From NCBI GenBank assembly GCA_900313515.1, contig OMRK01000196.1, positions 1-42,475 of the forward strand: a DNA stretch of 42,475 nucleotides, in the 5' to 3' direction. The notes beneath the pieces were generated by a model. That model had not been told where the DNA came from. It worked only from the letters and a program-made list of their open reading frames with translations, and searched no databases. Of this stretch, positions 1 through 42,475 are shown piece by piece. The DNA is from an uncultured bacterium. Lineage in GTDB: Bacteria; Vulcanimicrobiota; Xenobia; Xenobiales; Xenobiaceae. Every line of letters starts with the position of its first letter. Within the stretch, counting starts at the first letter, position 1. The position numbers and the translations under genes were made by a program.

Positions 1-1016
1 AGGTTATCGAGTGTATCTTGAGCGGCTTGCAAACCGGCAAAAGTAAAGTCCAGACGAGAACGGTAATGCGTAGAGAAGAGCAAGTAGCGCACAGCCAGCG
101 CGTTCCAGGACTTGCCAGAACTATTGTTTTTACCATCAAACAGATCACGCAGCTTGAGGAAATTGCCCAGGGACTTACTCATCTTCCTGCCCTCGACCTG
201 CAGGTGTTCGGAGTGGAGCCAATACTTGACAAAGTGTTCACCCGTACAGGGCTCGGTCTGGGCTATTTCATTCTGGTGGTGTGGGAAAATATTATCCACT
301 CCGCCCGTATGAATATCTAAGTGAGGTCCAAGATACTCGGTACTCATGGCTGAACATTCAATATGCCAGCCGGGACGGCCCTTGCCTAAATCGGGGTAAT
401 CATTCCAGAACACATCGCCATCGCCCTCATCCCAGGCCTTCCAAAGAGCAAAATCAGCCGCAGTGTCCTTGTCGTACTCATCTTGAGCCACCCGAGCTCC
501 GCTCTGCAGCTCACCTACCTTAATATGGGCAAGTTGTCCATAATCCTTAAACTTAGATATATCGTAGTAGATAGAGCCATCATCGGAACGATAAGCATAA
601 CCTTTAAGCAAAAGCTGACGGATCATAGCCACCATGCGCTCCACGTGTTGAGTAGCCCGAGGGTAATAGGTAGCAGGCTCTATATTTAGGCTACGCAGAT
701 CAGCAAAGAAGGCATCAATGAAAGGCTTAGTAATTTCGCCCAGAGGCACCTTCTGGGTTCTGGCCTTGCGGATAGTCTTATCCTCGACATCGGTTATATT
801 CATAACATGAGTTACTTCGTAACCCCTAAATTCCAAGTAACGGCGCAGAATATCCTCAAAAACGTAGGTACGAAAATTGCCAATGTGAGCATAATCGTGC
901 ACCGTGGGACCGCAGGTATACATACCAACCTTACAGGGCTTGCCAGGCTCGGTCTCCGCTATAGGATGGAATTCCTCCAGAGTACGGCTCATGGTATTAA
1001 AAAAACGGATCGTCAT
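1..1016 (-). CDS. cysS: Cysteine--tRNA ligase, N-terminal ~338 aa (3' end runs off the window)
   Basis: Absent from the ORF track because it is truncated by the window edge. Reverse-complement translation from the ATG at 1016-1014 gives MTIRFFNTMSRTLEEFHP...MYTCGPTVHDYAHIGNFRTYVFEDILRRYL (class I HIGH motif as HIGN). It stays in frame through ...YWLHSEHLQVEGRKMSKSLGNF (KMSKS, about 174-188). The N-terminus is typical of CysRS. Confidence 0.9.
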   Translation of the reverse strand, partial: MTIRFFNTMSRTLEEFHPIAETEPGKPCKVGMYTCGPTVHDYAHIGNFRTYVFEDILRRYLEFRGYEVTHVMNITDVEDKTIRKARTQKVPLGEITKPFIDAFFADLRSLNIEPATYYPRATQHVERMVAMIRQLLLKGYAYRSDDGSIYYDISKFKDYGQLAHIKVGELQSGARVAQDEYDKDTAADFALWKAWDEGDGDVFWNDYPDLGKGRPGWHIECSAMSTEYLGPHLDIHTGGVDNIFPHHQNEIAQTEPCTGEHFVKYWLHSEHLQVEGRKMSKSLGNFLKLRDLFDGKNNSSGKSWNALAVRYLLFSTHYRSRLDFTFAGLQAAQDTLDN

Positions 1017-1065
1017 AACTTAGATACTACCTCTGAAACCAAAATCTTTAGTTTACTGAGGTGTA

Positions 1066-1094
1066 AGTTTACACGTTCCCCGCCTAAATTGCAA
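1066..1094 (-). promoter_or_regulatory. Putative sigma70-type promoter for cysS (minus strand TTGCAA-N17-TAAACT)
   Basis: On the minus strand, TTGCAA (1094-1089) is followed by exactly 17 nt and then TAAACT (1071-1066), about 50 nt upstream of the cysS ATG. The -10 element overlaps a 6-2-6 inverted repeat, GTGTAA-nn-TTACAC. Confidence 0.35.
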
Positions 1095-1117
1095 TTTGGC
1101 CAAGCATCCAGAATTAA

Positions 1118-2080
1118 CTATTCCTCTTCGTTCTGAGGAACGGCCACTATGTCATACTGGAGAGTGTAAGCACCGACATCGCTATTATTTGTGTCATTCA
1201 ATCCACTCAAAGCTTCTTCATTGCTCAGCGAACCCTGGCTTACCGCATTTGTCTCCGCTCTATCCTGCAAGGTCATTCCCCTCTTGTTCAGACTGCGGGT
1301 GAGTTCTTCCAAACGTGCCGATTTCACCACCAAGGTTACATTAGGTTTATTGGTTACGACTCTAAAAGCCACAATACAGTCAGCCAAAATCTGGCTCTTA
1401 AGAACCTTAACCGTTGTTCCACCAACGCTAGCTGACGTGGAGCTGAAGACTTTATCGGGAGATACCAAAAAACTCTTTATATCGCTAGCGCTCAACAAAG
1501 CACCAGTGTCTATCTCACGCCGAATTAACCACTTATGAGGGCAGGTACTGGCACTCTTGCAAATGCCTGTCCCAACCTCGTAGCCATACCTGGCCTTGTG
1601 ATCTTCTGGACTCAGAACTGCCGCATAGTACAAAATATTCGTCTTCCAACTCGGGCGACCAGTGCTGTCACGCCCAAAGTAAGCAGCGCCGCCCGGATTG
1701 TCCCCCTCCGGATTGGACTTATAAGCAGAGAGCATCCATAGGGCCTGACCATAATGAATCTTGTCAGTTATATCAGTACCTCCGGCCCATGCGCTGTAAC
1801 CGGGAGTGGAATTATCACTTGCTGTGTAATTAGAATAGGCAGCCACTCCCATCTTACTGAAACAGGTGCGCCGAATATCATCCAGGGCGAATATACTGAC
1901 CTTACGCATCATGCTCTGGGTCACATGCCGCCCCTCGACACTACGCCAGGAGTCCAGACCGTACTGTACCATGGTAAAAAGCACAACCATAACGGCACTA
2001 AACACCCCAGTAGTGATCAAAACCTCCACCAAGGTTGTCCCCAACCCTTTATATCTATGCCTGCCCTCTAAGTTGACCAT
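1118..2080 (-). CDS. Prepilin-type N-terminal cleavage/methylation domain protein (large pseudopilin-like, 320 aa)
   Basis: N-terminus is MVNLEGRHRYKGLG/TTLVEVLITTGVFSAVMVVLF: a basic leader, Gly, Glu at +5, then a hydrophobic helix. A GGGAGA SD lies about 9 nt upstream of the ATG. Confidence 0.75.
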   Translation of the reverse strand: MVNLEGRHRYKGLGTTLVEVLITTGVFSAVMVVLFTMVQYGLDSWRSVEGRHVTQSMMRKVSIFALDDIRRTCFSKMGVAAYSNYTASDNSTPGYSAWAGGTDITDKIHYGQALWMLSAYKSNPEGDNPGGAAYFGRDSTGRPSWKTNILYYAAVLSPEDHKARYGYEVGTGICKSASTCPHKWLIRREIDTGALLSASDIKSFLVSPDKVFSSTSASVGGTTVKVLKSQILADCIVAFRVVTNKPNVTLVVKSARLEELTRSLNKRGMTLQDRAETNAVSQGSLSNEEALSGLNDTNNSDVGAYTLQYDIVAVPQNEEE

Positions 2081-2152
2081 ACAGATCGTTCTCCCTACCG
2101 GCCCAATTCCCTAAGGCTAGCCAATCAAATTCAACTTACAGCCAGCTCCCAT

Positions 2153-2839
2153 TTATCCACCACCTGAACCGCCCACCAACTGGCTCACATTATAAAGGCG
2201 GCTCATCTCACAGCGCAGAATCCCCATGCCACGGGCCTGATTATACTCATTTTTGGAACCACCGTAAGCATTGCTGCTCACTTTGCCAGAAGTTCTCTCT
2301 TCAGCTTCCAAAGCATCTATGGCCCCGCTATCTCCCCACCACACTGTAGCATCAAGCTTAACCAGATCGTTGCTAAAACCAGAGTCCGCCCCAGACGAAC
2401 CAGAGCCACCCGTTGAAACAGCTATGGGAGTCACACTAAGTTCCCAGACAAAGGTGGTATTGTTGAGCAACTTGATTCCAGAGCAGAGGACGCCAGGACT
2501 ACCACCAGTTAACTTACCCAAAGCTGCTTTGTATGTCTCATCAACCGCTATAGTTTTTCCATCGGCAGTCTGACCGGACCCCTTAGTTATGATATCGTTT
2601 ACCTCTTTGGTGAGAACTGTCTCGGCCACAATCACGCCCGCCGTCAAATCGGTCGATTTTTGGCTAGCTCGCATAGATCCGGTAAATACGGCCATTATCA
2701 GCAAAAGCGTTACAGATAGGATACCAATGGAAACCATGAGCTCAAGCAGGCTGAAGCCACCTGCCCTGCGTTCCCTGCAACGCCCCACTCCGGCGCGTTC
2801 TCTCATATAAATAATGCGTCTAAAAGCAGTTCCGCTCAT
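2153..2839 (-). CDS. Prepilin-type N-terminal cleavage/methylation domain protein (pseudopilin-like)
   Basis: ...RERRAGG/FSLLELMVSIGILSVTLLLIMAVF matches the G/FxLxE class III signal peptide motif. The ORF is open to 2872, but the ATG at 2839 has an AGGA SD 7 nt upstream. The ATG at 2806 is another alternative start. Confidence 0.75.
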   Translation of the reverse strand: MSGTAFRRIIYMRERAGVGRCRERRAGGFSLLELMVSIGILSVTLLLIMAVFTGSMRASQKSTDLTAGVIVAETVLTKEVNDIITKGSGQTADGKTIAVDETYKAALGKLTGGSPGVLCSGIKLLNNTTFVWELSVTPIAVSTGGSGSSGADSGFSNDLVKLDATVWWGDSGAIDALEAEERTSGKVSSNAYGGSKNEYNQARGMGILRCEMSRLYNVSQLVGGSGGG

Positions 2840-3114
2840 CCCCACTTCCTCTGCAAGCCAATTCACATTCAATGCATCTCAAACCAAGTTCCAGCTAGCC
2901 CAAACCGTTCCACAGAGAACGGCATTGCAAACAACCGCCCCCGCTCCGCAGTCCCCCCCGATTTTACCATATTCTATATATTATTGACATCCCCCCTAAA
3001 ACGACTTCTTCTCAGCCGTTTCCCAGATACGCCATCCCTGTTCTACGCTAAAATGGTGGCTTTGAGAGCTTCACATAAATTTGCTCTTTCACCACGGCCG
3101 CCCACCGCTACTTC

Positions 3115-3555
3115 CTAGCTGGATTGCTTCAATAGCTTCAAAGCTGTACGCAAGGTGTCCAATCCCTCGCCCTGCCTACGAACCACTTCCTCTAAACTAG
3201 CAATCCGCTCAAACAAGGCTTCAATCGAGCAATCACTTTCCCCAGATTTAGAGGTTCTAGCCGTCACGGTGCCGCCATTTGTGACCAAAGTACTGCTAAA
3301 CTCCCTAATCTGACCATCCAGCCTTTCTTCAAGCTCCCGCAGCTCCTTCAAGGAAGCAACCCTTGAGAGCATGTCATTGAGCTCAAAGCGAAAGCTATCC
3401 AACTCCTCGGTTACTTCACGTTTGAAACCAGACTCATCGAGTTGCTGCGAATGACGCATCTGAGCCAATTTTTGTCGCAAGCCGACTTCCAGCCTATTGA
3501 TACGTTCCGAAAATTCCTCAGCTAAAGTTTCCATACTAATCAGCCTCTTAAACAA
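3115..3555 (-). CDS. Hypothetical coiled-coil protein (146 aa)
   Basis: Clean ORF with heptad-like, charged, Leu/Glu/Arg-rich sequence (RINRLEVGLRQKLAQMRH..., LKELRELEERLDGQIREF). I recognise no family motif. Confidence 0.55.
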   Translation of the reverse strand: MFKRLISMETLAEEFSERINRLEVGLRQKLAQMRHSQQLDESGFKREVTEELDSFRFELNDMLSRVASLKELRELEERLDGQIREFSSTLVTNGGTVTARTSKSGESDCSIEALFERIASLEEVVRRQGEGLDTLRTALKLLKQSS

Positions 3556-3635
3556 CGCTAGCTATCACTCAAACAGCCCGCCTAAACAAAAAAAAGCAAG
3601 AAGGAAATTGCCCCAAAGACTCGCAAAACTGCGCT

Positions 3636-4016
3636 ATGCAACAGACGCCCTTTCCAGAGAACGCTTCCCTCTCCCTGCTTCAAAAATACGTGAGGCAAAA
3701 ATGCCAAGAGAGGGGATTTGACAAGGCCGAAGATCTAGAAATATGGCTCCTGCTTACCGAAGAAGTAGGTGAGCTCTCTAGAGCTATACGTAAGAAAAGA
3801 CAACTGTTCACCGAAGTACGGAATCGCGAGAATGCAGACCAGATGTCGCATGACGCCGTCCAAAACAGTCAAGCCATCTCTGTGCAAGGAAATCTGGCAG
3901 AAGAAATGGCTGACGTGCTCAGTTATCTGTTGGATTTGGCCAACCGCTTTAACGTAGACTTAGAGCAAGCCTTCAGATTAAAAGAATCTGAAAACGACAA
4001 GCGTGAATGGTTATAA
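3636..4016 (+). CDS. MazG-like nucleotide pyrophosphohydrolase domain protein
   Basis: LLLTEEVGELSRAIRKK ... LAEEMADVLSYLLDLANRFNVDLEQAF is the EExxE...ExxD four-helix MazG/NTP-PPase pattern. The size (126 aa) is typical. Confidence 0.75.
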   Translation: MQQTPFPENASLSLLQKYVRQKCQERGFDKAEDLEIWLLLTEEVGELSRAIRKKRQLFTEVRNRENADQMSHDAVQNSQAISVQGNLAEEMADVLSYLLDLANRFNVDLEQAFRLKESENDKREWL

Positions 4017-4136
4017 TCTATCTTCGGCCCTACGCCCCCAAAAACTATTAGATTCCGTTTTCCCCCTTGCGTCCATAACCATCGGCTCAACCCCAGGATT
4101 GTGCCGGTGAGTCGGCAAAAATTAGCATTCTGGCTC

Positions 4137-5480
4137 TCAGCCTAAGCCGAATTCCCTATGCACCGCCCGGGCCGCTACTTCCAGAGAACTTTCTGGAACA
4201 ACTACCGAAATGGTAATGTGAGAATCGGTGCTGTAGTAAAAATCTGCACCACCATCCGCCAAGGCCTTGCAAATGCGTAACATCACACCTGGTTGGCCAC
4301 GCATGGCCTGTCCAACTACGGACAACTTGGCACATCCCAGAAGCATAGAAAAACTGCACCCGAATTTCTCCAAAAGCTTCTTGGCCACATTCAAATCGCT
4401 GTTGTTGATCAAAAAGGTTACTTTGTCACCGGCGACATTGATCATGTCCAAAGAAAGCGAAGCCTTGGCGAGTTCATCGAAAAGTTCCAAACGGTAATTG
4501 CGCAGATCGGCAGCGGCCTGAAAATCGATACTCACCATAGCGTAACCAGGCACACTCACTATTCCGGTTACTACGCGCTCTGAGCTCAAACGACGGTCAT
4601 CTATTTTAACGTTGGTACCAGCAGGATCAGTCTCTGCACCAGCGTTTTCCATGGTTAAGCAAGTAGCAGAACCTTCCGCTACTCCATTCACAACTTGCTT
4701 GACCAGGTTGGAAGCTTCATCTTCAACTCCCTCTCCCATGGCCTCTATGCTAGTGCCGGGTGCGTCGCTGAAAGTTGAGCGCACTCGCAAAGGCACAGAA
4801 TGAGACTGGGAGATTTCCACTGCCCGAGGATGCAAGACTTTAGCACCCTCATTAGCCATCTCACCAACCTCGCTATGGCTGATCTTATCTAAGACCTTAG
4901 CTTGGGGCACACAGCGCGGATCGGCGGTCATGACCCCTTCCACATCGGTGAAGATATCCACGCGATCGGCTCCAACTGCCGCTCCCAGAGCCACAGCGGT
5001 GGTGTCACTGCCACCACGTCCTAAGGTGACCACTTCGCCTTGCTCATTTATCCCCTGGAAGCCAGCTACCACCGGAATCTTGCCCTCCTGCAGAGCCTTG
5101 AGCAAGTTACTGGGATCTATGCTTATAATGGAAGCCTGACCGTAGCTGTTGCCAGCTAAAATCCCCGCCTCAGGACCATCGAAGGCTTGGGCCTCGAGAC
5201 CCTGGCTACGCAGGTAGTGACTCACCACTACAGCCGAGATGACTTCGCCACAAGCCATAAGCATGTCGCGCTCACGAGCAGAACCGCTGGTCTGGTATGG
5301 AGCTACTAACCCCAGCAAGCTGTCTGTGGCGTACGGAGCAGGACGTCGCCCCATGGCCGAAACTACCACTATAGGAGAATTTCCCTGCTCTATCTCAACT
5401 TTAACCTTCTGTGCCAAAGCCTGCCAACCGCGCTCTGAAGCAGTCGAAGTACCCCCAAATTTCTGTACAATTACCGCCAT
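4137..5480 (-). CDS. lysC: Aspartate kinase
   Basis: MAVIVQKFGGTSTAS, VVVSAMG and LGRGGSDTTAVALGAA motifs, with C-terminal ACT-like repeats. The start overlaps the asd stop by 1 nt (TGATG). There is a ~45-aa Glu/Ala/Gly-rich insert between the catalytic and ACT regions. Confidence 0.93.
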   Translation of the reverse strand: MAVIVQKFGGTSTASERGWQALAQKVKVEIEQGNSPIVVVSAMGRRPAPYATDSLLGLVAPYQTSGSARERDMLMACGEVISAVVVSHYLRSQGLEAQAFDGPEAGILAGNSYGQASIISIDPSNLLKALQEGKIPVVAGFQGINEQGEVVTLGRGGSDTTAVALGAAVGADRVDIFTDVEGVMTADPRCVPQAKVLDKISHSEVGEMANEGAKVLHPRAVEISQSHSVPLRVRSTFSDAPGTSIEAMGEGVEDEASNLVKQVVNGVAEGSATCLTMENAGAETDPAGTNVKIDDRRLSSERVVTGIVSVPGYAMVSIDFQAAADLRNYRLELFDELAKASLSLDMINVAGDKVTFLINNSDLNVAKKLLEKFGCSFSMLLGCAKLSVVGQAMRGQPGVMLRICKALADGGADFYYSTDSHITISVVVPESSLEVAARAVHREFGLG

Positions 5481-6559
5481 CAGCTCTGCCGTCCGCTCTC
5501 TGCCTGCAGCTCAATCCAAGCTTGGGCAATATTTACCGCATTGGTGGCCGCACCCTTGCGCAAATTATCGGCCACTACCCACATAACTAATCCGTTTTCT
5601 GAAGTAGGATCACGCCGGATCCTACCTACCAAAACATCATCTTGATGTTCCCCATCCAATGGAGTGGGATAGATTCCCTCGGAAGGATCATCCAACAAGC
5701 GCACACAAGGTGCTTGAGACAAGATAGCTTTGGCTTCTTCAACGGAAGTCGGCTTAGAGAAGCCCACATGCACCACCTCAGAATGGGCAAAAAAGACAGG
5801 TACGCGCACGCAGGTGGCAACAACCGGCAAGTTGGGCAATCCGAGAATTTTTTTAGTCTCGTTGACCATTTTGGTTTCTTCGGTTGAATTGCCATCGATA
5901 TCGAAACTGCCGATCTGCGGGAAAAGATTGAAGGCTATGGGGCGGGGGAAAACGCTCTCCTTCTTCGCTAACTCTCCTGCCGCACTCTGGGCGCAATGTC
6001 CCGAGACAGCTTCGCAAGCCTGCAAAAACTCAGTAGCCTGCTGACGCAGTTCCTTAACCGCCTCCTTGCCGGCTCCAGAAACGGACTGATAAGAGGCCAC
6101 ACTGAGCGAAACTAATCCCCAAGCCCGGTGCAAAGGCGCCACAGCACTCATCATCTGAATAGTGGAGCAGTTGGGATTGGCTATAATCCCATGATTTTCC
6201 TTAATAGTTTCTCCATTAACCTCAGGAACAACCAAAGGCACATCTTCATGCATGCGGAAAGTCGAGGAATTATCTATAACCAAAGCTCCAGCGGCGGCGG
6301 CCTTTTTCACATAATCGGCAGACGCAACATCACCACCGGCAAACAGAGCAATATCTACCTGACTGAAATCAAACTCGGCAATGTCGGCCACCGGCAAAAA
6401 CGAACCACGGAACTCAACCTGACTACCAGCTGACCTGGACGAAGCTACCGCAAAAACTTTGTCGATAGGCAACCCACTGCGCTCGGCGAGAACCGTAAGC
6501 ATGGTTCCACCTACCAGGCCAGTAGCCCCGACCACTGCAAAATTGTACTTTTCTTTCAT
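5480..6559 (-). CDS. asd: Aspartate-semialdehyde dehydrogenase
   Basis: FAVVGATGLVGG NAD(P)-binding N-terminus, the NPNCSTIQM active-site Cys motif, and the operon context with lysC and dapB. Confidence 0.93.
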   Translation of the reverse strand: MKEKYNFAVVGATGLVGGTMLTVLAERSGLPIDKVFAVASSRSAGSQVEFRGSFLPVADIAEFDFSQVDIALFAGGDVASADYVKKAAAAGALVIDNSSTFRMHEDVPLVVPEVNGETIKENHGIIANPNCSTIQMMSAVAPLHRAWGLVSLSVASYQSVSGAGKEAVKELRQQATEFLQACEAVSGHCAQSAAGELAKKESVFPRPIAFNLFPQIGSFDIDGNSTEETKMVNETKKILGLPNLPVVATCVRVPVFFAHSEVVHVGFSKPTSVEEAKAILSQAPCVRLLDDPSEGIYPTPLDGEHQDDVLVGRIRRDPTSENGLVMWVVADNLRKGAATNAVNIAQAWIELQAESGRQS

Positions 6560-6655
6560 AGGAAATCGTTATACCTCAAAATACAACAGGCTGCCCTTAC
6601 ACTGCAGCCCTAAAATAGATCTGGAATTCAAACTGGAAATGTAAAGATATCTGAC

Positions 6656-7477
6656 TCAATCAAGCAGATTTTCCAAACCGGTATTGAGTCCCTCAAGCTC
6701 ACGTATTTTCCGAATAGCTAGAATAACACCAGACATAAAGGACTCACGTGATGAAGAACTATGGTGAAGCGTAAGCGTTTCGCCCTGCCCGCCGAAAATA
6801 ACCTGCTGATCGGCTACATATCCAGGCAAACGCACGGAATGGATGCGAATCCCGCCAAACTTTCCGCCTCTGACTCCCTTGACCGTTTCATCACTTTCAA
6901 CCGGCGAACGGAACTTGCCGTTGGAAGCCCTGGCCATAACCTCTGCCGTATAAAGGGCGGTACCAGAGGGCGAATCCACCTTGCGCTCATGATGGCTCTC
7001 GACAATTTCAGCCCATTTAAAGTACTTGGAGGCCATCTTGGCGAACTTTATCATGAGAACCGCACCCAGAGCAAAGTTGGGCACGAAAAGGACGGGCACG
7101 TTGTACTCCTTTACTAAGGAACTTATTTCTTCAAAATCGAAGTTGGAGATCCCGGTGGTGCCGACCACACAGGCAATGTTCTGCTTGATCGCCCTGGAGA
7201 CAACCTCTCTAATAAAGCTTCCTGTGGAAACATCCACCAAGACCCCACCCCTGGCCTTTTCTAAGGTACTGTCGATATCGATGGAAACTTCTACTCCACA
7301 TGGATCGCCTGTTATAAGTTCACCAATATCTTCACCCAAATGACGCGCATGCCCTATGGCCCCCACTAATTCCATACCCACCTGCGTAAGCACGGTACGC
7401 ACAATCTCACGCCCCAGCCTGCCTGTAGCACCGGAAACAACCACCGGAATAGAAGCCAGCATACTAGAATTTACCAC
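6656..7477 (-). CDS. dapB: 4-hydroxy-tetrahydrodipicolinate reductase
   Basis: VVVSGATGRLGREI N-terminus and the ESHHERKVDSPSGTA DapB signature (E-x-HH-x-x-K-x-D-x-PSGTA). Confidence 0.92.
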   Translation of the reverse strand: MVNSSMLASIPVVVSGATGRLGREIVRTVLTQVGMELVGAIGHARHLGEDIGELITGDPCGVEVSIDIDSTLEKARGGVLVDVSTGSFIREVVSRAIKQNIACVVGTTGISNFDFEEISSLVKEYNVPVLFVPNFALGAVLMIKFAKMASKYFKWAEIVESHHERKVDSPSGTALYTAEVMARASNGKFRSPVESDETVKGVRGGKFGGIRIHSVRLPGYVADQQVIFGGQGETLTLHHSSSSRESFMSGVILAIRKIRELEGLNTGLENLLD

Positions 7478-7514
7478 CTTTCACGAAATACGCACTCTCA
7501 AACTTCTGCATCGG

Positions 7515-8195
7515 CTAATTACCGAAAATCTGCGTCTTCAACCTACTCAAATCTATGTTCTGGGTGCGAGCTGCCCGACGGCGACGCCGTTCCCTGCTAT
7601 CATCGGCTTCCTCCGACAACCTATCGCGACCGCTTTCACTTCTTCTACGGTGCGAGGCTTCCGCTGCTCCATCAGCAGAGTTCTTCTCAGAGCGACGACG
7701 CCCAGAAGTTCCGAATAAACCATCATTTTCCCCCGCATCTTCTTCAAATCCAGGCGGAACCTCCAAACTGGGGAACTCTACATCGGATTCTACCTTGCCA
7801 GTTCCATGTTCGGTGGCCTTACTGGATACAGTATTCACGGCAGCCTTACCACTAACCTCGGCGCGGCTACTCGTTTGCTGGAAGTTCCAAGCCGCTCCCC
7901 GCCCACTTCCACCGACCGGATTGGCGTCTTTAGCCTGGCGACCGCTGTTTGACATGCTCTGCGCAGCAAGCTGTTCCTGCTCAACACGTTTCGCGGCCTC
8001 TTCCCGTTCCCGCTCTAAACGCTTTCTGGCCTCTTCACGGCGCATCTGAAGTTCAAGAGCCACCCTATCTAACTCGGGCAGGGGTTCCCAAGGCAAAACA
8101 TTAGGATCGGGCGCATCAAAAATAGCTCTCTTAATGCGCCTAACTTCGTCCGCCGATATGAAAACCAGAGGCACAGACAGCTTTATCCCTACCAT
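7515..8195 (-). CDS. Hypothetical protein: small ordered N-terminal domain plus a long Arg/Glu/Ser-rich disordered tail
   Basis: Good SD (AGGTGA) about 7 nt upstream of the ATG, and only 37 nt upstream of dapB on the same strand. The N-terminus MVGIKLSVPLVFISADEVRRIKRAIFDAPDPNVLPWEPLPELD looks globular; the rest is low complexity. I recognise no family. Confidence 0.6.
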   Translation of the reverse strand: MVGIKLSVPLVFISADEVRRIKRAIFDAPDPNVLPWEPLPELDRVALELQMRREEARKRLEREREEAAKRVEQEQLAAQSMSNSGRQAKDANPVGGSGRGAAWNFQQTSSRAEVSGKAAVNTVSSKATEHGTGKVESDVEFPSLEVPPGFEEDAGENDGLFGTSGRRRSEKNSADGAAEASHRRRSESGRDRLSEEADDSRERRRRRAARTQNIDLSRLKTQIFGN

Positions 8196-8415
8196 ACTCT
8201 TTTCACCTCTACCGTTCTTAAAAACTTACGCAAACCCGAAGCACATGGGCTTGTCGTTTAAATGCCAACACACCCTCTCGCCTGCCCGTTCGCTACAGGA
8301 AAGCAGATTCCGCTTAAATAGTAAAATTGATTTTCAAAAATAGAAATCGAAGCAAAGAAAAGGGGCACATACGCGACAAAATATAGTTGCTTTTTGCTCC
8401 AGTTTGGGGTAAATT

Positions 8416-9882
8416 ATGGAAATGTTTGGTAAGTGGTTTAGAAACAGACGCAAAGCAGATAACTCTTCAAGTAGCGATAAATCAACCCCCAGCCAGGAAA
8501 ATTCCTGCGTCCAGCAGGAGCCATCCGGCACTCAGCAAGTTCAAGACTCCTCCTCGCCCGATCCGGCAACACCTGGTTCCATCTCGCAAACCAGCTCTCT
8601 CCCAACCCAAGTGGCAGAACAGGGTCAAGACAGTTCCGAATGCACAACTCAACCTTCAAATTTGAGCTTGGAGCGAAATTCATCCGAATTTGTGGCTGCT
8701 GAGCAGAGTTCAAATGATACAAGCCAGGCAATTGCAAGCGATAAAGAGCCTGAAGCTTCAGCCTCCCAGAGTCCTACCCAAGGCGGCCTGCGTTCACTGT
8801 GGGAAGGCGCCCGCAGGCTAGCTCTCACTCCGGTCGATCCCTGGTTTAGCAAGGTCGCTCAAAGTCTGGATAAAACCCGCCAGCAGCTCGTGCATCAGGT
8901 GAGCAATTTATTCACCTCTTCTAAGCGCATAGATGAAGAATTCTGGGAGGAATTGGAAGACATTCTGCTCACTGCCGACGTTGGAGTCGGAGCCTCCACC
9001 CGCATATTAGATGAGTTACAAAAAGTCCAGAAGGAAAAGAGGATAAAAGAGCCAGAGGCTCTGTTTGACGAGCTTAAGGTCATAGTCGGAAAAATTTTGC
9101 GTATAAATGACTTAAAGGCTGATATTGACGGGAATAGCAATACAGACAGGGATGGCGAAGACAAAAATCGCGATACACTCGGCCTCCGCTTATCTCGCGA
9201 GCACCTGAACGTCATCATGATGGTCGGCGTAAACGGCGTCGGTAAGACAACGACAACTGCAAAACTTGCTGCCAAATTCAAGCAAGAAGGTTTCAAAGTC
9301 ATTTTGGCGGCGGCCGACACCTTTAGAGCCGCTGCAGTAGATCAATTGCAGGTCTGGGCGCATAGGGTCGGCGTAGATCTTGTACGTCACCAAGAAGGTT
9401 CCGATCCTGGCGCAGTCGTTTTCGATGCCATTAAGGCCGCCCAAGCCAGGCATTGTAATGTGGTCCTTATCGATACGGCCGGTAGGTTGCACAACAAGGC
9501 CCATCTCATGGAAGAGCTGCGCAAAATCAGAAGAGTTGCCGACAAGGCTTGCCCGGGTGCTCCTCAGGAGACGCTCCTAGTGCTGGATGCTACCACCGGC
9601 CAAAATGCCCTTGAACAGACCAAAATCTTCAATCAAATCACCGAGCTTACCGGCTTAGTTATGTGCAAGCTCGACGGCACGGGCAAGGGTGGTATCGTCA
9701 TAGCCATAGGCCAAGAATTCAATATTCCGGTGCGCTACATAGGCGTGGGCGAGGCCGTTGAAGATCTGCGCGAATTTGATCCTAGTCAATTTTTAGAGGC
9801 TCTATTTGCCGAACCGGCCAGCTACAAGGAACTGGAGAAGCAATTCAGCCACACAGAGCAATCTGATGATGCTGACAGGTAG
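8416..9882 (+). CDS. ftsY: Signal recognition particle receptor FtsY
   Basis: NG domain motifs GVNGVGKTTTTAKLA, AADTFRAAAVDQL, DTAGRLHNK and CKLDGTGKGG. The N-terminal A domain is a long Ser/Gln/Glu-rich region. Confidence 0.93.
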   Translation: MEMFGKWFRNRRKADNSSSSDKSTPSQENSCVQQEPSGTQQVQDSSSPDPATPGSISQTSSLPTQVAEQGQDSSECTTQPSNLSLERNSSEFVAAEQSSNDTSQAIASDKEPEASASQSPTQGGLRSLWEGARRLALTPVDPWFSKVAQSLDKTRQQLVHQVSNLFTSSKRIDEEFWEELEDILLTADVGVGASTRILDELQKVQKEKRIKEPEALFDELKVIVGKILRINDLKADIDGNSNTDRDGEDKNRDTLGLRLSREHLNVIMMVGVNGVGKTTTTAKLAAKFKQEGFKVILAAADTFRAAAVDQLQVWAHRVGVDLVRHQEGSDPGAVVFDAIKAAQARHCNVVLIDTAGRLHNKAHLMEELRKIRRVADKACPGAPQETLLVLDATTGQNALEQTKIFNQITELTGLVMCKLDGTGKGGIVIAIGQEFNIPVRYIGVGEAVEDLREFDPSQFLEALFAEPASYKELEKQFSHTEQSDDADR

Positions 9883-9894
9883 CTTTATCTGGTC

Positions 9895-10668
9895 ATGCCT
9901 AAGCTCTATTCGAAAAATGCCCTGCGCAAAATAGCTGGCTTATGCTTGAAATCGGCAGATGTGCTCATGGCCTCCGGTGCCGAAACCGCCCGGGTAGAAA
10001 CTACGGTAAACCACATAGGTCGAGCCTGCAAGGTGCACGTGGAAAGCTACGCCACTCCCACGGGAATAACCGTTACTGTTGGTGATGACCGCACCATAAC
10101 CATTGTTACCCGCGTCAGAAACCGCACCATCGACCTAGACAAGGTTGTGGCCATCAACAACATTTCACGTAACCTGGCCACCGGAAAGATAGCATTTCAA
10201 ACTGCCGACAAGGCTGTAGATGAAGTGATCCGTCGGCCGAGGCTCTACAGCGACACCATCATATACATTTTTCAAGCCATCTGCTGCGCAGGCTTTGCCC
10301 TCCTCATAGATGGCCACCTGGCTTCGATTGTGCCCGCTCTGCTGGTCGGACTGTTGGCTACATACATGGCTGAGAAATGCAGTACCCTACCTCCGTTTCT
10401 GATGGTCTTCTTAAACGCTCTGGCTGTAACAGTTTTTGCTGATGCCTGCATGTTCTTTGACCTGGGCATAACCCACAAAGCCATAGTGATTGCCGGAATG
10501 GTTCCTCTCCTGCCCGGTCTTTCTTTAACCAATGCTATAGCCGATCTTATGGCCGGTGAGCTACTGGCTGGCATAGCCAGGACCACAGATTCTATGCTAG
10601 TGGCAGCGGCACTGGCGGCTGGTGCGGCAGTCGGAATAAGCTTAGGACAGTTTTTGCCATGGATGTAA
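9895..10668 (+). CDS. Threonine/serine exporter family protein (ThrE N-terminal/DUF1212-type half)
   Basis: LMASGAETARVETTVNHIG motif followed by several TM segments. It is paired with the adjacent DUF3815-type half. Confidence 0.75.
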   Translation: MPKLYSKNALRKIAGLCLKSADVLMASGAETARVETTVNHIGRACKVHVESYATPTGITVTVGDDRTITIVTRVRNRTIDLDKVVAINNISRNLATGKIAFQTADKAVDEVIRRPRLYSDTIIYIFQAICCAGFALLIDGHLASIVPALLVGLLATYMAEKCSTLPPFLMVFLNALAVTVFADACMFFDLGITHKAIVIAGMVPLLPGLSLTNAIADLMAGELLAGIARTTDSMLVAAALAAGAAVGISLGQFLPWM

Positions 10669-11342
10669 ACATTGGTGACTTTTTCATAGCCTGGGTTGGG
10701 GCCATCCTCGGCATAGCTGGCAGCGCGGTAACCTTCCGCATACCTGTGCGAGCCCTGTTCGGCTGCGTCATAGCTGGTATCTTAGGCTGGCAGGTGAGTT
10801 ATATGTTGGGCCAGTGGGGAATTGTGCCGGTTTACTGTAGCTTTATGGGTGCAGTCACTATTTCCTTATGCAGTGAGATCCTGGCCCGGGCCATACGTAT
10901 GCCAGCCACCGTTTTTGTGGTGCCCGGCATATTGCCTTTGGTACCTGGAACATTAACCTATGATTCCATGTACTTACTCATTCAAGGTAATTCCGATCAA
11001 GCTTTGGCTGCTGGCATGAAAGCCATGCTCATTGCCAGCGGTATAGCCGGAGGAATGCTCATGGGAACGGCTATTGCTAAAGGTTTTATCAATCCCAGCC
11101 TGCAAAATCTACACGCCAGCCTAAAAGATGACTTTGCTATATCGATACCTGAACTTATCGGAGAAAGCGAAAACGGATCGGAAAAATTTGGACCTGGGCA
11201 AACCTACCCCAAGCCGTTGAGCGCACGCCGAATTCAGCACATCCAAAAGCGCCGTAACAAATATAAACAGGCAGCCGAACGTGCCAGTTCTAAAAAATCA
11301 ACACCTGCTTCCCAAGAGAACAGACGTTCTCCCCTAATTTGA
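10659..11342 (+). CDS. Threonine/serine exporter family protein (ThrE C-terminal/DUF3815-type half) with a basic C-terminal tail
   Basis: Four to five TM helices rich in Gly/Ala/Ile. Overlaps the upstream half by 10 nt. The C-terminal ~70 aa are hydrophilic and Lys/Arg-rich. Confidence 0.7.
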   Translation: MDVNIGDFFIAWVGAILGIAGSAVTFRIPVRALFGCVIAGILGWQVSYMLGQWGIVPVYCSFMGAVTISLCSEILARAIRMPATVFVVPGILPLVPGTLTYDSMYLLIQGNSDQALAAGMKAMLIASGIAGGMLMGTAIAKGFINPSLQNLHASLKDDFAISIPELIGESENGSEKFGPGQTYPKPLSARRIQHIQKRRNKYKQAAERASSKKSTPASQENRRSPLI

Positions 11343-11436
11343 TTTCCACCTCGTTCAGAGAGCCCAGTCTTTGCCCTTCACTATCCGCACCTGTCAGAAA
11401 CAAAAGCAGGGAAGGGGCTTCTAAACAAGAAGCCAA

Positions 11437-11474
11437 ATAAGCTTGTAGTGTTTTGTGAGCGCAAGCTTATTTTC
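11437..11474 (+). terminator. Possible hairpin terminator after the thrE pair
   Basis: Perfect 9-bp inverted repeat, ATAAGCTTG (11437-11445) / CAAGCTTAT (11462-11470), followed by TTTTC. The loop is long (16 nt), so this is weak. Confidence 0.3.
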
Positions 11475-11501
11475 TAGTTCTTTAGGGAAAGGGGTAGCGC
11501 A

Positions 11502-12458
11502 GTGCCAGCTTTGCTTCCGGTAGGAAGCAATCTCCGCAACAGGTACAGAATCCACAGTCCTCTGGCTCAAACTAAGTATTGCAATATTTATGTGGCCCAG
11601 GATGGCCACTTAACCAATAAGTTCTGGGTCATCAAAGAGATCAGCATTTATGGATTCTCACCGGGAGATCGCTCGAAATTGAGCCAGTTGTTTCAGGCAG
11701 AGGCCTATCAAGCCTCCGCTCTGGATCATGTGTGCCTGCCCAAGCTCATCGATTTTTTTGCTCAGGGGCAATGCTTGTACCTGGTGCGCGAATTTGTACC
11801 GGGTTTTGATTTAGCCTCGCTTTTGGAGGGCAGAAGAATCCTTCCAGAGACTGAAATTATCAACGTAGGCATTCAACTTTGCGATCTTCTCAGCTACTTG
11901 CAAAGCAAAAATTCCTTAAATAGCCTTGGTAACGACCTCAAGCTCACCAACATTGTGATGCGCAACGATGGCCGCATTGCCATGCTGGATATAGGTTTTA
12001 CAACGCTTAACGGCATTTTAAAGAGCGGTGAGGAGCAATTGCCAGCCTATCCTCCGCCCGAGCAGTTTACCGGCGCCTTCAGTAGCGAAAACAAAAAACT
12101 CGTCTACATGGTAGGAGCAATCTTGTACAACCTGCTCACCAATGTCAGTCCCAGCGGCGCCTCATTCGGACTGCCCGCTCTAGAAAGCCTGCGCCAAGGA
12201 CTCTCAGCGTCGACTAAATCTACGGTCAGCAAGGCCATGCGCAACGATCCGCGTGATCGTTTCAATAATCTGTCCGACCTGCGCAACGGTTTGGTTAAGT
12301 CTTACCAGATAGCGGCTAAGCGAGCTGGAATGAAACCTACCGGTTCCATGGCCGGAGAGTCCTCGCCTCCGCCCAGCTGGCTTTGGATATTGGGCATGAT
12401 TTTTGCCTGTCTGATAGGTGGGGCAATGGTGGTTATTTATCAGATGTTTTTGAGATAA
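11502..12458 (+). CDS. Atypical Hanks-type Ser/Thr protein kinase-like protein, C-terminally TM-anchored
   Basis: GTG start. Kinase-fold landmarks: WVIKE (VAIK Lys), GNDLKLTNIVM (catalytic loop with HRD changed to GND; Asp and Asn kept), LDIGF (DFG changed to DIG), PPPEQF (APE-like). The Gly-rich loop is absent (LAQTKYCNIY). C-terminal TM segment: WLWILGMIFACLIGGAMVVIY. Confidence 0.75.
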   Translation: MPALLPVGSNLRNRYRIHSPLAQTKYCNIYVAQDGHLTNKFWVIKEISIYGFSPGDRSKLSQLFQAEAYQASALDHVCLPKLIDFFAQGQCLYLVREFVPGFDLASLLEGRRILPETEIINVGIQLCDLLSYLQSKNSLNSLGNDLKLTNIVMRNDGRIAMLDIGFTTLNGILKSGEEQLPAYPPPEQFTGAFSSENKKLVYMVGAILYNLLTNVSPSGASFGLPALESLRQGLSASTKSTVSKAMRNDPRDRFNNLSDLRNGLVKSYQIAAKRAGMKPTGSMAGESSPPPSWLWILGMIFACLIGGAMVVIYQMFLR

Positions 12459-12776
12459 CATATAGGGCTGTCGCATAAAAGATACGGCAGCTCTTCTAGA
12501 TCGGTGTAAATCTAGCCGTGGGGCTGGATTTGGGACTGGGCTGGCTTACAAACGCAGGCGGATTGGGATGTCGGAGAGTGTAAGGGTAGAATCGGTCTAC
12601 GTTACCATCTCAAGATGGCTGGATTCACCAACAACCCAGCGTGTTTTCTCCGAAGGAGCGGAGAGCGACCAGTTTGCCTCCTTGACTTCCACAGCTGCTG
12701 GAAATGTGCTGGTGGAATCGATACCAGTAGGTAAGCTTGGCAAGATGATTTGTAAACCGAAATAAGGCAGGAGCAG

Positions 12777-15554
12777 ATGTTTAATCCAGGTGCGATCATA
12801 GGTACTCATTACAAGGTAGTCCGCCTTTTGGGCCAAGGCGGTATGAGCAACATATACCTTTGTGAAGATACCCATCTTTTCAATAAGGTGTGGGCTGTCA
12901 AGGAATTTACGGCAACCTACGCCGATCCACAGGAGCAAGCCAATGCTTTGGGTAGTTTCGAACGTGAGGCCCGTTTACTGTCTGCTCTTTCGCACCCCAA
13001 CCTGCCGACTATAAACGAGTATTTTCAGTTTCAGGGCCATTATTACCTGGCCATGGAATATTTGAAGGGCAAAGATTTAGGTAAGATTATCGAAGAGAAT
13101 AACGGACCGCTGCCGGAAATGGACGTGGTAGACTGGGGCACCCAGATGGCCACGGTGCTTTATTACCTGCATTGCCAAAAACCCGTGCCCATTATTTTTC
13201 GCGACGTCAAACCTAGCAACATAATTATATTAGACGGCATGGTTAAGCTGATCGACTTCGGCATTGCCCGCCTATTCACCCCCGGTAAGCGTGGCGACAC
13301 CATGCGCATAGGTTCCCCAGGGTACGCTCCTCCCGAGCAGTACAATGGTCAAACCGATCAGCGTTCCGATATCTACGCCCTAGGAGTCACTCTGCACCAG
13401 GCTATAACAGGTAAGGATCCTACGTTATCACCTAATCCCTTCGTCATTCCGCCGGTGCTCACTATTAACCCTCAAGCCTCTCCCCAGTTGGCGGCGATTA
13501 TCGAAAAATCTACTCAGTTGGTTCCCGAAGATCGCTACCAGAGCATGCTGGAGGTCAAACGCGATCTGCGCAATCTCCTGATGTCTAAACGTGGCATGCG
13601 CGGCATGACCACTCCCAATATGGGCGCCGTGCCCCCAAATCTTATGCAGGCGACCGCACCTTTCTCCGTAGCCACTAACGGTCAGACCGCTCCCCAAGGA
13701 GCTCCGGTGGTAGCGGCCAACCAGCTTCCTCCCTCCAATGCGGCAGCTCAACCTGGGCAAGCTCAGCCGTCCGCACCTAGCAACGTCCAGACTCCGGCTG
13801 CACCGGCAGCAGATGGGCTTCGCGGTCGCACCAGCGTGGTCTCCCCTGCCAGCATGCCGCCCACCTCCATCCCTGGTCAGTCAGAAAAAGCTGTTGGTCC
13901 CGGATCTGCAGGTAACCAGAATGTTCCAACAACCGATACCTCCGTTGCGAATAACCGTCCGCAAGCACCACCAGTTATAGTGACGGTAGATGGAGGAATC
14001 CCAGAAGATAGCTTCGGCAGTAAGGTGAAACGTTTTCTTTTCCTGACTGCTAGTTGGGGAATAACCGCTGCCTGTGCGGCAGTGATAGTTGGTTTGTGGA
14101 CTCCCTGGATGCCGACTCCAGCGCCTCTTACCTCCAGTGCCACCCAACTTACGGCTGCCCTGCTACCTAAGCAAGACGGTCTACCACCGCTGTCGGTCGA
14201 TAATTACCGCTCTATTTATCAGTATGCTCCCGATCGTTTGGCTGCAGTTAAGGCCCTAGATGACTACTTAGCAAAGCATGGCGATGATCTTCCCGCCTCT
14301 TTACAGCGCCTCAATTTGGACGTGCTTAAAAGTCAGTATGCCTTAGAAGAAGAGACTCGAGGCGGTCAGACCTGTCTGCGCATGGTTGACAAGTCGTCTT
14401 CCAAGTCTGCTTCACAGCATTCAAATACAGCATCCCGAGCTAGCAGCTTCAAAAAACTCACCGGGGCAGCTAACACGATAGCTGTAATAGTTCCCGAGTC
14501 ACCCGAAGCTGGCGCTCCCGTTCTGCGCGGTGTGCTCGCAGCTCAGAAGGCTTTACAGAATTATCACGGTTTCAGAGGACAGGGAGTGATGATCAATCCC
14601 ATTGTGGAAGATGATCTAAGACAGATAGATTTTCGATTGTCCAGTCAGATTTTTGCCGACGCTCCTATGCCCCAGCCCAACACCTTCAATTCCCAAGCCA
14701 TTCTAAGCTTAACCGACGTAAGTTCAATCTGGCAGGGAAGATCCAAAATTCAGGCTCCTAAGTTTTACACAAAGCTGGATAACTCCAGCAAAAGCGTTAC
14801 CCCTGCAGCAGTAAAAAGCTCCAGTGTCAAAAAAAGTACGGTTCAAATAACCCTGCCAACGCTGGCCGACACTATGGGCGTTTCTGTGCAGCGCAACCAC
14901 CCCACACAGCCTTTCTACACTTTGGACATTCAAGAGATAGCTCCCAAGCTCGCAGTTCTTCCTCAGGCAACCAACAGCAAGGAGCAAACGCCTTCCGAGC
15001 CGGAAAAGGTCAACAGCGGAGACAGCGCCGGTTCAAAATATTTCACAATACCAGATGTCCTCATTCCCAACGCTAAAAAAATTACGATAAAGGGACTGGC
15101 CGAGCAAAAGAAAGGAACTGTTTTTATCACTCTGGGGCAATATTTAGCAGCTAAAAGCAGCCTCCTTGAAGCTAAATTGCCGAAATCGCTACAAATCGTG
15201 ATAATTGTACCATGGATAGAGGCGCTAAAAGGTGAAACCCAGCCAGACGCCTGGGTTAAGAACGGACAGCTACAAGTTTGGTCTCTGCTATCTTACGCCC
15301 ATCCTCACAGTCAAGCAGTTGAACTGCTCAATACCGGGATTATCGACACTCGTGCAGTCAATATTGCCTCGGCCTACGCACAGTTGCAAGCAGCCGATGC
15401 CTTTACACTAGAAGCAGTTGGCTTGCGTAACTCTTCCGGAGTTTTCAAAGGTGTACTGGCCAAGTATGATTCAGGGATCAGCAAATTTGAAACTCTGCCG
15501 TGCCAAAGCTTTGATTGGAAAGCTGATGGCCTGCACCGCCACAACTCACAATGA
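12777..15554 (+). CDS. Membrane Ser/Thr protein kinase (Hanks type) with a Pro/Ala/Gln-rich linker, one TM helix and a ~480-aa ectodomain
   Basis: LGQGGMSNIY (Gly loop), WAVKEF, IIFRDVKPSNIIL, KLIDFGIAR and GSPGYAPPEQ. TM segment: FLFLTASWGITAACAAVIVGLW (about 14037-14102). The ectodomain contains IAVIVPESPEAGAPVLRGVLAAQKALQ...GQGVMINPIVEDD, reminiscent of type 1 periplasmic binding proteins. Confidence 0.9.
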   Translation: MFNPGAIIGTHYKVVRLLGQGGMSNIYLCEDTHLFNKVWAVKEFTATYADPQEQANALGSFEREARLLSALSHPNLPTINEYFQFQGHYYLAMEYLKGKDLGKIIEENNGPLPEMDVVDWGTQMATVLYYLHCQKPVPIIFRDVKPSNIIILDGMVKLIDFGIARLFTPGKRGDTMRIGSPGYAPPEQYNGQTDQRSDIYALGVTLHQAITGKDPTLSPNPFVIPPVLTINPQASPQLAAIIEKSTQLVPEDRYQSMLEVKRDLRNLLMSKRGMRGMTTPNMGAVPPNLMQATAPFSVATNGQTAPQGAPVVAANQLPPSNAAAQPGQAQPSAPSNVQTPAAPAADGLRGRTSVVSPASMPPTSIPGQSEKAVGPGSAGNQNVPTTDTSVANNRPQAPPVIVTVDGGIPEDSFGSKVKRFLFLTASWGITAACAAVIVGLWTPWMPTPAPLTSSATQLTAALLPKQDGLPPLSVDNYRSIYQYAPDRLAAVKALDDYLAKHGDDLPASLQRLNLDVLKSQYALEEETRGGQTCLRMVDKSSSKSASQHSNTASRASSFKKLTGAANTIAVIVPESPEAGAPVLRGVLAAQKALQNYHGFRGQGVMINPIVEDDLRQIDFRLSSQIFADAPMPQPNTFNSQAILSLTDVSSIWQGRSKIQAPKFYTKLDNSSKSVTPAAVKSSSVKKSTVQITLPTLADTMGVSVQRNHPTQPFYTLDIQEIAPKLAVLPQATNSKEQTPSEPEKVNSGDSAGSKYFTIPDVLIPNAKKITIKGLAEQKKGTVFITLGQYLAAKSSLLEAKLPKSLQIVIIVPWIEALKGETQPDAWVKNGQLQVWSLLSYAHPHSQAVELLNTGIIDTRAVNIASAYAQLQAADAFTLEAVGLRNSSGVFKGVLAKYDSGISKFETLPCQSFDWKADGLHRHNSQ

Positions 15555-15698
15555 GATTCCCTCTATTTCAAGATTACCAGGCTTCCGACCGAATAGGATG
15601 GAAGACCTGCTAAATCCCAATAAACGTGGTTACGTTTCAGGTCTGCTCCCCCGGTGGGACAGCTAGATGTTAACTGAAAACGGAGACAGCTCAAGGCT

Positions 15699-16421
15699 AT
15701 GATTTTTAAACGGATTATCTACTGCGTAGCGGCATTTCTGCTGAGTTGTTCCTTGGGGCTTTTCATATCGGGAGACTTGGCTCATGGTTTGGGGCTTCCC
15801 ACCGAAAAGCTGTGGATTAGATTTCTCCTTAGTTTTTTCGTAGGCTTGGTGGGAACACTCATCTTCTATGGTGCCTCTCAGAAGCTTATCCATCTGGCCG
15901 AAGAGACCGATCCAGACTTCACTCAGCAGCAACAACAGTGGGCTTGGCTTAAGCCCGCAGGTGTGGTAGCTCGCTCACCTTACCCGATAAATAAAGAACA
16001 GATTATCATAGGACGTGACATAACTTCCGATATACTACTGTGCAACGACTCCATATCTCGCCGCCATGCTGAAGTGTTGCGCTCTGCCGAAGGATGGAGC
16101 GTCCACGATCTAGGTAGCAGTAACGGAACCTTTGTAAACGGCCAGCGTATAGAAGCGGAAACCCTGCTGGCCGATGGCGATGTAATAACCCTTGGTGATG
16201 TCAACCTGACCTTTGAAGGCCCACGTCGTCCTCTTCCTCAGACTTCTCCCGAGCGGGTAAGCTCCATGCGTCCTATCGATCCCCAGAGCCTCGGCTTGGA
16301 CGATTTGGACACGCAGGTGCAAACATCTTCCACGCTTCCGGTAAACGATCCTAACACCGAAGTATGGCGTCCACGCCCTGACGGCAGTCGCATGCCCAAT
16401 GAATTCCCCGGCAACTACTAA
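15699..16421 (+). CDS. FHA domain-containing membrane protein
   Basis: Two N-terminal TM segments, followed by IIIGRDITSDILLCNDSISRRHAEVLRSAEGWSVHDLGSSNGTFVNGQRI. This is the FHA G-R...S-R-x-H...S-x-N-G-T-x-V-N-G pattern. Confidence 0.88.
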   Translation: MIFKRIIYCVAAFLLSCSLGLFISGDLAHGLGLPTEKLWIRFLLSFFVGLVGTLIFYGASQKLIHLAEETDPDFTQQQQQWAWLKPAGVVARSPYPINKEQIIIGRDITSDILLCNDSISRRHAEVLRSAEGWSVHDLGSSNGTFVNGQRIEAETLLADGDVITLGDVNLTFEGPRRPLPQTSPERVSSMRPIDPQSLGLDDLDTQVQTSSTLPVNDPNTEVWRPRPDGSRMPNEFPGNY

Positions 16422-16433
16422 GCCGACAACGCT

Positions 16434-17564
16434 ATGAGCGATTCCTTCAGCCTTGAGAAACATGTACTGCCGAAAACTTTGATATTTGCCGGTGGTGTGG
16501 GCGGTGCGCGCTTCCACAAAGGTTTTTACGATCTTTTTTACGGTGCTAATCGTGTGAAGCAATCCTTGGGGCCTGATTCGGTAAGCCATGAACGCAACAA
16601 CTTATCAGGTATCACTTGCAAGAAAAGTTCCCCTTATACTGGTTTCCATGACTGTACTCAAAGCGGCTCTAAGCCATGCTTTCCCAGTTTCTCTCCTGAT
16701 TTTCCGCTCCATGCTGTAATCAATACAGGCGATGATTTCGCTTGGATGGGCCTTAAGGTCTGCCCTGACCTGGACACCAACCTTTATACTCTGGCCGAAT
16801 TGAATAACGAAGAGAGAGGCTGGGGATTAAAGAATGACACCTGGTCCGGCCTCTCCATGCTTAAACGCTGGCCAGAGAACCCATGCTGGTTCAATTTAGG
16901 TGATGCCGACCTAGCTTTCAGTCTGGAACGAACCTTACTGTTGCGTGAAGGGCTAAACCTAGCGCAGATCTGCTGTCGACTGGCCGAAGGCCTGGGACTT
17001 AAACCAGAAATATGGCCCATGTGTCTGGAAGAGGTCACCACATATGTAGACACTTATCAAGGTAGCCTGCCTTTTCAAGAATACTTTGTTAAACAAAAGG
17101 CCAAGCCGCTCCCCACCGGATTCACCTACAAAGGTTTAGACAAGGCTAAGCCTTTACCACATCTTTTGGAACTTATTCAGCAGGCCCAGCTCATCCTCAT
17201 CGCTCCGTCCAATCCCTTTGTAAGCATACTGCCTATTTTAGGTTTGGCCGGAATCAAGCCCGCTCTACAGAAAAGCCCGTCTCTAAAAATAGCTATAAGT
17301 CCTCTGGAAGGCGGTCGAGCTTTTAAAGGGCCACTGGTAGAAATGCTGAAAGCGGCTCAACTTCCCGTCTCCGCCTCAGGAGTGGCCCATCTTTACCGTG
17401 ATTGGCTGGACATATTCGTAATGTCATCGGTGGATGCCCCGTTGGGAAGCTCAGTGGAAAAGATGGGTATAAAACCAATCTTTACCGATGTAACACTATC
17501 CAGCCCACAAGACAGAAGCAGATTGACGACCTTCGTTCTCGATATTGCCCAGAAATTTTCCTGA
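16434..17564 (+). CDS. cofD: CofD/FbiA family 2-phospho-L-lactate (or enolpyruvyl-phosphate) transferase homologue
   Basis: IFAGGVGGARF, VINTGDDFAWMGLKVCPDLDTNLYTL, RGWGLKNDTW, WFNLGDADLA, LIAPSNPFVSILPIL and SPLEGGRAFKGP follow the order and wording I recall for M. tuberculosis FbiA/CofD. The PSNP motif argues against the YvcK branch. Starts 12 nt after the FHA gene. A ~30-aa extra segment follows the first Gly-rich motif. Confidence 0.82.
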   Translation: MSDSFSLEKHVLPKTLIFAGGVGGARFHKGFYDLFYGANRVKQSLGPDSVSHERNNLSGITCKKSSPYTGFHDCTQSGSKPCFPSFSPDFPLHAVINTGDDFAWMGLKVCPDLDTNLYTLAELNNEERGWGLKNDTWSGLSMLKRWPENPCWFNLGDADLAFSLERTLLLREGLNLAQICCRLAEGLGLKPEIWPMCLEEVTTYVDTYQGSLPFQEYFVKQKAKPLPTGFTYKGLDKAKPLPHLLELIQQAQLILIAPSNPFVSILPILGLAGIKPALQKSPSLKIAISPLEGGRAFKGPLVEMLKAAQLPVSASGVAHLYRDWLDIFVMSSVDAPLGSSVEKMGIKPIFTDVTLSSPQDRSRLTTFVLDIAQKFS

Positions 17565-17628
17565 AAATAGGTAAAATTCAAACATTGCCTAAAAATTCAC
17601 CGAACCCCCATCGCCGGAGACCAAAAGA

Positions 17629-20100
17629 ATGTCAGCAAAACTAAAACGTTACGTTATCGAATATATACTTGCGGCAATATTGTCCTGTTTAGCTGCTTCG
17701 CTTCTATTTACCCCCGCCTGGATAAATGGAAGCCTTATTTATGCTGGCGATCTGGGAGGGTCCGACCTTTTAGACATGAACCTACCCCTTCGCCACCTGG
17801 CTGCGAAGTCAGTAAAAGATGGTTCCCTGCCGTTGTGGCGTCCGGAGATAGGTTGTGGTTTCCCACTTTTGGCAGAAGGGCAAGCGGGAGTTTTTTACCC
17901 CCTGACCCTGCCACTGTTTTTAATCTTTTCCACCGTTTGGTCTTCAAATTTGAGCATAATCCTAACTTTGGCGGCGGCCGCCTGGGGGGGGTATATACTT
18001 GGGCGCGTCCATGGCCTGTCTAAACCCGCCAGTGCCTTTACGGGTTGCACTGTAGCCTTTAGCCCCATCCTAGTCTTCCGCTTAAAGCACATAAATATGA
18101 TACAGGTGGCGGCCTGGCTACCGCTTTCACTAGCGGCAATCAAAGTTATGGTGAGCTCTGCGATAGAACTAACCTCGACTCAAAACGGACCAGCAGGTGC
18201 CGATAAATCGGCTCACCTTACCTCTCCAAGCCAACATTCAACAGTTGTGTGCCCACCGACACTTCGCCTAAAGTTAAGTTCTCTAACACTCGCTCTATGT
18301 TGGCTTGTACAAATATTGGCAGGCCATCCCCACGCCGCCTATATATGCGGACTAGCCTGCCTAATTTACGCTACAGTTTTGCTGCTATCCCCGTTAATTA
18401 CGGGAAAAAGTCGAGTCAGACTACTCAAATATATCTGCTTAGTCTTATCAGGATGTGCCTTGATGAGCCTGCTTATGGGAGCCTGTCAGCTGCTACCAAC
18501 CTGGGAGTTGGTTGGGCAATCAGTTCGCAGTACCCCATGCAGTTGGCAGAACTTACAATCATTCCCCTTTGCTTTGCGTCATTTTAAACTCTTTCTAAAT
18601 CCCTTCTGTTACGAAAATCCAGCTACAGGAATGGGAGTAGCTCCCAACCAAGATGAAATAATTACAAATGGCATGTTTTGGGAATCAATGCCATACTTAG
18701 GCCTGCTCCCCCTTCTGCTATGGCCCTGTACCCTTGGGGCTTGGCGTCTTTCATCGGACGAGAATTCGACCAAACGCACTCTTATAGCGGAGCTGGCAAT
18801 CGTATCCCTAATATTTCTGTTACTGGCCCTAGGCACTTGGGGTAAAATTTACTGGGTATTGTGGAAGTTCTGCCCAGGATTCAACCTATTTCGCTTTCCA
18901 GCCAGATTTTTGATACCATTTGGCGTATCAGCCTCATTGCTGGCAGGTTTAGGTGCCGACAACCTTTTGGATACGTTTTTTAGCAATCGATCAAAAGTAG
19001 GAAAAGCTATAACAGGCTACCTGCTCACAGTCTTGGCTTTTGGCAATTTTTATTGGAGCACCAACAGCTATGTAGCCTACTTGCCCAGCGATATTTTCAT
19101 GGATTCGCCCACTACTAAACTAATTGAAGATAATTCTCGCGTTGCTTCTCCCAAATTAGGAAATTATTGGAATGTAATTGTGCGGCTGTCCGGAGGCTGG
19201 AAGAATGTTGGATACGTAGAGGATATGTTTCACACCCTTATGCCAGATTCCAACGTTTTTTGGGGAATCCGCCAGAGCGGCAAAAATAATGCACTGGGCG
19301 GTGCACTCTCACTCAAATACTATGCCGAGGTATTGCTGAAGCTTACTCAAAGCCAAAATTTTAAAACGCTAACACCTAATGGACCTCCTTCGATCGAGCT
19401 TACAGATGAAGCGATGTCTCTTTATCGAATGCACAATGTGAACTACCTGTTGAATTTTGGCTCTGCCGTAAACAAAGACCTAAAACCTTTACCCCTTATG
19501 GGCACCGCTTACCTAAAAAACCTGCGTACAGAGCTGCACGCTTATAAATTGAACATTCCCCGTCCACGGATTTATATGTTGCCTAAATTTAAAATAGCTG
19601 AACCGCAGGCTGAGATATCCTCTTTTCTTAAGACTTATTCTAAAGATATTGATAAAAGCGACACATGCATTTTCTATGATGATCAATATGAGCAGTCAAA
19701 TTTTGCCTCTGATTATGAAATTGGGCCCAAGCCCTCATCGGGTGATTCACAACCAGAACAGCTTAAAGTTGATGAATATTGCAAAATTATCTACAATACA
19801 CCCTTGATAATAGATGCAGAACTAAACACCGCAACCTTCAGAGCCTTGCTCTTTCCGGAAAATATATACCCGGCCTGGAAAGCTTATATAGACGGTAAAC
19901 CGTTGAAAATTTATAGAGCGAATTACGCTTTCATGGGATGTGTAATACCTCCGGGAAAACATTACGTGCGTTTCGAGTTTTACTCTAGATCCCTGTGGAC
20001 AGGGCTAAGCATAAGTTGCGTTGCCATGCTGGCCTTTTTAGTTTTGACAGTTTTCACAGTCTTACAAATGCGGCAAACATGTGCAACTTGCAAGGCTTGA
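17629..20100 (+). CDS. YfhO-like polytopic membrane protein (putative GT-C type glycosyltransferase), paralogue 1
   Basis: 823 aa with more than 10 TM segments. Shares GDLGGSDLLDMNLP, LPLWRPEIGCGFPLLAEGQAGVFYP, GHPHAAY, PGFNLFRFPARFLIPFG and the C-terminal YPAWKAYIDGKPLKIYRANYAFMGCVIPPGKHYVRFEF block, which I associate with the YfhO family. A GGAGA SD lies 9 nt upstream. Confidence 0.85.
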   Translation: MSAKLKRYVIEYILAAILSCLAASLLFTPAWINGSLIYAGDLGGSDLLDMNLPLRHLAAKSVKDGSLPLWRPEIGCGFPLLAEGQAGVFYPLTLPLFLIFSTVWSSNLSIILTLAAAAWGGYILGRVHGLSKPASAFTGCTVAFSPILVFRLKHINMIQVAAWLPLSLAAIKVMVSSAIELTSTQNGPAGADKSAHLTSPSQHSTVVCPPTLRLKLSSLTLALCWLVQILAGHPHAAYICGLACLIYATVLLLSPLITGKSRVRLLKYICLVLSGCALMSLLMGACQLLPTWELVGQSVRSTPCSWQNLQSFPFALRHFKLFLNPFCYENPATGMGVAPNQDEIITNGMFWESMPYLGLLPLLLWPCTLGAWRLSSDENSTKRTLIAELAIVSLIFLLLALGTWGKIYWVLWKFCPGFNLFRFPARFLIPFGVSASLLAGLGADNLLDTFFSNRSKVGKAITGYLLTVLAFGNFYWSTNSYVAYLPSDIFMDSPTTKLIEDNSRVASPKLGNYWNVIVRLSGGWKNVGYVEDMFHTLMPDSNVFWGIRQSGKNNALGGALSLKYYAEVLLKLTQSQNFKTLTPNGPPSIELTDEAMSLYRMHNVNYLLNFGSAVNKDLKPLPLMGTAYLKNLRTELHAYKLNIPRPRIYMLPKFKIAEPQAEISSFLKTYSKDIDKSDTCIFYDDQYEQSNFASDYEIGPKPSSGDSQPEQLKVDEYCKIIYNTPLIIDAELNTATFRALLFPENIYPAWKAYIDGKPLKIYRANYAFMGCVIPPGKHYVRFEFYSRSLWTGLSISCVAMLAFLVLTVFTVLQMRQTCATCKA
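17984..17991 (+). repeat. G8 homopolymer inside paralogue 1 (codons W119-G-G)
   Basis: cctGGGGGGGGtat, reading TGG GGG GGG TAT in frame. Confidence 0.95.
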
Positions 20101-20156
20101 TGGAGAGAACCTAGATTAACAGACTGCAGAAAAAATTACAGGTAAATGGTGATGAA

Positions 20157-22568
20157 ATGTGGCACAAACTAAAACCATACGTTGTTGAATACCTGATAGC
20201 CGCTGCTATATCTTGGCTGGCGGCTTCGCTGCTGTTTGCGCCCATCTGGTTAGGAGACAGCTTTGTCTATGCAGGTGATTTCAGCGGCTCCGATCTTTTG
20301 GATATGAATCTGCCCTTCCGCTATTTAGCTGTTCAATCTATAAAGGAAGGCAGCCTACCCTTATGGAGGCCGGAAATAGGCTGCGGTTTTCCACTCCTTG
20401 CTGAAGGACAGGCTGGCGTTTTCTATCCAACGACCCTGCCCTTATTTCTACTTTTTTCCGTTCCTTGGGCTTCCAATTTAAGCATAATCTCTGCCCTGGC
20501 CACAGCAGCCTGGGGGGGCTACGTGTTAGGTCGAGTACATGGTTTTTCCAAAGCGGCCAGTGCCTTTACAGGATGCACCGTAGCCTTCAGCCCAATTCTG
20601 GTATTTCGTCTAAAACATCTCAATATGCTCCAAGTGGCTGCGTGGCTACCTCTCTCTCTGGCTGCCATAAGAATCATCGTCAATTCTGCTGCCAACTTAG
20701 TTAGTGTAAAAAGCATCAAGTCGGATATAACCCCAGCCTCTATTCCCCTTATCAAACCGGCTTCTCAGTTAAGGCTGAGCCTTCTCACCCTCACAGTTTG
20801 CTGGCTCCTGCAAATTTTGGCCGGTCACCCGCATGTAACTTACATCTGCGGTCTATCTTGCCTAATTTATGCAGCCATTTTATTGATCAGACCACTACTA
20901 AATACAGGTCACCGCAGGCGTTTGCTGACCTATGTGTGTTTGAGCCTCATTTCATGCGCTCTACTAAGTTTGTTGCTGGGTACTTGCCAACTACTGCCTA
21001 CCTACGAGCTGACTCAGCTCTCCATCCGAAGTGCACCCAAAACCTGGCAGTCATTGAGCGATTATCCCTTCTCCAAACGCCATTTTTGGCTTTTTATCAA
21101 TCCGTTCCACTATGAAAATCCGGCTGGCATAAACTATCAGAAAGATTTCGAAGACCTGACTAACAATGGAGTATTTTGGGAAGCAATGCCCTACCTGGGA
21201 CTACTTCCTCTCCTTCTATGGCCCTATGCCCTTGTAAAAAGAGATAAGCTACCAGCTGAGGTTGGGCCACTTCCAGAACTGGTTGCAACATCATTAGTCT
21301 TTCTGCTTTTAGCCCTGGGTACCCAGGGAAAGCTCTACTGGTTACCATGGAAACTGTGTCCAGGCTTCAACTTGTTCCGTTTTCCAGCCCGATTCCTAAT
21401 ACCATTTGGAGTTATGGCCTCACTTTGGGCCGGCCTGGGAGCAGACGCTCTACTCAACGAGCTCTCTCTACGTTGGCCGAAAAAGGCCCGCTTATGGGCA
21501 GGTAGTCTGCTACCTTTTGTTGCCTTCGCCAACTTTTATTGGAGCACTAATGCCTACGCCACCTATCTGCCAAGTGATATATTTGCCAGGCCGACTGCGG
21601 CCGATATGGTAGCAGACAGTTCACGTCTGTCAACCTTTAATATGCAAAGTTGCTGGGCCTTTTTCGTAAGAGATTATGGCTGGCAGAACACTAGAAACCA
21701 ACTTGTAGACATGTTCCATTGCTTAATGTCCGATTCCAGCGCATTTTGGGGTATAGCCCAGGATACCAACCGCAGTGTCTTCGAAGGCGGTTTAGGCTTA
21801 AAGTACTATGTGGATTTGCAGTATGCCCTGAAACTATACGTCAGTCCCCTGGCTTCAAACAGCTCTTCTACTCCGGTGACAATTCTTTCCAACGAAGCGG
21901 TTACACTTTACAAAATGCAAAATGTCAGCCATATGCTCGATTTATATCAAGTAGCGCATAAAGATGGTACATCTTTCCCTATTGTGGGCGAAACCTATAT
22001 GGATAATCTGCGTTCAACGCTGCATTTGTACAAAATAGCCGATCCACAACCTAGAGCCTATCTAGTTCCTCATTTTGTAACAGCTCAGTTGCCATCCAAT
22101 CCTGTAGATTTTCTCAAAGCCCATTCTCAACATATTGACAGAGGAGACACCTGTGTTATCCATGATCTTACCGATACCCCCGCCTCCCACTCGGGGCAAG
22201 CTCCCACGGCACTATCCTCTCCTCCAGGCAACTCCATAGACAGCTTAGAAAAGGATGAATACTGCCATATTCTTCAAAACAAGTCTTTGAACTTGGATAT
22301 GGAAGTGAATGTCTCCAAAGTCCGAGTCCTGCTCTTTACGGAGAATCATTATCCCTCTTGGCAGGCCTATATAGACGGACAGCCTGTTGATATATATAGG
22401 ACGAACTACTCATTCATGAGCTGCATAGTGCCACCGGGGAAACACCAAATACACTTTGAATTTAAATCGAATTCAATTAAACTAGGATTATGCTTAACTG
22501 CTTTAGCGACATTTATTTTCTCGATCTTAACGTTCTTTTCTCTTCAGGCTGCCTTACACGGCCGCTAG
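20157..22568 (+). CDS. YfhO-like polytopic membrane protein, paralogue 2
   Basis: 803 aa and collinear with paralogue 1 throughout (N-terminal 175 aa roughly 75-80% identical by eye). C-terminal block: YPSWQAYIDGQPVDIYRTNYSFMSCIVPPGKHQIHFEF. A GGTGA SD lies upstream. Confidence 0.85.
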   Translation: MWHKLKPYVVEYLIAAAISWLAASLLFAPIWLGDSFVYAGDFSGSDLLDMNLPFRYLAVQSIKEGSLPLWRPEIGCGFPLLAEGQAGVFYPTTLPLFLLFSVPWASNLSIISALATAAWGGYVLGRVHGFSKAASAFTGCTVAFSPILVFRLKHLNMLQVAAWLPLSLAAIRIIVNSAANLVSVKSIKSDITPASIPLIKPASQLRLSLLTLTVCWLLQILAGHPHVTYICGLSCLIYAAILLIRPLLNTGHRRRLLTYVCLSLISCALLSLLLGTCQLLPTYELTQLSIRSAPKTWQSLSDYPFSKRHFWLFINPFHYENPAGINYQKDFEDLTNNGVFWEAMPYLGLLPLLLWPYALVKRDKLPAEVGPLPELVATSLVFLLLALGTQGKLYWLPWKLCPGFNLFRFPARFLIPFGVMASLWAGLGADALLNELSLRWPKKARLWAGSLLPFVAFANFYWSTNAYATYLPSDIFARPTAADMVADSSRLSTFNMQSCWAFFVRDYGWQNTRNQLVDMFHCLMSDSSAFWGIAQDTNRSVFEGGLGLKYYVDLQYALKLYVSPLASNSSSTPVTILSNEAVTLYKMQNVSHMLDLYQVAHKDGTSFPIVGETYMDNLRSTLHLYKIADPQPRAYLVPHFVTAQLPSNPVDFLKAHSQHIDRGDTCVIHDLTDTPASHSGQAPTALSSPPGNSIDSLEKDEYCHILQNKSLNLDMEVNVSKVRVLLFTENHYPSWQAYIDGQPVDIYRTNYSFMSCIVPPGKHQIHFEFKSNSIKLGLCLTALATFIFSILTFFSLQAALHGR
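20512..20518 (+). repeat. G7 homopolymer inside paralogue 2 at the homologous W-G-G codons
   Basis: cctGGGGGGGct, reading TGG GGG GGC. Confidence 0.95.
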
Positions 22569-22855
22569 AAGGATTTCACACTAGATTGAGACCTGTCGTT
22601 ACACAAATTCTCCAAGACATGTAAACGACAAAACCTCACCCCTGGGGGAGAAGGGCTATAAGTATCGAACGGCAGTTGCTCTGCGTTGTCGGTGAATTCA
22701 GCTTAGCTTTGCGCTAATCTCAGCCCAATGCTAGTAAAAGCAAAGAGCGAGCGGAGGCATGCTGCATTAAGTGTCACCTCCAACCCGTGTACCAGATTAA
22801 AGCAGTTATCTGAATATTGCATAATTATGAATACAATTCTGACGAGAATAATGAT

Positions 22856-25648
22856 ATGTGGTCAAAATTAAAGCCGTACTTAATCGAATACGTTGTAGCA
22901 GCTCTGGTGGCCTGGGTACTGGCTTCCTTGTTGTTCGCCCCTATTTGGCTCGGTGGTCGCTTCATATATGCGGGAGACATGACGGGCTCGGATCTTTTGG
23001 ATATGAATCTGCCCTTCCGTTATCTGGCCGCTCAATCTGTTAAAGAAGGATCGTGGCCGCTATGGCGACCGGAAATAGGCTGTGGCCTGCCCCTTTTAGC
23101 TGAAGGCCAAGCCGGCGTGTTTTATCCCACCACCATCCCTCTCTTCCTGTTCTTCTCTGTTCCTTGGGCCTCAAATTTAAGCATAATTTCCGCATTAGCT
23201 TTGGCTGCCTGGGGGGGATACGTGTTAGGGCGCGTGCATGGATTATCCCGTTATGCTAGTGCCTTGACTGGTTGCACTTTCGCCTTCAGTCCTATCGTTG
23301 TTTTTCGTTTGAAGCATCTAAATATGCTTCAGGTCATAAGCTGGATGCCCTTATCCATAGCTGCCGCCAAAATCATAGCTCAAGCGGCTTACGAACTGGC
23401 GCTAGAAAGCACTGGAACTGGCCCAAACGCTGCGGCTCACTTGGCTTCATGCCATTTTCGACCTATTTTTAAGTTAAAATTTGGCCTGTTGCTCTTGGTA
23501 GTCTGCTGGACCATGCAGATATTAGCTGGCCATCCGCATGTTGCTTATATTTCCATGCTAGCCTGCTTTATATACGACGTTCTCTTAGTTGTGCGTGAAA
23601 TAGGCCAAACCCACTTATGGCCTATGGCCCGGCGCCTTGGTGCTGTGATACTGGCAGGAATAGTCCTTAGTGTACTTTTAGGAGCAGTTCAGTTATATCC
23701 TACCTACGAATACTCCCAGCTAGCCTCAAGAGGTCAAGCTTATTCATGGAAAAGTCTCTCCTATTTCCCATTCCTGACCAAGCACTTTAGACTGCTTCTC
23801 AACCCTTTCTCCTTTGGCAATTCTGCCGATAAGACAAAGTTCGGGGCCCCACCAGCGAAGGTTTCAAAAGATGGAATTTTTTGGGAATCGATGCCCTATA
23901 TAGGACTAACTGCCCTGATTCTAATTGCTATGAGTCTGATAGGTCGTGACGATTTTGAAGACGAACTAGACGAGGAGGAGGATGAAGCAACCGCGGAGCT
24001 CTCGGCAGCCTCAAAAAGTCTTCCAGCCTGGCAGAGATGCAACGAAGCCCTGACAAGAAGTTCCGTTGAGCTGCTCTTCCTTGCTTTGGTGTTCTTCACT
24101 TGTCAATTTAGCGATCCCATGAGCCATTTAGACACCACCGGCCTTTGGTGGCAGATCTACCCACTACTAGCTCTGGGAATATTTATAGCCTATATCTTCT
24201 TTTTTACCCAAAACGATCCAGATTCAGATTCAAAAAGCGCTGAAAAATCCAATATAAATACGGCTGATGAAAAGAAAAGAACCTCTGGCCATGAAGTACA
24301 GGAGCTCACCGACTCAGATCCCATGCCAGATTTGACCAACAGCCGAGCTAGAGTACCTGGTGAAGTGTTCACGGCCGCTGCAATATTTCTCATCTTAGCC
24401 CTGGGAACAAGGGGGTTCTTTTACTGGTTCCTGTGGAAATTCGCCCCGGGATTCAATCTTTTCCGCTTTGCAGTTAGATTCCTCATCCCCTTCGGAGTTA
24501 TGGCCTCACTTTGGGCAGGTTACGGAGTAGATACGCTTCTAGCCCATGTGCCTTTTTATATTCCGGAAAAATGGAGCAAACACACCAGGAAGATCCAGAT
24601 CGGCACAGGCGTGCTTCTGTGTCTTCTCACCTTTGCCAATTTCTATTGGACCACAAACAACTACGTCTCCTACCCTTCTACGGAAGGCTTCAACACTCCC
24701 GAGGCAATGGCTGCACTGCAAGACTGCTCTCGGGTGGCCACTCCCACAATGCAAAATAATTGGGCAAAACTAATTCAAGCCAAGGGTTGGAGAAATGCAG
24801 AGCAACAGACAACTTCATTTATGCACGCATTAGCCCCAGATTCCGCCGCTTTCTGGGGAGTGAAGCAGGAAACAAACCGCACCGTTTTTGAGGGTGGTTC
24901 CTGCCTCAACAACTACTCCAAGTTACAGAAATACATTAAGAAATCACTCAAAATCGATAGAAAACGTCCTTTGAGATTAACCGATAAGCTTAAGCTCCTG
25001 TACAAGTTGGAGAATGTCAGCCATGTTGTATCTCTAGATAAAGTGGTAGACAGGCGAGGGAAAGAGTTTCCGCTGATAAGTAAGGTGGCTCTCAAGGGAA
25101 TCAAGAAGCCTCTCCGCATTTACAAAATAAATGAACCGCTCCCACGTGCTTACCTTGTGCCAAATTATACAGTAGATAAGCATCAGCAGGATGCTTCCAA
25201 CTTTTATAATCGACATAAGAGAGAGATACAAGATGGTAACACCTGCATTTTATGTAGCTCGAGCCTGCCCGCTTCTGCGTCTACATCTGGAGCTATAGGC
25301 GATTTGGCCTCTTCATCTCTAGAGCCAAGTGAAACCTGCCAAATAATCAAGAACGATTCACAAAGTTTAAAGTTGGAAGTTAACGTACAGAAAGAGCGAG
25401 TGTTGCTGTTTACAGAGAACTTCTACCCAGCCTGGCGAGCCACCCTAGATGGCCGTCCTTTGGAGATACATCAAGCTAATTACTGCTTTATGGGCTGCCT
25501 GATCCCTCCGGGAAAGCACACGGTGAGTTTTGATTTCATTTCCTCATCTTTCAGAGTAGGGTTGCTGATCAGTGCGCTGACCGGTCTGGTGGTGTTGGCT
25601 CTGGCTGGCCTCTCGTTTAAAAAGCTAGTCTCCCAACAGCAAGAATAG
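22856..25648 (+). CDS. YfhO-like polytopic membrane protein, paralogue 3 (with a ~150-aa copy-specific insert)
   Basis: The ORF is open from a TTG at 22817, but alignment with the paralogues (MWSKLKPYLIEY vs MWHKLKPYVVEY) favours the ATG at 22856. All family motifs are kept. The insert has an acidic stretch (DDFEDELDEEEDEAT), two extra hydrophobic helices and a Ser/Asp/Lys-rich loop. Confidence 0.85.
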   Translation: MWSKLKPYLIEYVVAALVAWVLASLLFAPIWLGGRFIYAGDMTGSDLLDMNLPFRYLAAQSVKEGSWPLWRPEIGCGLPLLAEGQAGVFYPTTIPLFLFFSVPWASNLSIISALALAAWGGYVLGRVHGLSRYASALTGCTFAFSPIVVFRLKHLNMLQVISWMPLSIAAAKIIAQAAYELALESTGTGPNAAAHLASCHFRPIFKLKFGLLLLVVCWTMQILAGHPHVAYISMLACFIYDVLLVVREIGQTHLWPMARRLGAVILAGIVLSVLLGAVQLYPTYEYSQLASRGQAYSWKSLSYFPFLTKHFRLLLNPFSFGNSADKTKFGAPPAKVSKDGIFWESMPYIGLTALILIAMSLIGRDDFEDELDEEEDEATAELSAASKSLPAWQRCNEALTRSSVELLFLALVFFTCQFSDPMSHLDTTGLWWQIYPLLALGIFIAYIFFFTQNDPDSDSKSAEKSNINTADEKKRTSGHEVQELTDSDPMPDLTNSRARVPGEVFTAAAIFLILALGTRGFFYWFLWKFAPGFNLFRFAVRFLIPFGVMASLWAGYGVDTLLAHVPFYIPEKWSKHTRKIQIGTGVLLCLLTFANFYWTTNNYVSYPSTEGFNTPEAMAALQDCSRVATPTMQNNWAKLIQAKGWRNAEQQTTSFMHALAPDSAAFWGVKQETNRTVFEGGSCLNNYSKLQKYIKKSLKIDRKRPLRLTDKLKLLYKLENVSHVVSLDKVVDRRGKEFPLISKVALKGIKKPLRIYKINEPLPRAYLVPNYTVDKHQQDASNFYNRHKREIQDGNTCILCSSSLPASASTSGAIGDLASSSLEPSETCQIIKNDSQSLKLEVNVQKERVLLFTENFYPAWRATLDGRPLEIHQANYCFMGCLIPPGKHTVSFDFISSSFRVGLLISALTGLVVLALAGLSFKKLVSQQQE
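23211..23217 (+). repeat. G7 homopolymer inside paralogue 3 at the homologous W-G-G codons
   Basis: cctGGGGGGGata, reading TGG GGG GGA. Confidence 0.95.
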
Positions 25649-25690
25649 GAAATGGCCATCTTTACTCTTTTACTTGAGCAAGAGATCACC

Positions 25691-25725
25691 CGGGGACGGC
25701 GAAAGCCGCCCCCTTACTTGATTTT
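25691..25725 (+). terminator. Probable intrinsic terminator between paralogues 3 and 4
   Basis: GGGGACGGC-GAAA-GCCGCCCCC: GC-rich stem with one A/C mismatch and a GNRA tetraloop, followed by TTACTTGATTTTC. Confidence 0.5.
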
Positions 25726-25745
25726 CATTCAAAAGTACGCAGTAT

Positions 25746-28406
25746 ATGACTAAATTTAAGCCCTATCTAATAGAATACACGACGGCTGCTCTGATTTCGT
25801 GCTTGTTGGCGGCCTTGATGTTTGCTCCTATCTTCTGGACCGACACCTTTATTTATGAAGGCGATCTGACCGGTTCGGATCTTCTGGATATGAACCTTCC
25901 TTTTCGGTACCTGGCGGCCCAAGCGGCTAAGAATTTCAGCCTGCCCATGTGGATCTCGGAGATCGGTTGCGGTTTCCCCCTGCTCGCTGAAGGTCAGGCT
26001 GGCGTTTTTTACCCATCAACTCTGCCTCTATTCCTACTTTTTTCCATACCCTGGGCGGACAATCTCAGCATCATTTCCTCTTTGGCTATAGCTATCTTCG
26101 GTGGTTATGTGCTGGGACGCGTGCACGGACTATCGCGCATTTCCAGCACCTTTGTGGGCATCACCATAGGCTTTGGACCCACACTGGTATTCCGTATTAA
26201 GCACCTTAATATGGTGCAAGTAGGGGTGTGGTTCCCGATTTCAGTCGCAGCTATTAAAATAATATTTGATGCTATCAAGCAGATCTCCATAAACCAAGAG
26301 ATCGAATATGAGCGGACGGAGATCCAAACTCAAGAGGAATCAAAAAATTTGCAATCGGAGGTTTCCGATTCCCTAGATGCCCCTGCAAAGAAGGAAGTAG
26401 CCCCGGCCGATGACTCGACAAAAAAACAGAAGAAAACCGACGGATCTTCATCGGCGCAAAAAGGTAAAAACAGCTCCAGTAACATAGCTTACAGTCAGAT
26501 CGGTTCTGAGTTACTCCAACCAATTAGCCGTGTCAAATTGGGAATTCTTCTCCTTGCCATCTGCTGGACTATGATGATCTTTGCCGGTCATCCTCACGTG
26601 GCCTATGTATGCGGTCTAGCCGGCGTGACGTATGTTATAGTGATGGCGTTCTGTGAAATTATGCGTCCCTATTTCGACCGTGTTCTGTGGCAGACTTTGG
26701 CGGCTATGGTCGTAAGTGTCGTCATTAGCGTATGTCTGGGAGCAGTACAGTTACTTCCTACCTACGAACTCACCACGCAATCCAGCCGCGGCCATTCTTA
26801 CACGTGGAAGCAAATTTCTGAGTATCCAGTTACTACATGCCACCTAAAACTGTTTTTAAATCCATTTGAATTTGGCAATCCAGGTGATTATAAAAAGTTT
26901 CCCAAACAAAAAACTTACGGTAAAATAGACATCTTCTGGGAAGACATGCCTTATATCGGTTTGACGGCGTTGTTTTTGTTACCTTTGACCTTCATCAGAA
27001 GACACAATGAACAGACAGAGGACAGTAGCCATCAGGAAACTTCCAAAAACGACGCAACAGCCAAGACTAATGGGCCGGCTGTGCCAAAAAGTTCGAAAAG
27101 TAATATGGCCAGCTTTTTAACGGCCACCGCCACTTCCAAGGCTATACCGTGGGCAATTGTGCTTACCACTATATTGTTACTTATTTTGGCCTGTGGCGGC
27201 AAGGGGAAACTCTACTGGATCCCATGGCGTTTCTGTCCGGGATTTGACATGTTCCGTTATCCAGCCAGATTTCTTATCCCATTCGGAACCATGGCTGCTC
27301 TATGGGCCGGCTTTGGGGCAGACGCTCTGTTGAGCCGCATTCCCTCCCCCGTTAAGCTCAAATATGGACGCCTGTCCATTGGCTTATTGCTCTGCATGCT
27401 TGCCTTTGCCAATTTTGCCTGGACTACCAACAACTACGTTTCCTATCTGCCCAATCAGGTTTTTAGAGAAGTTCCTGAGACCGTTGACATATTGAAAGGT
27501 CACTCGAGAATAGCCGCCCCTTATATCAAGCGATATTGGAAAGGATACGTAAAAAACAGGGGTTGGCGCAATGCTGGTGATCGTGTAATTGATCTATTGA
27601 AATCAATGACTCCCGATTCTTCATCCTTCTGGGGAGTCAAACAGAGCGGCAACCGTACCTGCTTCGAAGGAGGTTCATGTCTGCAGCGTTACCAAGACAT
27701 ACAGCGTTACACAAGAAGTTCCATAGATTACAAACAAACCGAGCCCATCAGATTTACCCCCAAGACGCTAACTCTTTTTAAACTGCAGAATGTGAGCCAC
27801 TTTTTGGCCTTTGAGAAGGCCATTAACGGTGAAGGTGAGGAACTGCCACTGATTCGCGTAATTAGGTGGCCCAGCATTCCCCGTAACCTGCGTATCTATA
27901 AACTTAATGACCCCAGGCCTAGAGCTTATCTAGTTCCCCGCTTTGTGGAAGATGAACCACAGAGGATGTCCCGTTTTTACAGAAAGCACAATGCTATAAT
28001 AGACAGCGGTGACACCTGCGTATTTTACGTTGAGGACAATGCAGTCAGGCCGGGAAAAACTTCTCCTAAAACTTCTTTGACCAAGAAAGAGTATTGTCAC
28101 ATTGTAACGGATGAGCCCATGCACTTGGAGTTGGACATAAATACCGAAGACAATCGGGCGGTTCTTTTCACCGAAAATAAATACTCGTGCTGGCAAGCGA
28201 CCCTGGATGGCAATCCTGTTGATATCTATCGCACCAATTATGCCTTTATGGGCTGCGTAGTACCACCTGGACGGCATACATTGCGTTTTGATTTTGTTTG
28301 CTCAACATTAAGATGGGGTGCACTTCTTGGAGTGCTAGGCCTAATAGCCTTTGTTGGCCTGTCGGTCAACGCTTCAAGGGAGATACGAGCGCAAGGTCAG
28401 GCATGA
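25746..28406 (+). CDS. YfhO-like polytopic membrane protein, paralogue 4 (most diverged, two Lys/Ser/Glu-rich inserts)
   Basis: 886 aa with the same motif order (GDLTGSDLLDMNLPFRYLA, GHPHVAY, PGFDMFRYPARFLIPFG, YSCWQATLDGNPVDIYRTNYAFMGCVVPPGRHTLRFDF). It has no poly-G tract at the W-G-G position (here F-G-G, TTC GGT GGT). Confidence 0.85.
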   Translation: MTKFKPYLIEYTTAALISCLLAALMFAPIFWTDTFIYEGDLTGSDLLDMNLPFRYLAAQAAKNFSLPMWISEIGCGFPLLAEGQAGVFYPSTLPLFLLFSIPWADNLSIISSLAIAIFGGYVLGRVHGLSRISSTFVGITIGFGPTLVFRIKHLNMVQVGVWFPISVAAIKIIFDAIKQISINQEIEYERTEIQTQEESKNLQSEVSDSLDAPAKKEVAPADDSTKKQKKTDGSSSAQKGKNSSSNIAYSQIGSELLQPISRVKLGILLLAICWTMMIFAGHPHVAYVCGLAGVTYVIVMAFCEIMRPYFDRVLWQTLAAMVVSVVISVCLGAVQLLPTYELTTQSSRGHSYTWKQISEYPVTTCHLKLFLNPFEFGNPGDYKKFPKQKTYGKIDIFWEDMPYIGLTALFLLPLTFIRRHNEQTEDSSHQETSKNDATAKTNGPAVPKSSKSNMASFLTATATSKAIPWAIVLTTILLLILACGGKGKLYWIPWRFCPGFDMFRYPARFLIPFGTMAALWAGFGADALLSRIPSPVKLKYGRLSIGLLLCMLAFANFAWTTNNYVSYLPNQVFREVPETVDILKGHSRIAAPYIKRYWKGYVKNRGWRNAGDRVIDLLKSMTPDSSSFWGVKQSGNRTCFEGGSCLQRYQDIQRYTRSSIDYKQTEPIRFTPKTLTLFKLQNVSHFLAFEKAINGEGEELPLIRVIRWPSIPRNLRIYKLNDPRPRAYLVPRFVEDEPQRMSRFYRKHNAIIDSGDTCVFYVEDNAVRPGKTSPKTSLTKKEYCHIVTDEPMHLELDINTEDNRAVLFTENKYSCWQATLDGNPVDIYRTNYAFMGCVVPPGRHTLRFDFVCSTLRWGALLGVLGLIAFVGLSVNASREIRAQGQA

Positions 28407-30259
28407 GTTATCTTATGGAAATAGGTCTAGCCATTGCTATCCTGGTTGCCCTGCTGATAGCTTGGTTTTTTGCCAAGATTGTTATACGTAGATATATTAA
28501 CTACACCTTTTCTGCATTAGTTGCTGAAGGTAATCTTAGCAAAGCCCTGCAGTATTTTGAAAAAATCACCACAACTTCACCATTAACTTTAGCCTACAAC
28601 AGCACCTTGGTTGAAGCAGCTATAAATTCCAATTTTTTAGAATCGAACCAGAGTCCCGACAATTTACGTCGTTTTTTTGAGAATTTGGCCGATAGCTACT
28701 TACTTATCCAACCCTATTCCAGCTTTGCCAACATTTTTGCAGCAGGCATCAAAAGGTATAATAACCCGAAGCTGTCAGCTGAATGCATAATGAAGGCCAT
28801 GCAGTATGAGCCCCATTTCTTCTCCCTAAGCTCTCTGATAACACACCACATGGCCTGCCTTATTGCACGTGATTTTGATGTCTGCCTATCTATATACCTA
28901 GCCAGCTCCATTTTACAATCTTTCCCCAAACGTAAGTACATACGTGAGGAGCTTCTTTCCCTTTTCCAAGCACTTACCGGATCGCTAAGCTCGGCTGGCG
29001 CTATTGATCGGGCCGAACAGTGTTGCCAAGAGGTGTTGTCCTCAGAGTTTTTCCAACCTCTGTCCCGCTCAACTGAAGTCTACTTCACTTACTACTCGGC
29101 CTTCTTCCAGCACAAGCTGGGACATACTCCGACATATACAGACAGACTCACAAGTTTAGAAACTATCGATTACTACACCCCTTCCCTGTTCATATCGGCT
29201 GCCTTGTTCTGCCTGAGCAGACATGACAACCTCAAGGCTATGCAGTGCATGCATAAATTAAAATCAGTTAAGGAAATTTCTCTGCCCTTATGGATAACAG
29301 ATGGAGTTACCGCCTATATAAGTGTGATTTCCTATATCAATAATCTTTTGAACTCCAAAGAAGATCTGCCTGATGACGACATGTTGATGCTCTGCTTGAA
29401 AAATCTCAAAGATGCTGCCGATTCCTACCACGACAGTTTATTTATGCAGATATTAGCGGCCGATGGGTTCTTCTGTGCCGGGCACAAGCATAAGGCTCTT
29501 CTTTATCTGGAGCGTGCCAATAAACTTCCTAATCAGATTGTAGGAATCGGCAGCGAACCTCCAGATGACTGGTCGCCAGATACGTATGGATTTCTGCTGG
29601 GTCTGTCCGAGTCCCTGGCCATCCCCTTCTTCTCAGCTCAACACTACCATGAGAATCTTAAATTCAAACTGTACAAGGATCTGGGCCGCGGTGACGAAGC
29701 CTTAGCCCTATGCCTGCGGCAGCTGCGCGAAGATGATCGATTACCAGCTAACACCAAGGCTAATTGGCTGTTAAATGCTGCCGAAGCTGCTCACTTAAAG
29801 AACCAGGAAAAACAGGCCAATGAGTACTTACACCAGGCAGAACAGCTCTTGGACAAGCAACAGGCGGTCAATCATATAAAAGGTGCTCCCATACCTGCCT
29901 CAGAACTAATGCAGGAAATAACCAAGCCACGCTGCTTCGGCTCAATAGAATACCATTTCAATCGCGCCCGTCAGCATTTTCTGGACAAAAAATATGACGA
30001 AGCAACCCAAAGCGCTCTGAATGTATTATCATGCTGTCCTTATGATTTAAATGCACTGCGTCTGCTGGGCGAACTGGCCAAGATCCGCCACAGTGCCAAG
30101 CTGGCCCAAGTTGTATGCACCCACTTGGAAAAGTGCTATGTAGCCGTGGAAGATCTGTTGCTTATGAGTGAGTTGGAACTTCTGCAAGAAATAGATTACA
30201 TCGATGATTTCCCAGAGTCAGCGCAACAACCACAGGCAGAATCGGACATGCAGAATTGA
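28403..30259 (+). CDS. TM-anchored TPR-like helical repeat protein (618 aa)
   Basis: The ATG at 28403 overlaps the paralogue 4 stop (ATGA), and the upstream extension to 28298 lies inside that gene. N-terminal TM segment: IGLAIAILVALLIAWFFAKIVI. The rest is all-helical with TPR-like A/L/Y spacing (KALQYFEKI, KALLYLERANKL, ARQHFLDKKYDEATQSALNVL). Confidence 0.75.
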   Translation: MSYLMEIGLAIAILVALLIAWFFAKIVIRRYINYTFSALVAEGNLSKALQYFEKITTTSPLTLAYNSTLVEAAINSNFLESNQSPDNLRRFFENLADSYLLIQPYSSFANIFAAGIKRYNNPKLSAECIMKAMQYEPHFFSLSSLITHHMACLIARDFDVCLSIYLASSILQSFPKRKYIREELLSLFQALTGSLSSAGAIDRAEQCCQEVLSSEFFQPLSRSTEVYFTYYSAFFQHKLGHTPTYTDRLTSLETIDYYTPSLFISAALFCLSRHDNLKAMQCMHKLKSVKEISLPLWITDGVTAYISVISYINNLLNSKEDLPDDDMLMLCLKNLKDAADSYHDSLFMQILAADGFFCAGHKHKALLYLERANKLPNQIVGIGSEPPDDWSPDTYGFLLGLSESLAIPFFSAQHYHENLKFKLYKDLGRGDEALALCLRQLREDDRLPANTKANWLLNAAEAAHLKNQEKQANEYLHQAEQLLDKQQAVNHIKGAPIPASELMQEITKPRCFGSIEYHFNRARQHFLDKKYDEATQSALNVLSCCPYDLNALRLLGELAKIRHSAKLAQVVCTHLEKCYVAVEDLLLMSELELLQEIDYIDDFPESAQQPQAESDMQN

Positions 30260-30267
30260 TCCAACCC

Positions 30268-30296
30268 TTGCCAACTTGGTTTAATTTGTGTATAAT
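30268..30296 (+). promoter_or_regulatory. Sigma70-type promoter of tRNA-Gln (TTGCCA-N17-TATAAT)
   Basis: TTGCCA at 30268-30273, a 17-nt spacer, then consensus TATAAT at 30291-30296, 14 nt upstream of tRNA position 1. Confidence 0.7.
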
Positions 30297-30310
30297 AGGG
30301 CCCGTTAGAT

Positions 30311-30386
30311 TGAGGCATAGCCAAACGGTAAGGCAACGGACTTTGGATCCGTCATTTTCTAGGTTCGAATCCTAGTGCCTCAGCCA
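30311..30386 (+). tRNA. tRNA-Gln (anticodon UUG), CCA encoded
   Basis: Manual cloverleaf: acceptor TGAGGCA/TGCCTCA (U1:A72 as in bacterial tRNA-Gln); D arm GCCA-AACGGTA-AGGC; anticodon stem ACGGA/TCCGT with loop CTTTGGA (anticodon TTG); T arm CTAGG-TTCGAAT-CCTAG; discriminator G plus CCA. Near-collinear with E. coli tRNA-Gln as I recall it. Confidence 0.93.
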
Positions 30387-30395
30387 ACAAGACTA

Positions 30396-30431
30396 ACTCT
30401 TCTGTCCGTCAGGATCGGGGGAGTTTTTTTT
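30396..30431 (+). terminator. Intrinsic terminator after tRNA-Gln
   Basis: An ~12-bp stem (AACTCTTCTGTCC / GGATCGGGGGAGTT, with G-U pairs and one bulge) is followed by a T8 run. Confidence 0.6.
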
Positions 30432-30456
30432 ATGTTTTTGGCCAAAAACGCAAGCA

Positions 30457-30503
30457 AAACGGGTTTCAGAACTGTCGATCAGTTGTTCTGAAACCCGTTT
30501 TTC
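30457..30503. terminator. Strong bidirectional hairpin terminator between tRNA-Gln (+) and the 665-aa gene (-)
   Basis: Perfect 16-bp inverted repeat, AAACGGGTTTCAGAAC (30457-30472) / GTTCTGAAACCCGTTT (30485-30500), flanked by an A-run 5' and a T-run 3'. Confidence 0.75.
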
Positions 30504-30626
30504 TGTATTTGAAATTGATACAGATCAAAAACGCAAGGACGCCCAACTATCGCCCCGCCCTAAACACTCCATTGTTCTCATCATGTCCATCGTAGTTGAT
30601 GAGAATGCGGGCCCTCAAGTTATTTT

Positions 30627-32624
30627 CTAAACACTCCAGCAGAACCGTTCCATCAGATCCAGGAATACAGACTCCCGCTCTTTCTGCTCCAATCCTACTC
30701 CATTGAGCAGAGAACGTACCCAATGGCTGAGTTTACGCTCCGCTTCCTGCTTATCCTCAGGCAGAGGGAAGAGCTTCTCAATATGCCAGAGCTCCAATTC
30801 CAAGCAAGCCCTGACCAGACGGGCAGTAAAGGTCACCGAATGATCATCTTTCCACTGACTGAGGGGGGGCAACTCGAACTGCAAGGGCAAAAGTTCAAAC
30901 CAATACTTGGAATCGGCATTGGGCTGCAGAGCGTACATTTCCGCTAGAGCTTCCGACCATGGACCCAATTTCTGAGAGCCACTCTGGGGATAAAGCCTAC
31001 TGAACCAACGTCTGAAAAGACTATTGAGAATGGGAATGTAATCCTCTGACGAGGTGGGCAGCTCCGCTTCCTCATAGCCGAACTGCATGGCAATGCGCTC
31101 AGCCATCTTGTACTTGCAATACTCCTCATATTGGGAAAAAGCCGTCAGAGCCTCCTGCAACCAGGCCTCAAATCTCTCCAGTTCCTCGCCATGCGGCAAT
31201 CCCGAGAAACCAGCCGCCAAAATCAAGCCATCCCCAATAAACTTGCGAGCCGAAGCTTCTCTTCTGCTCTCTAAAAGCTCCTTAAGCACGTAAGCCGGTT
31301 CATCTTCACTAACCTTGAGAGTACGTGCCAGAGGCGAAAGCCGGTCATACCACTCCACCAAGGCATCCTTGGCTATTTCCCACAAATCACGCAGATATCG
31401 GCCATCGTAAGGAAAACCGCACAATTCCACTATTTTACGCAAACAATCAGCACTCTCGTAAGGAGCCTGCGGCAAATAAACAATCTGGCTGTGGGCCGCC
31501 TTCCCCCAAACCCGGCGCAGAGCCTGGCTGTTAAGTTCCACCTCTTGACCGTCGCAAACTATACTCACGGCCGGATAATAACGGCGAATAGCCGCGGCTA
31601 TCAGTATATTTAGATAGGAAACCTCCATCCCGTACGGGTAAGCAGTAAACTTGCGCAAAATGTCACTCAGATTGCAACGATGCTCCTCCTGACCATTCCC
31701 CAAGAGCATAACCAAAAGTTCGTTCCAAACACTGGACAGGGCACCCTTGTGGGAATCGCTCACTCCGCAAACTTGCTCAACTACGTAATTTCCACAGTCC
31801 TTGGTTATTTCAACCACTCCATTGCCCACCAGAAATTCCCGTATAATTTCGGTCTTTCCACTCTTATCAAAAGACAGAAATTGCAACGGCTCCTGAACGT
31901 TTAACAGAACATCCACCGCCTCATAACGATCCCTCACGCTACCGTGGGGGGCTGACCGACGGTCTCGACGATAAATCTTCTCTAAAACAGCGGTAAAGAA
32001 ATTATTGCGGCTTCCGGCCAACTCAGGCTCATCATCTAAATCTATGCCCAAGTCGGATCCCAAGTAAGACCAATCGAATTTACCTGGCCTAAGCTCAGGA
32101 CGAAGTTTTTCCACCAGTTGGCGGCGGAGCATATCTCGGCGATTATTTAAAATATTCTGAGCCGTGCCAGGCTGGTTGTAGGGCTCCTGTGAAGACAAGG
32201 TATGTATAGCCTGAAACTCCTTGAGTTGAGCTATACCCGGCATAGGCTCCTTGGGGATCCCAAACAGAACTCGCCTTCCAGCTTTGGAGTTCTGCAAAAG
32301 CGCACTGACATCTTCTGTCTCACGACGGGTAAATCCAACGCCCATTACCGCCAACAACGCATATTTATCGGGGCACTCGGTGGGAACGGGATCGTTAGGG
32401 CCGATAAATACGCACTTCACGCACCTAGGCCTTAAGTGAGTCTTCTTGTAAAGGCGCGGAGTTATGGCTCGTGCAGGATAGCACAATCCCAAGACCTGAG
32501 CATAATTAAGCTTTCCCTGCTCCGTTACAACTCGGGAAATATCCTGATTCAAATTGGAACGGTTAAAGCCTACCGAAGACACAATGCTATCGCTCATATA
32601 TCCGCAAAACCTCCAAATTGACAT
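30627..32624 (-). CDS. Large hypothetical protein (665 aa), no family recognised
   Basis: Long clean ORF with ordinary amino-acid composition. I see no P-loop and no clear nuclease, methylase or TM motifs. The start is uncertain: the ATG at 32624 lacks an SD, while the ATG at 32597 (MSDSIVSS) has GGAGG 12 nt upstream. Contains a C7 run on the coding strand (30863-30869). Confidence 0.7.
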   Translation of the reverse strand: MSIWRFCGYMSDSIVSSVGFNRSNLNQDISRVVTEQGKLNYAQVLGLCYPARAITPRLYKKTHLRPRCVKCVFIGPNDPVPTECPDKYALLAVMGVGFTRRETEDVSALLQNSKAGRRVLFGIPKEPMPGIAQLKEFQAIHTLSSQEPYNQPGTAQNILNNRRDMLRRQLVEKLRPELRPGKFDWSYLGSDLGIDLDDEPELAGSRNNFFTAVLEKIYRRDRRSAPHGSVRDRYEAVDVLLNVQEPLQFLSFDKSGKTEIIREFLVGNGVVEITKDCGNYVVEQVCGVSDSHKGALSSVWNELLVMLLGNGQEEHRCNLSDILRKFTAYPYGMEVSYLNILIAAAIRRYYPAVSIVCDGQEVELNSQALRRVWGKAAHSQIVYLPQAPYESADCLRKIVELCGFPYDGRYLRDLWEIAKDALVEWYDRLSPLARTLKVSEDEPAYVLKELLESRREASARKFIGDGLILAAGFSGLPHGEELERFEAWLQEALTAFSQYEEYCKYKMAERIAMQFGYEEAELPTSSEDYIPILNSLFRRWFSRLYPQSGSQKLGPWSEALAEMYALQPNADSKYWFELLPLQFELPPLSQWKDDHSVTFTARLVRACLELELWHIEKLFPLPEDKQEAERKLSHWVRSLLNGVGLEQKERESVFLDLMERFCWSV

Positions 32625-33210
32625 TCCCCAGGCCTAAAGTCCGGGGATTCTTGCTACTTGCCACTAAACAGTGGCCGACCAGTACATTTCTGTCAGGCCG
32701 TAGTGCAAGGCATGGGCATGCCATCACCCATCGCAGGGTAGAACATATAGTTCTCTACGCAGTAAATCTAACACTGCTATCGCCAACGTACCCAGTTGGA
32801 CTGTAGCTATTCATCTGCTCTACTGCAATATCCTATCTTATGCAATGGGAATTAAATACCTTTTTAGCAATATAATGGTCGCTTTATATCCCTATTGCTA
32901 GGGTAAGTGGTTTTACGGCAACATTTGGTAGAGTCCCACATTTCATAATAACTCCACTTTTAACCTACCTGACAGCCTATTCTAACTGTCACTACCACCA
33001 ATTCATACCCAAGCAACAGCATGCCTGACCATTCAACCAACCATCTCCAGCCGCTGCTCTGTTATGCATTTCCTTCAATCCTATGTCGTCGTACTGTTTG
33101 CCAAAAGTCGCACAATAGCTAGCACGTTAAGCCATTTTTTTTCCAGCATTACTGCCTATTGCGACCAATATTCCTTCAAAACTGGACCTAGTTATAGTAT
33201 AATTAGACCT

Positions 33211-34272
33211 ATGCGCGATTACATAAAAGAAAACGTATCTTTAGCGGAGCTGACAACCTTTGCCATAGGTGGGTCGGCAGCCTATCTAGCTTGCCCCAGC
33301 AACTTGGAGGAGTTGCTGTACTGCCTGGATTTTGCCCGAGAAAAGCATCTGCCCATATACCCCATAGGCCAGGGCAGCAACATATTGGCCTCTGATAAAG
33401 GCTTCGATGGCCTTCTAATTAAGCCCAAAATCATTGGTATCACTGTAGAGAAAGAATCGGTCAAAGCCGGCGCTGGATGCATTTGGGATGATCTGGTGCA
33501 GTATACCGTAGAGCATGATCTGGCGGGCCTGGAATGCCTGAGTGGAATCCCAGGACAAGTGGGAGCAGCCCCTGTCCAAAACATCGGCGCCTACGGCCAG
33601 GAGGTGGCCAACGTTATAGACACGGTGGAAGTTTTGTCTCTGGCCGATCGCCAATTGCGTCAGCTGAGCAACGAAGAATGCTGCTTTAAATATCGCAGCA
33701 GCAATTTCAAAACAGAATGGGCCGGTCGCTACATAATTACGGCGGTAACCTTCAAGTTGAAAGCCTCTGGAGCAGCCGTCATGCGCTATCAGGATCTACA
33801 ACGCTTTTTCGCTCAACGCTTGGAGGATTCTCCCCACTGGCAACCTTCTCTTCAGGAGGTACGCCAGGCTGTCTTAGCTGTGCGCCGCTCTAAATCTATG
33901 ACCTACGATCTGGCCAACCCTAACCACCGTTGCGCCGGTTCTTTCTATTTAAATCCCATCATTCCCCAAGCTCAAGGTGAGGCACTACAGGCCAGATATC
34001 CTCAAATTCCAGTATACCCCGTACCCCAGCCCGGTTTCTGCAAAATATCAGCAGCCTGGCTGGTGGATAATGCCGGCTTCCATAAAGGCTACCGTTGGGG
34101 CCTGGCGGGCATATCCACCGATCATGCCCTGGCTCTCATAAATCCTGAGGGGAAGGCGAAAGCCAAAGACATATTGGCCCTCTCCCACCAGATAGTAGAA
34201 AAAGTTGAGGAGATTTTCGGCATCATACTGGTTCCCGAGCCCAACCTTCTTGGTGATTTTGATGGAATCTAG
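33211..34272 (+). CDS. murB: UDP-N-acetylenolpyruvoylglucosamine reductase
   Basis: LAELTTFAIGGSAAYL, PIGQGSNIL and GIPGQVGAAPVQNIGAYG (FAD-binding) motifs, with a long type I C-terminus. The ORF is open from 33064, but the family N-terminus aligns with MRDYIKENVSLAELTTF, starting at the ATG at 33211. Confidence 0.88.
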   Translation: MRDYIKENVSLAELTTFAIGGSAAYLACPSNLEELLYCLDFAREKHLPIYPIGQGSNILASDKGFDGLLIKPKIIGITVEKESVKAGAGCIWDDLVQYTVEHDLAGLECLSGIPGQVGAAPVQNIGAYGQEVANVIDTVEVLSLADRQLRQLSNEECCFKYRSSNFKTEWAGRYIITAVTFKLKASGAAVMRYQDLQRFFAQRLEDSPHWQPSLQEVRQAVLAVRRSKSMTYDLANPNHRCAGSFYLNPIIPQAQGEALQARYPQIPVYPVPQPGFCKISAAWLVDNAGFHKGYRWGLAGISTDHALALINPEGKAKAKDILALSHQIVEKVEEIFGIILVPEPNLLGDFDGI

Positions 34273-36727
34273 GACGCACTCTAGGGAAGCCTGCCAACTG
34301 GCCAATCGCTTTCTGCGCTTGCTACGCCGAGAGTACAGCGACGGCTGCCGCGGTCGTCTTCCAGTAGAGCAAGCTCTACTTTCCTTTCAAAAACACACTC
34401 AAGAATTGGAGCCATCCGAGGCTACCGAATTGCGCAACAAAGCCAAGGCTTTGAAGGGCTATTCCGGCCTCGGCCAGCTGGCCCGCCAAAGCCTCCTGAT
34501 TGAGGTCGGTCACTATCTGCGCGAAATCGTCCAGTCCCGCGGCCCAGCTGAGGAGACCTCGACACTGGCCTCATTGCCAACCGAAAGCAGCACTTTAACA
34601 GCAACCCCCAGGCCCTCCGTGCCCAACTCCAGCTTCCAACTTAGCACACCTATTGAGAAGCTCCATTCTATCTCCACCTCTAAACGAGCGATATTTCACA
34701 GTCTGGGCCTCTATACTCTAAACGATCTGCTCAATTTCTACCCACGCCGTTGGGAAGACCGGCGCACTTTTCGCTCTTTGGATGAACTTAGGCCAGGAAC
34801 ATTCGAACTCATAAGAGCCCACGTCGAGGCCGTTAAGGTGAGCATTACTTCAAACAGGCGCCGTAAGCTGGTTGAAGCCTTGGTTTGCGATAACACCGGT
34901 TCATTAAAAGTAACCTGGTTTAACCAGCCCTATTTGGCTAAGCAGCTCACCCAAGGCGCCCTAATTACAGCCTTCGGCAAAGTGGATTTTGATAGTTTCG
35001 GCCTGGCCCTCCATATGACAAATCCAGAATTTGTTCTAAATTTAGAAGACTCTCCCTCATTCGGCCGCATAGTTCCCATTTACAGACTTACAGCCAAACT
35101 TTACCAGAGCAGTCTCCACAAATTGATGTTCAAATTTATACCGACCTATGCCCCACTCACCCAAGAAGTTCTGCCGCCTGAGATTGTGCAAAAGTATAGC
35201 CTCATGCCCCGCGCTCAGGCCTTGGTGCAGATGCACTGGCCCAGCGATTACGACAGCCTTTATCGAGCCCAGCAACGTTTAGCCTTCGAAGAACTCCTCC
35301 TTTTGCAGTTGCGCATAGCTAAACAGCGCAAGGGTCGTTTTGCTCATAAGCGCCAACTTTTTTACGATAATCTGCCTAATTTGGTCGAAGAGTTCCAAAA
35401 ACTTCTGCCATTTAGCCTAACTGGAGCGCAGAAACGATCCATCAAGGAAATCGCTGCAGACCTTGGTAAAGATTACCCTATGAATCGCATGCTACAGGGT
35501 GACGTAGGTTCAGGAAAAACTGTGGTAGCCGCCTTTGCCGCCTTTACCGCCATAAAAAGCGGCCATCAGGCAGCCATTATGGCCCCAACGGAAATTTTAG
35601 CCGAACAGCACTACAACAAGCTTTGCCAACTACTCCAGCCAACCGGCATACGTCTGTGCCTCCTAAAAGGCAGCCTTACCCGCAAGAAGAAGCAGGAAAT
35701 AGCCGACGCACTGGGCCGAGGCGAATATGACTTGGCGGTGGGCACCCACGCCCTTATTCAAGAAAATGTCACTTTTGCCAATTTGAGCCTGGTGGTGGTA
35801 GATGAACAGCATAAATTCGGCGTCCTGCAGCGACGCACCCTAAGTCATAAGGGTAACCAGCTTAGCGGGAACGACGATTCAGCCGAGAGCTCTACGCAGC
35901 TCTCCATAGACGAGCCTAAACTCCCACCCCAGGATCCGAATGACCAGGAAGCCGATGTCTGCGACACACTCCTAATGACGGCTACTCCCATTCCCCGCAC
36001 CATGTCTTTAACCATATACGGTGATCTAGATCTTTCAAAACTCGATGAACTGCCTCCGGGCCGATCTCCCATACGCTCCTACTGTGTGCCCTTCGACAAG
36101 GCCAAAAAGGCTTATACCTTTATAGCTAAGCAAGTAGAAGAGGGCCATCAGGCCTACATAGTCTGCCCCCTTATCAACGAAAGCGACAAGCTGGAGGCCA
36201 GCGCAGCCATTCAAGAGGCAGAACGCCTGCAAAACGGAGTCTTTAAAAAATACCGAGTAGGCCTTCTGCATGGAAAGTTAAAGGCAGCTGAAAAGAGTGC
36301 GGTAATGGAAAATTTCCGCACCCATCAATTGGACATTCTAATTTCCACTACGGTAATTGAAGTGGGGGTAGATGTCAAAAATGCCACAAGCATTCTAATC
36401 CAAGATGCGAATCGTTTCGGACTGGCCCAACTGCACCAACTGCGCGGTAGAATAGGACGTGGTGATCTACAATCCTACTGTTTCTTCCTAGCCTCTGCCG
36501 ACTGTGAATCAAATCGCAAATTAGAAGCAGCCGCCAGGCTCTCTGATGGATTCGAAATTGCCGAGGAAGATCTGGAGATCAGAGGCCCAGGCGATTATTT
36601 CGGTACCCGCCAATCCGGTTTTCCCGAACTTATGTGCGCCGATCTAATGCGCGACAGCCATCTCTTAGAGATAGCCAAAGAGGAAGCCTGGAATTATGTA
36701 ACGAACAATCCCGCTGTAGAGGTGTAA
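34262..36727 (+). CDS. recG: ATP-dependent DNA helicase RecG (with an N-terminal extension and an internal insert)
   Basis: GDVGSGKTVVAAFAA (Walker A), VVDEQHKFGV (DEQH), LMTATPIPRT, STTVIEVGVDV and QLHQLRGRIGRG. The start is taken at the ATG at 34262, which overlaps the murB end by 11 nt; the ORF is open from 34205. Confidence 0.9.
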   Translation: MESRTHSREACQLANRFLRLLRREYSDGCRGRLPVEQALLSFQKHTQELEPSEATELRNKAKALKGYSGLGQLARQSLLIEVGHYLREIVQSRGPAEETSTLASLPTESSTLTATPRPSVPNSSFQLSTPIEKLHSISTSKRAIFHSLGLYTLNDLLNFYPRRWEDRRTFRSLDELRPGTFELIRAHVEAVKVSITSNRRRKLVEALVCDNTGSLKVTWFNQPYLAKQLTQGALITAFGKVDFDSFGLALHMTNPEFVLNLEDSPSFGRIVPIYRLTAKLYQSSLHKLMFKFIPTYAPLTQEVLPPEIVQKYSLMPRAQALVQMHWPSDYDSLYRAQQRLAFEELLLLQLRIAKQRKGRFAHKRQLFYDNLPNLVEEFQKLLPFSLTGAQKRSIKEIAADLGKDYPMNRMLQGDVGSGKTVVAAFAAFTAIKSGHQAAIMAPTEILAEQHYNKLCQLLQPTGIRLCLLKGSLTRKKKQEIADALGRGEYDLAVGTHALIQENVTFANLSLVVVDEQHKFGVLQRRTLSHKGNQLSGNDDSAESSTQLSIDEPKLPPQDPNDQEADVCDTLLMTATPIPRTMSLTIYGDLDLSKLDELPPGRSPIRSYCVPFDKAKKAYTFIAKQVEEGHQAYIVCPLINESDKLEASAAIQEAERLQNGVFKKYRVGLLHGKLKAAEKSAVMENFRTHQLDILISTTVIEVGVDVKNATSILIQDANRFGLAQLHQLRGRIGRGDLQSYCFFLASADCESNRKLEAAARLSDGFEIAEEDLEIRGPGDYFGTRQSGFPELMCADLMRDSHLLEIAKEEAWNYVTNNPAVEV

Positions 36728-36736
36728 TAACACGAA

Positions 36737-37240
36737 ATGAACACTTCCCGCTTGCCTTCCAAAAGCTGGATGCGCCCAACTACCAGCAAAACCCGTGAAG
36801 CTCTGACCGCAGCCCTGCAACCTTACATTGATGATACAACTATCGTACTGGATCTCTTCGCTGGCACCGGTTCGTTGGGGTTAGCCCTTCTTGAAATCGG
36901 TTGCCAGAGCGCCGTTTTTATCGAGGGGGATCGGCGTTCCATGCCCTATCTACGCGAGGCGGTTAAAAATCGGGGCTCGATAATTTTCGGCCTTCTACCC
37001 AAGGCCCTGGATAAACTGAAGGGAACGCAGTTTGATATAGCAGTAGCCGACCCGCCCTACAACAGTCCCCATGGTCCAGAAACTTTAAAGCTCTTAGAGC
37101 CTTACATTAAACCGGGCGGAATTGTGGTTTTCGAATACCATCACAAAGAAGATTACCCCGGCGATTTTGGCGCCTTCAAAGTAATAAGGAGCAGGCGCTT
37201 CGGGGAAACCCAACTCACTTTCTGGCAGAAAGCCAGCTAA
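36737..37240 (+). CDS. rsmD: 16S rRNA (guanine966-N2)-methyltransferase RsmD
   Basis: RPTTSKTREAL, DLFAGTGSLGLALLEIG (SAM motif I) and ADPPY. Small size (167 aa). Starts 9 nt after recG. Confidence 0.85.
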   Translation: MNTSRLPSKSWMRPTTSKTREALTAALQPYIDDTTIVLDLFAGTGSLGLALLEIGCQSAVFIEGDRRSMPYLREAVKNRGSIIFGLLPKALDKLKGTQFDIAVADPPYNSPHGPETLKLLEPYIKPGGIVVFEYHHKEDYPGDFGAFKVIRSRRFGETQLTFWQKAS

Positions 37241-37244
37241 TTTT

Positions 37245-38669
37245 TTGGAGATGGAGAAAATGTCAGATAATTTTACCGAATACTTGCAAAAACTGCCAGA
37301 ATCTAGCCGTAACATATCCTTACAGGCTTGGAAGGCCCTGCCAGCTGATCTTAGACAAGAACTCAATGTTACCATTAAGTTGTTCAGTAATATCGCCCAA
37401 AGCAATCCCAATGCTTTAAGCGATCTTCTGGAACTTTTAAAACGCCAGGCCGGTCCCGCCCTGCAGCCGCTTTCCCATATTGCCGTAGTCGGACCGGTAA
37501 ACGTTGGTAAATCTACGCTTTTCAACGCACTTCTCAATTCTGCCGATGAACATGCCGCAGTCTCCCCCTTGCCTGGCACGACCGTAGTCTCTCAGACAGC
37601 CAATGCCGGCGCCATTTCCCTTGTAGACACACCAGGTTTAGACAATGCCAACACTTCCGGCCGAAATGAGTACGCTATTGCTCTGGAAAGCGCTGCCCAA
37701 GCCGACTTTCTGCTGGTGGTCTTCGATGCCTCCAGAGGTATCACCACCTCCGATTACGATCTATACAAGATGCTTAGAGGGCTAAATAAGCCGTATTTGA
37801 TCGCCTTAAATAAAATTGATCTTATTGAGCCCAAGCAGCGTGAATCGGTAGTGCAGGCAGCCGCCTCAGCCTTGGGAATAAGCAAAGATTTTGTCCAACC
37901 GGTTTCGGCCAGTCTGCGTCAGGGTGTAGCTCAATTGCTTTTGGAGGTAGCCGTAGTGGAGCCGCGCCTTCTGGGCGAGTTGGGGAAAACCCTAAAGCCC
38001 ATACGCGGCAAACTTAGTTGGCAAGCCATCCGCCGAGCCGCAGTAATTTCTTGCGCCATAGCCCTTAGCCCCCTGCCCATCATAGACTTTATTCCCTTAA
38101 CTATCGTGCAGACCACCCTGGTTTTAACTCTGGCTAGAATTTACAATGAGCCTATGAATTATGCCCGCGCCTCTGAGCTTATCACCACCTTGGGAGCAGG
38201 CCTTCTGGCCCGCAATTTGGCAGCCCAGATCAGCAAGGCTGGAGGCCCTCCAGGTTGGGCAATTTCTGCCTCCATCGCCACCGCCTGCACCGTTGCCATA
38301 GGCTACTCCTGCATGCTCTGGTTTAGCTCCGGAATTAAACCCTCAGCTGAAAGCAGTAAAAAGTTAATCCAAGCCTTGGGTGATGTTCTGTTAAAGCTTA
38401 TTAAGAGCATAGGCCGCAAGAAAGAGGATCGCCCCAAATTAGATGAGGCATTAAGCGAAGCGGTGGAGCGAACTACCCGCCAACTGTGCGAGCAGGAGCT
38501 GTCCCAAGCCCTCGGTGCAACACCGGTCCAACCTGGCCAATCAGCCCAACCGGCTGGAGCCCAAACCTCGGCCTCCGCACCGATAAAAACGACTCAACCT
38601 GCTCCAACCGCTCCCAATCAGACTCAACCAACATCGACAACCGAGCCAGCCAAGCCTGGGCAAGGCTAA
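37245..38669 (+). CDS. GTP-binding protein with a C-terminal DUF697-like membrane-associated domain and a Pro/Thr/Gln-rich tail
   Basis: G1 GPVNVGKSTLFNAL, G3 DTPGLD, G4 NKIDL, then a hydrophobic region (AVISCAIALSPLPIIDFIPLTIVQTTLVLTLARIY). The ORF opens with a TTG at 37245. The ATGs at 37251 or 37260 are more likely starts (GGAG at 37247-37250). Confidence 0.8.
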   Translation: MEMEKMSDNFTEYLQKLPESSRNISLQAWKALPADLRQELNVTIKLFSNIAQSNPNALSDLLELLKRQAGPALQPLSHIAVVGPVNVGKSTLFNALLNSADEHAAVSPLPGTTVVSQTANAGAISLVDTPGLDNANTSGRNEYAIALESAAQADFLLVVFDASRGITTSDYDLYKMLRGLNKPYLIALNKIDLIEPKQRESVVQAAASALGISKDFVQPVSASLRQGVAQLLLEVAVVEPRLLGELGKTLKPIRGKLSWQAIRRAAVISCAIALSPLPIIDFIPLTIVQTTLVLTLARIYNEPMNYARASELITTLGAGLLARNLAAQISKAGGPPGWAISASIATACTVAIGYSCMLWFSSGIKPSAESSKKLIQALGDVLLKLIKSIGRKKEDRPKLDEALSEAVERTTRQLCEQELSQALGATPVQPGQSAQPAGAQTSASAPIKTTQPAPTAPNQTQPTSTTEPAKPGQG

Positions 38670-39018
38670 GCTCTGGAAGCCTCTGAGGCTGGATCTTCCA
38701 AACCAAACGCCCGGTTACCAGCCTCTACCTGCATTGCTGGACGACTTAAATTAATCTGTGGCTGTCCAACTGTCGACTAAATCAGGGAGCGGTAAAGCCT
38801 GCTCACCCTAGATTTTGTCAATGACTTCAAGTATCGGGGGTATCTTCTGGGCCACTCGCCGGCCCAATTCTAATCAGGAAGGATTTCTGCCGCCTGCTTC
38901 TTAATAGGGGTTGGTTTCTGAAGAGACAGAGCCGAGAATTTTCCAGCCGCAAAAAAAATAGCAGTTGCATGGCGGACGGCTCATATATAGGCAGGACATT
39001 TAGGTTTTAAATTAGATT

Positions 39019-39564
39019 ATGCGGATAAAACGAATTTTGACGGTGTTTACGCTTGCGGCTTGCCTGTGCGGGGCGCTGGGATGTTCGAACAACCTACCAA
39101 CCCAGACCTACGACTTAGGGCAGCAGAAAGTGGTCTTTGCCGCTCCACCTTCGGAGAACTGGCAACAAGATAAGGTAAAAAACATCAAAGATGAACCTGC
39201 GGTAGTGCGTTACAGCGCCGTTAAGGATCCTAATCAATTTATAGTCGTCAGCTCTACCGACATGGGCGGCATGACCAGTTGGACAGATAAATCGGCTACC
39301 GAAGATTTGACCCGCAAGCTGCAGAATAACATCATGAAGCGCTCAGAGGCAGAGATTAGACAACGCGAAACCAAATTGGGCGGCGAGACAGCTCTGCAGC
39401 TTACCTTTACGTATCTGGAAGGAACCACGCGGGTGTGGGGAAGCCAGGTTTATGCCTTCCACAACAAGTTGCTTTGGAACGTTTCCTGTTCATGCCCAGA
39501 GTCGGAACGAAACGGAACTGAGAAGACTTTCAATAACATACTAAGCACTTTTGAGTTCCAGTAA
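39019..39564 (+). CDS. Putative lipoprotein (181 aa)
   Basis: Signal peptide with lipobox: MRIKRILTVFTLAACLCGALG/CSNN. The mature part is hydrophilic. I recognise no family. Confidence 0.7.
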   Translation: MRIKRILTVFTLAACLCGALGCSNNLPTQTYDLGQQKVVFAAPPSENWQQDKVKNIKDEPAVVRYSAVKDPNQFIVVSSTDMGGMTSWTDKSATEDLTRKLQNNIMKRSEAEIRQRETKLGGETALQLTFTYLEGTTRVWGSQVYAFHNKLLWNVSCSCPESERNGTEKTFNNILSTFEFQ

Positions 39565-39641
39565 GTTTTACCCGAGCCCTTCAGATTCTTCACAACCAGT
39601 CAGCACGATCGAGTGGGTGTTGAGGTGATGGAGGCTCGTCG

Positions 39642-39670
39642 TTGATACCCTATCTTATGTGTGTTATACT
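39642..39670 (+). promoter_or_regulatory. Sigma70-type promoter (TTGATA-N17-TATACT) upstream of the radical SAM gene
   Basis: TTGATA at 39642-39647, exactly 17 nt, then TATACT at 39665-39670. It sits about 147 nt upstream of the ATG at 39818. Confidence 0.6.
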
Positions 39671-39817
39671 GCGTCCAGTCGGAATTGCAAAGAGCCGTGA
39701 GGCACACTGAGATAGCTCGTTTAGGCTCGTATCACCAGTTGCATCGAGCGAAAAGCCCTCGCCTCTAAGTCGTGAAGCGACATGGAGAGGTGGGGTAAGT
39801 CATAGGAGCATATTAAA
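39671..39817 (+). promoter_or_regulatory. Structured 5' leader of the radical SAM/SPASM gene (candidate riboregulator, class unknown)
   Basis: Competing pairings: GAGCC (39692-96) with GGCTC (39724-28); duplicated GCTCG (39715-19 and 39725-29) against a single CGAGC (39745-49). Nested hairpin CCTCT-GTCG-tgaag-CGAC-AGAGG (39762-39790) lies just before the AGGAG SD (39804-08). Confidence 0.4.
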
Positions 39818-40915
39818 ATGGCCGATTTTCCCTTCAAACCGCAGGTAGTGGGCTGGGAGCTGACCCTGCGTTGCAATATGCGTTGTCTGCATTGCGGCTC
39901 CACAGCTGGACAGCCTAGGCCCGACGAGCTTACTGTGGAGGAAGGCTTCTCTCTTATCGACCAAATGGTCGATTTGGGGACCGAAATAGTTACACTTTCC
40001 GGCGGTGAGCCCATGACTCACCCAGCCTGGGATCAGTATGCAAAGCGCCTGATCGACAAAGGCGTAAAAACATACATGATCAGCAATGGTCTTCTGCTGG
40101 AACAGAACATAGAGAGGTTGAGGGCTTGTGGTATGCGCCGCCTGGGAGTGAGTATAGACGGCGATGAGCCTATGCACGATTATATTCGCAACCACCCCGG
40201 CACCTTCAAGGCAGCCATGCGCGGCATTGCCGCAGCCCACGAGGCGGGTATCAAAGTGGGTGCGGTTACCCACATTTCGGGCGCCAATAAGCATCTCTTA
40301 GAGGCCATGTATAATGTGATGTTGCAGAACAAACTCGATTTCTGGCAGATTCAGATTGCCTTCAGTCAAGGGCGAATGAAAGATCACCCTCAGTATGCTC
40401 TTAGTCCTGAGGATCTGCCGATGATCGTTAATTTTGTACATAAGTGTCAAGAGGAAGGTAAGTTGCCGGTGGTGGCCGGAGATAATTTTGGCTATTACGA
40501 GGTACCGGCCATGCGGGCCAAACCCTGGAAAGGTTGCTTTGCCGGGCGCCATTTGATGGGCGTAGATGCCGACGGCAGCATTAAGGGTTGCCTTTCCATG
40601 CCGCGCGAATTTGTGGAAGGTAATATTCGCACCGAGTCTTTGCGCACCATATGGGAAGATCCTCAAAGGTTCCGCTACAATCGCTACTTTAGCACCGACA
40701 TGCTCAAGGGGCACTGCAGGAACTGTCCGCATGGAATCCCATGCCGGGCAGGCTGTACAGCCAGCGCCTACAGTGCCAGCGGTGATCGTTTCGATAACCC
40801 CTATTGCGCCTTCCGAGTACAGAGCGGCATAGGAGATAAGGGCTGGCCCGATTCGACAGAAAAGGCAGAGCAACCGGCTGAGTCTGCTCAGCCGACGTGT
40901 CCGGTCGAATCCTAA
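39818..40915 (+). CDS. Radical SAM enzyme with a C-terminal SPASM-type auxiliary Fe-S domain
   Basis: LTLRCNMRCLHCGS (CxxxCxxC) and the SGGEP SAM-binding motif. The C-terminal Cys pattern GCFAG..DADGSIKGC..GNI..CRNCPHGIPCRAGC..YC is typical of SPASM/twitch maturases (PqqE/anSME-like). Confidence 0.88.
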   Translation: MADFPFKPQVVGWELTLRCNMRCLHCGSTAGQPRPDELTVEEGFSLIDQMVDLGTEIVTLSGGEPMTHPAWDQYAKRLIDKGVKTYMISNGLLLEQNIERLRACGMRRLGVSIDGDEPMHDYIRNHPGTFKAAMRGIAAAHEAGIKVGAVTHISGANKHLLEAMYNVMLQNKLDFWQIQIAFSQGRMKDHPQYALSPEDLPMIVNFVHKCQEEGKLPVVAGDNFGYYEVPAMRAKPWKGCFAGRHLMGVDADGSIKGCLSMPREFVEGNIRTESLRTIWEDPQRFRYNRYFSTDMLKGHCRNCPHGIPCRAGCTASAYSASGDRFDNPYCAFRVQSGIGDKGWPDSTEKAEQPAESAQPTCPVES

Positions 40916-40950
40916 TCCCTCTCTGAGAATCCCAAGACTCCGTTCTTGCA

Positions 40951-41000
40951 ATCCCCGGCTCCCAAGCTAAAAGTTCTAGGCCGGGGATAGCCTTTGTTTT
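40951..41000 (+). terminator. Possible terminator hairpin after the radical SAM gene
   Basis: 9-bp GC-rich inverted repeat, ATCCCCGGC (40951-59) / GCCGGGGAT (40980-88), with a 20-nt loop, followed by AGCCTTTGTTTT. Confidence 0.4.
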
Positions 41001-41030
41001 AAGCTAACCCAAACGAACAATAAAGTTAAT

Positions 41031-42350
41031 ATGCAGTTACCAAATAGTTTCAAAAGCTTTGCCCAAAATAAAGCATCCCAACGCATAGCCGAGGTTGCTA
41101 CCGCGCCTTGCGTGTTCTACCCCTACCAAGATTCGCCATTCTCCTACATCATGGCGGCCATTAAGGCGGGTGTGCGCTACGAGAGCCAAGAAGATTGGGG
41201 AGCGTCCCATTTTTTGGAGCATATTCTCATGCGAAGCACGGAGAAATATGCCACTCTCTACGAATTGTCGCGCCATGTCGAGGGCATAGGCGGCCAAACT
41301 TCGGCCTATTCAACGCGTGATCTGACCGCCTATTGGGTAAAAGTTCCCACCGGATGTGAGGAGTTGGGATTTGATCTGTTGAGTCAGATTCTTTTTAAGC
41401 CAACCCTAAAGCAAGAATTTATCGATCTGGAACGTTCCATCATTGTTCATGAGAGACAACGCGAGCTGGTCAATTACGGCAGATACACGGCCAATGCTTT
41501 AGAAAGCCTGCTTTTGGAGCCGAACCCAATGAGTCGTCACCCGGTAGGAACCGATGAATCTCTAGCCAGGATGACTCCTGATTACCTGCGTGCGTTTCTG
41601 AAAAAGCACTACCATGCTGGGAATATAGTGGTTGTTGGAGCCGGCCAACCCGATCCGAGCTTTGCCGGTAAAGTGGAGGCTTTCCTCAAGGAGGCTCCTC
41701 CCGGCGAAACTTCCAAGCCCGCTAATTTTATGGTGGAAAGTCAATACCCAGATGGTAGCGTGATAATTAAACGTTCTCCGCACAAAGAGCAAGTGTTCAT
41801 TTCCATGGGTTGGCGCTTTCCTGTACTCACCGATCTAGATCTGCTTACATGGCGCGTTATCAACACCTTATTAGGAGCAGGCTACACCAGCCTCCTTAAT
41901 TGGGAGTTGCGTGAGAAGCACAGCTTCACCTATGTTTGCAATACCGCCATGAACGTTTACGACGGTATGGGCGTATTCAAATTGCATATGGCCATGCATG
42001 ATCGCGATCTTCCCCAGGCTCTGGGTATAGTTACGCGGATTATTGCCGATTTAGCTAGCAACAAAATTGATAGAAAGGCCTTTGATGAGGCAGTGGTACG
42101 CCATGCCGCTGGCCTGGTTACCCGCTGGCAAAATCCTCTGGAGGCGGTACCTTTGGTGGCCCACTTGCTTTCACGCGATGGCCGACTCTTCGATTTAGCT
42201 GGATACCTTTCGGATTTGGAGAAAGTTAAAATGGATAGGGCAGCAGAGCTGGTCTCCCGCTGGTTGGCCCCCCAAGATCGTCTGGTCTTCGTGTGTACAG
42301 GTTCAGATAAGGTTGACAACATGTTTGCACAAACCTATCGGATCGACTGA
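41031..42350 (+). CDS. M16 (pitrilysin/insulinase) family zinc peptidase
   Basis: The GASHFLEHILMRST inverted zincin motif HxxEH, the downstream LERSIIVHERQRE (distal Glu ligand region), and a two-lobe length of about 440 aa. Confidence 0.85.
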   Translation: MQLPNSFKSFAQNKASQRIAEVATAPCVFYPYQDSPFSYIMAAIKAGVRYESQEDWGASHFLEHILMRSTEKYATLYELSRHVEGIGGQTSAYSTRDLTAYWVKVPTGCEELGFDLLSQILFKPTLKQEFIDLERSIIVHERQRELVNYGRYTANALESLLLEPNPMSRHPVGTDESLARMTPDYLRAFLKKHYHAGNIVVVGAGQPDPSFAGKVEAFLKEAPPGETSKPANFMVESQYPDGSVIIKRSPHKEQVFISMGWRFPVLTDLDLLTWRVINTLLGAGYTSLLNWELREKHSFTYVCNTAMNVYDGMGVFKLHMAMHDRDLPQALGIVTRIIADLASNKIDRKAFDEAVVRHAAGLVTRWQNPLEAVPLVAHLLSRDGRLFDLAGYLSDLEKVKMDRAAELVSRWLAPQDRLVFVCTGSDKVDNMFAQTYRID

Positions 42351-42475
42351 TTTTATTGGCCCAAAATCATGCAACAAAAAGATGGCGTTGAGCAGCTTAC
42401 CAGTTCTTGAAATCGGCTGACTCCGCTGATTCGGCTGTTCACACCATCTTGGTTGTACCACCGCTGGCCCCGGGG

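Follow-up and report, generated by a model that had tools for sequence, protein, structure and literature searches.

The window, the whole 42,475-nucleotide stretch of Xenobia DNA analysed here, carries a run of genes for two kinase-family proteins (K1 and K2), an FHA protein, a CofD-family protein, four YfhO-family paralogues and a TPR-like protein (Table 1). A first-pass annotation of this DNA had given the same gene identities, order and plus-strand orientation, and our open reading frames agreed with it to the nucleotide. It had placed everything between 11502 and 30259 on the plus strand, which holds, although the co-directional run is longer, from ftsY (8416) to tRNA-Gln (30311–30386). 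Two spacings that it had reported were also reproduced: 12 nt between FHA and CofD (stop 16421, start 16434) and 64 nt between CofD and paralogue 1 (stop 17564, start 17629), both free of terminator hairpins, as it had claimed, in a consensus terminator scan. None of the plus-strand terminator-like sites placed by the scan fell between genes of the block, and the site total equalled the shuffle expectation. Promoter-like matches in the window were no more frequent than chance, and Rfam matched the tRNA alone, finding neither a riboswitch nor a leader RNA in the block. We infer co-transcription of the block, but K1 may not share a transcript with the rest, because the 318-nt K1–K2 gap opens with a 10-bp hairpin (12464–12494); the K2–FHA gap is 144 nt.

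Table 1. Features of the co-directional block, with positions in the window.
Feature	Position	Strand	Evidence
K1, tail-anchored predicted pseudokinase, 318 aa	11502..12458	+	Pkinase 51.8 bits
K2, predicted receptor-type Hanks Ser/Thr kinase, 925 aa	12777..15554	+	Pkinase 136 bits
FHA adaptor, membrane-anchored, 240 aa	15699..16421	+	FHA 75.4 bits
CofD-family phosphotransferase, divergent, 376 aa	16434..17564	+	PF01933 106.5 bits; TIGR01819 227.8 bits
YfhO-family predicted GT-C glycosyltransferase, paralogue 1, 823 aa	17629..20100	+	PF09586 32.3 bits
YfhO-family predicted GT-C glycosyltransferase, paralogue 2, 803 aa	20157..22568	+	PF09586; AF2 model; Foldseek
YfhO-family predicted GT-C glycosyltransferase, paralogue 3, 943 aa	22817..25648	+	PF09586 44 bits
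YfhO-family predicted GT-C glycosyltransferase, paralogue 4, 886 aa	25746..28406	+	PF09586 51.7 bits
Membrane TPR-like protein	28298..30259	+	TPR matches sub-threshold only
tRNA-Gln(ttg), 3' limit of the co-directional block	30311..30386	+	Rfam tRNA 63.3 bits; ARAGORN

K1 comprises a kinase-like domain and one C-terminal transmembrane (TM) helix (aa 294–312), a segment nearly invariant among orthologues; no other protein of the block is as conserved (48–73% identity to orthologues). Its kinase fold is recognized by the Pkinase model, but the motif set of an active Hanks-type kinase (PF00069) is incomplete. The Gly-rich loop contains zero Gly in every orthologue, the HRD Asp position is D in the window and in locus L023, N in L003, L010, L011, L039 and L047, and H in Bruticola, and the DFG motif reads D-I/V-G; K1 of L048 has a full HRD. 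The VAIK Lys, αC Glu, DxKxxN and DFG Asp are retained. Because the loop has no Gly, the catalytic Asp is N or H in most orthologues and the DFG is altered, K1 is predicted from its sequence to be a tail-anchored pseudokinase, one that does not obviously have a counterpart among the bacterial pseudokinase families reviewed in PMC12599244.

K2 has a kinase domain (~aa 12–280), a Pro/Ala/Gln-rich linker, a predicted TM helix (aa 420–438; nt 14034–14090) and an ectodomain of ~485 aa (aa 441–925; nt 14097–15551). Its catalytic motifs (GQGGMS, VKE, the E in FEREA, FRDVKPSN, DFG and PPE) are intact in every orthologue and its activation loop, GDTMRIGS, carries a conserved Thr; with the Pkinase score, these motifs predict an active receptor-type Hanks Ser/Thr kinase (PF00069). 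The PknB/Stk1 PASTA kinase model NF033483 matched the kinase domain only (182.7 bits against a cutoff of 450), PASTA repeats being absent. Across six orthologous ectodomains, Pfam returned nothing but noise at E ≤ 10, a profile search found no relatives in the PDB, and an exhaustive search of 1.84 billion proteins recovered only four representatives, all of them orthologues of 878–925 aa. Ectodomains of orthologues are 24–34% identical to each other, and kinase domains 60–67% identical even in the most distant loci. As judged by these searches, the ectodomain is a fast-evolving orphan with no relatives outside the clade. The first-pass proposal that it senses a ligand is still conjecture, with no Pfam, PDB or out-of-clade homologue to lean on. 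A periplasmic-binding-protein-like motif picked out by eye in the ectodomain was dropped, as Pfam, the PDB profile search and the exhaustive search did not support it.

In the FHA protein, two N-terminal TM helices (aa 6–24 and 38–56) precede an FHA domain (aa 102–166; PF00498, 75.4 bits against a cutoff of 20.7) and a conserved C-terminal tail. The pThr-binding residues GR...SxxH...NG (GR, SRRH and NGT) are invariant in all orthologues, as is WAWLKPAG, and the residues after the latter, up to SP[YF]P, are nearly invariant. The tail motif [ST]T[QE][VIL]W (T[QE]VW) is conserved in all lineages checked, L048 included, except that S replaces W in a single metagenome contig (L008). The best NCBIfam match is the FhaB/FipA Rv0019c equivalog (NF049868), at 64.3 bits against a cutoff of 125. 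Like FhaB/FipA, encoded in the mycobacterial fhaA-fhaB-pstP-rodA-pbpA-pknA-pknB operon, it is a small membrane-anchored FHA protein beside Hanks kinases and envelope enzymes; it differs in its two TM helices, its C-terminal Thr motif and the absence of a nearby PP2C phosphatase, a gene for which is missing both from the window and from the flanks of relatives.

The CofD-family protein passes Pfam PF01933 (cutoff 30 bits) and falls short of the CofD equivalog TIGR01819 (2-phospho-L-lactate transferase; cutoff 257.45); a YvcK/GlmR identity (TIGR01826) was rejected at 26.5 bits against a cutoff of 196. Its PDB matches are Methanosarcina mazei CofD (3c3d, 1.5e-45) and FbiA (6uvx, 2.1e-43). With canonical CofD/FbiA (F420; 2-phospho-L-lactate/PEP transferase) it shares the fold, motifs and metal-binding Asp pair, D100 and D112 being invariant equivalents of the FbiA metal ligands Asp45 and Asp57 (PMC7253369). 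The CofDs of the block are monophyletic in a neighbour-joining tree and retain ~62 of 85 canonical conserved columns, with most substrate-region residues unchanged. They differ from canonical CofD/FbiA, beyond the sub-equivalog score of the window protein, in two substitutions at near-universal positions that are fixed in the clade, H163S (the canonical His at window position 163 is 97% conserved) and V116N, and in a 30–55-aa N-terminal insert after the GGVGG loop; D198L occurs in most of them, L023 and P0012 being exceptions. Every locus of the block lacks cofC within ±10 kb, whereas among ~25 canonical loci, many of them too short for a neighbour to be visible, at least 10 have it directly 3' of cofD. 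In Xenobia, the customary cofC neighbour of cofD is gone, an insert has been acquired and a near-universal His is replaced by Ser. CofD looks like an inherited F420-type gene, because one lineage lacks it and, in a relative of 68% GC (L048), K1–K2–FHA is followed at the same position by a canonical cofD-cofC. F420 is not mentioned in the Xenobia literature, and Eremiobacterota are absent from the listing in the F420 review.

All four YfhO-like proteins exceed the PF09586 cutoff of 28.5 bits (32–52 bits), the model aligning only to their C-terminal 50–80 residues. The gene is quadruplicated in the window and single-copy in relatives; paralogue 2, to which paralogues 1, 3 and 4 are 54%, 50% and 45% identical, is the best tblastn match to the single YfhO of every relative (44–50% identity). 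An AF2 model of paralogue 2, built with an alignment of 97 homologues, reached a pLDDT of 93.5 and a pTM of 0.94, and its top 14 Foldseek matches in the PDB are all GT-C enzymes (AftD, STT3, PglB, DPY19, ArnT, Pmt4 and AftA); a PDB sequence search with the YfhO profile gave no match. D46, E83, Q85, R408 and R412 are invariant in the 97 homologues, and D41 nearly so. The PF09586 scores, the modelled fold and a conserved acidic residue in the first extracytoplasmic loop identify the YfhO-like proteins as predicted GT-C fold glycosyltransferases. The extracytoplasmic glycosylation machine envisaged in the first pass thus gains a modelled fold, whereas its phospho-control is plausible but unproven. 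PF09586 and the GT-C fold are shared with the YfhO, GtlB and PgfM enzymes of teichoic-acid or protein glycosylation in Firmicutes, the host here being an Eremiobacterota member. YfhO homologues at a greater distance (33–36% identity) adjoin DUF58/TgpA genes and have neither a kinase nor an FHA gene in their vicinity. The TPR protein, with one predicted TM helix (aa 45–63), closes the conserved block, and an orthologue (27–41% identity) comes after YfhO in every YfhO-bearing relative. The TTG start listed for the window gene gives a 109-nt overlap with paralogue 4, and the true start probably lies further downstream.

Conservation of the adjacency in relatives, the check proposed in the first pass, was examined directly. 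All nine GTDB species representatives of the clade, and several metagenome contigs as well, have the order K1–K2–FHA–CofD–YfhO–TPR on a single strand, but only K1–K2–FHA is invariant. The genes are packed more closely in relatives than in the window, with 2–13 nt between K2 and FHA, 3–9 nt between FHA and CofD and a CofD/YfhO overlap of ~11 nt; the K2–FHA overlaps in the longest-ORF calls of L011 and L016 are artefacts of start codons placed too far upstream. Three different sets of flanking genes surround the intact block, which lies between thrE and the tRNA in the window, between minus-strand ABC genes and glmU-prs in the gut clade, and between minus-strand rpoD-dnaG and a Mo-hydroxylase gene in L023. 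Conservation of an upstream ABC-transporter cluster equals that of the block, reaching from Bruticola to L039 and as far as L048. Locus L039 runs K1–K2–FHA–YfhO–TPR without CofD, the trio directly preceding YfhO. In L048 the trio precedes the cofD-cofC pair and a luciferase-like oxidoreductase, and YfhO and TPR genes are missing from the ~6 kb downstream of cofD, so adjacency to YfhO is not universal and, with L039 lacking CofD, the trio is not tied to one output. Most of the supporting loci come from a single gut group of close relatives that share synteny across all 21 kb (±10 kb) and have Prs proteins 96–97% identical; independent observations of the block number only ~3–4. The K1–K2–FHA cassette is vertically inherited in Eremiobacterota/Xenobia-type bacteria and is the constant element, its outputs varying by lineage: YfhO–TPR, CofD–YfhO–TPR or cofD-cofC.

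The first-pass annotation had likened the kinase and FHA genes to the PknB, MviN and FhaA proteins of mycobacteria, an analogy closer than it knew, because the gene that it called kinase-like encodes a predicted pseudokinase. In Mycobacterium tuberculosis, PknB phosphorylates the pseudokinase tail of MviN (MurJ), to which FhaA is then recruited; a receptor Hanks kinase, a membrane-bound pseudokinase, a pThr-reading FHA protein and an envelope-biogenesis membrane enzyme are common to both systems (PMC12599244). K1 resembles the MviN-type (ActPs3) pseudokinase in functional logic only: neither has a usable Gly-rich loop, but K1 is a separate tail-anchored protein, not fused to the MurJ flippase, and keeps the VAIK Lys and DFG Asp. 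K2 has none of the PASTA domains of PknB, the FHA protein is itself membrane-anchored, unlike FhaA, the three signalling genes are adjacent, unlike those for PknB, MviN and FhaA, and the neighbouring enzyme is a YfhO-type GT-C in place of MurJ. A second parallel is the PrkA(PrkC)–YvcK/GlmR–YfhO/GtcA axis of Listeria and Bacillus, which links the functions of a Hanks kinase, a CofD-superfamily protein and a YfhO glycosyltransferase. In Listeria, YvcK/GlmR is a PrkA substrate, and disruption of yfhO or gtcA suppresses ΔglmR, sparing UDP-GlcNAc (PMC10128056). The Firmicutes genes are unlinked, whereas their counterparts in the window are adjacent, and the window protein is of the F420 CofD type, not the YvcK type of that axis; the window showed neither a GtcA-like nor a CsbB-like gene. 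We found no paper combining YfhO, FHA and a kinase.

We propose that K1–K2–FHA is a lineage-specific membrane signalling cassette that heads the packed CofD–YfhO–TPR block and places a GT-C glycosyltransferase under phospho-control, a tentative reading to which we give a probability of about 0.45. K2, activated through its ectodomain, would autophosphorylate its activation-loop Thr and then phosphorylate partner Thr residues, candidates being the FHA protein, in its T[QE]VW tail, and K1, which would serve as a scaffold. By recognizing the resulting pThr residues within the membrane plane, the FHA domain would switch how the envelope enzymes encoded in the block assemble or act; the main one would be the GT-C glycosyltransferase, decorating an extracytoplasmic polymer or protein. 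The switch would have the same logic as that formed by PknB, FhaA and the pseudokinase domain of MviN. The gene identities, the pseudokinase features of K1, the modelled GT-C fold and the conserved order and spacing are what the analysis shows; we infer the kinase–substrate pairs and the GT-C enzyme as regulated output, and regulatory coupling of the cassette to glycosylation is plausible. The reading is favoured by the intact K2 motifs, the pThr-binding residues and tail Thr of the FHA protein, the integrity of the block across its flank contexts, the trio's adjacency to YfhO in L039, the terminator-free gaps, and the PknB and PrkA precedents. Counting against it are the lineage-dependent genes after the trio, the small number of independent loci, the distant YfhO homologues with other neighbours, the absence of a PP2C gene, the wide K1–K2 and K2–FHA gaps in the window and the chance-level promoter matches.

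It is also possible, if rather doubtful, that the genes adjoin because local gene order is conserved in the phylum and no specific regulatory link exists; the trio would then be a general envelope or growth cassette with targets elsewhere, CofD an F420 enzyme and YfhO–TPR an unrelated decoration unit. The upstream ABC-transporter cluster, conserved as well as the block out to L048, fits this account, as do the typical F420 context after the L048 trio, the missing CofD of L039, and the canonical columns and both metal-ligand Asp residues kept by the CofDs of the block. Harder to reconcile with it are the integrity of the block across three flank contexts and its tiny or negative gaps (3–12 nt for FHA/CofD, and the CofD/YfhO overlap in relatives). 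The same goes for cofC, which directly follows cofD in none of the loci of the block, and for H163S and V116N, fixed at near-universal positions. These CofD features could instead mean that the protein was neofunctionalised after cofC loss and serves the adjacent GT-C, making or modifying a phosphodiester-linked donor or acceptor or controlling a nucleotide-sugar pool as YvcK/GlmR does, and it may be a kinase/FHA target; YfhO fills the usual cofC slot directly 3' of cofD, overlapping it in relatives, and the Ser at 163, Asn116 and the insert accompany retained catalytic Asp residues. The sub-cutoff equivalog score and the Listeria precedent, a genetic link from PrkA through YvcK/GlmR and UDP-GlcNAc to YfhO/GtcA (PMC10128056), also favour neofunctionalisation. 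We nevertheless think it unlikely: L039 has the GT-C unit without CofD, which is thus dispensable for it, the substrate-region residues are mostly unchanged and the protein is far from the YvcK family. More speculative again is a composite in which the rewired CofD, freed from cofC and translationally coupled to the GT-C, makes or modifies its lipid-linked or polymer substrate, the unit being gated by the kinase/pseudokinase/FHA switch.

K1 and K2 also match the PADLOC PD-T4-6 and mad6 kinase models and NCBIfam MAD6, which would make the locus an anti-phage defence system of PD-T4-6 or MADS type. We rejected this identity as highly improbable: the matches span the generic kinase domain and not the full length, there is no defence-island context, FHA, CofD, YfhO and TPR have no PADLOC match, and the block is vertically inherited amid housekeeping genes (ftsY, murB, glmU, prs and dnaG), with no marked composition shift at 11–17 kb (GC 0.49–0.53, against 0.44–0.52 elsewhere in the window).

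Eremiobacterota (Vulcanimicrobiota) have one cultivated representative, and to our knowledge nothing is known of how their envelope is built or how its building is regulated. The divergent CofD without a cofC neighbour either marks cryptic F420 use in gut Xenobia or represents recruitment of the CofD fold for a new reaction; the rewired-CofD reading, if true, would mean a new enzymatic use of that fold, in envelope glycosylation under Ser/Thr phospho-control. As a trio of separate genes, K1–K2–FHA offers a compact, testable form of the PknB/MviN/FhaA logic outside Actinobacteria, and adds a membrane-anchored predicted pseudokinase to those reviewed in PMC12599244. Gating of a GT-C glycosyltransferase by the trio, if true, would make this a rare bacterial case of extracytoplasmic glycosylation under post-translational control.

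The window carries a single-strand block of signalling, CofD and YfhO-like genes. Gene identities were assigned with Pfam and NCBIfam profiles, and coordinates by ORF calling, which reproduced every gene of the first-pass annotation, all on the plus strand: a kinase-like gene (K1), a receptor kinase (K2), an FHA protein, CofD, YfhO paralogues 1–4 and a TPR protein. The FHA–CofD and CofD–paralogue 1 gaps were recovered at the 12 nt and 64 nt first claimed, and the K2–FHA gap is 144 nt. The proposed all-plus run from 11502 to 30259 is correct in strand, but its true limits are wider, extending from ftsY (8416), upstream of the block, to a tRNA-Gln. A terminator scan returned 0 plus-strand sites in the intergenic gaps of the block, in line with the absence of a hairpin first claimed for the FHA–CofD and CofD–paralogue 1 gaps, but this result has little weight either way because sites from the terminator and promoter scans were no commoner than in shuffled sequence. 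The longest TPR ORF opens within paralogue 4, at a TTG that makes the two genes overlap by 109 nt (28298–28406); its true start is probably downstream, since orthologue alignments begin only at about aa 36–55.

Genes and ORFs of the window, with profile matches
Feature	Position	Strand	Evidence or remark
ORF, 320 aa	1118-2080	-	No Pfam match
Type IV pilin-like protein	2153-2872	-	Prokaryotic N-terminal methylation motif
ORF, 226 aa	7515-8195	-	No Pfam match
K1, kinase-like	11502-12458	+	Pkinase 51.8 bits (Pfam)
ORF, 65 aa	12568-12765		Inside K1–K2 gap
K2, kinase	12777-15554	+	Pkinase 136 bits (Pfam)
FHA	15699-16421	+	FHA 75.4 bits (Pfam)
CofD	16434-17564	+	PF01933 106.5 bits; TIGR01819 227.8 bits
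Four YfhO-like genes	within 17629-28406	+	YfhO 32–52 bits, cutoff 28.5
TPR protein	28298-30259	+	Weak TPR match
tRNA-Gln	30311-30386	+	3' end of plus-strand run
ORF, 665 aa	30627-32624	-	Directly 3' of block; no match in Pfam or NCBIfam
Radical SAM/SPASM gene	39818-40915		~10 kb downstream of block

The order of the block is conserved among relatives. The nearest named homologues belong to Candidatus Bruticola (Vulcanimicrobiota/Eremiobacterota, class Xenobia), with further homologues in UBP9 and 'Eremiobacteraeota' MAGs. A CofD alignment specific to the clade, run against GTDB species genomes, yielded 29 loci, and the window proteins were compared with all loci using tblastn. The order K1–K2–FHA–CofD–YfhO–TPR, all on the plus strand, occurs in nine clade members (L010–L017 and L023); metagenome contigs L001–L003 and L044–L046 show the full block order, and contigs L008 and L009 its FHA–CofD–YfhO part. 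No kinase, FHA or YfhO gene was found beside CofD at canonical CofD loci of other phyla, where the only kinase-like match lay ~5.4 kb downstream (L038). Genes in relatives are separated by 10–80 nt from K1 to K2, 2–13 nt from K2 to FHA (setting aside K2–FHA overlaps in L011 and L016 as upstream-start artefacts of longest-ORF calls) and 3–9 nt from FHA to CofD, and CofD and YfhO overlap by ~11 nt. The K1–K2 gap of the window (12459–12776), by contrast, is 318 nt long; it opens with a 10-bp hairpin (12464–12494) followed by a weak U tract and has a folding z-score of −1.74. In most relatives, a small ORF of ~180–216 aa without a Pfam match, absent from the window, lies between YfhO and TPR (L001 13497–14147; L039 12437–12985; also L010–L017 and L046). 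One gut-clade locus, L012 (CAAGRW010000019.1), is labelled 'Candidatus Riflebacteria bacterium' but has a Xenobia-type block with the same identities to the window as other gut-clade loci (K1 70%, CofD 54%); the label is probably wrong.

Two lineages with altered order delimit the invariant unit. In the second lineage, L039 (GCA_017458675.1) shares the flanks of the gut group and has the order K1 (58% identity) – K2 – FHA (52%) – YfhO (39%) – small ORF – TPR (27%), with no CofD in its block; L047, a 2.1-kb fragment close to L039, covers no more than K1 (60%) and the kinase domain of K2 (67%). A 68% GC relative found in metagenomes with a K1 alignment, L048, keeps the upstream ABC cluster, K1 (48%), the K2 kinase domain (60%) and FHA (43%). 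Its FHA gene overlaps by 4 nt a downstream gene for a canonical CofD of 319 aa, after which stand CofC (PF01983) and a luciferase-like oxidoreductase; neither YfhO nor TPR was found in the ~6 kb examined downstream of its cofD. The adjacency proposed at the outset therefore holds in nine of nine clade members, but its constant part is K1–K2–FHA alone, as L039 lacks CofD and L048 has no YfhO or TPR within that ~6 kb.

CofD clearly belongs to the F420 CofD/FbiA type (376 aa; PDB matches 3c3d, 1.5e-45, and 6uvx, 2.1e-43); the YvcK type was rejected (26.5 bits against a cutoff of 196). In FbiA the metal is bound by Asp45 and Asp57 (PMC7253369), which correspond to D100 and D112, both invariant. 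The CofDs of the block nevertheless diverge from the canonical form: they retain ~62 of the ~85 columns conserved at ≥85% in 106 canonical CofDs, have H163S (canonical His, 97%) and V116N fixed, carry a 30–55 aa insert after the GGVGG loop and mostly show D198L, which is absent from L023 and P0012. The TIGR01819 score of the window CofD is under the NCBI equivalog cutoff. The L048 CofD has His163 and Asp198, is 52–54% identical to Thermoflexus and actinobacterial CofDs against 41–44% to those of the block, and groups with canonical CofDs in a crude NJ tree. cofC lies directly 3' of cofD in at least 10 of ~25 canonical loci, many too short to show the neighbour, and in 0 block loci, where YfhO takes that slot. 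The CofD slot after FHA is probably old, having begun as an ordinary cofD–cofC pair; in Xenobia-type genomes the cofC neighbour was probably lost, and CofD diverged and became coupled to YfhO. A divergent dnaG–rpoD pair adjoins both the Thermoflexus canonical cofD (L004 6169–10942) and the L023 block (1939–10993), which could reflect old dnaG–cofD synteny with K1–K2–FHA inserted, or coincidence.

K1 (318 aa) has a kinase fold and one predicted C-terminal TM helix, the latter almost invariant among orthologues. It was aligned with its orthologues, K2 and PknB, the last serving solely to locate the motifs. No orthologue has a Gly in the glycine-rich loop, and the HRD Asp is retained in the window and L023, replaced by N in five loci (L003, L010, L011, L039 and L047) and by H in the two Bruticola loci; L048 alone has the complete HRD. 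The VAIK Lys, αC Glu, catalytic-loop Lys/Asn and DFG Asp (as D-I/V-G) are kept. No other protein of the block is as well conserved as K1 (48–73% identity to orthologues); that of L023 is 73% identical to the window's, its CofD just 42%. We interpret K1 as a putative pseudokinase anchored by its tail, or at most an impaired kinase, that has been retained as a scaffold.

In K2 (925 aa), all catalytic motifs are present and the activation-loop Thr is conserved; the kinase domain is followed by a linker of low complexity, a single TM helix (aa 420–438) and a 485-aa ectodomain with no Pfam match and no PDB match by profile. Among 1.84 billion proteins the ectodomain has four representatives, all of them orthologues of 878–925 aa. 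It evolves fast: orthologues share 24–34% identity, while even in the most distant loci the kinase domain keeps 60–67%. In L039 (6866–9273), a 369-aa ORF encodes the kinase part of K2 and a separate 411-aa ORF its TM helix and ectodomain; this split is either genuine or due to an assembly frameshift. In the FHA protein (240 aa), two N-terminal TM helices are predicted and the phosphothreonine-binding residues (GR, SxxH, NG) are invariant. WAWLKPAG is likewise invariant, and the stretch from there to SP[YF]P nearly so. All lineages checked, the most distant one among them, share a [ST]T[QE][VIL]W motif at the C-terminus, and only metagenome contig L008 replaces its W by S. As leads only, the Thr with a large hydrophobic side chain at +3 is reminiscent of sites targeted by mycobacterial STPKs, and a phospho-tail adjoining an FHA domain would be comparable to the intramolecular switch of GarA/OdhI.

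The YfhO-like proteins are fairly described as an extracytoplasmic glycosylation machine, as first proposed, because an AF2 model of paralogue 2 (97-sequence alignment; pLDDT 93.5, pTM 0.94) has GT-C enzymes as all 14 of its best PDB matches (AftD, STT3/OST, PglB, DPY19, ArnT, Pmt4 and AftA); the Pfam match spans only the C-terminal 50–80 residues. D46, E83, Q85, R408 and R412 are invariant in the alignment and D41 nearly so. GT-C enzymes carry a catalytic acid in the first extracytoplasmic loop, where we take D41 and D46 to sit in the model. The four tandem paralogues of the window are 45–54% identical; relatives have one each, closest to paralogue 2. The cytoplasmic TM4–TM5 loop (paralogue 2, aa ~187–200) is hypervariable and Ser/Thr-rich, and ~60 aa longer in paralogue 4. 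More distant homologues (33–36% identity) follow DUF58 and TgpA genes, without kinases. Besides the radical SAM/SPASM gene downstream of the block in the window, L042 has one (1558–2640) whose distance to a YfhO paralogue, on the upstream side, is ~3 kb, which may be coincidence.

The main rival to a functional link is inherited synteny, with K1–K2–FHA acting elsewhere and CofD performing ordinary F420 biosynthesis. It is favoured by the variation between lineages in the genes downstream of the trio and by the upstream ABC cluster, which is equally conserved. The gut-derived loci are closely related and syntenic over the whole 21 kb (Prs 96–97% identical), so they count as roughly one observation, and the independent lineages behind the conservation are few, about four. 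Against mere inheritance, the block is intact across three independent flank contexts: thrE before and tRNA-Gln, an unknown gene and murB after it in the window; a minus-strand ABC transporter before and Cu_amine_oxidN1–glmU–prs after it in the gut group; and minus-strand rpoD–dnaG before and a molybdo-hydroxylase after it in L023. The gene overlaps within the block and the divergence of CofD also argue against it.

The best-supported reading is that K1–K2–FHA forms a phospho-switch in the plane of the membrane, of which we infer all steps beyond gene adjacency and tight spacing. K2 would write phospho-marks, K1 would scaffold and probably also serve as substrate, and the FHA protein would read the marks. 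This arrangement would mirror that of PknB and FhaA with the pseudokinase tail of MviN (PMC12599244), and the linkage of kinase, CofD-like enzyme and YfhO would echo the Listeria PrkA–YvcK/GlmR axis, which interacts genetically with yfhO/gtcA (PMC10128056). No component has a new fold, and Hanks kinases with FHA proteins beside envelope genes are a known theme; a literature search found no paper tying YfhO, FHA and kinases together. New features are, in Eremiobacterota, a trio in which a predicted pseudokinase stands alone as a tail-anchored protein and the FHA adaptor is TM-anchored, the linkage of this trio to a GT-C enzyme of the YfhO type, and a CofD without adjacent cofC and with clade-fixed substitutions. 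In this lineage, the outputs of the switch would be a presumably co-transcribed set, the CofD-like enzyme together with the GT-C and TPR proteins of the glycosylation unit.

What the first reader, a model, noticed from the sequence alone, without database searches (positions are those of the whole stretch)
16434..17564. Bona fide CofD/FbiA homologue without any other F420 biosynthesis gene nearby, tightly coupled to an FHA gene
The protein follows the CofD/FbiA motif series (GGVGGARF, NTGDD..GL.VCPDLDT..YTL, RGWG, WF.LGD.DLA, APSNP..SI.PIL, SP..G....KGP) and not the YvcK-type series.
- CofD normally sits with cofC/cofE/fbiC (cofGH). None of these is in the window.
- Instead it starts 12 nt after an FHA gene and immediately precedes the YfhO-like array.
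- It also carries a ~30-aa extra Ser/Cys/Pro-rich segment after the first Gly motif (about 16510-16700).
- CofD chemistry transfers a phospho-linked small acid from a nucleotide-diphosphate donor to an alcohol. A repurposed homologue could build an unusual phosphodiester-linked donor or decoration.
- It could equally be an ordinary F420 gene that is merely a neighbour.
Basis: partly seen in the sequence, partly recalled or inferred. Interest (0 to 1): 0.6.

Follow-up and report, generated by a model that had tools for sequence, protein, structure and literature searches.

The report
Leftover F420 gene in gut bacterium
This is a genuine, still-selected CofD enzyme left over from an ancestral F420 cofactor operon in a gut bacterium (Candidatus Bruticola) whose whole genus keeps only the last two F420 assembly steps, so it probably depends on deazaflavin made by neighbours and on a still-unknown way of activating the side-chain donor.

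Summary
ORF 16434-17564 encodes a true CofD/FbiA-type transferase. It starts 12 nt after an FHA gene and ends 64 nt before the YfhO array.

The context is inherited, not purpose-built.
- Across Xenobia the fixed core is kinase-like, kinase, FHA.
- Sister genera have cofD-cofC-cofE plus an F420-type LLM directly downstream of that core.
- Bruticola has cofD-YfhO-TPR there.
- A goat-rumen lineage has YfhO directly after FHA, with no cofD.

So YfhO goes with the kinase/FHA core, and cofD is a remnant of the F420 operon.

All 10 Bruticola genomes (89-98% complete) keep CofD and CofE. Eight Bruticola-group MAGs besides this genome keep an F420-type LLM oxidoreductase. None has CofC or CofH. CofD is under purifying selection (dN/dS 0.08-0.20). 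It keeps both metal-binding aspartates but has a clade-fixed His163Ser change.

Best reading: F420 tail assembly on scavenged deazaflavin, with the donor-activating enzyme unidentified. Repurposing toward the envelope is unlikely but not excluded. Interest is moderate.

The parts
11502..12458 (+). Kinase-like protein (318 aa), first gene of the conserved kinase-like/kinase/FHA core
   Evidence: Pfam Pkinase 51.8 bits. It is 38-73% identical and in the same position in Bruticola, in genus g5 and in other Xenobia lineages.
12777..15554 (+). Hanks-type Ser/Thr kinase (925 aa)
   Evidence: Pfam Pkinase 136 bits. The kinase domain is 57-77% identical across Xenobia loci and always lies upstream of FHA.
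15699..16421 (+). FHA-domain protein (240 aa); its stop codon is 12 nt before the CofD start
   Evidence: Pfam FHA 75.4 bits at residues 102-166. Junction sequence read. dN/dS within the genus is 0.01-0.04.
16434..17564 (+). CofD/FbiA-type transferase (376 aa), the finding itself
   Evidence: TIGR01819 227.8 bits. PDB sequence matches to M. mazei CofD (1.5e-45) and M. smegmatis FbiA (2.1e-43). AF2 model pLDDT 89.3 and pTM 0.88. Foldseek TM 0.92 on the 3c3d chain. dN/dS 0.08-0.20.
16545..16700 (+). Clade-specific insert (residues ~38-89) between helix 1 and strand 2; Ser/Pro/Cys-rich and predicted to be disordered
   Evidence: The G30-N97 segment is 67 aa here, mostly 39 aa in other clade members and a median of 15 aa in other CofDs. 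The sequence is poorly conserved among congeners. pLDDT is 42-67 with no secondary structure.
16731..16769 (+). Catalytic metal-binding aspartates: D100 (GDD motif, codon 16731-16733) and D112 (PDLD motif, codon 16767-16769)
   Evidence: They align with FbiA Asp45 and Asp57, which coordinate the catalytic metal ion (PMC7253369; PMC8498797). Both columns are invariant in alignment A1.
16920..16922 (+). Ser163 codon: clade-fixed replacement of a 97%-conserved His (motif DLATH becomes DLA-[LFV]-S); aligns with FbiA H108 and M. mazei CofD H96
   Evidence: Ser in 20 of 20 clade members against His in 97% of 118 other CofDs. The only other carriers are three sequences of an archaeal-looking lineage.
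17629..20100 (+). First YfhO-like GT-C paralogue, the downstream neighbour (not part of F420 chemistry)
   Evidence: Pfam YfhO. In congeners a single YfhO overlaps the CofD stop by about 11 nt. In the goat-rumen lineage L193, YfhO follows FHA directly with no CofD.

Best explanation
The gene is a vertically inherited, still functional CofD: a phosphotransferase that joins a phospho-acid side chain to the ribityl hydroxyl of the deazaflavin FO.

It is the last survivor, at its original position, of an ancestral Xenobiaceae operon: kinase-like, kinase, FHA, cofD, cofC, cofE, F420-type LLM. In the host-associated, genome-reduced genus Candidatus Bruticola, cofC, the in-cluster LLM and the FO synthase genes cofG/cofH were lost. 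cofE moved elsewhere (contig C135). A YfhO-TPR module came to lie directly after cofD.

**Shown:**
- family, fold and metal-binding residues
- purifying selection
- genus-wide retention of CofD and CofE
- retention of one F420-type LLM oxidoreductase in this genome and in eight Bruticola-group MAGs
- genus-wide absence of CofC and CofH (CofG tested in this genome only)
- the ancestral operon in sister genera
- kinase-FHA-YfhO without CofD in a rumen lineage

**Inferred:**
- The cell takes up FO, or a later F420 intermediate, released by gut methanogens.
- CofD and CofE finish or re-tailor the cofactor for the LLM enzyme.
- The activated donor that CofC normally supplies comes from an unidentified enzyme, or is a different donor.
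- The clade-fixed His163Ser change and the inserted loop may be adaptations to that change.

The tight spacing to FHA is inherited operon architecture. The adjacency to YfhO is secondary and not a functional partnership.
For: **CofD identity.**
- Family scores and PDB sequence matches.
- Foldseek TM 0.92 to M. mazei CofD against about 0.62 for YvcK-type structures.
- D100 and D112 align with the FbiA metal ligands Asp45 and Asp57.
- About 62 of 71 near-invariant CofD columns are kept.

**The gene is functional.**
- The frame is intact in 10 of 10 genomes.
- dN/dS is 0.08-0.20.
- The exact protein is on 38 contigs.

**F420 context is retained.**
- CofE scores over its cut-off in 10 of 10 Bruticola genomes.
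- CofE is 54% identical to the in-cluster CofE of genus g5.
- One LLM oxidoreductase has its four best NCBIfam hits in F420-dependent subfamilies (TIGR03560, 203 bits).
- That LLM is 71-80% identical in 8 Bruticola/UBP9 MAGs.

**Ancestral operon.**
- g5 and g3 loci read kinase-like, kinase, FHA, CofD, CofC, CofE, LLM on one strand with overlapping or near-touching junctions.

**The YfhO link is independent of CofD.**
- In L193 (goat rumen) FHA ends at 7681 and YfhO starts at 7686, with no CofD.

**Losses.**
- CofC: 0 of 10 genomes. CofH: 0 of 10 genomes.
- CofG is absent from this genome.
- A lineage-specific CofC profile finds nothing above 21 bits.
Against: - CofC/FbiD and CofD/FbiA are reported to work only as a coupled pair, because LPPG, EPPG and GPPG are labile (PMC8764529; PMC6450877). 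A CofD with no CofC has no known donor supply, and I found no substitute.
- No F420-reducing enzyme was found. Fno: none. FrhB: none. PNPOx/FDOR fold: 1 of 10 genomes. A single LLM cannot by itself cycle the cofactor.
- TIGR01819 scores below its equivalog cut-off.
- A 97%-conserved His is replaced throughout the clade.
- No deazaflavin importer was identified.
- All genomes are MAGs, so a systematically unbinned island cannot be fully excluded.
- The Bruticola clade sits on a long branch with biased composition, and its placement in the CofD tree is unsure.
Confidence: 0.55

Rival explanations
1. Repurposed CofD. After losing CofC and FO synthase, the enzyme now uses a different nucleotide-diphosphate donor or a different acceptor. 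It might make a phosphodiester-linked envelope precursor or decoration used with the YfhO glycosyltransferases, under kinase/FHA control.
For: - CofD is tightly coupled to YfhO in every congener, with about 11 nt of overlap.
- CofC is lost across the genus.
- His163Ser is fixed in the clade.
- The clade has a specific surface insert.
- The equivalog score is below its cut-off.
- Selection is about ten times more relaxed than on the FHA neighbour.
Against: - The same position holds a canonical cofD-cofC-cofE-LLM operon in sister genera.
- The kinase-FHA-YfhO block exists without CofD in a rumen lineage.
- CofE and an F420-type LLM are retained and well conserved. That is hard to explain if the deazaflavin product were abandoned.
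- Nearly all conserved columns, including those of the regions that form the deazaflavin pocket in FbiA (residues 69-102 and 145-189), are unchanged.
Confidence: 0.17
2. The pathway is actually complete. cofC and cofG/cofH exist but are missed, either because they lie on a genomic island that binning drops systematically, or because they are replaced by unrecognisable non-homologous enzymes. CofD would then be entirely ordinary.
For: - All genomes examined are MAGs, and this one is 88.8% complete in 282 contigs.
- Non-orthologous replacement of CofC seems to occur elsewhere. An archaeal-looking lineage pairs CofD with a TIGR00454/CobY-like NTP transferase instead of CofC.
Against: - The absence holds in 10 of 10 genomes, seven of them 95-98% complete. 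One has 20 contigs with CofD on a 628-kb contig.
- A lineage-specific CofC profile and the archaeal NTP transferase both find nothing in this genome.
- The only orphan MobA-like transferase belongs to a conserved pair with ispE that is also found in taxa not known for F420.
- Radical-SAM hits to the CofH model are only about 50 bits against a cut-off of 374.
Confidence: 0.12
3. Ligand-binding regulator rather than enzyme. Like its paralogue YvcK/GlmR/CuvA, which from my own knowledge binds UDP-GlcNAc and is a substrate of PASTA kinases, this CofD may have become a nucleotide or deazaflavin sensor. It would be phosphorylated in its disordered Ser/Thr-rich loop by the adjacent kinase and read by the FHA protein.
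For: - It is permanently adjacent to a Hanks kinase and an FHA gene.
- It has a disordered Ser/Thr/Pro-rich insert.
- It has lost its donor-supplying partner.
Against: - The catalytic aspartates and phosphate-binding motifs are fully conserved under purifying selection.
- The insert is not conserved in sequence, and Thr positions are not shared among congeners.
- The kinase/FHA adjacency predates the insert and also occurs with canonical CofDs in g3 and g5.
- A genuine YvcK is present elsewhere.
Confidence: 0.08
4. Functionless relic on its way to being lost, as has already happened in the related genera g2 and g4.
For: - F420 genes erode stepwise across Xenobiaceae: full set in g3 and g5, CofD plus CofE in g1, CofE only or nothing in g2 and g4.
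- dN/dS is higher than for the FHA neighbour.
Against: - The reading frame is intact in all 10 species-level genomes despite only about 42-62% pairwise protein identity.
- dN/dS of 0.08-0.20 is far below neutrality.
- All catalytic motifs are kept.
Confidence: 0.05

Closest known systems
CofD of Methanosarcina mazei (PDB 3C3D/3C3E/3CGW), LPPG:FO 2-phospho-L-lactate transferase
   Same: - Best sequence match (E 1.5e-45) and best fold match (TM 0.92 on the target).
- Same Rossmann-like two-domain architecture.
- Same GGxGG, NTxDD, PDLD, PSNP and KGP motifs.
- The equivalent of Asp46, reported as important for activity, is conserved as D112.
   Different: - About 52 extra disordered residues between helix 1 and strand 2.
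- His96 is replaced by Ser.
- The organism has no CofC to supply LPPG and no FO synthase.
FbiA of Mycobacterium smegmatis (PDB 6UVX, 6UW1-6UW7), EPPG:FO enolpyruvyl transferase
   Same: - E 2.1e-43 and TM 0.81-0.85.
- The metal ligands Asp45 and Asp57 are conserved as D100 and D112.
   Different: - FbiA works with FbiD and needs the FbiB nitroreductase domain to reduce dehydro-F420-0.
- Bruticola has a stand-alone CofE with no nitroreductase domain. No FbiB-C-like protein was found.
- FbiA H108 is Ser here.
The cofD-cofC-cofE (+ F420-dependent LLM) operon of sister Xenobiaceae genera (UBP9 MAGs such as UBA6111 and UBA1432) and of soil Eremiobacterota
   Same: - Same upstream kinase-like, kinase, FHA genes, with cofD in the same position.
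- CofD is 43-46% identical and CofE 54% identical.
   Different: In Bruticola, cofC and the in-cluster LLM are gone, cofE has moved, cofG/H are gone, and YfhO-TPR follows cofD.
Proposed FO or F420-precursor salvage in organisms lacking FO synthase (CofC+CofD+CofE without CofG/H)
   Same: FO synthase is absent while late F420 steps and F420-type enzymes are retained.
   Different: - The cases I know of keep CofC. They come only from earlier unchecked notes of this scan, not from papers.
- Bruticola also lacks CofC, so the donor step is unaccounted for.
- I found no description of a CofD+CofE-only organism in the papers I could search.
YvcK/GlmR/CuvA (UPF0052, TIGR01826), the CofD-related UDP-GlcNAc-binding regulators
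   Same: Same superfamily (PF01933). Association with Hanks kinases is known for YvcK-type proteins (my own knowledge, not tested here).
   Different: - TIGR01826 gives only 26.5 bits against a cut-off of 196.
- Fold similarity is much lower, TM about 0.62.
- A genuine YvcK (383 bits) is encoded elsewhere in the genome.

Membership tests
CofD/FbiA (PF01933 CofD; TIGR01819 F420_cofD) | Profile match above Pfam's gathering threshold | tested here: met
   PF01933 scores 106.5 bits against a cut-off of 30.
CofD/FbiA (PF01933 CofD; TIGR01819 F420_cofD) | Equivalog-level match to TIGR01819 (cut-off 257.45 bits) | tested here: not met
   It scores 227.8 bits over model positions 2-300 of 301. The insert splits the match into two pieces in the genome scan, so the shortfall probably reflects the insert. 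NCBI's pipeline accordingly names congeners 'CofD family protein'.
CofD/FbiA (PF01933 CofD; TIGR01819 F420_cofD) | CofD fold, closer to CofD/FbiA than to YvcK-type structures | tested here: met
   AF2 pLDDT is 89.3. Foldseek gives 3c3d E 1.6e-30 with TM 0.92, FbiA TM 0.79-0.85 and YvcK-type TM 0.60-0.65.
CofD/FbiA (PF01933 CofD; TIGR01819 F420_cofD) | Two metal-coordinating aspartates (FbiA Asp45 and Asp57; CofD Asp46) | tested here: met
   D100 and D112 align with them. Their role is stated in PMC7253369 and PMC8498797. Both are invariant in alignment A1.
CofD/FbiA (PF01933 CofD; TIGR01819 F420_cofD) | Retention of the family's near-invariant columns | tested here: inconclusive
   About 62 of 71 columns that are at least 90% conserved are kept. 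H163S is fixed in the clade (97% His elsewhere). V227, G294, G345 and M355 are also altered.
CofD/FbiA (PF01933 CofD; TIGR01819 F420_cofD) | Presence of the obligate donor-supplying partner CofC/FbiD in the genome | tested here: not met
   The best TIGR03552 hit is 22.5 bits in this genome, and 0 of 10 genomes of the genus pass. A lineage-specific profile reaches at most 21 bits.
CofD/FbiA (PF01933 CofD; TIGR01819 F420_cofD) | Presence of an FO source (CofG/CofH or FbiC) in the genome | tested here: not met
   CofG reaches at most 25 bits. CofH reaches about 50 bits against a cut-off of 374, and 0 of 10 genomes of the genus pass.
CofD/FbiA (PF01933 CofD; TIGR01819 F420_cofD) | Presence of the next pathway enzyme CofE and of an F420-dependent enzyme | tested here: met
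   CofE scores 225 bits against a cut-off of 180.65 and is present in 10 of 10 genomes. The LLM's best hits are F420-dependent subfamilies, though below their cut-offs (203 against 231). The LLM is conserved in 8 MAGs.
CofD/FbiA (PF01933 CofD; TIGR01819 F420_cofD) | Catalysis of phospho-acid transfer from LPPG, EPPG or GPPG to FO | not testable with these tools
   This needs an enzyme assay.
YvcK/GlmR (TIGR01826, UPF0052) | Profile match above the cut-off (196 bits) | tested here: not met
   It scores 26.5 bits. The genome's real YvcK is at C143:7662-9053, at 383 bits.

The most novel reading that the evidence does not exclude
Bruticola CofD belongs to a CofC-independent kind of CofD, marked by the DLATH to DLA-x-S change.

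- The change is fixed in this gut clade, which has no CofC.
- It recurs independently in an archaeal-looking lineage. There CofD is partnered with a TIGR00454/CobY-like nucleotidyltransferase instead of CofC.

Such enzymes would take their activated side chain from a different enzyme, or use a different donor. In the gut they would let a bacterium build F420, or a new deazaflavin derivative, from FO pirated from methanogens.
Probability: 0.2. Interest if true: 0.75.

Novelty: new variant of a known kind. Interest (0 to 1): 0.45.

Why it matters
- F420 biosynthesis is thought to need the coupled CofC/CofD pair. A whole gut-associated genus keeps CofD, CofE and an F420-type oxidoreductase under selection but has neither CofC nor FO synthase. 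That points either to an unrecognised donor-activating enzyme or donor, or to cofactor-precursor piracy from methanogens in animal guts.
- Either outcome would extend how and where F420 is made.
- It would also give a concrete test case, His163Ser, for what the conserved Thr-His motif of CofD does.
- On the other hand, the result removes the more exciting idea that this CofD works with the YfhO glycosyltransferase array.

Tried and rejected
1. **Orphan MobA-like NTP transferase as a CofC substitute** (C245:1553-2344; PF12804). It is not the genome's IspD. It forms a conserved pair with ispE in Bacillota, Chthonomonadales and Desulfobulbus. Rejected.
2. **GlmU-like hit on C30.** This is ordinary noise for the CofC model.
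The Xylanimonas cofD locus has cofC next to it and no ABC cassette within 10 kb. The Bruticola LLM neighbourhood holds argF and SpoVG-like genes and no transporter. Nothing was testable.
4. **Archaeal TIGR00454-like transferase and FbiB-C-like nitroreductase.** Neither has a homologue in this genome.
5. **F420-reducing enzymes.** Fno, FrhB and the PNPOx/FDOR fold were not found in the genus, apart from one PNPOx hit in 1 of 10 genomes.
6. **Horizontal transfer of CofD.** The quick tree puts the clade on a long, compositionally biased branch and does not resolve it. Conserved synteny with g5 argues for vertical descent.
7. **Role of the conserved His.** Forouhar et al. 2008 is not held, and the open papers do not mention the residue.
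9. **Promoter and terminator scan.** Counts are at chance level, so it says nothing about operon boundaries.
Full report
**1. The observation**

- It matches Pfam CofD at 106.5 bits.
- It matches TIGR01819 F420_cofD at 227.8 bits, just below the equivalog cut-off of 257.45.
- The YvcK-type model gives only 26.5 bits.
- A genuine YvcK with an N-terminal membrane segment lies elsewhere, at C143:7662-9053 (383 bits).
- Sequence search of the PDB finds M. mazei CofD (1.5e-45) and M. smegmatis FbiA (2.1e-43).
- An AlphaFold2 model built on 60 homologues has pLDDT 89.3 and pTM 0.88.
- The model superposes on 3C3D with TM 0.92 on the target. YvcK-type structures reach about 0.62.
- The FHA stop is 12 nt before the CofD ATG. 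A 64-nt spacer with GGAG precedes YfhO-1. No terminator lies between the genes.

The 'extra segment' is real but larger than stated.
- The stretch between G30 and N97 is 67 residues here.
- It is mostly 39 residues in other members of the clade.
- It is a median of 15 residues in 118 other CofDs.
- It is poorly conserved and predicted to be disordered, with pLDDT 42-67.
- The identical protein is on 38 contigs from independent assemblies.

**2. The organism and the rest of the pathway**

Names attached to near relatives place the genome in Candidatus Bruticola: family Xenobiaceae, class Xenobia, phylum Vulcanimicrobiota/Eremiobacterota. Related MAGs come from Hadza human gut and other host-associated samples. 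The genome is a 2.35-Mb MAG, 88.8% complete.

In the window's own genome:
- CofE is present on another contig (C135:9126-9938, 225 bits against a cut-off of 180.65). It is a stand-alone 270-aa protein between a PilB-like ATPase and the tsaD/rimI/tsaB/tsaE genes.
- CofC, CofG and CofH are not found.
- A CofC profile built from 17 relatives' CofC proteins also finds nothing above 21 bits.

This pattern is not a gap in one assembly. Among 41 related genomes:

| Group | CofD | CofE | CofC | CofH |
|---|---|---|---|---|
| Genus g1, Bruticola (10 genomes, 89-98% complete) | 10/10 | 10/10 | 0/10 | 0/10 |
| Sister genera g3 and g5, and order-level relatives | present | present | present | present |
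| Genera g2 and g4 | none | one genome only (G014) | none | none |

In the sister genera and the order-level relatives the three genes usually form a cofD-cofC-cofE cluster.

**3. F420 users**

- No Fno was found.
- No FrhB-type protein was found.
- Almost no PNPOx/FDOR-fold protein occurs in the genus: 1 of 10 genomes.
- One luciferase-like oxidoreductase is present at C45:16386-17354. Its four best NCBIfam hits are all F420-dependent LLM subfamilies, led by TIGR03560 at 203 bits (cut-off 231).
- That LLM is 71-80% identical in eight Bruticola/UBP9 MAGs. Its next relatives are in Chloroflexota and Actinomycetes.

So at least one plausible F420 client is kept and well conserved.

**4. What the synteny means**

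All nine congeners have kinase-like, kinase, FHA, CofD, one YfhO, a small ORF in most, then TPR. The YfhO usually overlaps the CofD stop by about 11 nt.

Searching with an FHA alignment shows that the invariant unit across Xenobia is kinase-like, kinase, FHA. What follows differs by lineage:
- **g3 and g5:** CofD, CofC, CofE and an F420-type LLM (TIGR03557 family) on the same strand, with overlapping or near-touching junctions.
- **Bruticola:** CofD, YfhO, TPR.
- **Goat-rumen MAG (L193, GC 0.40):** YfhO starts 5 nt after the FHA ORF, with no CofD.
- **Other Xenobia (L188-L192):** unrelated genes such as MerR and GGDEF.

CofD therefore sits where the F420 operon has always begun. YfhO is attached to the kinase/FHA core and does not need CofD. 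The window's CofE is 54% identical to the in-cluster CofE of g5, which fits vertical descent followed by relocation.

**5. Is the enzyme intact?**

- D100 and D112 align with FbiA Asp45 and Asp57, the ligands of the catalytic metal.
- Of 71 columns that are at least 90% conserved in 118 other CofDs, the clade keeps about 62.
- One clear clade-wide fixed change is His163 to Ser: 97% His elsewhere, Ser in 20 of 20 clade members. The motif DLATH becomes DLA-[L/F/V]-S.
- Within the genus dN/dS is 0.08-0.20. That is clear purifying selection, though about ten times weaker than on the FHA neighbour at 0.01-0.04.
- A quick tree places the clade on a long, compositionally biased branch and does not resolve its sister group.
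- Identity to g5 is 43-46% for CofD. That is no lower than the 42% of the adjacent FHA protein, so CofD is not unusually accelerated.

**6. The unresolved gap**

The literature states that LPPG, EPPG and GPPG are labile. It also states that CofC/FbiD shows no activity without CofD/FbiA and that the step proceeds only as a coupled reaction (PMC8764529; PMC6450877). A genus with CofD but no CofC therefore lacks a known donor supply.

- I rejected the one orphan MobA-like transferase in the genome. It forms a conserved pair with ispE in taxa not known for F420.
- The only other CofDs in my sample with the Thr-His to x-Ser change belong to an archaeal-looking lineage.
- There CofD follows an FbiB-C-terminal-like nitroreductase and a TIGR00454/CobY-like nucleotidyltransferase, which scores only 19.7 bits on the CofC model.
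- That is a second case in which the variant goes with the absence of a canonical CofC next to CofD.
- Bruticola has no homologue of that transferase or that nitroreductase.

**7. Verdict**

- The gene is a bona fide CofD by descent, fold and catalytic residues.
- Its coupling to FHA is inherited operon structure.
- Its link to the YfhO array is secondary.
- The interesting residue is the genus-wide CofD+CofE+LLM set without CofC and FO synthase.
- That set is best explained by dependence on externally made deazaflavin plus an unidentified donor-activation route (confidence about 0.55).
- I found no description of such a CofC-less arrangement in the papers I could search or in earlier notes of this scan.

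Noticed in passing
L194:8154-10927 (JGI metagenome contig, 190 kb; same arrangement in L195, L196, L197): An archaeal-looking lineage (intein-bearing RtcB and LAGLIDADG genes nearby) has this operon: unknown 184-193-aa membrane-like protein, TIGR00454/CobY-like NTP transferase (only 19.7 bits on the CofC model), FbiB-C-terminal-like nitroreductase, then CofD (321 bits). Its CofD carries the same DLATH to DLA-M-S change as Bruticola. This is a candidate non-orthologous replacement of CofC.
   Followed up: partly
L185:3779-10973, L187:3797-10927 and L183:1682-5415 (Xenobiaceae genera g5 and g3): A complete cofD-cofC-cofE plus F420-type LLM operon lies directly downstream of kinase-like, kinase and FHA genes, with overlapping junctions. 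This raises the possibility that F420 synthesis in these bacteria is under Ser/Thr-kinase/FHA control. Not tested.
   Followed up: partly
L193:3710-11688 (goat-rumen MAG RGIG3558, GC 0.40): A related host-associated lineage has kinase-like, kinase and FHA followed 5 nt later by a single YfhO, with a TPR gene on the opposite strand and no CofD. This shows that the YfhO module belongs with the kinase/FHA core.
   Followed up: yes
Genome contig C45:16386-17354 (outside the window): The only LLM-class oxidoreductase of the genome. Its best hits are F420-dependent subfamilies (TIGR03560, 203 bits). It is 71-80% identical across Bruticola MAGs and is flanked by argF and two SpoVG-like ORFs. Its substrate is unknown.
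   Followed up: partly
Genome contig C245:591-2344 (outside the window): ispE overlaps by 4 nt a 263-aa MobA-like NTP transferase that is not the genome's IspD (that is on C112). The same pair recurs in Bacillota, Chthonomonadales and Desulfobulbus MAGs. It is a conserved pair of unknown function.
   Followed up: partly
Genome contig C143:7662-9053 (outside the window): A true YvcK-type protein (TIGR01826, 383 bits) has an N-terminal extension of about 110 aa containing hydrophobic segments. YvcK proteins are usually soluble.
   Followed up: no
Relatives G010, G012, G014 and G015 (genera g2 and g4): F420 genes erode stepwise across Xenobiaceae. g3 and g5 have the full set, Bruticola has CofD plus CofE, G014 has CofE only, and the other g2 and g4 genomes have none.
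   Followed up: partly
L031:4973-5542 and its equivalents in other congeners: A 166-216-aa ORF with no family match lies between YfhO and the TPR gene in most Bruticola genomes. It has no counterpart of at least 100 aa in the window, where the YfhO array has expanded to four copies.
   Followed up: no

Follow-up and report, generated by a model that had tools for sequence, protein, structure and literature searches.

The question raised by this locus is what four paralogous membrane proteins, encoded one behind the other between kinase, FHA, and CofD-type genes on one side and a TPR gene on the other, do for the cell, and whether their arrangement is a system of a new kind.

Four Old and Intact Paralogues

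The window, by which we mean the whole 42,475-nucleotide stretch of DNA analyzed, comes from a gut bacterium of the Xenobia, a little-known group, and contains the following array.

17629..20100, + strand, YfhO-like GT-C paralogue 1 (823 aa; PF09586 match, alignment)
20157..22568, + strand, YfhO-like GT-C paralogue 2 (803 aa; PF09586 match, AF2 model, Foldseek)
22856..25648, + strand, YfhO-like GT-C paralogue 3 (930 aa; PF09586 match, alignment)
25746..28406, + strand, YfhO-like GT-C paralogue 4 (886 aa; PF09586 match, alignment)

An earlier note on this DNA had described four same-strand reading frames homologous over their whole length, with motifs recurring in all copies and an N-terminal region of ∼175 aa that looked roughly 70–80% identical by eye. 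The coordinates and a four-way alignment bear this out: pairwise identity is 44–55% over ∼790 aligned columns and 63–80% over the first 175, and each quoted motif is seen in the alignment consensus. A protein database search with copy 2 returned the other three at E = 7e-275, 7.5e-241, and 4.6e-218, and the similarity among the four, judged from their sequences, is far above chance. Paralogue 2 is the shortest copy and has no insertions. Paralogue 3 comprises 930 aa when read from the ATG at 22856, a start that agrees with that of copy 2 and with the public gene call, or 943 aa if the upstream TTG at 22817 is used.

The probability that the array reflects a duplication made in assembly, or that its members are pseudogenes in decay, is negligible, and we found no points in favor of either. 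DNA identity between the copies is only 60–74%, and in two independent public assemblies (L001 and L002), which match the window at 99.88% and 99.75% identity, the array is collinear; since three near-identical assemblies share the layout, the array is not an artefact. The frames are intact, and the remark in the earlier note that no copy looks degraded agrees with the retention of 66–71 of 73 family-conserved positions (70, 71, 71, and 66 in copies 1–4). Synonymous sites between copies are saturated (pS ∼0.8) and pN is far lower, at 0.30–0.39 overall and 0.14–0.24 in the N-terminal part; the duplicates are therefore old and maintained, and all four copies are under purifying selection. In the phylogeny, copies 1 and 2 are sisters (100% bootstrap) and 3 and 4 group together (88%). 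All four copies may have arisen after the split from the Bruticola-like clade, but an alternative has 74% support in the tree.

Family Membership and Fold

The proposal that these proteins recall the YfhO family of GT-C enzymes was examined with profiles and with a structure prediction. All four copies exceed the Pfam PF09586 gathering cut-off of 28.5 bits, with whole-protein scores of 32.3, 36.3, 44.6, and 51.7 bits for copies 1–4, so the YfhO assignment stands, with the best aligned stretch lying in every copy in the C-terminal 50–80 aa (profile positions ∼752–835 of 835); copies 2 and 4 each have a second matched stretch. The N-terminal core of the four copies is tied to YfhO only via the fold and intermediate homologues, namely three full-length proteins of the same subfamily in which residues 23–403 (P0053), 17–539 (P0102), and 88–475 (P0119) match YfhO profile positions 2–360, 6–486, and 87–450, respectively. 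The equivalog models for PgfM1 and PgfM2 (NF047589 and NF047590) give 13.9–27.4 bits in the C-terminal region only, far from their cut-offs of 1400 and 1500 bits.

The AlphaFold2 model of copy 2 is confident (pLDDT 93.4, pTM 0.94), and the top 13 Foldseek matches in the PDB are all GT-C enzymes (E = 4e-9 to 6.5e-4, with modest TM-scores of 0.3–0.48). They include ArnT, PglB, and Pmt4, which covers the folds suggested for comparison in the earlier note, as well as AftD, STT3, DPY19, and AftA. On the PF09586 scores and the predicted fold, the four copies are YfhO-family GT-C glycosyltransferases. Because this family comprises >30,000 clusters at 50% identity and tandem copies of its genes recur in other phyla, the array is an expansion within a known and very common enzyme family, not a new kind of system. 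One homologue, from Parcubacteria, is located within a type IV pilus cluster.

The best structural match is mycobacterial AftD (E = 4e-9), likewise a GT-C with a large external domain. The arabinosyltransferases AftD and EmbC-EmbA-EmbB differ from the window copies in size and domain composition, with ∼12% sequence identity and TM-scores of 0.3–0.4, and no arabinan pathway is present here. The embCAB genes are tandem paralogues that divide acceptor specificities among them, and they are regulated through the Ser/Thr kinase PknH and the FHA-domain protein EmbR.

Predicted Active Site and Divergence among the Copies

From the model and the positive-inside rule we infer the membrane topology: each enzyme would be a ∼12-TM protein with an outward-facing active site, followed by a ∼300-aa external domain that is predicted to end in a beta-sandwich and then by a final TM. 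The predicted active site comprises D41, D46, E83, and Q85 in the first external loop, together with R151/K153/H154, H224, R291, and R408/R412, which are basic or His residues of the later external loops. The model places D41 and D46 in the first extracytoplasmic loop, between TM1 (residues 2–26) and a helix at 46–63; D46 is invariant and D41 98% conserved among homologues, and each of the four copies has both. All predicted catalytic residues are in fact found in four of four copies, and none of the deviations of copy 4 falls within that set.

Divergence is uneven, with 77% identity in EL1 and 38% in the external domain, and the cytoplasmic loops diverge as well. In paralogue 3, a predicted cytoplasmic loop contains an acidic, S/T-rich insertion of ∼135 aa, which adds two hydrophobic segments, and paralogue 4 has two S/T/K-rich insertions, also in predicted cytoplasmic loops. 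From similar catalytic loops and diverged external and cytoplasmic parts, we infer that the four paralogues share the same chemistry and use different acceptors or add sugars successively.

Alternatively, the four paralogues could work as an obligate hetero-oligomer in which some subunits are mainly structural or regulatory and not independent enzymes. EmbA and EmbB form heteromers, and both the Pmt1-Pmt2 heterodimer and the Pmt4 homodimer are among the Foldseek matches; the tree would suit pairs 1+2 (100%) and 3+4 (88%), and the large cytoplasmic insertions of copies 3 and 4 could be regulatory. We consider this improbable, given that the predicted catalytic residues are kept in all four copies and that relatives function with one copy.

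A Conserved Block with a Lineage-Specific Amplification

The array sits within a block with the following further features.

11502..12458, + strand, Ser/Thr kinase-like protein (318 aa; Pfam Pkinase 51.8 bits)
12777..15554, + strand, receptor Ser/Thr kinase (925 aa, bitopic; Pfam Pkinase 136 bits)
15699..16421, + strand, membrane-anchored FHA protein (240 aa, FhaB/FipA-like; Pfam FHA 75.4 bits)
16434..17564, + strand, CofD/FbiA-type phosphotransferase homologue (376 aa; TIGR01819, Pfam CofD, PDB matches)
28403..30259, + strand, TM-anchored TPR-type protein (618 aa; N-terminal TM, all-helical model, Foldseek)
30311..30386, + strand, tRNA-Gln (UUG), downstream end of the block

The first gene encodes a kinase-like protein whose hydrophobic segment at 291–318 is a C-terminal TM anchor; its sequence has GND in the catalytic loop and DIG at the DFG motif. 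It is conserved in all twelve related loci considered below. The 925-aa kinase has an NCBIfam PknB-type kinase region (182.7 bits), followed by a P/A/Q-rich linker, a TM at ∼420–441, and a ∼480-aa ectodomain, which contains several S/T-rich patches and matched no family in a Pfam search. The FHA protein has two hydrophobic segments at its N-terminus, and its best NCBIfam match is FhaB_Rv0019c at 64.3 bits, below the cut-off of 125.

The CofD-type protein, which has an insertion of ∼55 aa near its N-terminus, scores 227.8 bits against the TIGR01819 equivalog, just under the cut-off of 257.45, and 106.5 bits against Pfam CofD (cut-off 30). In the PDB it matches 3c3d (E = 1.5e-45) and FbiA 6uvx (E = 2.1e-43), and it has all 41 invariant columns of a 30-sequence alignment with annotated CofDs. 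We rejected a GlmR/YvcK identity: the YvcK model TIGR01826 gives 26.5 bits against a cut-off of 196, and the CofD/FbiA-type scores, taken with 42–47% identity to annotated LPPG:FO transferases, indicate that the protein is not a GlmR orthologue. There is nonetheless a likeness: GlmR, a UDP-sugar-binding substrate of PASTA kinases, is a CofD-superfamily protein with a functional tie to Ser/Thr kinases and envelope sugar supply (PMC5482804, PMC5091766, PMC10128056), as the window protein would also be.

At the other end, the sequence caggcATGAgtt at 28403–28406 confirms the ATGA overlap between the stop of copy 4 and the start of the 618-aa frame, by which the latter is, on its sequence, translationally coupled to paralogue 4. 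The description of this protein as TM-anchored also holds, as does TPR-like for its predicted fold. It has a TM at residues 1–32; its AF2 model is all helices (pLDDT 67.8), and of 90 Foldseek matches at E ≤ 0.001 the best 50 are essentially all TPR-type helical-repeat scaffolds. Pfam TPR matches all lie below gathering scores (e.g., TPR_14 at 20.7 vs 23.5). The K/R residues after the TM make a cytoplasmic location of the TPR domain probable. The protein is restricted to this clade, with 4 clusters only among 5.8 billion proteins. A promoter-like site (score 11/12) lies at 30268–30296.

Gene neighborhoods were compared in twelve related gut and rumen loci (L003–L012, L048, L049). Each encodes a pair of Ser/Thr kinases and an FHA protein, followed in most cases by a CofD-type gene (in the corresponding position in 11 of the 12), and then one YfhO-like gene with the TPR gene after it; the genes flanking the block differ between loci. 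The survey called for in the earlier note thus upholds the kinase/FHA/CofD/TPR block and not the four copies: we rejected the four-copy array as a conserved system, and the single YfhO-like gene in these loci makes the four-copy state a lineage-specific amplification inside a conserved block. The array would be the product of ancient tandem duplication, starting from the gene that related gut Xenobia have in single copy. In one scan, copy 2 was the best match for the single-copy orthologues of all 10 related block-carrying loci.

Two Ser/Thr kinases, a membrane FHA protein, and a polytopic membrane enzyme using lipid-linked sugars also share one operon in mycobacteria, where the cell-wall operon runs pknA-pknB-pbpA-rodA-pstP-fhaB-fhaA. 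The block described here differs in having a GT-C in place of the SEDS polymerase and its PBP, in its additional CofD-type enzyme and TPR protein, and in containing no phosphatase.

Proposed Donor, Acceptor, and Control

By analogy with the characterized YfhO, PgfM1, and PgtC2, the donor for each enzyme would be a polyprenyl-phosphate-sugar, synthesized and flipped by enzymes whose genes lie elsewhere, and the sugar would pass to an acceptor on the outer side of the cytoplasmic membrane. The annotation of the 42-kb window agrees with the earlier note that neither a CsbB/GtrB-like GT-A nor a GtrA/GtcA-like flippase is encoded there, and gene calls place none within the 10-kb flanks of the block in relatives L048 and L049. 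Their absence is normal for the family, since the locus tags of csbB, gtcA, and yfhO are far apart in both Listeria and S. aureus (PMC8035078).

The window copies share the PF09586 family with YfhO, PgtC2, and PgfM1-PgfM2 of the Firmicutes three-component systems. In both, a polytopic GT-C core bearing acidic residues in its first external loop is combined with a large external domain and a final TM at the C-terminus, and the GT-C gene often lies apart from those for the GT-A and flippase. The window copies differ in matching the profile directly over the C-terminal 50–80 aa only, in their partners (kinases, FHA, CofD-type, and TPR proteins in place of a GT-A, epimerase, and flippase), in a host whose phylum has a diderm cultured member, and in being four; in S. 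mutans, the paralogues PgfM1 and PgfM2 are encoded together in a single gene cluster (bioRxiv 10.1101/2024.05.05.592596).

Our best guess is that the acceptors are membrane-anchored envelope proteins, modified in disordered regions rich in Ser, Thr, and Pro. A precedent is given by PgtC2 and PgfM1, whose targets are disordered, S/T-rich external regions, among them that of PknB (bioRxiv 10.1101/2024.05.05.592596). Immediately behind the GT-C gene, 8 relatives encode a small lipoprotein, a candidate acceptor there, whose tail is rich in P, Q, K, and T; the window has no gene for it. As an acceptor, teichoic acid is unlikely because the only cultured member of the phylum is a diderm with an LPS-containing outer membrane (PMC9758169). 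The same enzymes and chemistry could instead serve envelope glycans or lipids such as LPS or lipid A (cf. ArnT), peptidoglycan, a capsule, or a secondary polymer, in which case the four paralogues would add different decorations that diversify the surface of the cell in its gut habitat. In Bacillus, Staphylococcus, and Listeria, characterized YfhO enzymes do modify teichoic acids (PMC8035078; PMC11898649), glycan-building AftD is the best structural match with ArnT and AftA among the others, the beta-sandwich at the C-terminus may serve as a carbohydrate-binding module, the role proposed for S. aureus YfhO and AftD (PMC8035078), and murB lies 2.8 kb downstream of the block, with glmU near it in relatives. 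However, classical teichoic acids are unlikely in a phylum whose one cultured member is diderm, the murB and glmU neighbors vary across loci, and the conserved block itself has no glycan-synthesis genes, so we hold glycan or lipid acceptors to be the less likely case, though a good deal likelier than the hetero-oligomer.

We thus lean toward the reading that the array consists of catalytically competent GT-Cs, derived by ancient tandem duplication, that would use polyprenyl-phosphate-sugar donors and outside acceptors under phosphorylation-linked control. The tightly packed gene order runs from a tail-anchored kinase, a receptor kinase, and a membrane FHA protein through a CofD-type enzyme and the GT-Cs to a TM-anchored TPR protein. 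The conservation of this block, a link to the kinases and FHA protein drawn from synteny, suggests an envelope glycosylation controlled via Ser/Thr phosphorylation, in which the FHA and TPR proteins may act as cytoplasmic scaffolds.

The Four-Copy Array

The YfhO-like genes follow one another on the forward strand, and the last of them runs into the gene for a membrane-anchored tetratricopeptide-like (TPR) protein.

17629-20100, +, YfhO-like copy 1, 823 aa
20157-22568, +, YfhO-like copy 2, 803 aa
22856-25648, +, YfhO-like copy 3, 930 aa from the ATG that aligns with the copy 2 start (an alternative TTG start at 22817 gives 943 aa)
25746-28406, +, YfhO-like copy 4, 886 aa

An earlier note, made from the sequence alone, had described these as four consecutive, full-length homologues, and this is borne out both by a four-way protein alignment, in which pairwise identity is 44-55% over ∼790 common columns, and by a database search with copy 2, which returns the other three at E = 7e-275, 7.5e-241, and 4.6e-218. 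Every recurring motif quoted in the note is present in the alignment consensus. Its by-eye figure for the N-terminal ∼175 aa was roughly 70-80% identity; the first 175 columns are 63-80% identical. The overlap between the copy 4 stop and the start of the 618-aa TPR open reading frame is seen as ATGA at 28403-28406.

An assembly duplication can be eliminated as the source of the array because the copies share only 60-74% DNA identity, with no long identical stretches, and because two independent public assemblies, 99.88% and 99.75% identical to the window, are collinear across it. The largest intergenic gap is the 287 bp between copies 2 and 3 (22569-22855), the others being 56 and 97 bp. This gap could harbor an internal promoter that divides the 1+2 pair from the 3+4 pair; no consensus promoter or terminator stood out within it. 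Promoter and terminator sites across 11000-30900 are no commoner than in shuffled sequence, and the operon boundaries therefore rest on spacing and synteny.

Family and Fold

All four copies pass the Pfam YfhO profile (PF09586), scoring 32-52 bits against a gathering score of 28.5, with an alignment that spans just the last 50-80 residues. The NCBIfam equivalogs for streptococcal PgfM1/PgfM2 score only 14-27 bits. What ties the membrane core to YfhO and GT-C is the behavior of homologues together with the fold. In a Pfam scan of 10 chosen homologues, full-length members of the subfamily align collinearly with the N-terminal part of the YfhO profile. One of these database homologues, P0053, matches copy 2 over 94% of its length (E = 2.9e-70), and its residues 23-403 correspond to profile positions 2-360. 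An AlphaFold2 model of copy 2, built from a 70-sequence alignment, has a pLDDT of 93.4 and a pTM of 0.94, and its top 13 Foldseek matches in the PDB are all GT-C enzymes, namely AftD (E = 4e-9), yeast STT3, DPY19, PglB, ArnT, AftA, and Pmt4. These relatives are recovered by fold comparison only, as a PDB sequence search with the four-copy profile gives zero matches even at E = 10. Judged by Pfam threshold, predicted fold, and transitive homology, copies 1-4 belong to the YfhO family, part of the GT-C superfamily, as the earlier note had proposed from their resemblance to YfhO. They fall in a large uncharacterized subfamily distant from the Firmicutes enzymes that have been studied. The family as a whole is very large, a profile search giving 30,650 clusters at 50% identity with E ≤ 1e-30 and 106,475 with E ≤ 0.001.

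Topology and Maintenance of the Copies

Read from the helices of the copy 2 model, the predicted topology comprises ∼12 transmembrane (TM) segments, with a long first external loop and an external domain of ∼300 residues (468-771). A beta-sandwich, the part that Pfam recognizes, closes this domain, and the last TM helix follows. The residues conserved family-wide gather in predicted external loops. The first loop has D41, D46, E83, and Q85, and further predicted external loops along the chain have R151, K153, H154, H224, Q278, R291, W341, E342, R408, and R412. An invariant Asp directly after TM1 is the GT-C hallmark, and we infer a catalytic role for this residue in the window proteins.

The copies could have been decaying pseudogenes, and the evidence is against this. 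Sixty-six homologues from other organisms define 73 positions with at least 85% conservation, of which copies 1, 2, 3, and 4 retain 70, 71, 71, and 66, respectively, and none of the deviating positions is among the external-loop residues listed here. Synonymous differences among the copies are saturated (pS ∼0.8), and non-synonymous differences are far lower, with pN of 0.30-0.39 overall and 0.14-0.24 in the N-terminal region. The duplications are thus old, and every copy is under purifying selection, in keeping with the earlier remark that no copy looks degraded.

Mean pairwise identity of the four copies by predicted region
First external loop (EL1): 77%
External loop EL5: 65%
External domain (468-771): 38%
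Predicted cytoplasmic loops: 12-33%

In copies 3 and 4 the predicted cytoplasmic loops contain long insertions rich in S/T, K, and D/E, and the copy 3 insertion includes two additional hydrophobic segments. The uneven divergence is compatible with a shared chemistry and with divergence in acceptor recognition, in regulation, or in both.

A Conserved Block and the Amplification of Its GT-C Gene

The nearest named relatives are 'Candidatus Bruticola' (Vulcanimicrobiota, formerly Eremiobacterota; class Xenobia), together with gut and rumen metagenome-assembled genomes (MAGs). The same tightly packed block recurs, with a single GT-C gene, in 12 related loci (L003-L012, L048, and L049). What is conserved is therefore the block, and the four-copy state belongs to the window's organism alone. 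Block genes frequently overlap, and the flanking genes vary by lineage.

Genes of the block in the related loci
Kinase, ∼318 aa
Large receptor kinase; in L012 and L049, the goat-rumen lineage, a shorter kinase and then a separate 411-aa gene
Membrane FHA protein
CofD-type protein, missing only in the goat-rumen lineage
One YfhO-like protein
Small lipoprotein, in eight of the loci
TPR protein

A neighbor-joining tree pairs copies 1+2 (100%) and 3+4 (88%) and groups all four with the Bruticola-like single-copy genes (98%). On this tree, the first duplication may have come before or after the split from the Bruticola-like genes. Clustered or tandem copies of this very large family are recurrent elsewhere. 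A Margulisiibacteriota single-cell genome carries three head-to-tail GT-C copies (L027:9929-16079) and a MAG labeled Gammaproteobacteria carries four within 22 kb (L029), both independent of the window array; another locus (L046) has two. The earlier note could map the array onto no described system. For the conserved kinase-kinase-FHA-CofD-GT-C-TPR block we likewise found no description; tandem GT-C paralogues with divided labor, on the other hand, are already known. Mycobacterial embCAB is one such set. The pair pgfM1/pgfM2 is another (bioRxiv 10.1101/2024.05.05.592596).

Kinases, FHA, and TPR Proteins

The receptor Ser/Thr kinase of the window, PK925 (12777-15554), has intact kinase motifs (the K in VAVKE, the D in FRDVKPSN, DFG, and APPE), followed by a P/A/Q-rich linker, one TM segment, and a 480-aa ectodomain with S/T-rich patches that has no family match. 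The adjacent kinase-like protein, PK318 (11502-12458, +; 318 aa), has a C-terminal TM tail anchor and degenerate catalytic-loop motifs, GND standing for HRD and DIG for DFG; it may be a pseudokinase or atypical kinase that partners the canonical receptor kinase. The FHA protein has two N-terminal TM segments, and its top NCBIfam match is FhaB/FipA, under the model cut-off. The TPR protein is clade-restricted (4 clusters among 5.8 billion proteins). As the earlier note had described, it is TM-anchored and TPR-like, with a single TM segment and an all-helical model (pLDDT 67.8) that matches TPR scaffolds. Lys/Arg residues directly after the TM segment suggest that the TPR domain is cytoplasmic.

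The CofD-Type Protein

The CofD-type protein (16434-17564, +) belongs by its sequence clearly to the CofD/FbiA kind. It scores 227.8 bits with TIGR01819 (cut-off 257.45) versus 26.5 with the YvcK model, by which we reject a GlmR/YvcK orthologue. It is 42-47% identical to annotated LPPG:FO transferases, matches PDB 3c3d at E = 1.5e-45, and has all 41 invariant columns of a 30-sequence alignment with canonical CofDs. At residues ∼30-90, after GGVGG, lies a ∼55-aa insertion rich in S, P, and C, which is missing in canonical CofDs and largely missing in the 336-353-aa orthologues of relatives. The nearest non-Xenobia CofD, P0263, adjoins dnaG-rpoD with no F420 genes and no GT-C in its neighborhood and is thus uninformative on function. 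F420 goes unmentioned both in a paper on Xenobia and in one on V. alpinus. The window protein may serve F420 synthesis or a function tied to the GT-C. CofD chemistry transfers phospho-X from a nucleotide-diphospho-X donor to a hydroxyl, with release of NMP.

Other Features of the Window

2153-2872, -, 239-aa protein that lies ∼15 kb upstream of the array and has an N_methyl motif (prepilin-type N-terminal methylation) at 23.1 bits
30311-30386, +, tRNA-Gln (UUG), directly downstream of the TPR gene
39019-42350, +, gene row opening with a PsbP-like small protein (weak match)
39818-40915, +, radical SAM/SPASM enzyme in this row
41031-42350, +, M16 peptidase in this row

The best promoter-like site in 11000-30900 lies upstream of the tRNA, from 30268 (TTGCCA, 17 nt, TATAAT; 11/12). 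Just past the tRNA is a 665-aa open reading frame (30627-32624, -) that is not at the equivalent position in relatives. It has no Pfam or NCBIfam match and weak PADLOC similarity (E = 1e-6) to the C-terminal third only of the SspC and BrxC/PglY defense proteins; it may be a defense-island remnant. A radical SAM/SPASM enzyme beside a peptidase can mark peptide-maturation loci.

Proposed Function and Acceptor

In characterized systems, undecaprenyl phosphate receives a sugar from a cytoplasmic GT-A; once a GtrA-type protein has flipped this lipid-linked sugar, the YfhO-type GT-C moves the sugar onto an acceptor outside the membrane. As had been noted, both partners are absent from the window, which is unremarkable because the partner genes of Listeria and S. 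aureus have widely separated locus tags (PMC8035078). Known acceptors of YfhO-type enzymes are lipoteichoic or wall teichoic acid (PMC8035078; PMC11898649) and, for the streptococcal enzymes, disordered regions rich in Ser/Thr in membrane-associated proteins, the kinase PknB among them (bioRxiv 10.1101/2024.05.05.592596). Teichoic acids, the Firmicutes acceptors to which the earlier note had pointed, are unlikely ones here, since the outer membrane of the sole cultured member of the phylum bears LPS (PMC9758169). Acceptors of a glycan or lipid nature are a serious rival to the protein acceptors favored below.

We favor proteins as the acceptors, on the streptococcal precedent, a lipoprotein of the relatives, and a pilus-cluster homologue. 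In eight related loci (L003, L004, L005 at 12455-13105, L007, L008, L009, L012, and L049) the YfhO-like and TPR genes are separated by a small lipoprotein-like gene (182-216 aa). It encodes a candidate acceptor for glycosylation that has a signal sequence ending in ...SSAC or ...TAAC and a long low-complexity tail rich in P, Q, K, T, and A. The gene is lacking in L010, L011, and L048 and was not found in the window by tblastn or a lipobox pattern. In a Parcubacteria contig (NYZP01000001; L047:1-16300), a YfhO-like homologue lies with a TMEM260_N/PMT_2 GT-C inside a type IV pilus cluster (PilM, PilO, PilB/T-type ATPases, PilC, two N_methyl pilins, and a prepilin peptidase), a hint that candidate phyla radiation bacteria glycosylate pilins.

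The conserved kinase/FHA/TPR context suggests to us that assembly or activity may be under phospho-regulation, with copies 3 and 4 offering candidate phosphorylation targets in their S/T-rich cytoplasmic loops. A bolder reading, which we consider improbable, makes the CofD-type enzyme the source of an unusual donor within an undescribed signaling-coupled envelope-modification machine. This machine would consist of the tail-anchored kinase, the receptor kinase, the membrane FHA protein, the CofD-type enzyme, the YfhO-like GT-C, and the TM-anchored TPR protein. The CofD-type enzyme would make no F420 and would instead stand in for the usual GT-A partner, building a lipid-linked phospho-donor or a phosphodiester-linked modification for the GT-C. 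The kinases and FHA protein would use the S/T-rich cytoplasmic loops to gate the process, and one lineage would gain four distinct surface decorations from its four paralogues.

Implications

The phylum has one cultured representative; its gut and rumen members, the Xenobia, are uncultured, and to the best of our knowledge nothing is known of their cell surface. Here, enzymes of a family that in Firmicutes modifies surface polymers and proteins are set in a conserved kinase/FHA/TPR block, and one lineage has amplified them fourfold, which points to a regulated system of surface glycosylation that probably faces host or phage. Our picture of GT-C enzymes stays as it was unless the biochemistry proves unusual. 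For a role of CofD enzymes outside F420, the CofD-type gene within the block offers a concrete lead. The old paralogues, with near-identical catalytic loops and divergent external domains, are a natural experiment that could help pinpoint the determinants of acceptor specificity in YfhO-type GT-C enzymes.
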